A DNA stretch of 63,100 bases, filler included, from Hausera hauseri (lineage: Eukaryota): NCBI GenBank assembly GCA_046269625.1. It is 12 parts of 12 records of this genome, joined end to end, with 100 filler letters (N's around TTAATTAATTAA, not from the genome) between each part and the next. Parts side by side here need not be neighbours in the genome. Positions count along the whole stretch, not along the records: positions 37,591 to 41,816 come from JBJURY010689438.1; 11 more parts are not named here. One strand, 5' to 3'. The notes under the pieces are model-generated. The model saw nothing but the letters and a program-made list of their open reading frames with translations, was not told the DNA's origin and did not search any database. Position 1 is the first letter of the stretch. Each line of letters starts with the position of its first letter. This document shows positions 1 to 63,100 of this stretch, piece by piece. The translations under genes and the position numbers were made by a program.

Positions 1-500
1 CATCAAAAAGCATATAAATTGTAGATAATGCCCTACATGTCTGCATGGTATCAGGTCAAAAACAACATCGGAAAAACATGTGGCATTGGCAGACAAAATT
101 CATCAGGGGCAACAATGTACGTCATGCCATTCAAAAAGGAGCTAAGATTTAGTGACTGGCCGAAAACAGACAGTCCGGAATATGTGGCATACGCCGATAT
201 CAAGGCAATCCTACCGCGGCACAACGAATACGACCAAAAGCACATTCCAATCGCCGTCGGTACTTTGGTTGTTCCAATAAAAGCCGCCGGACAACCGCAA
301 TATTACGTTTTCCATGGCTGGAACTGTATACGCGATTTTCTGCAACAGTTGGAAACAATAGTGAAAACGGAAATCGCACCGTGGTACAGTAACAATAGCG
401 CTAAGCCCTTGATATGGACAGACGAATATGAACCGTTGCTTTTCGCTGCCACCGATTGTGATGCTTGCTTTAACACTTTTGCAAAAAGGACGTCGACCAT
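1..500 (+). pseudogene. Polinton/adintovirus protein-primed DNA polymerase B, N-terminal fragment
   Basis: CPTCLHG..EKH zinc-finger-like motif in one frame, then YVAYADIKAIL (cf. VIYADFEAIL), QKHIP, FHGWNCIRDFL and KPLIWTDEYE..ATDCDAC in ORF 28..621. Same motif order as the PolB at 45000-45600. The 3' part of ORF 28..621 does not look like PolB. Confidence 0.7.
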
Positions 501-677
501 TGGAGAAACATCTCCAGGCGTTTGGGGTTCGACGTTTTTGCATATTACGCTGACTGCTATGGATACGACATTTCAGATAATTTTGTCCCAGGCCAAAAGT
601 AAATGCGGCTTGGTTGCGTGAGATTTGAGTTCGTTTTCAATTGCAACTTTAAATGAATATATTATCAGTTTTATGTC

Positions 678-1433
678 CTAATATAAAATCAAATATATTT
701 GATACTCGTTGATTTTGAATATCCGATGTTGAATAACACAGATCGGTTTGATGTGTTTGTTGAGTNNNNNNNNNNTAATGTGATTTGCAGCCTTGGCAAT
801 CGAATTTTTCATTGCAATGTAAATTGGCGACGGATTTAAAATACTCTGCATCATGAACCTATTGCCAATGGCGGGCATTTGATTTTTTGAAACATTTTGA
901 TTTTTTGGATATAGTACTGGAGTTTTGAAATAACATTTTTCATTTCTTTTTCCAATGATGGAAGTTGATGGGCTTTTGGTTTTTTTTACTCTTGTTATAA
1001 GCCGGTCGCTGGAGGTCAGTTGTTTCATTTTTTGGATTGTTTTTTTATTGTTAGAGATTTCACAGAAAACTCTATATTTACATGCAACTGGAGTTGATAA
1101 TTTGTTATTGTCAATTGGCTTTGTTGACGGATGACAATGATGACTTACGATTCTTGATAAAATTGTTGACCTTGGTTTTCTAAACGAATTTATTGGGCAT
1201 TCGTTCATTGAGTTTGGAGTCGAAACTCGTAACGATTTTATGGTGCAACGTTGGACTGGTCTGTTCGGCGAAAAACATTGGAAATTGATTGATTTGTGAC
1301 GTTTTCCCGAATTTCTGTACGAATCATGTATCCTTTTTGACGAATTTAATCCAATCAGCGAGTGAGATATGTTTTCATCAAGGTAACAGATTTTTACAAT
1401 TTCTTGTAAAAGCAACCATAACACTTCCTTCAT
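678..1433 (-). CDS. hypothetical protein fragment (basic, Ser/Lys-rich), function unknown
   Basis: 251-codon ORF spanning a 10-N gap; no recognisable motif; its ATG lies at the edge of the Gypsy LTR-like segment. Confidence 0.25.
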   Translation of the reverse strand: MKEVLWLLLQEIVKICYLDENISHSLIGLNSSKRIHDSYRNSGKRHKSINFQCFSPNRPVQRCTIKSLRVSTPNSMNECPINSFRKPRSTILSRIVSHHCHPSTKPIDNNKLSTPVACKYRVFCEISNNKKTIQKMKQLTSSDRLITRVKKTKSPSTSIIGKRNEKCYFKTPVLYPKNQNVSKNQMPAIGNRFMMQSILNPSPIYIAMKNSIAKAANHIXXXXLNKHIKPICVIQHRIFKINEYQIYLILY

Positions 1434-1630
1434 GTTTAAGCCTTCATAATGACAAAGTTTATTGACAACGCCCTCGATATAGTATCAGTAACTTGTATCG
1501 TTTGTTAGGGTAGAAGATCGGGGACCCGCCTATGGGCCGGGCGCCGCGGCAACGGAAACCCGGCCGTGTCCAACCAAATGGGCCAGAGGGCGCCGGCCGC
1601 TGTGGGCACCACATACATAAGCCCCCCATG
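1433..1630 (-). repeat. polypurine tract and start of 3' LTR (GC-rich)
   Basis: Minus strand reads ATGGGGGGCTTA then TGTATGTGG from 1617; AATAAA near 1460; possible ..AACA end at 1433. Does not match the sequence upstream of the PBS, so the LTR end is uncertain. Confidence 0.55.
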
Positions 1631-3729
1631 GCAAAATGACGACTATAAAGAGGAAAAATAAACGGAGATTATAGTAAGAAAAGAAGAACTTGTACCTATT
1701 CGGTTGTGGTACGTGTTAGACGTTGAATTCCATCTGTGAACTTCTTACTGTAACTACTAAATGTCACATGACGTGATCTGTTAGATGTTGCTGGTACTTG
1801 TGGAGTCGTTTGAGGGAGAGATGCTGTAGATTTTGTAGTGTTTTGGGAGGATGCTTCATGAAGAGATGAGAGTGGAGAAGAAACTGAAAAGGGAAAAGGA
1901 TCACGAGATTAAGGCGAGACTGGAGGTGGAAGCGAATCGTGCGACGAAGGTGAAAAGACTGCACGCTGAGTGTGTGGATGTGCAGGCGATGACGGCGAAG
2001 TAAATGGTAAAGGAGCAGTACACGGAAGTGAGGACAACTGACTGTGACGCGAGAGCGATTGCTGCGACGGATCAAAATTATCGAGGAAATTAGATGATGG
2101 CTCGAGGGGAGGGAAGTTAGAGTTAGGATTTGAAACAAGGCTGTCATCTTGGTCATCGTCAACGAGGAATGCTGGTTTAAGATTAAAGATGTGTATATTT
2201 TGAGGTTTGTCCTTGCGTAAAATAGTAGCGGTGTGCGAAGAAAGAGTAAGTAGTTTGTAAGGGTCAACGTATTGAGACCGAAAATCAGAAGGTGATGGAT
2301 ACTTCAGCCATATAAACTTGGCTGACTATAAGTCAGCTGGAATATAAGATTTGTCTTTATTTATAAGACGGCAAAAGTCTTTTGAGTTTACATCTACAAA
2401 GTGGGACTATGCTGCACAAATAACTTCATCTGACAAACTTTCATCGAGATTGGAGAGCTTAAATAGGGCACTAATTGGTATCCCAAAGAGAGCCTCAGCT
2501 GGGGCACAACCTGTGGTGGTGAATGGTGTGTTGCGCCAACCGAGTAGGACAATAGGAATAATTGAGATCCATTTATGATTTGTTTGCCAAGATTTTCGAG
2601 GAAATCTTCATGATGCGGTAAAATCTTTCAAGAAGACCATTTGCTTGGGGATGGTACGGCGTCGTATGCAAATGGGCTATCCCCAAGTGCCTTACCAGCG
2701 ATTAAAAAAGATCAGATTCAAATTGCGAAAGCTGGTCCGTTATTATGTGGCGTGGTGAGCCAAAACGACTGACCCATATCTTGATAAATGCATCTGCTAC
2801 TGAGTCTGTGTTGGTTGATCGAAGAGGAACGGCTTCCGGCCAGCGAGAAGCGCGACCCATCATGGATAAGTATATTGATAGCCGTTGTCGGATGGTAAAG
2901 GACTTACAAGATCCAAATGAATGGAGTCAAAACAAGACGTGTAAGGGAAGTGATAAAGTGGTGGTTTTACGTGTTTATGAACCCAATATTGTTGACATGC
3001 TACACATCTCTTAACCCAGAGCTGTACATTTGTACGCATAATTGGCCATACAACGTGGCGTTTCAGTAGACGAAATGTGGCTTTCGAGCTCGGATGATGA
3101 AGAGAGTGAAAATGAGTGAAAGCTGTCTTTTGTAACGACGGACCAAGAATGATTTTTTATTGGTTGAGTTGGATGTGTCGTAGGGGATGCCATCGATAAT
3201 CTCAACAGATTTAAAAGCTTGGAGGATGTCAGATGATGGCTAATTACTTCTCAGGACTTCAGAGGAGAAGATTGGCTAAACTGTGATTGAGTTCACCGAC
3301 CGTGACAGAAAATCTGCTACCAGGTTTTCGGTGCTTGAAATATATTTCATAGAAAAGCTAAATGTCGACAGATACGATGTCTGTCGTTCCTATCGGGGTG
3401 ATAGCTGTTTTAACGTCATGCTATGCAGCAGAGGCTTATGGCCAGTTTGAATGACAAATTGATGTGATAGAAGTAAATGCTTGAAATGCTTTACCGCTAG
3501 AACTATATCCAGGAGCTCACGATCGAATGTAGAATACCGACATTCTGGTTGCGTGAGATTTCGGAATAGAATTTTAACGGCTCGTCGAAAACATTGTATA
3601 TTTGGTGCAATATCGCACCAGTGGCTGTGGTAGAGGCATCGGTGGTTAATATCAGTTCTGCGTTAGGTTTTGGAAAAACCAAAATTTCAACGGTTTTCAG
3701 ACATTCACGAAGGCGATCAAAATGGTTTA

Positions 3730-4452
3730 CTAGATCGGTAGTCCAGGGAGTAATTTTCTTTTCTTCCTGGATGAGAGGTGTGCGAAAGGTGCTGTTAGTT
3801 CAGAACAGTGTGGCACGTATTTGTGTACAAAGTGCAGTATCCCTAGAAAACTTCTCATGTCGGTAATAGTAATTGGTAATGTCACATTTTTCAATTGTTG
3901 TAAGCGACCAGGCTGGGGTGAATGACCTTCGGGAGTAATTATGTGGCCTAGGAAGTTGACGCGTTTCTGGAAATAATTGCATTTGGCGAAATTGATTTGC
4001 AGGTTGCTTCGATGCAATCTGTGGAAAATAATTCTAAGGTGCCCATGATGTTGTCTGATCGAGGTGAAAGCGACTAATATGTCATCTACGTATGGGTGAG
4101 CAAAATCAAAAACTGAGAGAACAGTGTCAATGTGGCGCTGAAAGATCTGAGATGCGCTACGTAGGCCGAAAGGCATAAAGGTGTATTCATAAAGGTCAAG
4201 TAGTGTGATGACAACAGTTTTTGAAATGTCATCAGGTGCAACAGGAATTTGATGGTAGGCCTTGTGCAGATCAATGGTTGAGTAGGTATTGGTGTTACTG
4301 AGGCTATGAAGAATATCCTTAATGAGTCGTAGTGGATAGGCATCTGTAATAGTTAGGTTGTTCAATTGTCGATGGTCGCCACATGGCCTGTAAATACCAT
4401 CTTTTTTACTACTATATGAAGAGGAGAGACCCACTGAGAATTCGAGCTCCAA
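3730..4452 (-). pseudogene. Gypsy reverse transcriptase domain
   Basis: RPCGDHRQLN, DAYPL, IDLHKAYHQIPV, MPFGLRSA, YVDD, FLGHII. Confidence 0.95.
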
Positions 4453-5228
4453 TCGATGCCAGACTTTTCCAGTTCATTAAATTTCTGTTCCACAGCTTTA
4501 CGTCTGAGTGGCGGCAAAGGTCTGACCTTTTATTTGATAGCCTTCTGATGCTCTGTTACTATATGGTGATAAGTTGTGGATGGAGGCTTGAAGTTGTCGT
4601 CCCTTTTAACTATGCGAAAGCAAGACGTTGTGACGTATGATTTAAGATCGGAGTCTAGATATAAGAATGAATGAGGCATATCATCGGACGAGACAGTTGC
4701 AGTAACTGATGAAGAACGACCGGCATTGCCACTGTCAATATTCAGTTTGGATTTTTGTTTTAAAATTGATTTGGAATTGCTATACTTGCTAGCATTTGAC
4801 GAGGTATTCAGTATATTTATAGAAGAGTGCATTGAGGTGTTCGCTAGATTGTCTGCGAGACATTTGTTTGGAATTGCGATCGAGTTCCTACTCAGCATAC
4901 AATCGTATTTGCAATAAACCAATAGATCATGTGCTGCAAGAAAATCTGAGCCTATTATGGGAGATTGAATATTGGCCACATGGAACTTCCAGACAAACTT
5001 ATCTGGCAAGTTGGCAAATTTGAAAGTCAGTTCCGTGGTTCCTGCAACGTGTAACGGTTACCAACTGGCAGTGAACAGCACTGGTCAAGAAATTATAGTG
5101 GATGTAGGAATGAAGGACAAGGGAAGGAGCTAAAAGGCAGCTGCCGAATCTATAAGGAAGTCGATATGCGAGATGCCTATGCATAACAGTGCAGCTTTCA
5201 ACAAAAAGACTGCAGAGGCGGTGTTGAA

Positions 5229-5300
5229 ACGGCCAAAAGATTGAGCGATATTGCCTGCGCCAGAATGTGCCGTAAAATCTGGCGACATTACTAGTTTTTT
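5229..5300 (-). promoter_or_regulatory. -1 ribosomal frameshift signal (A AAA AAC + hairpin/pseudoknot) between gag and pro-pol
   Basis: TCA AAA AAC TAG ends gag. The -1 frame is open into FLIDSAAAF. Stem CGCCAGA (5284-5278)/TCTGGCG (5264-5258); loop ACGGC is complementary to downstream GCCGT (5233-5229). Confidence 0.75.
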
Positions 5301-6524
5301 GAAGGATTTGGAGAAAGGAAAGAAGACGAAGAAAAAGAAGATTTATTCTTGTAGTGTTTGCAACCAGGCACACACCATCTGACCTGTGACTGATATTTGT
5401 TGTGGTAGATGAAAGTAGGCTTGTCAACAGAGTATCGTTCGCTGTAGAATCGACAGCCCAAGAAACATTTCCTTGCATCTTTTCGAAATCGCGTGTGATA
5501 GAAGCAAGTCACGCGTCCGCCAGGTGAAACAGATCGAGTAGAGTGTCTTAAAGTGCTTCTCTCCCTTAAAGGTCTGGTTTCACTTCGTTGAGGCCCATTA
5601 AGATTGTTTAGTTGGATGGCAATGGCCGAAATTGACTGCTGTAACTAGTCAAATTGTTGCTGCATTATTTTTAGTTGTTGAGCGAAAGATGTGGTGTCTA
5701 TATTTTGTGTATGTGTGGCTGCAGCCGCAATTGGGTGAGAATTATTTGTATGGAGGATTTCGAAGGACTTATCAGCCATTATGGTCAGATTTTCAATGGC
5801 AGTATACTCGTGGACGACGGTAAGCAAGGCTCTGATTGAGGTAGGCAGAGATGATAAGAAATAACGGCGAATTACGTCCGCATTACTCGTAGGCGTTATG
5901 CCTAAAGCGCTAAGCTGCAAAATGACCGTTTGGAGAAAGTCGGATGGCTTTTGGTTTTCTATCGCGTGGTCGATAAAATACTTTTGTATGATATTGTCAA
6001 TCGAAGGATCCGTGACATGGACTACAGCTTCACAAAGTATCTCGTAAGGTGTCGAGGATTGGTGCAGTTCGGAAATGTTGCTGATCTGCTGCTTGACGTT
6101 AGCAGGCATAATTAGAAGACTGTTGGCTGGCACAAAAGAGTCATTAATGTTGTTGGATTTTAGCCATTGTTGGTGGAATTAAAGCCATGGTTTGCTGGAA
6201 TTGTTTCTGTGAAGAAAAAAATCCACACAAGGTAGATTTAACGAAGCTCGTGATTGGCAAACGATAGATGTTGCATGTATTTGTGGATTTGGATCCGATC
6301 TACCCCGAAGGCGGAAGTGGAGGATGAGATGGATGATCGGACGTTCGTGGCATGCGAATGGCAAATTGGAGTCAGAAGGATGTATAGGGATTCCTCGGTG
6401 TGTGAAATAAAGGTCAAAAGTGTTGAATGACGAGGATAGAGTTGTATAAGAGCTGTGCTGTGTCGTTCAGTGAAGCTCTTATAGCTTTTATGTGCTGATT
6501 GTTGCAGAAGATCAAGAATGAAAA
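5291..6524 (-). pseudogene. Gag with N-terminal ubiquitin-like domain
   Basis: UBL-like segment 6524-6299 ending HLILHFRLRGR (one frameshift), then capsid-like region of ORF 5645..6133 and two knuckles in ORF 5291..5512. Confidence 0.75.
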
Positions 6525-6959
6525 TTTCAGTGAAGTAATCTCAGGAGAACATTGATATACATGGGGGGCTTGGACGCTTTCCTTTTGGGTTAAGAGGTTT
6601 GAGCATGCAGCCGGGAAAGTAGTGGCAAATATTAATTGTGATAAGATAATATCCAGAGTTTTTGAACTTAAAGGCCTTTTAAAATGAAAGTAGGTGTCAG
6701 CCAGGAAGGATTTGCATATGCCTAAAAATGGTCGCACTTGCGGGCGAAAATCAGTAAAAGGAACTTCACCAACCTGTGTCTGAATGTGGTTTTATTGAAC
6801 GCAATAACAGCATCTTTATTGTGACCAAACATTGTCGGTAATTGTAATTTGCAATGATTGCGTTGAACAATTTTCGCCGGGACCGAATGCTGTTAAATGG
6901 AAATTGGCACCGTATGACCTGATCTGTCTTTGTGGTAAGAGGATATTAAGTAGATGGAA

Positions 6960-7059
6960 NNNNNNNNNNNNNNNNNNNNNNNNNNNNNNNNNNNNNNNNN
7001 NNNTTAATTAATTAANNNNNNNNNNNNNNNNNNNNNNNNNNNNNNNNNNNNNNNNNNNN
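6960..7059. other. artificial contig-joining linker (first of 11)
   Basis: 44 N + TTAATTAATTAA (stops in all six frames) + 44 N. Also at 11738, 17134, 22485, 28662, 33037, 37491, 41817, 46611, 51178 and 57871, each 100 nt. Confidence 0.98.
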
Positions 7060-7718
7060 TAAACAACATTTAAATTGGCTTCTTTAGGCAATAATTTTAC
7101 CGTACTATATTTAGTTGCTAATATTGTACAGAAATTTACAGTTATTTCTAAAATTGTCTAATTTAATGTATATAGTTGTTTTTAATTTAAAAAATTACAC
7201 AAATATTTTTCGAGTTTCCAATATATGAAATTTTGACTATCAAGACTTTTCCACACTGTGGGCATCTGTTTAGAATGTTTAAAAAATTCCCTATCAATTT
7301 CATAGAACTCTACAATATTCCCCAATTGAACAAGCAGATTACGAATTTTAATCAAATTTATATAATTTCATTTTTTGACTAATAAAATATTCAGAACCTA
7401 TTTTTATATGTATACAAGGATATGTAATTATAAATCAACTAATTGTCATTACATTGTGTTGCATAATTAATACACCGTATGGACAATATAAAGTACTTCA
7501 TATAACAGTTTATTAATTGGATATATATAAGGTTTCAGAAACATCATGTGCCAGATTGAAAGCCAAAATATTTTATTTATTGTTTGATATTTCTGTCCTG
7601 AAATTACATAGTATACGGTTACGTGGAGGTAACATTGACATATTTTTAAACTTAGTAAAATATCACAGATAACCAGTATTCCGCACAATTATGTGAAAAA
7701 ACGTTTTTATTAATACTA

Positions 7719-8866
7719 AAGCGTGCCTAAGGTTTAATTGCGCAATGTTTATATAGGCAGTGCATCAAACCATTATAATTTGTGTTCAGCAATCAACATG
7801 AAGTCAAAAATTTGTGAAGCGAACGCGAAACGAATTATTTCATTTTTGTTGGGAAAAAATTAAGGTCGAAAAGCTACTATCAACCATTTCGTAGATTGAG
7901 GTTTGAAATTAAGAACTATTCTAAATGTGTTGAAACGATACAACTATTCTGGCCGCATCAAATACTTAAAAAAGTATAGTCCTAACCCAACTGCATTAAC
8001 TGAAAAACAACTAAGATAAAAAGTCACTTCAAGAAACGTCGAAATACTAGTGAACGATTAGTAGCTTTTAAATATAAAATTTCAAAAGGCAGTGTTTATA
8101 ATACTAAACAAAAGTTTGGTATAAAGACTGGAAAGAAGGTATCTAGTGCGTTTTATAAGAAGGATCAAAGAAGATGAAACCTTTACAAAATTTCTGTTCC
8201 ATCTGGTGGTGAAAATTCTTCGATATTGATGATGAGTCGTATTGCCCTGTCGATCAATACAGGTGCCAGGAAATGAATACTGAAATATTGTTGGCTATTG
8301 TGCAAGTAATACCACAAAAGGTGACGTCAGTGAATTACTAATCACTAAAGGTACCATTAATGCAGATGTTTATTTAGAAGTGTGTGAAAAGCGTCTAATA
8401 CGATTTATCAAAAAGTTTATGTCCGACCAAAATGTTATTTTTTGGACGGGACTTGGCTAATTCTCATTATGCAAAGAAAGTTTCAGATAGTTTAGATGAG
8501 TAGAATATTGATTATGTGAAAAAGAAGGTCATACACCATCGGTTCCAAATCAAAGGCCCATCGAACGTTTCTGGGTGTTGTGCAAACGTAAATACAAAGA
8601 AGTGAACAAGAAATGTGGCACAATTCGCAAGTTAAAAAATGCATGGTTGAATATTTCAGATGAGGTTGCCAGAAAATGTGGTCAAAATTTGTTTCATAGT
8701 TTTAGACATAAATTTGTATCATGGTGGTCACCGAGGTTTCTAATTTTCTGTGAATTAATAAACTATAGACTTTGTTTCATAACGCAATAAACTGTTTCTA
8801 GTTGTCTGTTTTACTTTTCATTTTATTTGAATTTAAACATTGCGCAATTAAACCTTGGGCACCCTT
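7719..8866 (+). mobile_element. Tc1/mariner superfamily DNA transposon, DD37E-like, defective
   Basis: ~33-bp TIRs (AAGCGTGCCTAAGGTTTAATTGCGCAATGTTTA vs reverse complement AAGGGTGCCCAAGGTTTAATTGCGCAATGTTTA), TA on both sides; transposase remnants DDESYCP, FW..LA.SHYA and PSVPNQRPIERFW. Confidence 0.9.
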
Positions 8867-10331
8867 TAGCAGTACAAAATTTTCTATCTCACGTTTGAGA
8901 ACGTTTTGCAATTAGTTAGATATAAGACAACATGCTAATGTTACTCAGTTAGTGGCAGCATTGACAGTATAAAATGTTGTATAAAAAAGTTATACCGTTC
9001 TTCAACTTTGAAGAAATGGAAAAAAGTTTCAACATGTAACTGCTTTAACACAATGTTTCAATAGTGATGTAAAATTGCGAAGAATTCGGCACTTCAATCA
9101 CCAAGTTTCTTCAGTGCATTTTCTAGTGTCGTAACCGTTGATGAACCAACCTTTCCGGATGTGTAGTTATTCAGAGGATTCAAAAGAGTTGTTCTGTTAA
9201 GTTCGACACTCATTCCACTGTCCTTAATATCGGATATTGCAAATTTTATAGCTTCCTTAATATATCCAAAATCCCATAAAACACAATATCAATTCTCGGA
9301 ATACAATGCTATATGGAAACTACGGTGGTATATTACATACAATGTTGTGTAAACTAAACGTTTGCGAACATACAGTTTAGTTACCGCCTAAATATAATTA
9401 TTATAGAAAATATTTAACTTTTGGACTCGCTTTTTGTTCATGTTATGAATAAAACCCGCACTTGTATAATCTATTAACAAAGCTTGTTGTTAACAGTACT
9501 TGTTGTTTTATTAGAAAATAATTGGAACATATGAATGTTACCCCAAGTTACATTATGACATTTCATTATTTATTTTTTGTTATAAAATGGCTTCACAAAT
9601 GTCTGATTTATGTGAATTACATGTTTAGTACATGACGAATACAATAAATTTTAATTTTATATACATTATTTCGGACGTTATTGAACATTTTTTATTCCTT
9701 GATGGGCATTGGATTAGTAAATATACTTTTGCGCATAATGCCTTTGGAAATTTTACTCTTCGAACTCGGGTATGGAATCACGAAAAATTAAGTAAAATGC
9801 ATTATTATACAGTTCAACAAAAATTTGGAAAATTGAGCTTGTGTCAAATATTTGAAAGCTACAATTGTGTTATTTTGGATTCGCTTGTCAATATTTTTTC
9901 ATATTATTATTCATTATGAACTTTAATCTATGCTGTGGGTTAGTAGATCGCGTATCTACCATTCCAACCTCAACGTCATTCGATGATTGTAAGACTGAAT
10001 TATGCATTAGAAATTTATTATAAAAGTTGGTATAAGTCATTAAATGAGTCTTGTTTTCATCCATTTTTGAATTTCTCGATTTTATATTGGCTATTTATTT
10101 AATTGACTTTGAATTAAATTTAAACATTAATATTCGTTTAAATTCCTCGTCAGACTGTGCTTTCTACAGAGTAATTAAGTAGTTCTATATTGACATCAAA
10201 CTCAGACGATATGTATAAAATGTCGTGATTATATTTAAGTATCGTTTTGAAATACCACCGATCTTATCTTTGATTAAACATCCAGTAATACAGAAGCACC
10301 AAAAGGAAATAAAGGTAGAAAACGGAAAAAG

Positions 10332-10494
10332 ATGTCCCCGGATACGAGTATTAATCCCCTCGATCAAACTGCCATTCATCCAGAATCATACGTTATCGCA
10401 GAGAGGATTATTTCGTTTCTGAAGTTAACACCATCAGATATTGGTTCATCGTTGATGAACGATGCTGCCAAAGCATTTGAGAAAAGTTCTGATT
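10332..10494 (+). CDS. SRBD1: exon or fragment of S1 RNA-binding domain protein 1 (Tex family HhH region)
   Basis: NPLDQTAIHPESYVIAER matches the Tex/SRBD1 NPLDxTxIHPESY motif; GTAAGT donor near 10495; flanking exons not resolved. Confidence 0.55.
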
Positions 10495-11837
10495 GTAAGT
10501 TTATTTTATTTTAATTCTGTACCAATTGGTAAGATTAATGTTTTTATGTATAAGGAAAATGCGTACACTTTTCATGCGAGTCCTAATTCATTATAACTAT
10601 TTTTAAAATAATATTATATATTATTTCATTTCATTTCAAAATTTACCCAATCTATTTTTTTTTTATTTTATACTTCGGTGCCAATTAAATAATGATAAAA
10701 TTAATTCAACAGTTTAACGATAGACAGTAGGCAGAATATTGCTTTGTGGATGTAAACTACCAGTGTGTAGGTAATAACAATTATAGTAGCAAAATATTGA
10801 CATTTTTCTGTGATTAGTCAACTTGTTGTTTTTCATATAATTTGAAAAGTTCACTTATTATTCTTGTTATTTTTTGTTGTAACTTTATTTACTTGCGATG
10901 GATGAGGATGTATTTCGATTGTACGCTGTTGACGATAAAAGCTGTATAGAGCATCGTCCAGTAGCAACCAAACAGAAGAAACAACCTCAGATTGTTCGTC
11001 CTCATCTTCTGATCATTTGTTTTATCTGCAATAAAGAGGTCAGTGTAAAGGTTTTACCCTACTTACAGACAATCAATTCTGGTATCTACATTAAATGTCT
11101 AAAATCAACAATAGCGTTAATAAATCAATACACAAAGACAAAAACACACTGAGGGTGTAGAATGTCAGTTTGGTGTAAAACCTTGGAGACATTTGCACGT
11201 CTACCTCCTAGAGTTTATGAAAGCTTGTGATAAAGCAGCTCTCAGGACCAGAGGAGACCCTCATTCAACTTTAGATCGTTTGGAGCTGCAGGATGTGGAA
11301 CTCTGTCCCTGTAGGAGACTCTAACCGGTTAAAGCGTGAAGAATCATCAGGTGTGTAATCTGTAAATATATTGATCTGATCTTTCCACAGGTTCACTGTT
11401 ACTGTTGTGTTTTTATTAAACCGTGTTTTAAAGATCGTCTACGGCCTATAAAATACAACTCTGTTTGTGACGTTTTTAAAATGAACTTGTAGCCATTTCT
11501 TGTCTTATTGTGAAATGTCTCTGTTAAATAAATTAGGGATGCAATGATACTAAAATTTCAGTCAGTATAAAACAAATTCTGTAAGAACATCTAAGTTGAA
11601 ACGAGCTGATCTGCTATTTTTTGTCACGTTCACTCATGCCTGTTTACCCGTTGGCTGTTGCAGGACTGGGTGTGGTTGCAGAAGGTTAATAAAAAACCAG
11701 AGGGGCGTAGCGGTGTGAACGGGACGATGTCAGAACGNNNNNNNNNNNNNNNNNNNNNNNNNNNNNNNNNNNNNNNNNNNNTTAATTAATTAANNNNNNN
11801 NNNNNNNNNNNNNNNNNNNNNNNNNNNNNNNNNNNNN

Positions 11838-13784
11838 AGCAAACAGCGATACTTGAAGTCAACTGACAGATCATGTGTGGCCAGAAAATTTGAGCCGATT
11901 ATGGGGATTTTAATATTGGCCACGTAAAATTTCCATACAAACTTATTTGGCAAATTGGCTAAAGTGAAAATATGTTCCGTGGTATCTGCGATGTGCAACG
12001 ATTGACCACTGGCAGTGAACAGTGATGAAGAAGAAATTATAATTGATGTGGGAGTGAAGGACGAGGGAAGGAGAGGAAAAGCAGCTCCTGAATCGATAAG
12101 GAATTCGATATATGAAACATTACTGGAGAGCAATGCATTGTTTAGCAGAAAAACTGCAGAGGCGGTGTTAAAACGGCCAGAATATTGAGCAGTATTGCCT
12201 ATATCAGAATGTTCCGTGGAATATGGCGGCGTTGTTAGTTTTTTGAGGGTTGTTTGGAAAAAGAAGAGGAATAAAAATAACAGCGAGGAGGCGAGGAAGA
12301 TGGAAAAAAACTGAAATTCTTTTTATAATATTTGCATCCTGGCACATACGACTTAGCCTGGGATTGATATTTTGTGTGATAAATGCAGATTGGGCTGTCT
12401 ACTGCATAACGTTCGTCGTAAAATTTACAGCCCAAAAGACACTTTTTTGCGTATCTGAGAAATTTATTATGATAAAAGCAAATTATTTTTCCATCTCGAA
12501 ATTTAGATTGAAAGGAATGCCTGTAAAGGCTATTATCGCGCGAAATGCGGGTCTCACTTCATCGAGGCACAGATAAATCACTAAGTTTGGCTGTAATCGC
12601 AGAAATTGATTGTTGCAGTGTTTGGAATTGTTTCTGCATCATTTGCAGTTGTTGTGAAAATAAAATGGTTGCTGTGTGTGACGGAATGTGCGTGATTGCT
12701 GCAACTATAGGCGATGTATTATTTGATTGAAGAATCTCAAAACTTTTGTCATCCATTAAAGCAAGTTTTTCAATGGCCATTAACTCGCCAACAACAGTAA
12801 GTAGTGCCATAATGGGAGTGGGTAAAGAAGAGAGAAAATAACGACGAAGCAGGTTCATATTTTTGGTGGGAGTGACTCCAAGAGTACTTAGTTGTGAAAT
12901 AGAGGTCTGCAGAAAGTCAGAGAGCTTCTGATTGCCTATAATATGCTCGTTAAAGTATTTTGCATTATATTGTCTATCGATGTATATGTAATATTGAGCA
13001 CAAACTGATAAAGCATGTTGTACAGTGATGAAGAAGTTAGAATATCAGCAACTTTATTGATTTGCTGTTTGATATTTGCTGGGATAAGAAGTAAGATGCT
13101 GTTAGCATGCAGAAAAAAATCGGTGATGTTATTGGCTTTAAGCCATGGCAAATGAAATTGTAGCCAAGTGCGACTTTAGTTAGTTTTGTCGAGGAAAAAC
13201 TATGTACAAGGAAGGTTAGGCGAAGCAGATGCTATAGATTCTGCACGGCGACGACCAGATCTAGTTTTTCTGGAGGTTTTAGCATAAGAAGGATCGGGGT
13301 CCGATCCACTCCGTAGACGAAAGTGAAGAGTGAAGTGGGTGATTTGAGAAAAATAGGAAAAAAATCGGTCATGGACGTTAAGGATAGAGCCATGATGCGA
13401 TAGATAAAAGTCTGAGGAGTGAAGCAGGAAGGATAGATGTGTGTAAAGACATTGTGCAGTCTCTTTGTGTGTCGCACTGAGCGTGTGCATGTGCTTATGG
13501 TTAGAAAAAATAAAAAAGGAAAGGAGATATAGTGCAGCGGGAGCGGGCAAGCTCAGTCCCTCATCAAGGCAATTTCTTGATTGTGTATTTAGTTTACGTA
13601 AAATGTCCTCTAACATTTCATTATCGTCAGGAGAATTATAATCCCTTTGTAAGGGTGGTTGTGGTGGTGGTGATGATCTGTAGATGCTTACATTTCGACC
13701 GAAATCATTAAAACCGGGGCCAATTCTCAAAGAAGAAAAGAGAGCACTTTCCTTATAAGGACTATCATTGTCCTGAGATGACAT
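11838..13784 (-). mobile_element. Ty3/Gypsy element 5' half (UBL-gag, frameshift site, protease); same family as 1433-6775
   Basis: UBL ending FTLHFRLRSG, gag (WLKANNIT, RRYFLSSLP), knuckles, A AAA AAC TAA at 12244-12235, protease FLIDSGAAF..PIIGSNFL; truncated by the contig end. Confidence 0.9.
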
Positions 13785-13880
13785 ATAAATCTTATGTAAA
13801 TTACTAACATCGTTCCACGTATTAGATGATGCAATACGGATATATGAATATCTATCACAATTACCTTTTAATGATAACGA

Positions 13881-14198
13881 CTAGGACAATCGTTCTTGGG
13901 GTTTTTGCGTCAACTGAACTGATCTCACTAATTCCTGAACAGTTTCGACAAATTGTGGATTGCTTCGGTTCGGATTGGTAAGTGCATTTAGCACATTGGT
14001 CAACACATTAGTATGTGCTTTTCCAAACTGATCCATGTACAGTATTATTTCACGATTGTGTACAATTTTAGAATACAATAAATATATGGGTAAAATAATA
14101 TGTTCAGCGGACTCGAATTCGGCCGTTCCGAATCCACGAGAAGTACCATTGGGATCGGTAATTGGCGCATTAATCGGCTTCTGGTTTTCATGGTCCAT
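13881..14198 (-). pseudogene. RRM fragment, hnRNP M/MYEF2-like
   Basis: DPNGTSRGFGTAEFES contains an RNP1 motif (RGFGTAEF), followed by HNREIILYMD; no RNP2 seen. Confidence 0.5.
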
Positions 14199-14725
14199 CG
14201 AAGTTACGAAAGATGCGGTTTTTGAAGGAGTTCATAATACCATCGTAGATGTCAAATTATTTTATACTTGAATTTGACGAACCGAGGGAAATTTCTTGAC
14301 GGATAAAAAGGTAAATTGGATGTTGTGCCAAATATTGATTTACCAACAGAATTTGGAGCCCCCGTAGCTTGGTGTGGTTGTGAAGCAGACAATGATACCG
14401 AAGGCGATGCAATAGAATTTGGTGTGGTGGAATAATGATTTGTTGATGTAAACGGTACCAAAGCAGGATTATTGATTAACAGTTTTGAAGTATTACTTGG
14501 AAAATCAAAGAATTGGTTTGTTTGTAAAGCAGATGATAAATTGGCTGTTGAATGAGACAATGCAGACGAAGTGAGTGCGCCAAAATATTCCTTTTGGGTC
14601 AAACTTGATGATGAAATTGATGGTAAATTAGCCTTTGTCTCTGGAAGAGGGTTTTCATTCAAATTAGTAGTCATTGGAATTCGGCACACCATAAGCAAGA
14701 AAGTATTCGCAAATTTCTCCGTTGC

Positions 14726-16530
14726 TCAGTTGAATAGGAATAATTCGATTGATATCAACTTTTCCAAATCTACTTTCCAATTTGAAGGGATGCTGTACTC
14801 TGTTCGCGCAAAATCAGGGTTGTCCGTCGAAAGTTTGTCTGGTTCAGGGGACTTTGCAATGATCGCCACTACACTGACAGACTGAGCACCACCGATTGGT
14901 GGCAATGACAAACAAGGAATATTTTCGAATAGCCCTCTGGCGATCATGTAGCTGATGTGCTCATTGACACAGAATATTTCCCGATCGATGAGTTCCCCAG
15001 AGACTGACCAAATTCCGAAACGACTCGCAGTCGACAATCGTCACAGTCCTGTCAAAGTGAGGTACAGTCAAGTCCAAAAACTGGACGAGCCAAATCTATA
15101 TAGATTGTTTCACAGTCTCTTGCAGACATTTGACAATGGAGGCAACCACGAATGGCCGATGAGTATCTGCACGTATCGGCGTCACCGCTCACTCACAGAG
15201 CAACGTCAACAGTAGCTGATGGTTGTCAATAACTGCCATCAAACCAACGGATAGATTCTCCATTGATTTAACTTCCTTGCAATTGTTCTAGTCGTTCATG
15301 TTGACCATTTCCAAAGCACGAATTAAATTATTCGTCGTTAGTTCAATTGAACAACTGAATGCCTCATGTTTCCATCGGTTTTCTACATGGAAACTTCGAT
15401 GCAGAATAAAATTTTCCAACTGAGACAGACTCTGACGAATAATTTTGTTTTCTGAACCAGGCGGCTGCGGTAGTGCGGTCAGTGAACAAGGTAAACTGTC
15501 TAATGGTAATCCGTTCAAATAATCTCCAGAGATTTTGACGTTATTCCATACGACAGTAGACGAACAGTAAAAACTTAGCGACGTTATCATCCCAGTGAGG
15601 AAGAGCAAGGCAGACCGATGCAGTGGGCAATTCATCAACTCCTGATAAAAATACGTTAGAATTTTCACTCGTTCATCGTCAATTAAACTTCCAAAAGCAT
15701 GGCATGCCTAATAAATTAATCGTCGAGTTAAAATTTCACTGTGCTTAAATCGATCACCAAAATCCAAAACGAAGGGCGAAAAGAATTTCATCCACTGTTC
15801 ACATTCGGCGCAATTTTCACATTTTGCCACAATCCTTTGTATAATTTCGTTGTGTTCCAACAAATCTTCATCGTACAGGCCTACCAAAAACGGCATATAA
15901 TTTTCAAATTCTGATATCATTACTTCATAATCATGATCAAAGGAATTATTCGATAGTTTATCAGCAATAAAATCGAATTTATCTGAAAGAATTTTCGATA
16001 AAGTGCCAACCCATTCCATGGAACTGTCGACATTCGGTCGCGTTCGTTTTTTACAGCTTTCTGAATTTGAACATTCATCGTATGCACTTTGATGTACCAT
16101 ATTGTACGAGATATCGGTACACGATTGCAATAGATTTGCTACAGGACGTCTTCCTTCTTATGAAAATATGGGAATACCGACTGCATAAAGTCATAATTTT
16201 CCGAATTTAATGTTTTCGAAACGAAGTCAATATCAAAATCCCTTGCCGATTCGTATTCATCAGAAACTGGTTTGGAATAACTAAACCTTTCGAGAACGTT
16301 GAATTCCGCTAAAAGTCAATAGTTCTGGAGACATTGTTGATGATTTGTTAGATATGTCAGTGAACTTTTGATCAGAAAGGCACACATCTTTAAGTCGTTT
16401 TGTGCATCGGTTTCTCTCGGACCGGCAGATATTTTAGCATGCCATATTCTGCATCTGATTTGCAATGCTCTTCTGGAATCTTATATTAAGACTGAAATTA
16501 TCCCCGGTACAAAAACGAGAAAATAATCCA
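14726..16530 (-). pseudogene. MED12: Mediator subunit 12 N-terminal half, disrupted
   Basis: IPIF(H)KKEDV, VPISRTIWYIK, MEWVGTLSKIL, CPLHRS..TVVWN..PLDSLPC..LPQPPG, VENRW, LLCE*AVTPIR (LCEWAV motif), ELIDREIF..MIARG; several stops and frameshifts; no introns evident; 5' boundary approximate. Confidence 0.85.
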
Positions 16531-17529
16531 TAATATGTTGAAGTAATTATTAACAAGCATTTCCACAAGGACAAACTGGCTTTCATTTCAAAATTTTCAA
16601 CGATTGCTGCACAACGAAATAAGCAAAATGCAGTTTTGTTATCAATAAACTACAATCCCCAAAAACCTGATACTTTAATTCTTTTGCAATATTTAGCAAA
16701 CACATCCATATTAAAATTTTATTTGAAGTGTTTTCAATAAATCCACTGATGTATTATGAACTTCGACTTCATTTGCATTGCAAATCCCACTTCTGACACC
16801 AATTTTGTGTGGATCCGGATAATTTACATGAAACATACAATGCATATAACGCTGCATAAATTTTTGTATTTAAAATAAACTAATCAATTCTATCAATTTT
16901 CCTTTTTGTAACAGAAGACAATTAAAACATGATCCGTAATCATAAACACAGTGGTACAACGTCAGGTAATCGAATTACAACCAAAAACACACACACACAT
17001 ACATAAAATACATCCCAACTTTTCATCGATGAATAATTACATTGACGTACTTTCAATTTCCAGAGTTAACTTTGGTATATATATGTACGTGTTGGTGATT
17101 CATCACTTGACTAGACTAGATGTACTAGTCTAGNNNNNNNNNNNNNNNNNNNNNNNNNNNNNNNNNNNNNNNNNNNNTTAATTAATTAANNNNNNNNNNN
17201 NNNNNNNNNNNNNNNNNNNNNNNNNNNNNNNNNGGAAGATCAAGGAGAACAAAATAATTCTTGCTGCTTCCTGCTAGACCTCCAACACCCAAGCTGAAAT
17301 CCTTAGCTTGAGATAACACACCTCCTCTCCTTTTCTTTTCTCCATCTTCTTATCTTCTGTCCCCTCTCCACCCCAAAATTGTTGGGTCAGTGCAGAAACA
17401 TGAAAATTTGATGAAATAAATGTTTTAAATATAAATATTTTTGCACTCCAAATAAAAGAATGATTTGGATCATGCTTGCCTGTTTAATGTTTCTTTGACC
17501 TTTATATTTTTTATATATTTTTTTTTTAG

Positions 17530-18935
17530 AAAGAAGTGATACATGTGAACTTGTGGAGAAAATGGCACGCAGCAATGACCCACAAGAAATCTCATCCCTG
17601 ATGGTGACCGCTTTATCCACCGCCAGCTCCTCCTTTGAGCAGCAGAAGCTCCTTGTTGAATTGACCAAGAAAGTTGAAGAAAGAAAACTTCAGTTAGCAG
17701 AAGCAGATAGGCAAGCAGCAATATTTGTTGGAAGCAAGAGAAGTGAATATGATAAGTTTGAGTTAATAGCACCTGGTCATGAAATTACCAGTGGTTTTCA
17801 AGATGTGGGAGCTGTATCTTCGGCCTCATTATCTTCCGATTCTGTTTCAGCATCTTCTGTAGTTTCTAGCCAGGAAGTTTTTGCCACAACAGCAACTAAT
17901 ATAAAGGAGGTGGAGAATGTTCCAGAAGAGCGTATATTGACATCATCTGTGTTCAGTGATGCTGGTTCTAGTCAATCCTCAAGCACATTGCCAGGCATAT
18001 CAGCTGAGCATTCCAACAATAACAAACAATTGCCACTTGATACATCTCTGTCACCTACAGTGTTGCCAACCTATCCTACATCACCCACACCAGGGCAATC
18101 ATGTACAGAATCAAAAGATACTTGTGGTGTCAAATTTTCTTTCACAAAATCTCGAACAAAAACTCTCAGTACCTCCACAGCTGAATTCTTTTCTTCTAGA
18201 ACTAGAGAGTTGAAACCCAGATTGCCTTCGCTGCATAAGGACATATCCCAGCAGTCTCTAATATCCAGTATCTCCAAGGTTCTCGATCCTGGAAAATCTC
18301 AGAAAACCGAAAGTGTACCAGATGCTCTGAAAGCTCTTATGAATGATGTCATGGGTAATAGTCAGTTTTCCTCTTTGGAAAGCAGACGGAAGAAGCTTTT
18401 GAAGAAAGAATCAGAGAAGGTGGGTAAAGAGACAGCTAAAGAACAGAGTACCACTGAGGAGCAGCTGATGAATGAACAAGCCGAGGCACAGAAAAGACTT
18501 GATGATGAAGATGAAGCAAGGAGAATCTTGGATAATCTCCAAAAGCAGAAATCATCTGCTGGCAGTGCCATAGCCAGGACTAGCGGTACTGAAACCAAAT
18601 CTGATGCGGATGACGTGAAACTGTCACAGACTGGCCCCCCACCATCTATTGATGAACTGTTAGACAGACTGAAGAAAGGGGGCTTCAAGTTTAAACAGAC
18701 AGGTGGAACTTCAGCTTCAGCCACTGAGCAAAGTCCTGTGATTTCCACAAATAATCAGACTTCTGTTTCTAGTCATTCATTGTTTTCTACCACTTCTTCA
18801 GAACTTGCAATGTCTTCAGTAACATCTTTAGCTACAGCACCCAGCCTTACCAGTTCCATGACAGCACAGACATCATCTCAGTTGGTACCACTGCCTGCAG
18901 CGGCAGCAAATATCAGAAATCCACCAGTCGACTGA
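17530..18935 (+). CDS. large exon or ORF of an unknown Ser/Thr-rich protein with charged helical segments
   Basis: 460 uninterrupted codons, preceded by a poly-T tract + AG acceptor near 17529; no family recognised. Confidence 0.55.
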
Positions 18936-18973
18936 ATACACCGTTCAGCAACAGTCGATCGTCATCTCTTCAT

Positions 18974-21780
18974 TTGTTAATCACGAATCATGGACTGGAC
19001 ATTGCCGATGACGTGTCGATACATCATCGACGGTTGGCCAATAAAATCCGTCTGATGTTACATCAGAAATTCTACGTGTTACCTCAGGTCAATGCCAGCA
19101 CCTTTGTCGTGTGTATCGATAATTTATCACGGTACCAAGTGGACATTGGACCACAGTCATGCAGTTGCTGCGTTGGTGGGTCATTTCCGTGCGTTCATTT
19201 GCTGTTCGTCATGTGTCGGGTGTTGCGGGTTCATGAGAGTGATCCACTATTGATGGCGGATAAAATGAATCACATTGAGGTCGAAGAGTTACTCCAGAGA
19301 TTCAGTAAATGAAGAAAAAAATTGAGGAACACATCAATCCAACACGAAACAAACACCGACTATGGACAATACTCGTAATTCGAATGAAACGTCAACAAGT
19401 CACAAAACCTCACATAATGATGCTCAACAGATGTTATTGCACTCAACCGATGCGATTACCTGTAGCATATGTCTACAAAAACTGAGTACAGCTGAGATGC
19501 TCGTTTATTGTTCGAGTTGTAGTAACGATTTCCACAAGAATTGTATACTTATCTGGATGAAAGAATGTCGAAAACTGGGCGAATTCACTTGCCCATTGTG
19601 CCGAAAACAGTGGACACTTGAAGACCTCAGTGCCGACATTGATAGTCCCACTATGGAAGAAACGTCAATCAACGAGTCGGATTTGTTTTTACCTCGTTCA
19701 CAGTCAGTCTTTGTGGCAAATAGACATATCGATAATTCTCATGTAAATAATATGGCTTCATCCACATCAGATTTGACGGCTAACTTTCATTTTAACATGG
19801 GTGCTTCCAGACAAAGCGAACATGATTCATATAATCATAAACCGATTGGTTATTGTTTCTCACCATAGGTGACTGAAATGCTGTCTTCGGAATTGAGCTA
19901 CAAGAGAGAGGCAGGACTGCGACAAGTTGCCAAAAAAAGTGCATATCGTCTTGTCTGCTGGATCGGCATATTCCAAAAGCAAGCACAATTAATCAATTAC
20001 TATCAATATTGTTAGCTCATTGGGCGGTCACACAACGGGTGTCATGTTAAAAGAAGCATTTCGTGTAATTGCCCAATTGCTCGATGACGTCTGTTACAAT
20101 CTGCTCGTTGGAGCATTGAGAGTCTTTCGAGAGATTCTCGGTTTTCTGGTCTGCACAGTTGAAAGCGATGTTGAATGAATGAGTAAAATGACCAGCCCCG
20201 TTTTGTGTCAGTTATTACGAATTTGCGGCGATTTTGCCCAGAAGAAAAAGGCCCAAATGAGCCTGTAGGCGTTGTTTGAATTGGCAAAAGGGTAGAAGGG
20301 TGGTATTGCATTGGACCGGGAATTAAAATCAAACATTCTTCCAGTAACGGGTCCTCATCGTCTGGCACGATTCGTTCTGAGTGACAGTCATCGATTCAAA
20401 GCCGCCCATTGTTACGGTCGTCTGTCATTATTGGAACGATTGCTGGACAAATTTGATTTAACTCAAGACATTTTGAGAAAAACTCTGGAATTCGTCACGA
20501 ATCAACTTTTACTGATGAATTGATCGGTTTTGCTGGCGAATTCGTTTGGTTCGGATAAATTTGATATTCTCGAAACAACCGATGTGGATACGGGTCTGTC
20601 CAGTTCGGATATTAAACTGTTATCGGGGAGTCGACTGCAGAAATTGGAAAAGGTGGTATTTCTGAACTCAGCGAAGGTGACGATGGGAAAATTAAATTTC
20701 AGCGGTTGGTCTACAGAAGAAATTCATGCCGAACTCTACAAAGATTTAAACAAACTACCTCAGCATTTGAAGGAAAAATTCGTGGTAAAATTGAAAATGC
20801 CCCACAAAGAGCCGGAAGGAGATTTAGATAAACAGATCTCAATTCAAGTTGGAAAGGAAAGAGACAAAAGCAGTCCATTGGCTGCATCATCATTAGGCAA
20901 CATTAGTAAAACTTCCCGATTGTCGAAAAGGTGTTCCCAAGTGAAACCTATCGGTGAAGCAAAAAAACCGGCAGTCTGCAGACTGTGAGCAGTGTGAATT
21001 CATTAAAAATTAAAAATGGCAATTTGAACCAAACAATTCGAAGTGCCAGCAGTGGATCGTGTCGCATATCGCCATACATTCGAATCACTCCGGAACCCGC
21101 ATATGATGCGGTGCCGGTGTCGGAAAGTGATGATGAAATAAGCCGAGAAACCGCATTCGTTTCCGAATTGGCTATTCCCAATTCCATTTACGGTCATCAG
21201 TTCGGTTTGCGAAATTCGGAACCTGAGGAGCAGGATGAAGAGAAAATATATAAATTGACAAATAAAGTACTTAAAACAGATGTCACCGTTCATTCCAAAG
21301 CAACCAATGTTGATTTGGGTGAAATAGAATTACAGGCGCCTCCTGGACTCGGTGTATTTTCATCGGAGTATCGTCTGGGTTACGAATGGTGTCAAGGACC
21401 TCTGTTGGGTACTGGTGCATTTAGTAAATGTTATCAAGGAAGGGATGTGAGAACTGGTCTCCTGATGGCTGTCAAACAAATCTCCATAAGTCATACATGT
21501 TTTGATAAAAATGAAGAGGTGATCAAAGCTGTTAAAACCGAAGTTCAACTGATGACTACTCTTCACCATCCGAATGTTTTGCCACTCGTTGGTTCAGTAT
21601 TTTCACCAAATGATAATACAATTAGTATGTTTGTACGTTGGATGCCAGGGGGTAGTGTGGCTTCTTTGCTCAATCAATATGGGGCATTCCTTGAACCAGT
21701 TACATTGGCTTATGCACTGCAGACTGCTCGTGGTTTGGCTTATATACACTCTAATCGTATTCTCCATCGGGATTTGAAAG
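18974..21780 (+). pseudogene. MAP3K1: MAP kinase kinase kinase 1 (MEKK1): SWIM, RING/PHD, kinase N-lobe; disrupted
   Basis: SWIM (VDIGPQSCSC..CVHLLFVMCRVLRV), RING (CSIC..CSSCSNDFHKNCILIW..CPLCRKQW), kinase (GPLLGTGAFSKCYQGRDVRTGLLMAVKQ..WMPGGSVASLL..HRDLKG followed by a GT donor at 21781). Stops and frameshifts in the N-terminal half. Confidence 0.88.
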
Positions 21781-23643
21781 GTAATTATTTCGTCAATTGA
21801 ACATTTATTAATAATATGGGTAAATTGAACTTTGATTGACAATGGGGGATAAATTGAAGAATGTGATCCATAATGGAGATGGATTGAACATTTATTCGTT
21901 ATGGGGTAATTTGAACATGATTCTCACATAAAGTTGAAGTCAACAAATGAAAAATTACCGTTTCTTAAAATGGCTTGAGGACAGAAACTTTCATCGAAAG
22001 AAAAGACCCATTAGAGTCATACTATATTGAAGGAGGTTTTTCGCAATGTTCCAAACAATCCAATGATTTATGAGAGGACAAAGGGAGAAAAAAAATTATT
22101 CGCGTGGTTAACAAAGGATCAGCAGCACTGAAATTAAGTGTGTATTACACTTCAATGCAAACAACGAAGGCCAAGTAAGTTCAACTTATGATTTCTCTGA
22201 ATGAACCTCCTTCGGTGTAGTATACCTCTATTTGGCCTTTACTTCTTTCTGACATTTATAGGCACGTGAAATTCCATTTTTTATTTGTTGACTTCAATAG
22301 AAAGTTAACATTGATTAGAAATCCTACCAACAACATGTGAATACCCGATTACGTAATCACATATGTTATTTATGAATCGTAAAACAATTTTCACAACATT
22401 TCACAATAGTAATTTTTTTGTCCAACCAATGAATCACACTCTACTTATAATATCCGACTAGATAAAACTCAAACAAATAAATTANNNNNNNNNNNNNNNN
22501 NNNNNNNNNNNNNNNNNNNNNNNNNNNNTTAATTAATTAANNNNNNNNNNNNNNNNNNNNNNNNNNNNNNNNNNNNNNNNNNNNAGATTTATTTTATAAA
22601 AATTTAAATCAGGTTGGGTAACTACAACTAAAGAAGTGAGCGTGGAAGATATAGCGACATTTTCTAAGACAGAACGTTTGTAGCGATAAGATAAGGCGTG
22701 AGGTCGAATAAGTACAGTCATTTCTCCGGCATTTGTCTTTATTTTATTAAACGGTAGAGGGTTCACAAGAGGTGTCGTGACACTTGATTGCTGGTCGCCG
22801 TCATATTCAATGACATTTTTAAGTTGAACATATGTTCTGGGCCCTTGATGAGTTAAGGTTTGACGCTTTCTGAATTCTTTCGTACTAATGTAAATTGCAA
22901 ATCAGAGATTCTACCTCATAAGGTATCACAACAAACTCGGAGACGTCTATCAGTCAACTGGTATTTTGTTGGTATCTTTTGTTTCTTTTCTACATCTGTA
23001 AGTTTTACACTTATTACTCTGTTCTCTTCCAGCTCTATCATTGTTCTAATTTCGATACAACTTCGTCCACTTTTAAATCCTATCGGCATAACAGTGAGTT
23101 GAGTTATTATTATTTTGTTTAATTTGGTTGCATTCATTGTTCATCTATTAGGTACATGTATGATACCTCGGCACTTGGTATATTGCCATTGTTAGCGATT
23201 CGTATGTCTCTTGATCAGAGTATAGTGTATGAAATAATTGCCAGAGTCATCTACTATACACTCCGTTGTGTTCCTCCAATCAGTAAGACCGCAATCATTC
23301 TTTTGTTGTTTCGGGCTTCGTTCATGATCATGCTCGTGGATCGCTTGAATTTCTATCATATGCTGGTTGGGCAGCCTTTCAAATGTCATAAATCTTATAC
23401 ATTTTTGGTCTTTCATTGTATAGGTTATCGCATGATAAATAGTTTCCATGAGGCTACTTTCTAACAATTCGTTTGAAGGGAATGTTCTTATCCATGGATC
23501 AAGCGCTTTTGTCGTTTGAGCTAGTAAGCCTGGTATCCCTATAAGAACCAATAGACAGAGGTATCTGAATACTTCGTAATTTAGAGTTTTATTACTTCTC
23601 TTTTTATAGTCGATGGCCCTTACAAATTTCTGTTCGTCGTTTC

Positions 23644-24752
23644 TTAATTCGCTCTCCTTAGGAGCAGATTTATACCTGTTGACATATATTTTATTCTAAT
23701 GTTATTTTTCTTTAAACATATGTTAGGTAAATCAACTTTTTCTACTTCGTACGGTCCCTTATAAGGTCTATTCAGCTTGGATGTCTTGCCTTTCATATTT
23801 AATGGTGTATACAACATCATTTTATCTCGAACTTTAATTTTGGGTTGTTTAATTTTCTCGTTGTAGTGTTTCTTGTAGGTCAATTTATACTCTTTCTCAT
23901 TGTCCTTCACTATCTTATATGCTAGTTGTAAGCGTTGTTTCATTAGTTGTTTGTATTCTTCTACTTCCATCAAATGAGAAGTGGATCTTACATTAAAATC
24001 AAGATGGATGGGTAACCTAGCATCTGTCAAAAACATCAAATAGAACGGTGTTTCTTTCGTAGCTTCATGCACTGATGTTCGATTTACAAATACACTGGCG
24101 TTGATGTATTCATCCCAGTCATCTTGTCTAGTATTAACAACTGTTTGTAGTTTACTTTTCACGTCTCCGATATACCTTTCGACCATGCCATTATTTTCTA
24201 GATGTCCTGGAGTTGATCGCAGTTTTAATATTCGCATTATATCGCAAATGGCTTGCATTACGTTTCCGGTCAAATTCGAGGCTTGGTCTGTCAGCAGGAT
24301 CCTTGGAGCTCCATAATTGAATACTATATTCTGTACAAATTGTTTGGCAATCGTGTCCGCTTTTATATCTGGTATGGGAATTGCTACAACCCATTGAGTA
24401 AAATAGTCTATAAAGACTAAGGTGTATTTATTTCCGTTTTTTGTTAGTGGTAGCGGCCCTGTTATATCCATAGCAGTGAATTCAAACGGAGCTGGTGGAT
24501 TCTCCCAAACTTTAAGGGAGCTTTGAATTTTGATCCGGTATTTTTGCGTGTGGCACAAAGTTTGCAACTATCGCACCATTCTTGAACGTCTTTGGTCGTA
24601 GTCGGCCAGAAATATTTCCTTTTCAATTTATTTATACTTTTTCGGGCTGATTGACGTTCGCCAAGAAGTCCATAATGATACTGAGTCAATAGTACGGTCC
24701 TATTCCTTTTAGGTATTACCAATGCTGGTCCGTCTTGGTGTATGTAGTACAA
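23644..24752 (-). pseudogene. Gypsy integrase
   Basis: YFWP..C..C zinc-finger remnant, D..D..E core, GPY motif. Confidence 0.92.
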
Positions 24753-27261
24753 AATCCTGCCTTTTCTTCGAAGGCGTCGCTGAATCGGGCCAAGTGACGG
24801 GCTAATTCCTTACCTTCTGGTATAATTTTACTCTGTATATAGCTTCTAATTAATTTTATTTCAACATCTTGTTGATTCTCCTTTATCTTTGCTGCGGACC
24901 CATCCATACTCCATGTAGCTGCAACAACTTCTTTCCTTTCTTTCCTCTGTCCCGTCATCCTGGACAGATAATCGTGTTCCGTATGAAATTGCATATCGTG
25001 TTCCGGGTTTGTATTGAAAATTTATTGTGTAAGGTTGCAATTTGAGAGCCCATTGTATCAAGCGGCTATTTGGATTTTTGTGTTGCTTTAATCACTGCAA
25101 ATGTCGATGATCTGTACATATTAGCAATGACCTGTTCTCGCTAATGTATGGGGAAAATACCTCTAAGGCAAATATTATGGCCAATAATTCCTTTTCGATG
25201 ACAGCGTATTTCTTTCGATGTTTGTTTAATTTTCGCAATGCATAAGCTACTGGGTGTTCTTTCCCATCTTCGCCTTTTCGCGATAGTACTGCGGCAAATC
25301 CGTAATCGCTTGCGTCTGTCGCTAATATGCAGGGTTTAGTCATATCTGGATAGATCAAAATTGGCGCGCTTAATAATTTTTATTTTAAGCTTTTGAATTC
25401 TTTTTGACAATCAGCGGTCCATAGCAATTTCCATAATTCTTCACGCAGCAACTCGTAGAGTGTCTTAGCTATTTAGCTGAAGTCTTTTATGAATCTTCTA
25501 TAATAATTTGCAAATTTTAGAAATCGGCGTAATTCCCTCACCGTGATCGGTTTCGGAAAATCTTTGATTTTACCTATTAACTTGTCCTGCGGTTTTACTC
25601 CGTGTCTATTGACTCGGCGTCCGAGGAAATCAACTTCTGCCTGTGCAAAGGAGCATTTCTTCGGGTTTATCTTAAGACCCATTATTTCACATCTGTCAAA
25701 GAGATCCTGCAAATCCTTTAAATGCTGATGGAAGTCTGATAATGCTATAATCACAATGTCGATGTACACTACAGCGTGTGGTGCGTCCAACAGAAGTAAT
25801 TCCCTTCCTCGTTGAAATGTGTGCGGTCCATTCTTTAATCCGAATAGCATTCTATCAAATTCCCATAATCCTTCGCTTATCGAGAAGGCCGTTTTTGATT
25901 TGTCCTCTTCTTTTACTTCCACCTGCCCTTTTGTAAACCGTGCAGTTTATCCAATATCTCGTCGATTCTCGGTAGCGGATACGTATCCTTCTCCGTTTTC
26001 TTATTTAATGATCTGTAATCTATGCAGAACCTCATAGCTCCGCCCTTCTTTTTAACTATTACCACTGGTGCTGTCCATGGGGAGCAGCTAGGTCGAATTA
26101 TCTTGTTCTCCCTTATTTCTTTTATGATTTTGCGGGCCTCCTGCTTTTTGTCGTAGGCCAGTCGATACGGCCGTTTCTTTAGGGGTTTTTCCTGTCCCTT
26201 TTTTAATTTAATGGCACGCTATATCACTTTTATTGTTCCTAAATCATAGTCATTTTGTGCGAATCTGATATTATTTTTCTCCAGCAACTGAATTAACATT
26301 CCTTTCTTCTCCGTATTCAATACTTTATTATCTTGCAATTTTTCTTCCCAGTTAATGCTAACATTTTTAACTCGATCTTTATTTGTTTCTGTTTTTAACT
26401 TTTCCGTCATCATCTTTTCAATTTAGTCTACGTCTGCAATTACCGAATTAATTTTCTCTTTTGGTATTTCCTCAATCATCGTTATTTATTCTAATCAAGT
26501 ATTTCTTCTTAGTTTCTTTTCTTTATTCTCCGTGTTGCAGATTCTTAGATGAATCATTCCATTTCTTACCTTGTCTACATGTGATGCGACATAAATGTCG
26601 TATTTTTCCATTATTTTCAGAAAAGGTTTGAAATACACGTGTGTTATTTGTACGTCACCTTCTATTCTCCCAGGTATTACTATCTTAGAAAGAGGAGGAA
26701 TAGTTACATCTTTCGTTAGAGAGACCGATCCTTCGTGCTGACATGTACACCTTTTAAGCTGGCCTGTCTTCATATCAAGATACGCATTTTCTAGTTGGTT
26801 CAATACATAACATCCAATCAGTATTTTGTTGGTAAGGTTCTTCGCTACTCAAATGGTGTGGTTTATTGTTTGGTTACCGATCTTGATCTGTGCATTTAGA
26901 AACTTTTTTATCTCTTCCTCCATGCCGAATGCTCCCACATTAATTAGCGTCGTGCTTGGTTTTCTTAACTTTCTTTTTAATTCTTTGAGCAACTGACTTT
27001 CTCTCATTATTGTAGTCGTAGATCTCGTGTCGATTAACGCCGTTAACGGGTATCCATTTACTTCGATGTGTATCTCTGGTCTCGAGGGTAACTGTGGTTC
27101 ATTTTTGTCACTTGTCTTACACGTAAATTCGTGAATGAGTGGTGTAGAATTTTTTTCGTAACCTCGTCTCAACAATAATATCTGATACATAGATACATTC
27201 CTCCATGTTTCATATGTCGCGGGGCTAAGGGACTTATTACCGGTTGCTCATTATAAATCTG

Positions 27262-27850
27262 TTAGTGGTATTCATTGGCAGGATCCAATTGTGGTAAATC
27301 GGTTACCAGTTTTCGTATGTATTTTGATTTCCGTGGCTTTAGAGAAATCCGTTTAAGTCTCATTAGGTATCTACTGCTTTTAGACTTATCTGAGCCGTCA
27401 TCATCATCATCGTCTTTGTTGTTTAATGTACTGTATGGAGAATTCCTTTCAGCTTCGTCATTTCTTTTCCTCAATATTTTTTGTTTCCATTTTGCGTCAT
27501 GATTAGCTAAGAAACAACTTGCTACTGCAGGAATTACAGCTATCAAAATTTTCCAGGAACATCCCACTTCTGCGTAAATTCCATATGCTTTACCAATGGC
27601 AGTAAATACGGTGCGTAAAGCGCTGATGATTAAATATATTGCCAAGAACCCCGAAGCCGCTTGTGCGAAGTATAGGAATATTCTCCACATTTTCTCCATC
27701 ACGTTCTTCGTGACCCTTAAATATTCCCACATTACTCTCCTCGTTAATTCCGTTATTATTATGTCTCTGCTGCGGGAATAGTAGCATACGCCGATAGTCT
27801 TCTAGATTTTGTTGGGAATAGATTCCTCCTTGGGAAATCCCAACGAGTGG
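27262..27850 (-). pseudogene. C-terminal part of a chuvirus-like (class III) envelope glycoprotein
   Basis: GGIYSQQNLEDYRRMLLFPQQR, then after a frameshift KMWRIFLYFAQAASGFLAIYLII..AYGIYAEVGCSWKILIAVIPAV (two hydrophobic segments) and a charged tail. Pattern recalled from chuvirus-type glycoproteins, not searched. Confidence 0.6.
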
Positions 27851-29009
27851 TTCTAATTTCTGATCTGATGTATGTAGTTGCTGATGTATGTTCCTTTCTT
27901 TTTTGTTTATCAGTTTTCGAAGGTTCTCTCTTACGTTATCTACATGTTTTCGCTATATGACCGTACTTATAGCAGTCAAAGCACCTTAACCTTCCTTCAG
28001 AATCTATACTAGGCAATGCCCTTCCATCTTTTTTGAGATACCTTTTCTTGTAGGCTTTGTCTCCGTCATTCTTTAACTTCTTAAAGCGTACCCTCTTCTT
28101 AACGTCTGACTCAGCTTCGGTAGCCGATGTTTGAGAAAGGCTCCGATTTCTTGCATATCGTTGGTGCCTTTGTGTGGTATTATTTTTCCATTTATTATTA
28201 TCACTTCTAGGTTCATTCCACTTAGAATTCGGCGTCCCGTTCGGCTTTTTGCGCCTTTCTTATTGCTTCCTGAAACGTGGTGGGATCAGCCTGTAAGATT
28301 ATAGTTCGTACCTTTCCTTCTAATACGTACTGGAATTGGGCCAACAGTGCATTATTTCTTATTACCGCATCAGAGTATGCCCTTGCTGCTAGGTTTTCCA
28401 GTGCACAGACGTAATCTTAGACCGTCTCATCTTTTCGCTGTCGCCTTCGTATAAATTCTTTTATTCTCCCTTTCCAGAAGGATAAACTAGAAATCTTTGC
28501 TGCAGCTTCTCTTTCACGGTCTTCCAATCTTTCTTATCTTCTTCTGGCATTTGGAAAAATATCGTTAGGACCGTTTCTTTTAGATGGGGAGGCAGCCTCT
28601 CTATCCGTTGTTCGTCATTTCAGTCGAAACTTTTCGAGTACCCTTCGTACTCAATAACAAANNNNNNNNNNNNNNNNNNNNNNNNNNNNNNNNNNNNNNN
28701 NNNNNTTAATTAATTAANNNNNNNNNNNNNNNNNNNNNNNNNNNNNNNNNNNNNNNNNNNNAATCGCTGAGCACTGATGTGCACTATCGATTAGCACGTT
28801 ATCCCGATCGATTCGAGCAATACTGCACGGTGCAGTGATCGATTTGTGAAATGTGCAAAATGTGCTCAGCAACGGTGCCTAGCGGCACGGTCGCTTAGCA
28901 CACTACCAATCGATAGTGCAGTGTAAACAATCCATTAGCACATGTACACTATCAATTTATCGACGCGCACCCCACCCGGGGTGGGACAAAATCCCCATTT
29001 TTACCTTAC

Positions 29010-29344
29010 TCCGAATTTGCTTAAAATGTTATCCATATGGAGATGGAGTTGGCCTTGGAACACATTTGTCATTATATTTTGTCATTATGAAGGGTGATTA
29101 TGACGATTTTCTTCGATGGCCTTTTGCTGGTAAATTATACTTATCATTGCTTGACGGAGAAAATATCATTAAAAGTGACACTTTCCATGTCAAAGATTCT
29201 TCATTGTCCTGTTATGCAAAACCAATTGAAACTTATAATATTGGAAGTGGATCACCAAAATTTATTGATCACTCAACTTTATTTGCAATAATAAAAAACG
29301 ATTATGTTAATATAAGATGTATTGTATTAAATGTTTCTGATTAG
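29010..29344 (+). pseudogene. TRAF-type MATH domain, 5' truncated
   Basis: CLKCYPYGDGVGLGTHLSLYFVIMKGDYDDFLRWPF..NIGSGSPKFI is a TRAF-C signature. Confidence 0.88.
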
Positions 29345-30762
29345 TCTTTCTGATTAGAATCTAAAAATACTCAAACATTTTTGTTCACTTGTGGCCATCT
29401 ACGACTGTAAAGCGCGAAAAATGGGTACATTTGAGCAACCTTCCAAAAGCTTCGATTACAAAGTGATTATCGAGGCTCCTTTCATTGCCAATCCACCGCG
29501 AAATTTTCGATTTATCGCAGCAAAAATTCCAAAATTGCGCAATGGATTCGCGGTGAAAAAAGCCTTAACCGCGAAAACTTTATGATCCTAGATATGATTA
29601 ATGCAACACCATCTTTATTAAAAATCAAATAAACACTGTCAGTAAATATATTTCACATAATAAGGCACATTGAGCCAACATCGGCAAAACGAATGTTTTT
29701 ATTTATAAAACGAATTAAACCTCTGGATAAATTAAGCATGTTTCATAGAACCAAGATATTAATTAAATATATATTTACATTTGTCGATGCTTCATTTATA
29801 TATTATCCAGTGTTCTGAATAGAGGACACTTTAATTTTAAACAAAAATTTTACTGATTTACTCGATAATCAATTTCCATTACGAATATACAGATAGTTAA
29901 CATGAAACTCATAGCAATATAGCTGGTGAGAAATTCAACTATCACCATGGTAATGTGGTAGAAATGATTTTATGGGCAAGGAAATTGTCGGTTAACAATG
30001 TGTGCCATTCTCTTCTGGCGACGATCTCAATATGCGTCATAAAATTAATTGATTCAGTAGAAAGAAATTCGTCATTGTTGCAACACGAATATCTGACATA
30101 TTGGTTCATTATGACTACATGAGAATAACTGATGATTTTAATTTAATGATTATAAATTCTAATCGATTGTATTTATTTGGTAAATTTGTTGGTTTTGTTA
30201 TGCCCATAGAACAAATATCTTAACTTTTGTGGGGACAGATTATCAATTATTTAAATTACACAATAGAATATGGTATCGGCAGAATGCAGAATATCTCTCA
30301 CCTAGCTGAGACAAACCGATTCCGTTATGACATACGTCCAAGGTAGGCGCTCATTACAAAAATTAATAGCTGCTTTCTGTTCCGAGAATTCAGCAATACA
30401 TAAACCTTATAACCTAATGCATAAATTACGTACATAATAGTGAAATTAAACTAAATCAAGATTACTATTATGAAATTGCTTTATGAAGCGATTTACAATA
30501 ACTAAGATACTTACTGCTGAAATTAAACCTAATAAAACTGGGGTGCAAAATATACTGAGTGAACAGTGAGAATCAAAATCTTTTTATATACATATACACC
30601 TCAGCCACAACAAATTGAAAGTTGGATAAATCCGGTTAGTTACAAAAAATGTTTCAATTGGAGATTGGATTCAAAATAAAATTGTATGTAATGTATCTAT
30701 TTGTTCAGTGCAACGTTGATTGTTTGGTTTTGCACTTGCCGAATATTTGTATGTAAACAAAT

Positions 30763-32450
30763 TTAGTATGTTGTGAATAATGCATCATAGAAGTGATTCA
30801 TGTTCAGTACTTTGTTTTTGATTTTGTTAACTTGATCCAAAACTGTACCGATATTTTTCTTTAAGATTTTCTGATTGTTATCGTTAAAGGCTTGTGTGAC
30901 GCTCAACGTATTGACACCGAGTTCCTGTAAACGTCTAATGACATTTGGGGTCAATACGTCAGCCGGCAATATAGTTACATTGTCACTAACTAGTATCATA
31001 TTGCTAATAAACGGTAACAGGGCTTTAATATTGTTTTCAATAGGCACAGGAGCGATGTTCTCACCTCCAGCAGTGATGATGAGTTCTCTGGTTTTGCCGG
31101 TTGCGAACAGATGTTCATTGTTTTCAACTTTTCCATGACAACCAGAATGAAACCATCCAGCAGCATTAAGAGTTTACTAATTTCGCAATTCTGTTTCATC
31201 CGGATTGTTTATCATTAATTCGGAGCCTATCATAAGAATCCCAATGGTACAGATTTTTATCTTGCCGAATAACCCGAGTGTTGCTGGTCCGCTACATTCG
31301 GACGTATCAAAAACCTGTTGAATGTGAGTATCAAAGTTCAGGTAGACGTCTAATGTATCTTTCATCGCTGGTGCTGCCGTTGACGAAACGAGTGCACAAT
31401 CATACGAACCGAGAGTCGTTCAAGCTTTATTAAACACCAAATATTTAGACACGATGTACGACATACACGTCGGTTTGCCAGATATTTTTGTCAAGCTATT
31501 TTTATATTCAACTTTCGTAGCCCAAAGAGTAGGGTATTTTTTGGTTTCGTTGACGTAGAACCAATTTCATGAATCTTTTCAAACTCTCGGGGCACTCCGA
31601 TAAAAGCTGTTGGTCGAATCACTTTCAACGTTTGTCCAAGAGTACCCTTGAGTACATCAAATTCGATGAAATAAATAGTTGTACCAAAAACAACAGTGCT
31701 CAAAACGTGAATTGTTAGCAGCAACATGACTCAACGGTAAGTAAGGTATCACTGTTTGATGGAACGGCTCGAAACCGATTTTCAAAATCGCAGGTCTGGG
31801 GCAAAAGGTGCATTATCATGACTCGAAATAACGCCTTTCGGAGTACCGGTGGTACAGCTCGTGTGAATGATAGGGGCGCAATAATCTATATTTAGGTTAT
31901 TGCTCCTGGTTCGCATTTTTTCGGTTCCTCCTAATGAGCCTAACTCCATAAATTCCTCCCAAGAAGAGATTATAACTAGACAAGACTTTCTTACTTTTCC
32001 GTAACCGACTCAGTGGGTTGAATTATGGCTTTGATTTTTGTCTCTGAAAGTATATGGAAATTTTTTTTTAATTGAACATCGTTTTCTACCACCACAATTT
32101 GACAGTTATAATAGTTGATAATGAATTTATACGTGTCAGCGTTGTTTGTCGTATAGATGTCACAAACCACGCCACCAGAGAAAATGACCCCAAGTTCCGT
32201 CGGACACCATGCAACATGACTGGGTCCAATTATTCCGACACCACTGCGGTGAGATAAACCAAACTTTATGAAAATTCTGGCTGCTTTATCAGTCAATTTT
32301 AAATATTTTTTAATCTTTATTGTTCCATCGGATGTTTTATTGGATCACTTTTGTAACGTAATACCGGAAAATCGTGATGCTTGTGGTATAGTTTCTCGTG
32401 GAATACGTTCGAAAATTCCTTTACGAACATAAAATATAACAGTTTGCTCT
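30763..32450 (-). pseudogene. ACSBG: long-chain fatty acyl-CoA ligase, bubblegum type, intronless and disrupted
   Basis: IYTTN..CQIVVVEN, HTSCTTGTPKGV.SSHDN (AMP-binding), YLPLSHVAA, LKGTLGQTL..RPTAFIGVPR, SECSGP, ELIITAGGENIAPVPIE; many frameshifts. Confidence 0.88.
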
Positions 32451-33136
32451 TCATATAGTTTGAAATTTCAAAAATTTCAAAACGGTTCTTCGAATTTATG
32501 TGATGTATTTGTAAAACGACAAAAGTGTGAAAAAAAGTGCCGAGTATCACTAAATGAGAAATTTATTACACGTCGACATATAGAAAAATGCAGCTGTCAC
32601 GATGGCCGTACTTGGTCGAAGTAGATTTGTAATTGACTTCTGACACCATTGTAAAACTGAGTTATTGACAAAATTATCTTTTTCCTTAAACTCGGGACAG
32701 TTTTACTACGTTTCCATCCACATGAAAACATTTTTTCTAAAATTGATCGTCAGTTTCACCCGCGTCCACAAAGAACCATTTAAAAAACCATTCAGACTCG
32801 GAGAACGAGTTTCCATGAAAACACAATTTCTTTTACTCCTCCAGACCTATAAGTGGCGCTTAACAAGACGTATGGGACATAACGCTTCCACATGAGGTTA
32901 GTGGTAAACACAGTAAGAAAACAAAAGATGGTTATGTCTGAGTGGTATGACACATTTAAGGTTACAGATTGGGTTAGTGGTTGGGCTACATGATCATTTT
33001 CACTGTCCAGAAGAACACACAGGAGAGAAATTTTCANNNNNNNNNNNNNNNNNNNNNNNNNNNNNNNNNNNNNNNNNNNNTTAATTAATTAANNNNNNNN
33101 NNNNNNNNNNNNNNNNNNNNNNNNNNNNNNNNNNNN

Positions 33137-33480
33137 ATTTATAGCTTTGTCAACGTTAATTAAACAATGAATGCGCATTTTGTCCCTTGTCGGCTTTAAG
33201 AGTTTTTTGCAAATTAATACATTTAACAATTTAATCGACCTCTTACCGTCACATAAATCCAAATAGAGAGCGTCAACAGCTTCTGGTACTTTAACCAAAT
33301 GGGAATACATCCACTTCGTAAATGTTTCCTTTGAATCATTTCACGTTCCTCGGGTAGTGCTTCAGTTCGAGACTTTTCGAACAATTTGGCAAAGTCATCT
33401 TCATTGCAAGAAAAAATCCCATTGGCATTGCCATTTGCGTCCCATTTCATATTTTGCGGCATGCTTTGAACTTTCATTGT
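33137..33480 (-). pseudogene. beta-spectrin N-terminal CH1 actin-binding domain, frameshifted, truncated by the contig end
   Basis: KLFEKSR..AL..EREMIQ / ETFTKWMYSHL..LYLDLCDG..IKLL..KPT..KMRIHCL.NVDKA. Confidence 0.88.
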
Positions 33481-34171
33481 GTTTGAAAAATGCATCTGAC
33501 ACGAAAACCGACAAAATAGAAGCAATGAAATCACAGGAATAATATCAGTAATGTTTCTGTCTGACACCAATTATTAGAATTAAGTTTGTCAAATAAGACT
33601 GAAAATGCAGCGATATAATTCCAACAATACGGAATAAGATAAATCCAAAATTAAGTGATTTAAATCGCAGGAATAAATTCTAAATATACTAAGCCAAAGT
33701 TAAAGATAAGCAAAAAAATCCAATATGGCAATATAATCAATTTATTTGAATACACGTACAATATTGTAAATATACTATACAATATACAAACAAATGCTAA
33801 AAGTTTGTAAAATAACACTTTGTACATGGTGTATAGTAATCAAAATACAATTTAATTATTTGAAATAAAAATTGAAACTTGTAAAAAAGGCAGGTCAAGT
33901 CATTGTTGCCACAAAAGAATTTTCCAATGGTGAAAAGTAAAGATTAACGAATTTGAAATGAATTATTGATGTTTTTGAGTTGCAGTTGAAAATAAAGACA
34001 ACTTCTTGACACACGCACGCACGCACGATAGCTCATACGTAATCACAGAATAATCGAAATATAAAGACAGAATAAAATTTCAAGGAGACCCAGATGAACT
34101 TGTCGATGTTTGTCTTTTAATGACAATCGATCGGTTTTTGTTGATTGAAATTCACAAGAGCTGTCTTCCGT

Positions 34172-34561
34172 TTAGTGGCCCCTCATTTGATTTTCTAGAA
34201 TTAGTGATACAAATTTCTGTGAAACGACTGTAATTTGAGACGTGATTTCATTTGTGAATTTAAAATTCTGATTTTGGAATACTTCACGACTTACTTTTGT
34301 AACGCCACAATGAATGGTTAAATTAGAGTTCAAATAGAATATTGATTTCACGTTGTCTACATTGAATTTCAAGTTTGAAAGTAAATTGTTGTCTAAGATA
34401 TATTTATCTGTATGACTTTTCTTTTGAAACCAGATGCATCTCTCAGTGTCTATTCTTCCAGAACCAATACGGATATCCAGTGTGTAATTACAATAGTTGG
34501 AAGAACAGTAATCAACGTATTCCACTGGTTTTATGTTCATCATAAATGTGCCGGGTGCCAT
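34172..34561 (-). CDS. hypothetical protein fragment
   Basis: 129-codon ORF with Cys spacing suggesting an extracellular protein; no family recognised. Confidence 0.2.
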   Translation of the reverse strand: MAPGTFMMNIKPVEYVDYCSSNYCNYTLDIRIGSGRIDTERCIWFQKKSHTDKYILDNNLLSNLKFNVDNVKSIFYLNSNLTIHCGVTKVSREVFQNQNFKFTNEITSQITVVSQKFVSLILENQMRGH

Positions 34562-37490
34562 TGTGTTTTTTTTTGAAAGGCAATAGTATCCATATCATCG
34601 TGCAGCAACAGGACCCGGCGGAAGAGGCCGGTAAGGCCCGAGGTATGGGATGCTATTGAAGCGATGGCAGGCGCCCGACGTCGCCCGGCCATCCGGCCGC
34701 GGGGCGTGCAAAAGGTAAGCACCACACTACCCCCACCTGTAGCAAAGTGTAAACTATAAAGGATAAAAAAATAAAAAGAAGAAATGCGCAAAACAGGAAA
34801 AAGTACGTATGGAAGTATATGTTGAGACTGTTGTATACCCTGGTGATTTTAAAATGAGGTGTCATAGAACCTTACTGTTTTCTTTTGTGGTGTGCGTGTT
34901 CTATTTGGTTGAGGAAAATTTTGGGGTAAAACGGATGTTGAATTTTGGGTTGTCTTGTGTAAGAGTGGAGATAGAAGATGAGGAGATGAAGAAGAGGAAG
35001 TAAAAGTGGCAGGAGGAGTGGAAGTAGAGGTGATGGAGTCAGTGAAGGAGATTGTGGGAGGTGAAAGAGTTGAAGGTGGAATTATAGACGTTTGTAGGAA
35101 AGTAAATGGAGGAGGGTTGTTGAAATGAAAATCAGCAGGTGTGTGAAAGTTTAAGGTTGAAGTATTGTGAGGAAGTGAAGGAGATAAGCTGGAAAAGGCG
35201 GAAGAAATTTGATGCTTTGATGGAGATCGGTGAGGGAGTGGATTAAAGAATTGGACCGAAATGGGAGGTAGTTGAGGTCGTTGAAGTGTTAGGCAAGGTA
35301 TGTGAAGTAGTGGAAAACAACGAAGGCTGAGATGTAATAGCTGGTTGAGTAGATGTTTGTGAGGACTGATTATCAGATTGACTTTGGGTGTTTGCGGGGG
35401 TCGACAAAGGAGTAGTTTCAGCTGAAGTGGTATCGTCAATAAAGAAAGCTGGTTTTAAGTTAGTAATATGGACTGATTGTTCTTTGTTGTCCTTAAGAAT
35501 GATGGCGTGGCCGAAAACCGACCGGAGTTCGGTTTTTTAACCAAACGAATTTAGCTGTGTAAAGGTCGTTAGGAACGTATGGTCGATTGCCATGTAGAAC
35601 TCTGCAAAAGGCGTCTTTACTGATAGTAACAAAATGTTCCTGGGCCACCCGAATTGTTTCATCAGTAGGTGAGTTGTCTCGCTCAGTTAACTCGAAAATG
35701 GCACGTAATGGTGTGCCAAATAGAGCCTCCGACGGGGAGCAAGCGGTTGATGTGGATGGGGTTTTCCGCCATCGGAGTAAGACAAAAGGTGAAAGGTTTA
35801 CCCATTGGGGGTTGTGTTCAGCTTGAATTCTGAGAGAGGTTTTCATTGTACGATGAAAACGCTCTAAAAGGTCGTTCGACTGGAGGTGGTAGGGTGTTGT
35901 GTGGATGTGAGATATGCCCAGTCGATTTACTAGTGATTTAAAAAGATTCGACTCGAATTGGGGGCCTTGGTCGGTGATGTGTTTGGGTGAGCCGAATTGG
36001 CTCAGCCATACACGTATAAAGGCGTCAGTTATGGACTCAGTGTTTGTGGATCGAAGTGGAACTGCTTCTGGCCATCTAGACGAACGGTCTGTTATTGTGA
36101 CGATGAATTGGTGACCGTTGTCTCGTGGAAGAGGGTCGACGATATTGAGATGGACAGTATCAAAGCGTGACGTACAAGGAAAATGATAAAGTGGCGGCTT
36201 TAGGTTTTTAGTGATTTTGAATTTTTGGCATGCCGCACACTCCTTAACCCATGCCTGTACATCTGTTTTCATTGATGGCCATGTAACTTGGCGTTTTAAG
36301 AGGTGGTATGTGGCCTTAGATCCTGGATGGTGTAAGGCATGAATATTTGTAAAGGCTATTCTTTGGAGCGAAGGAACTAGTATGATTTTAGGCTATCCAG
36401 GGTAGGTGGTATCGAAAGCCACGCCATCAATGATTTTAAAAGATTTATAAGAAGTGAGAGTTTCATCATCCGGTTGATTCCGTCGAAGCGTCGCATTATC
36501 TAGGATTGGTTTAAAAGTTATCGAGTCAACTGAACGTGACAAAAAATCAGCTATAACGTTGTCTGTACCGTTTATATGTTTTATTGTAAAATTGAAAGTT
36601 GACAAATAGGATATATATCTTTCTTGACGTGGAAAGGGAGATTTCATGGTGAGAATATGTAGCAGCGGTTTATGGTCTGTTTGGATTGTGAAGGTGCGTG
36701 ACATTAAGAGATGTTTGAAATGCTTGACTGCGAGGACCATTGCTAAAAGTTCTCTATCAAAGGTAGAGTATTTTTGTTTTATTGTAGTAAACTTTCTAGA
36801 AAAGAACTCTAAATGTTGATGCGCGTTGTTTTTAAATGGGTGGAGTACTGCGCCTGCAGCGATAGTTGATGCGTCCGTTTTAAGAAAAGTTTCTGATGTA
36901 GAATCTGGATAGGCTAATATTTCTACTGTTTTGAGATTTGTTTTTAGGTGTTTGAAAGCATTAACAAGGTCAAATGTCCAAATAATAGGTTGTTTCTTTT
37001 GACCAGAACTTAAGGTAGCGAATGGAGCGGTTAAGGTCGAACAATGCAGCACGTATTTGTGAATAAAATGCAAGGTACCGAGGAAGGAACGCATTTCTGA
37101 AGTTGTGCGCGGTAATTGAATGTTTTTCAGTTGAGTGATGCGGTCTTGCTGTGGAGCGTGTCCGGTTAGAGTAATAATGTGTCCAAGGAAATTAATTTTT
37201 TGTTTAAAGAAGGAGCATTTTGCGAAGTTTATTTGGAGATTATTTTGGTGCAAGCGTTTGAAAACAATACGTAGGTGCTCAGTGTGATGTTTAGAGGATA
37301 AGGAGGCAATTAAAATATCATAGATGTAAGGATATGCAAAATCTAAGTCTGAGAGGATGGTGTCTATATGCCTCTGAAGGGTTTGGGCTGCACTGCGTAA
37401 GCCAAATGGCATGTATAAATATTCAAAAAGTCCGAAAGGAGTTGTTACTGCCGTTTTTGGGATGTCTGCTGGTGCTACAGGGATTTGGTG
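34562..37490 (-). mobile_element. Ty3/Gypsy element 3' half (RT, RH, IN, Pro/Ser tail, PPT, LTR start); same family as 1433-6775
   Basis: MPFGLRSAAQT, TDASTIAAGAVL, FDRELLA, HALHHPG, WPEAVPL, TDQGPQF, ERFHRTMK; PPT GGTGGGGGTAG near 34735 then a GC-rich LTR-like segment. Confidence 0.93.
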
Positions 37491-38265
37491 NNNNNNNNNN
37501 NNNNNNNNNNNNNNNNNNNNNNNNNNNNNNNNNNTTAATTAATTAANNNNNNNNNNNNNNNNNNNNNNNNNNNNNNNNNNNNNNNNNNNNTTAATGTTTA
37601 TGATACAATTTTTTTTATTTCACAGCCAATTATTGAAAAAAGGTCGCGACACGTTCATTAGTTTTATTAGCACAAAAGAAACGGTAAATGTAATACATAC
37701 ATGTACGCACTAGTAAGTCATTGTGGAATAATAGATTATTTGTAGCCACAAATTTCAAGTTTAGTTAATAGTCACATTTGTTAGTTGCTTTCAATTCTTC
37801 CATTAATTTCACCCCTCGTTCAGCGATGATATTTTCCCGCTGGACACCGATTATGGAATCTTCAAAACTCCAGTGCGTCTGAAAGCCCTTTAATGCGGGG
37901 ACACTTAAGAAGTTCAATTGCTGTTGATAAACGTGTTGTTATTTCTTCTTTGTTCATTTATTCCGAGAACCACGCTGCTTGCATGAAACCAGACCCCCCT
38001 TCTGAATGAGAATCGGAGTGGTTCGTGGATGAGTCATAGGGTTGAAAAAATGATACACATATACACGTTTAATAGGGTGTAGATGGAAGGCACACAAGCA
38101 CTTTAGTGATACACACAATCAGGCGTACTGTATGTATTTGGAGTGTTTACAAAATTTGAATTTTGCGCATGCAAAAAAATTGTTTAAATTTCGCGGTAAA
38201 AAATTTTGTTTAAATTTTGGTACATTGTTATATATTTGTAGATTTTTAATTTACGTGCGAAAAAA

Positions 38266-38529
38266 ATGTCAGAAGCAAAAACTCATGTTAATGCTTTTTC
38301 TGCAACAGATCATTTCAATACTGTTGAAAAGTTGTGTGTAGTATTGAAGAACATACAAAAGGAAAGAATGAAGTCAAAGTTTAAATGTGTACTATGTGAC
38401 GAAAATAAAGTGGATACTGTTTTCCTAATGTGTGATCATCTAGTTGTATGTCAGATATGTTCAAAGTGAAGTCAATGTCCAGTATATACATGTAACATTA
38501 ATGAAATTATACGTATTTACTACGAATAA
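38266..38529 (+). pseudogene. small IAP-type RING (C3HC4) protein with one internal stop
   Basis: CVLC-x11-CDHLVVCQICSK*SQCPV..INEIIRIY; no BIR domain. Confidence 0.8.
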
Positions 38530-38596
38530 AAAAAACCCAATTTGTCAAATAAAAGGTGAACAAAACATGAACATTAAATATTTATTAACACAACAT

Positions 38597-39153
38597 TTAC
38601 AACTTGTAATTCTTTGTAATTTCAGTCATTGTCGAAATAACCTGTTTTTCTTTTCTGAGCAAATCAGACAATTGTTGAGTCAGATATTGTAGGTGTTTTT
38701 TTCTTCACTTTGTAAGTTGGGCATGTTTAATGGCTTTTCTGGTGGAAACAATTCAAGTTTGATTGTTAAGGTATCGCTGGACAATTGAACCCAATTTTCT
38801 TAGTTGATAAAATTTCGTAAAACCACTTCTAATGTTGTGTTCACATTCTGGTTTCATGTAACATACTGATCTGCAATTTGCTTGTATTTTGACTGAGCAT
38901 ATGACATCACCTTGTTCATCCAGTAGAGACATTTGAATCAATATACGAAAAGGCCATTCCAACGTTTCATCATCTTCACCTTTCACCAAAGCAAAAATAC
39001 CGATAAATGTGTATATCTGCCAACACCGTCACCATCCGGATAGACTCTAATACAGAATGTGTACCCACTGATACTGAACGTATCACTGGTAATGATCACA
39101 TTGTTTTTGCTTTTTTCGTTGAAGTTTGTTAATTTCCAAATGTAGGTATTCAT
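38597..39153 (-). pseudogene. stand-alone TRAF-type MATH protein, copy 1
   Basis: MNTYIWKLTNF..GYTFCIRVYPDGDGVGRYTHLSVF / ALVKGEDDETLEWPF..NIRSGFTKF; two frameshifts; intronless. Confidence 0.88.
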
Positions 39154-39404
39154 AATGAATGAAAACAGGATATATGTACATGCTTATATACAAGATTGTA
39201 GCCAATCAGAGAAGAGGAAAAATTACAAGATTGTAGACAAACAGAGAAGAGTAAATATTTTACTAGTGTGTAGTATAGTTACTGGTGCATTTGTAATATT
39301 TGTTCTTTAATAAATGTTTTATGTGTCAACCTTATATGTTCTCAATCACTATATATTATGAATAAGACATAAAGAATAACACGAAATATTTATTTATACA
39401 ATAT

Positions 39405-39958
39405 TTACAAATTCTTTGCAATTTCAGCCATAGCAGAAATAATCTGTTTTTCTTTTCTGAGCAAATCCGACAATTCTCGAGTCAGATATTGGAGTTTTTT
39501 GTTTTCTTCATTTTGTAAGTTGGGCTTGTATAATGGTTTATCCAGTGAAAACAATTCAAATTTGATTAATAAGGTATCGTTGAATATAATGGAATCCAAT
39601 TTTCTTAGTGGATAAAATTTTGGAAAACCACTTGCGATGTTGATTTCACTTTCGGGTTTTATGTAACAAACGGATCTTCTATCTGTTTTTATTTTGTCTG
39701 AACATATGACATCACCTTTTTCATCCAGTAGAGACATTTGTATTATTCCACGAAAAGACTATTCCAACGTTTCATCATCTTCACCCTTCACCAAAGCAAA
39801 AATACCGATAAATGCGTATATCTGCCAACACCGTCACCATCCGGATAGATTCTAATAAAGAATTGGTACCCACTGATACTGAACGTATCACTGGTAATGA
39901 TCACACTGTCTTTGCTTTTTTCTTTAAAGTTTGTTCATTTACAAATGTAGGTATTCAT
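39405..39958 (-). pseudogene. stand-alone TRAF-type MATH protein, copy 2
   Basis: Paralogue of copy 1; GYQFFIRIYPDGDGVG..NIASGFPKF; one frameshift and a TGG>TAG stop; C-terminal helical extension. Confidence 0.88.
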
Positions 39959-39959
39959 A

Positions 39960-40020
39960 ATTAATGAAAACTGGATATGCTTATATACAAGATTGTAGCT
40001 AATCAGAGAAGAGGGCAAAT
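39960..40020 (-). promoter_or_regulatory. TATA-containing promoter cassette repeated ahead of both MATH genes
   Basis: Minus strand CTCTTCTCTGATT(G/A)GCTACAATCTTGTATATAAGCAT...TTTTCATT..ATG here and at 39155-39250. Confidence 0.55.
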
Positions 40021-41816
40021 TTATAAGCTGTAATGCTCGTAGGTTACACTACTATTCCTTTGTGTCCAATGACGTTTATCATCAAATGGGTCCCGAGCTT
40101 TTTTCTTTGACTGTATAGTCATCAACTGATGATTCTTTTTTCCAATTCTCTCCTGGTTCACCATTGTCCCACATCCAGTTTTATAGGCATTTATGTAGTT
40201 CTCGTACTGTAAATCTGTCTGTCCCAAATTTACATCTTTACATTTCATAATTGATTTTGACTGTGTTTTTAGGGCATAAGACTTTGATCTTAGGAAAATA
40301 CTATTTTTGTACTTTACTGACCTCTTACCCTCATCTTTGAATTTTCCTATCACTGCTGCGAAACGAGAAGAGTAAAGGGGGTCATTAACATCATAATTGG
40401 CAGTATCAATCTGCTCATTAGCTATTATCGCTGGTAATAGTTGGTTACGCAAATGGACACCACGGCACTTGAGAAAAAATCTATCCGTGTCACCACCAAT
40501 TACATTAATTTTGAAACTAAACTGTTGCCTGTAATTCTCCAACTCGATACAATTCAACTCATACATTTTTAACTTTGATAGATCAAGTACAGCTTGACAG
40601 ATGTATTTGGGTCTGTCTAAAGTAACTATGTCCTTATCGAGGAGAACAGCAACAAGGTCATCGGCTATAATGATACTTTCCTTAAACTGTGCCTTACTTG
40701 TTTAAGTAACAAGTTTTTTGGCATTATTGCACAGTCTTAAATTTGACCTTTTCAAAAAATTCTCAACGGTCTTACCATATACACTATTATTCTTTAACTT
40801 TAAAAAGTCCTTCTCAAAAGTATTATTTGCTGCCGTTTGTTTAGAAGTGTTTAAGTCTATATAATCCTTAAAGACATAGCCTTGGTCAAATTCAACAGCC
40901 CGATGAACTTTATCAACAACAGCACCTAATTCAATATACAACTGCAAAAGCCTATGATTGATCACATACTTTAACTTAGGCTCATGTGCCAGCAACAATT
41001 TTTAACTGACGAACCAGGAGCACATTGGTTTATGGGAGTTAAAGGCAACTGATTCAGTTTGTCATGTTTATCAGTCGGAATGCTCAAATCTACCGAAAAC
41101 ACTAAGCCCCGTTTTTCCTTAACATAGTCAATGTAAGGTAATTGTTCAATCAAACGGCTTAATCTGTCCTCATCATATATCCATACCAAATTCACAAATG
41201 GCAGAGGTTAAGATAAAACCCAGTTGTATAAATTATTTACATCTATATACAAGAGACTTGTGCTTTCATCAGTTGTTAATCTACGTTTATTTACAAAAGT
41301 CATACCTCTGCGAATACCAGATTGAGAGAACTGATGCATTTCAGGATCCTGCATTAACTCTATTTTACAGTGACTAGATTTCAGAGCTGTTTCCCAACTT
41401 AAATCTGGAAATGAGACAAAGTTAGTAGCCTCTAAGCCATCCTGAAACTTAACTTCTTTTCCGAACCGTTCGAAAACATCAAAAAACCGGTATGCATCTA
41501 GTTTCATATATACTAATATGTAATCTTAAAGACTTTTACAACTGTATTTGGTCCAAGCAAGTTGAGCATCTCGATAATACTCATCAGTAACATTATCCCA
41601 TTTTGGTGGTAAAGCAGAAATGGACTGTAAGTCATTGAAATATTTTGCAGCAGTGTATGAAAAACTCCTTTTCCCTTAATCATGTCCGAAGGAAAGTCCG
41701 ATTCTGTAAATGGGTAGGTATCTAAATTTAAAGCCAAAGTCTTCAATGACGCTGGTAAAAATTGCATTAAGTTAATAAAGCGAATACTAACACATTTTTT
41801 ATATGAACACTGGATA
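40021..41816 (-). pseudogene. Polinton/adintovirus protein-primed DNA polymerase B, C-terminal part
   Basis: KGKGVF, YIDVNNLY, KLKNNSVYGKTVEN, GDTD, IGKFKDE, LRSKSYA, DDKR. Confidence 0.93.
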
Positions 41817-41916
41817 NNNNNNNNNNNNNNNNNNNNNNNNNNNNNNNNNNNNNNNNNNNNTTAATTAATTAANNNNNNNNNNNNNNNNNNNNNNNNNNNN
41901 NNNNNNNNNNNNNNNN

Positions 41917-43020
41917 CTGTGTAAGTGTATGTAAAATGCAACTAATTTGGGAAAATGTATATCTCAGATATATATCTTTATGCTTGTGTATGTGTAAAAT
42001 ACAGGTAATGCGAGTAATATGCAAGTAATACATGGGGAGTATGTATATGGTATAGGAATTATACAATGTATTGGGTGTGAAATACAGGCAGCATATATGG
42101 GTAATCTGCGTGTACTATATATGTAATATGCTGATAATATAACTAGTTAAGGTGAATTGTAGGTAACATGTATCCTATCAAGGTAATGATATGAAACTAA
42201 TCAATACATTAATGAATACGCTTATCAGTACAAAGCATCAATACATTATATATACTTTGACCCTATTTAATTAACTCTGCACCTATATATTTAACCCTAT
42301 ATGCCTATTTGGCTAACTCTGTACGCCTAAATTGTTAACCCTATAGACCTATGTAGTTCACTATAAGTACATATAACTCATAATTATCTATAAGATACCT
42401 ATACTTTTTACCCAATTGATGCCTATATTATACATATAGCCTATGTATTACACATCACATATATTACCTATATTCTACACCCGTGTATTATCCGCATATT
42501 ACTTATATTAGCTAAATATTACCCATATTACTGGTATTTTACACAGATAAAAACACATGCATACACGACATATATTTTAGCTACACATGTCCCATGTTAT
42601 GCATTTTACCCACATACAACAAGCGCAACATATTTTAGCTATGAATTTCCCAAGTTACTCCCAATTTACAGGCACACACAGACAAACACACACGATACAT
42701 TTTAGATAATTCATTTCCCAAGTTACTTCATTTTACAGGGACACAAACACACACGACACATTTTAACAATTCATTTCCCAAGTAACTTCATTTTACAGGC
42801 ACACACACTACCTATATTTTAGCCATATACTCTCCATATATATATATATATCTCTTATTCCCTACAATACTCATATATTCCCTCCTTATTCCCTTCTAAA
42901 TCCCGTAAAACTGCTATATTCCTTTCTTATTCCCTATTATCCGCCATAATCCTCATATTCCGTGCTTATTCCCTACAATCTTTTAGCTATACATTTCCCA
43001 TATTGTATTTTATCCCCCCC
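41917..43020. repeat. AT-rich foldback plus ~60-bp tandem repeats downstream of PolB
   Basis: 41917-42070 is an imperfect inverted copy of ~42460-42620; four or more units containing ATTTTAG..ATTTCCCAAGTTACT..ATTTTACAGG.ACAC at 42565-42810; repeated TTATTCCC at 42855-42975. Confidence 0.65.
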
Positions 43021-43193
43021 CTCCACACACACACTATAAAAAGTGCTTAGCGCTATGCCAAAGGTATATTTATATGAAATAAATGTGTTCTGAAATTAGT
43101 TGGCCTTATCCTATATCCCACATTACTTGATCAAGAAGACAACACGATGTTTTTTATAAGATTTATTAACAAAGAATAATGATATTTACATAT

Positions 43194-46100
43194 TTACAGT
43201 AACACATGCCCCTGAGGTTGTGTGCTTATTCCATCACCCAGGATCTGCCTTTTGTCGTCCATACAATCTAGGCTCTTCTGTATGCAAAAATCGCAATCCG
43301 CAAAAGTGATCTTCTTGGCTAAGGTAGCCCTTTGAACGCCCTTAGCTCTTTTTGATCTGATCACATACATCAACTGCATAGATTTTGGACCTAAGAGCTA
43401 CAAATCTCGAGATGATTGCCCCATTCACCTCATCTTTGAATTTTCCAAGGACCTTCTTGTTGGTAATTGAATAGTTGGGATGCTCCTTCGGATAGCCAGA
43501 CGTATGCGTATGCTGTGTCAACTTAGCAAAGTCCTCATAAATGTCCTCAGTATGGATTCTGATAGATGAAACTCAGTATCCATGTACATCAGCTGTATGG
43601 ACTTGAACGTGGGTACCACAATGTAGTGGAATTTGTACATCAGGGTCTTTGACACGTCGAGGACTTGTTAAATTGCAAGGATGTTTTCAGCATATGGATG
43701 CTGACCAAGTTCTCCGCATATATGATACTGCTGTGGAAGTTGGGTTTTACAATGAGGTTCTTTGCCCGTTTCTACTCAGAGACCAGTTCGATATTAATCC
43801 TGTTGTGGATATTTACCATGATTTTGCCAAAAGCGCTATTGTTGTAAAGCTTGAACTGGTCCTTCTCAAAATCGTTCTTGGCATTTGTCCGCAGCTTCGT
43901 ATTAAGATCTATGTACGGCTGCAGCCAGTTGGACTGGCTGAACGGCAGGGCCCGATAGGATCTTAGTAATGTGGAGTCCATTTCTGACCGCTTACTGGAG
44001 ATTTATGTAGTGGACTACATACTTCGCCCTACTATCCAGATGGCAGAGCAGCTTTCTATGCTTTCCATGGGGCGGAGGCTTGCACTCAGGGAGGAAAGGC
44101 AGCTGTTGATGTCTTGCGTGGATAGAAGCCGGATATTCCATATCCACCTCCAGTATGTATTCCGTATCTCCAGTGGGATCTAGGTCCACTATAGGGATGT
44201 TTTCAAGATGCTTGACCCACTTGAAGTCATCATATGGCAATGTGGCGCTCATTGCCCATCCATGCAAGTTGTTGGCATCCAGGTATGATATATATATGAG
44301 GGTTCCTTGGACGGATCATACTGGGCCATATACTTGTTGGCCTCGCTATACCAGATAATGGCCTGGCATATTCCGTCTCTAATGCCTCTCTTGATCAAAA
44401 GGGTCATGTCGTAATTCTTAATGATCTGCAGCCTAATACCAGTATATCGCAGAATAACTGCCCAACTCATCCCTGGAGCCGTAAAGAAATGAGCTGGATC
44501 CAATGCATGGCTCTTCATTATAACATCCCTGAAGCTCTCAAAGACGTCCGTCAGAAGCAGCACGTCCGTCTTGAGGTATGTCGCTATATTCCATTATTGT
44601 TCGGCATTGAAATGCATGCCAGAAGTTCTGGGCATGCAGGTAGTCTTCATCACTGATATCGCAATCTGAGAGGATATTGTAAAAGTCCTTCTTGGCAGGC
44701 ATGAGGTCTAATCCAGTGTTTCCCATGAAGTTATGTAATCATAGGGAAACACGTCTTTCCTTTTGACTAGGTCAAATGTAGTGGAAGAATCGCTTCGTCT
44801 CCTTGAGTTCTCCTGCAGGGAGGTCCTTTACTAAACTGTCAAGTGAAGACGACATGAAATGGAAGCTGTCCACGAAGCGAATCCTGATTTTCCCAACATG
44901 CTTTGAAAAGGTGATATACTTCTCCTCACTATTAGGGATCACATCAATGTTTCCTTCAATGTTTCCCAGTTCCCGAACAGTGAAGTGGGAATAATAACCA
45001 CTGAGGTTGTGAAACACTACAGGCACATGTACATGTTTTGCAGCGTAGGTTGCAGTTCTTACATGTCGCGCCCCGATATGTGCCTGTAAATGGCAATGAT
45101 CACTGACTTTATGATTCTCCTTAGTGAATGATTTGGAACACAAGTAACATTCTGTTGTCTTGCGCCATTCTTCTTGCTTCTTCGACATGCTCATGTCGTC
45201 CTTATGCTGCTGCAACATATCGCCAAGCCTATGAGCCATATCTTCAAGTCGCTTCATGAAATGTGCTGCTGCGTCTGGACCTCTGAATAGTTATCGTTCA
45301 CTGTCCAGTCCTTTGACATACATGCAATATGATGAAAGTTCATGATATTGGTATGCCGTTGTGCTGCTATGTTGTGGACTGGAAGTGCATGTCTGAACTG
45401 GCCTGAGAATAGCTTCAAAGTGGCAACAGATGACGATTGGGACCTTGAGCTTCTTCTCGAACTCCTTGAATTCAATATAGTTCTCCTTGGGAAATTCTGG
45501 CCTTACACAATAATTGTTACAGCAGTACATCTTATGCTCTGCAAGCTTGTCCACTGCTGCACCACCACAGAAATGAGTCAAGCATTGCTTAGAGATCTCA
45601 ATTTTCACACGATGTTTCGTAATTTGAGATCTTACTAGACGTTCAAAATTCTTTATCCATACGTAATGTTTCTTTTCTCCATCGTCTAGTAGGAGCAGAT
45701 CCATATAATCTTCCAATTCATTATCATATATTTGCATGGGATAGAATTTATCTTCCTCATCCAATTCAAAGATATTTATGGACATATTGTTGATTCGACT
45801 AAACATCTTGATTTCATCTAAGGATGGAGGGAATGTGATACACTGGAAATCATAGTTGTGCTGCACATCCTTATATAGCCAAAGTCGTGAAGCAGTATGT
45901 TGATCTGGTACGAGTTTTGATATAATGGAATACATGAAACACTTGTTGTCGTTATTATGGACATTAATGCAAGCGTTTTCCTGCCGAATTCACTCTGGGA
46001 GCTGTATATAAAAACTTTGTTGCATTGTGGAGAATTGATGCACATGCACTTGAAGTTTCTTGATAGTTGCCCGAGTCCATCTGCTCTTCTTACTCTGGCT

Positions 46101-46583
46101 CTCATCGGCTTCAGTAATCACCTTCGCATGCTCTTTATGCATCCATTCTACTATATTGGTGGCTCCAAAATGTGCCTATTTCTAGTCTTGAAGGCTTTTG
46201 GGACTCTTCACCATCAATATTGACGTATGTTGCCTCACGTTTCATATTAACCTTAAGGGCCTTGAGCTCAGATATGTTGTCCTTAATAATCCTATTGTTT
46301 CTTCCTCTGTGTACTTCAGGAACTACTTAATGGTTGTTTGACCAGTTGCATCAATGACATATTTGCAGACTTTTCTCATTAATGCTGCAGCATTAACTGA
46401 CCGCTGTCTTGGGCTTTTTGGTAAAGCCTCTACGCCTGATGCGCCTGATGGGTCTGATACGCGTTTTAATCCTACATCTGGATATACTTCTGCAACTGGC
46501 TGTACTGCGTGCCGTACTGCTGCTGCAACTGGTTTATGTTCATTAAAGATGATCTTCTTTGACTTTGATGTGAAGTCAGTCAA
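43194..46583 (-). pseudogene. Polinton/adintovirus protein-primed DNA polymerase B, near full length, disrupted
   Basis: INVHNNDNKCF, KKHYVWIKNFERL, CHFEAIL, CYLC..DHCH, VVFHNLSGY, RFVDSF, DANNLHGWAM, KLYNNSAFGK, LMYMDT, LGKFKDE, KRAKGV, DDKR. Confidence 0.95.
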
Positions 46584-46710
46584 ATAATGTTTGTGATCTT
46601 CATAAAACTGNNNNNNNNNNNNNNNNNNNNNNNNNNNNNNNNNNNNNNNNNNNNTTAATTAATTAANNNNNNNNNNNNNNNNNNNNNNNNNNNNNNNNNN
46701 NNNNNNNNNN

Positions 46711-47717
46711 TAGACTGGTTGTGGTACCGTACGGAAATTTAATAAGGTAGCCCGCGTCACATCGGATATTCACTTCAACATTGTTTAGATGTAGATGCCA
46801 CAGGTAGGTACATTCGATTATCGAGCTTGACAGTGACATTGTCGCCGGCAGTATGCTTGCTGCCTTCCGGATAAATTGCACGGAGTAGCGGTACACGTAC
46901 TCCACCGACCAAAATCGGTTCGGTGACATTCCCGTTTTCAGTTTGGGTTTGAGTGTTGCAACATGTGCCACCTCCGCCCCTGTCTTCATATATGATGTCT
47001 CAAACCGCTGTTTTTCAAAATCCAATACCATGGCCAAAGCTTTGTCCAAAGAAATGTCGACAATATTCTTAGCCAGTTTAAATTTAATGCACCAATTTGC
47101 ATTTGACTCGAAAACTTTAAATATCGCCTTGTACTTTTGATTTGAAGTGTTGACAGAGCTGTGCTTCAGACTCACAATAGACATGTCGCCAATTGATACG
47201 TATGACGTAGACACCCTTTTTATTGTATAGGTAAATTTCACCGTTGTATGGTAATATACGGGACTTAATCTAGGAGCAACTATATTTTCACTTTATTTCT
47301 ACCTTTGTACTGTGTATTTGTGAATCCAAATTTCTGCGCCATCGCAGAGGACTCAAAGGTAACAGTAAATTCAAAATCTGCCATAAAATGTAAGTATTCC
47401 CCTAAAATATGGACACCTATCTTGCCGAATATACCGTAATTTGCTTTGGTCGTGCAAAAGCCCGATTCTCCAACTGTTACTTTATTGTTAGTGTCAGAGG
47501 ACAAGAATGGGTTTTGGTTTCAGTAACAGTCTTGTACGTTATTTTCATACTACCTTTCAATGTCACCGGTGCGTAAGGAAAATTAAATTCCGTCAGTGCA
47601 ACCTCCCATTTTCCAGATAAATCCAAAGGATTGTTACAATCTACATATTCACTAGCGGAATTGTTCGGACGAGTCGTCGGACAACTGTTGCTCGGCAACA
47701 CCATGTAAATACTCATG
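46711..47717 (-). pseudogene. Polinton penton/minor capsid-type protein, copy 2 (3' truncated)
   Basis: MSIYMVLPSNS..PNNSASEY..PLDLSGKWEVALTEFNFP N-terminal signature followed by a long variable beta-rich region. Confidence 0.75.
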
Positions 47718-47764
47718 ATCTCGATGATGATGATGATGATGATAGTGATGACGCAGTTTGTTTA

Positions 47765-48788
47765 TTATCGACGACGTCGAAAATGTAGCATCAAATGTGT
47801 CTTGGCTCGAAACAGAAATTTAATGGGTTTCCAAAATTCGTCTACTATATACACGGAAATACTGTGCACAGCATTATGAGACAATGATAAATACATGGGC
47901 CGGATTATATTTACGTGAACAGTTTAGCCTGGTGCCTTGTACGTGTCCGAATCCAGTCCAATTGTAGCCAATAGTTGTTTGCGGTCTCCGCCTACATATA
48001 CGAGTTCGGTTAGATCCGTTAAAATATTGATTGGATAAAATGCTTTGTAGAGACGTGGTTTGTGTTAAGTAACAATGGGCCGTCCGCCACCGATTTGACC
48101 TCATTTTCGTTTCTTAAAACCCAGATTCCGTGCCAATAGTTCATCAGAGGCAAAACATTTAACATTATCATGTAGTCTAAACGGAATACGACCATCAGAG
48201 TTTAATTCAAATGTCTTGAGAGCCAATTTAACTACTGCCTTGATGGTTGCACACAATTCTGTTTCGGTTTCGGTAAGAAAACCTCTTTCTGTTGTATGGG
48301 GGTAAAAGAGTGGTTTTCATGGAAAAGTTCAATTTTTCACCAATTATGCTATGTCCACCTAGCTGTAGACCTTTCGAGCGCACATTGACAGATTGAAAAC
48401 CCCATGCCCGAACGTCAGCTAATAATTTAAATTGAAATTCAATCGTATGTTTGTGTTTTATCATCAATCGATTGTTTAAATGAAAGATATAAACCGGGAA
48501 ATATTGCCGTTTGTAATTGCGAACGTGAAATGTTCCATTAGAGTTTCGGACTAACTGTAAACTACTAGAAGCAGGAGATTGTCATAGTAGAGTACAGTAT
48601 ATTCCACTGTTCTCACGTATTGTTATTGGTGAAAATGTAAATATGAATTCTACCAAAGCTAATTCCCAGACTCCCTGGCGTAAGTCGTGCGGTTGGTCCA
48701 ACGCCATGTTAAACCGTTCAGCGGTATTGCTGTTGTTGTCATGTTCTGATAATCTTTTACTATCAAGTACCAAATAAATGATTTTCAC
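47765..48788 (-). pseudogene. Polinton penton/minor capsid-type protein, copy 1
   Basis: IYLVLDS..NTAERFNMALDQPHDL..WELALVEF at the N-terminus and RPMYLSL..ISVYIVDEFWKPIKF..LMLHFRRRR at the C-terminus; frameshifted middle. Confidence 0.75.
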
Positions 48789-49790
48789 TCAATCTGCGAT
48801 GCAAATATTCAACTCGACGTAGTGTATCCGTGCCGCTTGACAAGATATTGTTTATTCGAACCTTTACCGCGTGAACGTAGAATTTCCTGAATATGATACA
48901 CATCCGGTTTTTCCGCTACGACTTCAGTTCATGTTCGTAAACCTTGCAACGTATTTCATTACCATTTTCATCTCCTAAAGCGTACATAACAGGTGTTTGT
49001 TTTGTGTTGGTTGCTGAAATTCGGAAAACCTCATCGCACCAGTTTTGATAGAAATTCTTAATGAATGGTGTCGTACTCAGNNNNNNNNNNCGTTTATTTG
49101 GTCGTAGCTGTGTTCGGTTTTGGTAAAGCAACATGTCCAAATCATCGATTACATCCACCGGCCGTAATCCATTGATGCCACGATGTGTCGAGTGATTGTA
49201 TGCATGAATAATATCAGATAGTACAACTATCCAGCGTTTATTACACGGCTTGGTAAAGTATTTGTTCAGTCGGCCGCGTAGGGTTTGATTAAATCGTTCA
49301 ACAAGAGCAGCTTTTTATTATGAAAACACAAAGTGGTGGTTTACACCGAACCGCTTCAAAACCAATGCAAAATGGGAGTTGTAAAATTCCTTACCCAAGT
49401 TTGCTTGTATGTGCTTCGGCAGCTATTGTTCAATTAATATGTGAACAGCGTCGGATATTTCCCTACCGTTTGGATTTGACTGCAATTGCACGTGCAAAAC
49501 CACTAAACACCTCAATACATGTCAGCACGTACCGATAGCCATCGTTGATGCTGGCGTACGGAATCATTTTTATTAGATCAATTTGCCATACATTATTTAC
49601 GCCGGCAGCACGGTATGCACGAGTTGGAAACCGCCTTCTTATTGATTTGTTTAGGCTGTATGCTAACTGTTTCTCTAGCCAACGTTGGATATGTTTCCGA
49701 GTCTCTTTGACAGTATTTGCCAGTTTGTCGACGCCAGTATACCCGACGGGATGACGCGGTTCGAACCACACTTCGCCCATCGTTGTTGTC
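48788..49790 (-). pseudogene. Polinton retroviral-like integrase with chromodomain-like C-terminus
   Basis: PVGYTGVDKL, WQIDL, YRYVLTCIEVFS, TSKLGKEF, KAALVERFNQTL, YNHSTHRGI, NWCDEVFRI, QYLVKRHGY. Confidence 0.9.
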
Positions 49791-49924
49791 GATGGTGTCG
49801 GTTTTGCTTGCATTACAACAATTTGAGCGAAACATAAATGAAAGATTCGGTAAACTAGGACAGGAAGATGAAAACCATGCACCCATATCGCTAAATTATC
49901 ATATACTTACCGCTATTGTTTATA

Positions 49925-50443
49925 CTAAATTGTTTCACCAATGAGTCCACCAAGTAATGACGTGACAATCGGTAGAATTGCACCAAGGAATCCGCCTTCT
50001 TGCTTTTGCATAATCTCTCGCTTCAGTTGTTTACTATGAGCGATGCCAAGGCCAATGAGTCGTTTTCGATACTTTAGTAAATTCCGTTTTCCACTACCAA
50101 TGTCAACGTGAACCACAACGATATTGTACAAAATTTCCATTAAATCATCTATTACAAATTGTGGGAATGATAGCAGCATGTTTCGCTTATGTCTCGTAGT
50201 TGCTTTGAGCAAAGCAATAAAGTAAGGCTGATTACGTTTAAATCGCATTTTTGGACGTATTGATGCTGATGAGACGTAGTTGTTTATAACTGTTGTCACT
50301 GTGACCGTAATTTGCGTCTAGTTGTTGTTTGACGAAGTACAGAATTGATTAATCGCTTGACTGATACACGTTTCTTGCCGCCGGACACACGCTTGGTAGG
50401 TTTACGTTTAACAATCGTTTTTCGGAAATTCTTCATTTTTATC
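49925..50443 (-). pseudogene. basic core / protein X-like gene of Polinton-adintovirus
   Basis: K/R-rich N-terminus, EILYNIV, and C-terminal QEGGFLGAILPIVTSLLGGLI amphipathic helix. Confidence 0.7.
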
Positions 50444-50447
50444 ATAA

Positions 50448-63100: not shown

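Follow-up and report, generated by a model that had tools for sequence, protein, structure and literature searches.

Adintoviruses and Polintons of the Alpha PolB type (Starrett et al. 2021) carry the same pfam03175 PolB as the element described here. In the part of that paper available to us (PMC8502044), adintovirus accessory genes include the anti-apoptotic Bcl2 and IAP. The legend of its Fig. 5 lists, for a MELD virus with an adintovirus-like PolB, a gene predicted to be structurally similar to TRAF3; the figure belongs to a section on non-animal datasets, the text gives no account of this gene, and the comparison was made with the legend. Compared with these precedents, the MATH gene examined here encodes a product similar in sequence to host-type TRAF2-like proteins and with a C-terminal helix, and the neighboring IAP-type gene encodes a RING only.

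Three other systems bear comparison. Burro/GYPSM1 elements are giant Gypsy elements of planarians, likely the same host group, and have MATH_TRAF_C, BIR and RING-type motifs; in Dugesia tigrina, MATH occupies an accessory ORF of its own, according to section 7 of PMC6431247. By the same section, Burro is an LTR retroelement with mostly one polyprotein, whereas the present element is DNA virus-like with separate small genes. The megalocytivirus ISKNV likewise is an animal DNA virus with a host-derived TRAF2-like gene, ORF111L. Its product, as described in PMC3352826, is a pro-apoptotic protein of 296 aa in which RING, coiled coil and MATH follow one another in the normal order, unlike the present family, which is RING-less and has a helix after MATH. 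The nematode Maverick cargo genes wasp and krma are host-derived and adjoin the terminal repeat, as is the case here, but the cargo covered in the available part of that preprint consists of proteases and kinases, some with introns, and includes no TRAF or RING (bioRxiv 10.1101/2022.07.12.499685). In the published text that we compared, no animal Polinton is described as having a MATH gene. TRAF or MATH is not mentioned in PMC11131425, in 10.64898/2026.10.13.758929 or in the text available from one supplement of PMC8502044, figure maps excluded. Precedents exist for IAP, TRAF-like and MATH/BIR/RING cargo; none was found for a rearranged TRAF protein in an animal Polinton.

Results

Organization of the locus

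We analyzed a window of 63,100 nucleotides from Hausera hauseri (GCA_046269625.1), consisting of 12 parts joined by N-spacers. A sequence-only reading had described PolB, two tandem intronless MATH genes and a RING gene within one contig, and the contig does hold all four (Table 1). The positions given for the PolB stop and for both MATH starts stand, with the spacing of about 60 bp between PolB and MATH copy 1 being 62 bp, and MATH copy 2 and the RING gene meet tail to tail across 67 bp. Alignment with intact relatives by tblastn showed no intron-sized gap in the MATH genes. The reading did not state that none of the genes is intact; stops or frameshifts were present in every one of them. All four MATH pieces were matched by MATH_2/TRAF-mep_MATH in Pfam; weak Pfam matches to BLYB and DnaG HBD fell under the cut-off and were discarded. 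The two MATH copies form a tandem duplication of about 805 bp that includes the upstream region, with 85.6% identity over 658 bp. Within the duplicated upstream region, the spacer between them contains CCAAT-like and TATA-like words.

Table 1 Features of the PolB-MATH-RING locus, in window coordinates.
Feature	Coordinates	Strand	Remarks
JBJURY010689438.1 contig part	37591-41816		Bounded by N-spacers
Element left end, likely terminal inverted repeat	38017..38235	+	Begins AGTGGT
cIAP-like RING gene, no BIR, 87 codons	38266..38529	+	Pfam PF13920 and PDB matches
MATH copy 2 (TRAF2/3/5-type MATH and C-terminal helix)	38597..39153	-	ATG 39153, stop 38597
Inter-MATH spacer with duplicated upstream region	39154..39404	-	Repeat family D3
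MATH copy 1 (MATH and C-terminal heptad helix), ~185 codons	39405..39958	-	ATG 39958, stop 39405
PolB-MATH spacer, 62 bp	39959..40020	-	No terminus inside
PolB	40021..41816	-	Stop 40021-40023; other side cut by contig end

Boundary and membership of the element

Contigs from three public sequencing runs (X1, X2 and X3) were matched to PolB, MATH and RING, and contig depth was summed, a measure that does not equal copy number. There were 18,396 (X1), 1,370 (X2) and 234 (X3) matching contigs, mostly less than 95% alike. The runs show a single multicopy, dispersed repeat that comprises PolB, the two MATH genes and the RING gene. Across 38012-38059 the summed depth rose from 36-152 to 4,451-111,314 in X1 and from 0 to 179-2,931 in X2. 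The flanks vary: 16 contigs of X1 have loose ends before 38017 (agreement 0.63), and in X2 such ends lie before 38018/38019. The only sharp repeat boundary is at 38017, beyond the RING gene and 249 bp from its start. The letters at this end match (AGT)2 at five of six positions, and the terminal end motif of Mavericks is (AGT)2 or (AG)3 (PMC8097293). The boundary is likely a Polinton-type end, with the adjoining terminal region likely an inverted repeat; the contig contains neither the second end nor a target-site duplication, and a search of the whole window found no second match to this region. A 16-base candidate terminus at 38105 had no second match and was rejected once depth at finer resolution put the boundary at 38017.

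The linkage of the genes was examined in the same contigs. A joint from the end of PolB to a MATH upstream region (39218->40017) was found in one contig in each of the three runs, with 53-58 letters on the shorter side, and a 177-base X3 contig spans the tandem MATH spacer (39171-39342) with one difference. The runs include two copy types, one with PolB straight before a single MATH upstream region and one with the tandem spacer. X1 contigs also connect the RING gene with the end of MATH copy 2 (38404-38756) and the terminal region with the start of the RING gene (38193-38303). Because depth dips to 37-48 at 38236-38283, the link between terminus and RING gene depends on the window and a few contigs. 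A Polinton terminus between 39960 and 40020 would place the MATH genes outside the element; we looked for one and saw no depth break there. Since PolB, MATH and RING belong to one multicopy repeat starting at 38017, the cassette is cargo, as the sequence-only reading had suspected, and not flanking host DNA.

The PolB piece of the window matched Pfam DNA_pol_B_2 (E 5.5e-6). Nine longer relatives were found, the best four being 43-56% identical, and all three relatives scanned carry the protein-primed PolB domain PF03175. The contig stops within PolB at 41816 and carries none of the capsid, packaging ATPase, adenain protease or rve integrase genes. Another contig of the window has an rve fragment (49463-49906; weak Pfam match, E 0.0018), which could not be connected with the PolB contig. 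The best explanation is that the contig contains the left end, now decayed, of a Polinton-type element present in many copies, with accessory genes near the terminus.

Decay of the window copy

MATH copy 1 has two in-frame stops and one frameshift, and MATH copy 2 has three frameshifts; one frameshift, at the same homopolymer, is common to both. The RING gene has a stop at 38467-38469, inside the RING domain, and a Tyr at the eighth zinc-ligand position, so that seven of the eight ligands are present. PolB has at least two frameshifts and three stops. The site of the common MATH frameshift is polymorphic among run contigs, and contigs with the state of the window make up about half of the total depth in X1, which makes assembly error unlikely as the sole cause of the breaks. 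This polymorphism indicates that broken copies were amplified. The bulk of run copies lack the RING stop of the window. The dN/dS ratio between the two MATH copies is 0.66 (bootstrap 95% 0.37-1.22, 128 codons), indistinguishable from neutral. The window copy is a fossil that is unable to make any of the PolB, MATH or RING proteins.

Architecture of the MATH protein

Four intact, unnamed relatives of the window MATH genes (P0006, P0007, P0008 and P0016; 170-189 aa; 54-99% identity to P0006), encoded on contigs of 6.4, 4.2, 1.6 and 2.5 kb, respectively, were examined as protein sequences, apart from any genomic context. The best PDB matches of the family were TRAF5, TRAF2, TRAF3 and TRAF1 (E ~1e-21), with a far weaker match to TRAF6 (E ~2e-4), and Foldseek with the family model returned TRAF3 (E 6e-14). 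In P0006, P0007 and P0016, Pfam found MATH as the sole domain, with no RING or zinc fingers. In all four relatives and both window copies the first residue is in MATH strand 1, with no TRAF-N coiled coil before it. These results bear out the earlier identification of a TRAF-C domain without the RING, zinc fingers and N-terminal coiled coil of a TRAF.

A helical extension after MATH had also been claimed. A first structure model from four sequences was poor (pLDDT 50.5) and was replaced by one from a 68-sequence alignment (pLDDT 92.3), which predicts the MATH beta-sandwich followed by a 43-residue helix (140-182), in agreement with the claim. The helix has a heptad repeat in three of the four intact relatives, P0007 being without the heptad tail. 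The heptad scores of the three tails tested were reached in 281, 237 and, for the tail of MATH copy 1, 5 of 10,000 shuffles. A three-copy complex prediction, run without an alignment, scored 0.02 and was set aside. Compared with most TRAFs, the family has a loop between strands 1 and 2 that is shortened by 6-8 residues, a difference that may alter assembly of the protein.

The numbering of the peptide groove was transferred through the PDB alignment and depends on the first residue number taken for the chain. The groove residues of TRAF1/2/3/5 are R393, Y395, D399, F447, S453, S454, S455 and S467 (PMC1334386). Four of the eight are identical in all four intact relatives, R393 is R or K, and F447, S454 and S455 are changed. 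Because of these three changes, the ligand may not be a classical TRAF2 motif.

Origin of the MATH gene

Phylogenetic analysis against host TRAFs, proposed with the original observation, placed the MATH family as a single clade on a long branch, grouping with planarian TRAF2-like proteins. In a 28-row tree the family and the planarian-type rows formed one side of a branch with support of 100/97, and in a 70-row tree they fell within a 14-row set (SH-aLRT 95); a 30-row quick tree in which two long rows were retained gave the planarian grouping no support. The family shares with these proteins a Cys at the TRAF2 S455 position, present in 4/4 family rows, 5/5 planarian-type rows and 0/59 other rows. 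Two of the five planarian-type rows are named, and these, Dugesia japonica TRAF2-like A and Dendrocoelum lacteum TRAF-4, are the nearest named MATH domains. Planarian TRAF2-like proteins differ from the family: they are 356-448 aa long, have zinc fingers (and RING) N-terminal to MATH and end 0-2 residues beyond it. A third MATH fragment of the window (28883-29344), which sits in a separate contig devoid of Polinton genes, fell outside the family clade. The grouping and the diagnostic Cys make capture from a flatworm host likely, and the MATH data by themselves suggest that this host was probably a planarian.

The RING gene and searches for related loci

The RING gene matched Pfam zf-C3HC4_3 (PF13920; E 5e-8), and its best PDB matches were cIAP2 (E 8e-7) and cIAP1 (E 9e-7), followed by MYLIP/XIAP. 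By these matches the RING is cIAP-like. Pfam found no BIR domain in its 87 codons; there is an N-terminal extension of about 35 residues. A homologue search returned no candidate and no intact relative.

Scans of viral_contigs with P0006, the family alignment, the PolB piece and the PolB alignment found no relative. A viral fold search with the MATH model ranked iridovirus TRAFs second and third. In metagenomes, 15 loci with 30-38% identity were found; seven Polinton/RING query pieces matched none of them, and every one has coding sequence upstream of MATH and 8-25 residues following it, as in ordinary TRAFs. Atlas searches returned only generic MATH and kinase clusters.

Discussion

We propose that an intact element of this kind encodes a RING-less TRAF protein, likely captured from a planarian and likely serving as a decoy against host TRAF signaling, with a cIAP-like RING gene alongside; we give this reading a probability of roughly 0.55. 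The C-terminal helix would substitute for the lost N-terminal coiled coil and oligomerize the MATH domain, whose partly retained groove could bind receptor or adaptor tails. With neither RING nor zinc fingers, the protein would relay no ubiquitin signal and would compete with host TRAFs, and the RING protein may be a separate accessory E3 on the same death or immune pathway. The decoy role is what we infer for the MATH protein, and dominant-negative TRAF2 mutants do inhibit NF-kB, according to the available part of PMC9406534. Against it, the one characterized viral TRAF among the works considered, ORF111L, promotes apoptosis (PMC3352826).

The two genes could instead make one enzyme, a two-part E3 in which the MATH C-terminal helix and the helical N-terminal part of the RING protein pair, and which ubiquitinates and destroys TRAF-binding receptors or adaptors. 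The genes are adjacent, tail to tail and together in X1 contigs, they jointly supply both functional ends of a TRAF, and the RING protein has its N-terminal extension and the MATH protein a free heptad helix. However, the cIAP1/2 site of TRAF2 is carried by TRAF-N (PMC9406534, same part), which the MATH protein lacks, the RING protein has no BIR, and no intact RING relative was found. Moreover, since adintoviruses generally have IAP homologues, as the available text of PMC8502044 states, the adjacency needs no partnership, and we regard such an enzyme as unlikely. A broader conjecture, slightly less probable, is that flatworm Polintons carry a permuted TRAF, its coiled coil moved after MATH, that recruits the separate cIAP-like RING by helix-helix pairing as a two-gene ligase against the expanded planarian TRAF network, that this ligase has a parallel in the MATH/BIR/RING cargo of Burro or was exchanged with it, and that mobile elements drove and partly form the planarian MATH expansion. 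We are more doubtful still that an oligomeric MATH protein gathers host adaptors and turns a survival or death pathway on, like the iridovirus TRAF ORF111L, a TRADD-binding protein that triggers apoptosis by way of TRADD and caspase 8 (PMC3352826, in part). The top fold matches of the family include the TRAF2-TRADD complex 1f3v, and planarian TRAF-like proteins regulate cell survival (PMC7586133), but ORF111L retains its RING and coiled coil, whereas the MATH family has no catalytic part.

It is rather improbable that the MATH gene is a host TRAF fragment caught near the element end and spread along without serving the element. Every window copy is broken, the dN/dS ratio is compatible with neutrality, broken copies were amplified and MATH transcripts abound in planarians (PMC6109357). 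Against this, four ORFs as divergent as 54% identity retain the same start and three retain the register of the tail; the new start codon, the missing N-terminal domains and the added ordered helix suggest that a new protein was under selection. We find it very hard to credit that MATH and RING are host or Burro-like LTR-retrotransposon sequence in or beside which a PolB fragment landed. The motifs of planarian Burro, with its separate accessory ORF in one species (PMC6431247, in part), and the third MATH fragment in a contig without a Polinton gene would fit such an event, but that fragment lies outside the family clade, the joints of PolB to a MATH upstream region occur in all three runs, depth is unbroken across 39960-40020, and a sharp boundary with AGT stands 249 bp past the RING start.

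The decoy reading would extend the set of accessory genes in animal Polintons by a TRAF-derived gene whose architecture is rearranged. Because Burro retrotransposons have similar cargo, it points to TRAF signaling as a target of flatworm mobile elements. A MATH domain oligomerized by a C-terminal helix would, if true, be of structural interest. Some of the more than 100 MATH transcripts of planarians (PMC6109357) may come from such elements, and the pathway may be subject to conflict.

Layout and decay of the cassette

The window is built of 4-7 kb contigs separated by joints of N44, a 12-base stop spacer and N44, and adjacent contigs are not genomic neighbours. The cassette of PolB, two tandem TRAF-C/MATH genes (MATH1 and MATH2) and a RING gene is confined to a single contig (37591-41816). 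Six-frame translation and a coordinate check reproduced the layout proposed in the sequence-only reading, namely a MATH start about 60 bp past the PolB stop and a tandem paralogue lying tail to tail with a small RING gene. Pfam detected MATH in 4/4 MATH pieces, a C3HC4 RING in the RING gene and DNA_pol_B_2 in one of the three PolB pieces scanned. None of the genes in the window cassette is intact by the same translation: MATH1 has two stops and one frameshift, MATH2 three frameshifts, PolB at least two frameshifts and at least three stops, and the RING gene one stop while retaining 7/8 zinc ligands. The cassette is a real feature, present here as a fossil copy.

Features of the window
Feature	Position	Strand	Remarks
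PolB	stop at 40021	-	six-frame translation and coordinate check
MATH1	39958-39405	-	start 62 bp past PolB stop
MATH2	39153-38597	-	six-frame translation and coordinate check
RING gene	38266-38529	+	convergent with MATH2, 67 bp gap
PolB N-terminal piece	2-468	+	separate contig; 71% identical to the protein P0161
Second broken PolB	43370-46100	-	separate contig; 24-46% identical to relatives of the cassette PolB
Integrase fragment	within 48916-50317	-	separate contig; adjoining ORF presumably akin to a Polinton core protein
TRAF-type MATH fragment	28883-29344	+	separate contig without a Polinton gene
Gypsy-like pol pieces	23644-27801	-	preceding ORF matches a Monjiviricetes-type fusion glycoprotein (PF24664, E 1.5e-11)
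Host gene with RING and kinase domains	17499-21800	+	separate contig; long ORFs
Med12 fragment	15288-15707	-	PF12145
Broken gene	30763-32344	-	presumably akin to a long-chain acyl-CoA ligase
Simple repeat	51226-57914		~6.7 kb; strong strand skew (AT skew 0.83-0.88); long spurious open frames

The order of the RING and kinase domains in the host gene is one that we liken to MEKK1, a TRAF2-pathway kinase.

Element boundary and cargo status

Parts of this stretch are represented in three public sequencing runs, X1, X2 and X3 (word shares of 0.36, 0.10 and 0.07, respectively). The contigs aligned to it, 18,396 from X1, 1,370 from X2 and 234 from X3, were mostly less than 95% alike and covered PolB, both MATH genes and the RING gene; thousands of divergent contigs across these genes indicate a diverse multicopy family. 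Over 38012-38059, summed depth, which is not a copy number but shows a sharp contrast, jumped from 36-152 to 4,451-111,314 in X1 and, likewise not as a copy number, from 0 to 179-2,931 in X2. Ahead of 38017, 16 X1 contigs had loose, poorly agreeing ends. The first letters at this boundary, AGTGGT, are close to the Maverick end motif (AGT)2 as it appears in part of PMC8097293.

The claim that the cassette is Polinton cargo would be contradicted by an element terminus between PolB and MATH1. The run contigs showed no comparable change of depth within 39960-40020. Each of the three runs has one contig that connects the PolB end with a MATH upstream region (39218 to 40017; shorter side 53-58 letters). 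An X1 contig spans the RING gene to the MATH2 end (38404-38756). Together, these observations place the cassette between PolB and the element end, and the cargo claim was upheld. As summed depth falls to 37-48 at 38236-38283, the link between the terminus and the RING gene depends on the window and few contigs. The contig covers one element end; it contains neither the second end nor a target duplication, and no capsid or integrase gene. We consider it very probable that the cassette is Polinton cargo.

The flank beyond the terminus (37591-38016) is also repetitive: it occurs at low copy in X1 (summed depth 29-92) and is nearly missing from X2 and X3. Within the terminal region, a word at 38189-38196 that lies upstream of the RING gene, which we take to resemble an E2F site and which has a similar counterpart in the loose ends of other element copies, could link expression to cycling cells.

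Tandem MATH genes

The MATH1 and MATH2 units form a tandem duplication of ~805 bp with 85.6% identity over 658 bp, and they have one frameshift in common at the same homopolymer. The 39218 to 40017 joint omits one MATH unit, as expected for single-MATH copies or for a first upstream region resembling that of MATH2; two weaker X1 joints omit the unit at the other side. An X3 contig covers the inter-copy spacer (39171-39342) with one difference, so the tandem arrangement was not created by this assembly. The common frameshift site is polymorphic among the runs, with about half of the X1 depth in each state, and the window RING stop is absent from the bulk of copies in the runs. The dN/dS between the two genes was 0.66 (bootstrap 0.37-1.22; 128 codons), indistinguishable from neutral. 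We interpret the pair as a duplication at the level of a subfamily, with no specialisation seen. In both copies, CCAAT-like and TATA-like words lie no more than about 50 bp from the ATG (39154-39226 and 39959-40024, minus strand), so the MATH gene likely has its own promoter, a candidate that overlaps the PolB end.

Architecture of the MATH and RING proteins

Four intact relatives were recovered: two among 47 candidates in a search with the C-terminal piece, a third from a cluster look-up and the fourth, P0016, from a search that went through all of 1.84 billion representatives. All are unnamed, 170-189 residues long and begin at the first MATH strand, with a tail of ~45 residues in three of them and a shorter one in P0007. 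The PDB sequence matches were TRAF5, TRAF2, TRAF3 and TRAF1 (E ~1e-21 to 1e-19), with TRAF6 at ~2e-4. The model of the relative P0006 (68 sequences, pLDDT 92.3) comprises a MATH sandwich and a single helix at residues 140-182. The start at strand 1 and this modelled helix agree with the proposal that the N-terminal TRAF parts are absent and that a helix follows MATH. Foldseek with the model returned TRAF3, TRAF1, TRAF5 and TRAF2; against viral models, the top matches were an entry without a name and two iridovirus TRAFs. The last 32 residues of all three tails tested showed a heptad pattern in a common register (score reached by 281, 237 and 5 of 10,000 shuffles).

The first and last strands of MATH domains pair in antiparallel fashion, so a C-terminal helix would exit near the usual entry point of TRAF-N. 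TRAF-N mediates trimerisation and bears the cIAP site in TRAF2 (PMC9406534, in part). On this basis, the family protein may be a permuted TRAF domain in which the position of the helix has shifted. Eight groove residues are described as conserved in TRAF1/2/3/5 in a portion of PMC1334386; the intact members all keep four of them unchanged, have R or K at one and differ at three. When set against the features of the TRAF family, the protein comes without TRAF-N and without RING or zinc fingers. It would work like a TRAF-domain fragment, yet falls short of TRAF-family membership for want of these parts.

The best PDB matches of the RING gene were cIAP2 and cIAP1, followed by MYLIP and XIAP, and a RING homologue search retrieved no relative. 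Pfam found no BIR, and the gene falls short of IAP-family membership on this account. Intact RING copies are predicted from their family to have E3 activity.

Origin of the MATH gene

Among named single domains, the closest belonged to TRAFs of the planarians Dugesia japonica and Dendrocoelum lacteum. At the position of TRAF2 S455, a Cys is found in 4/4 family members, 5/5 planarian-type rows (two named, three unnamed) and 0/59 other rows of the MATH-domain alignment, as well as in all three window MATH sequences. In a tree built from the 70 domains with the highest scores among 138, the family had an SH-aLRT of 98 and fell within a 14-row set holding both named planarian rows (SH-aLRT 95). 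The family branch is long in the trees. With smaller sets, whose rows were picked after the first tree was known, the family-planarian grouping was unsupported among 30 rows that included two long ones, and a careful search of the 28 rows left upon their removal separated the family and planarian-type rows from 18 others at 100/97. According to part of PMC6109357, Schmidtea has 121 MATH domains. A triclad flatworm host, and capture of the MATH gene from its expanded TRAF2-like genes, are likely; host genes yielded no independent assignment. The TRAF-type MATH fragment elsewhere in the window has the planarian-type Cys, lies outside the stand-alone clade and has no C-terminal tail.

Proposed function and comparison with known systems

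In the best explanation, which we place at a probability of about 0.55, the MATH groove would bind receptor or adaptor tails and the tail helix would oligomerise the protein, which, without RING and zinc fingers, would block host TRAF signalling; the RING product would be an independent accessory ligase. Dominant-negative TRAF2 mutants likewise block TRAF signalling according to a section of PMC9406534. That the MATH and RING proteins instead form a two-part ligase is unlikely. An activating scaffold resembling ISKNV ORF111L, as presented in part of PMC3352826, seems less likely again, and we doubt even more that the MATH gene is a passenger. Least credible is that MATH and RING are not Polinton cargo, given the PolB-MATH joints in every run.

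The TRAF blocker with a separate ligase has partial parallels. Homologues of IAP and Bcl2 are encoded by adintoviruses, and in the non-animal-dataset section of the same paper the legend to a figure names a TRAF3-like gene for a MELD virus whose PolB is adintovirus-like (PMC8502044, in part). In planarians, MATH_TRAF_C, BIR and RING motifs occur in Burro retrotransposons, in one case as an ORF of its own (PMC6431247, in part); the env-like gene upstream of the window's Gypsy-like pol is reminiscent of the Burro env position in that source. In nematode Mavericks, host cargo adjoins the terminal repeat (bioRxiv 10.1101/2022.07.12.499685, in part). The literature covered yielded no account of an animal Polinton with a gene that encodes MATH followed by a C-terminal helix, and the figures and supplementary maps of PMC8502044 may bear on its novelty. 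A host signalling gene as Polinton cargo is known; the rearranged architecture appears to be new.
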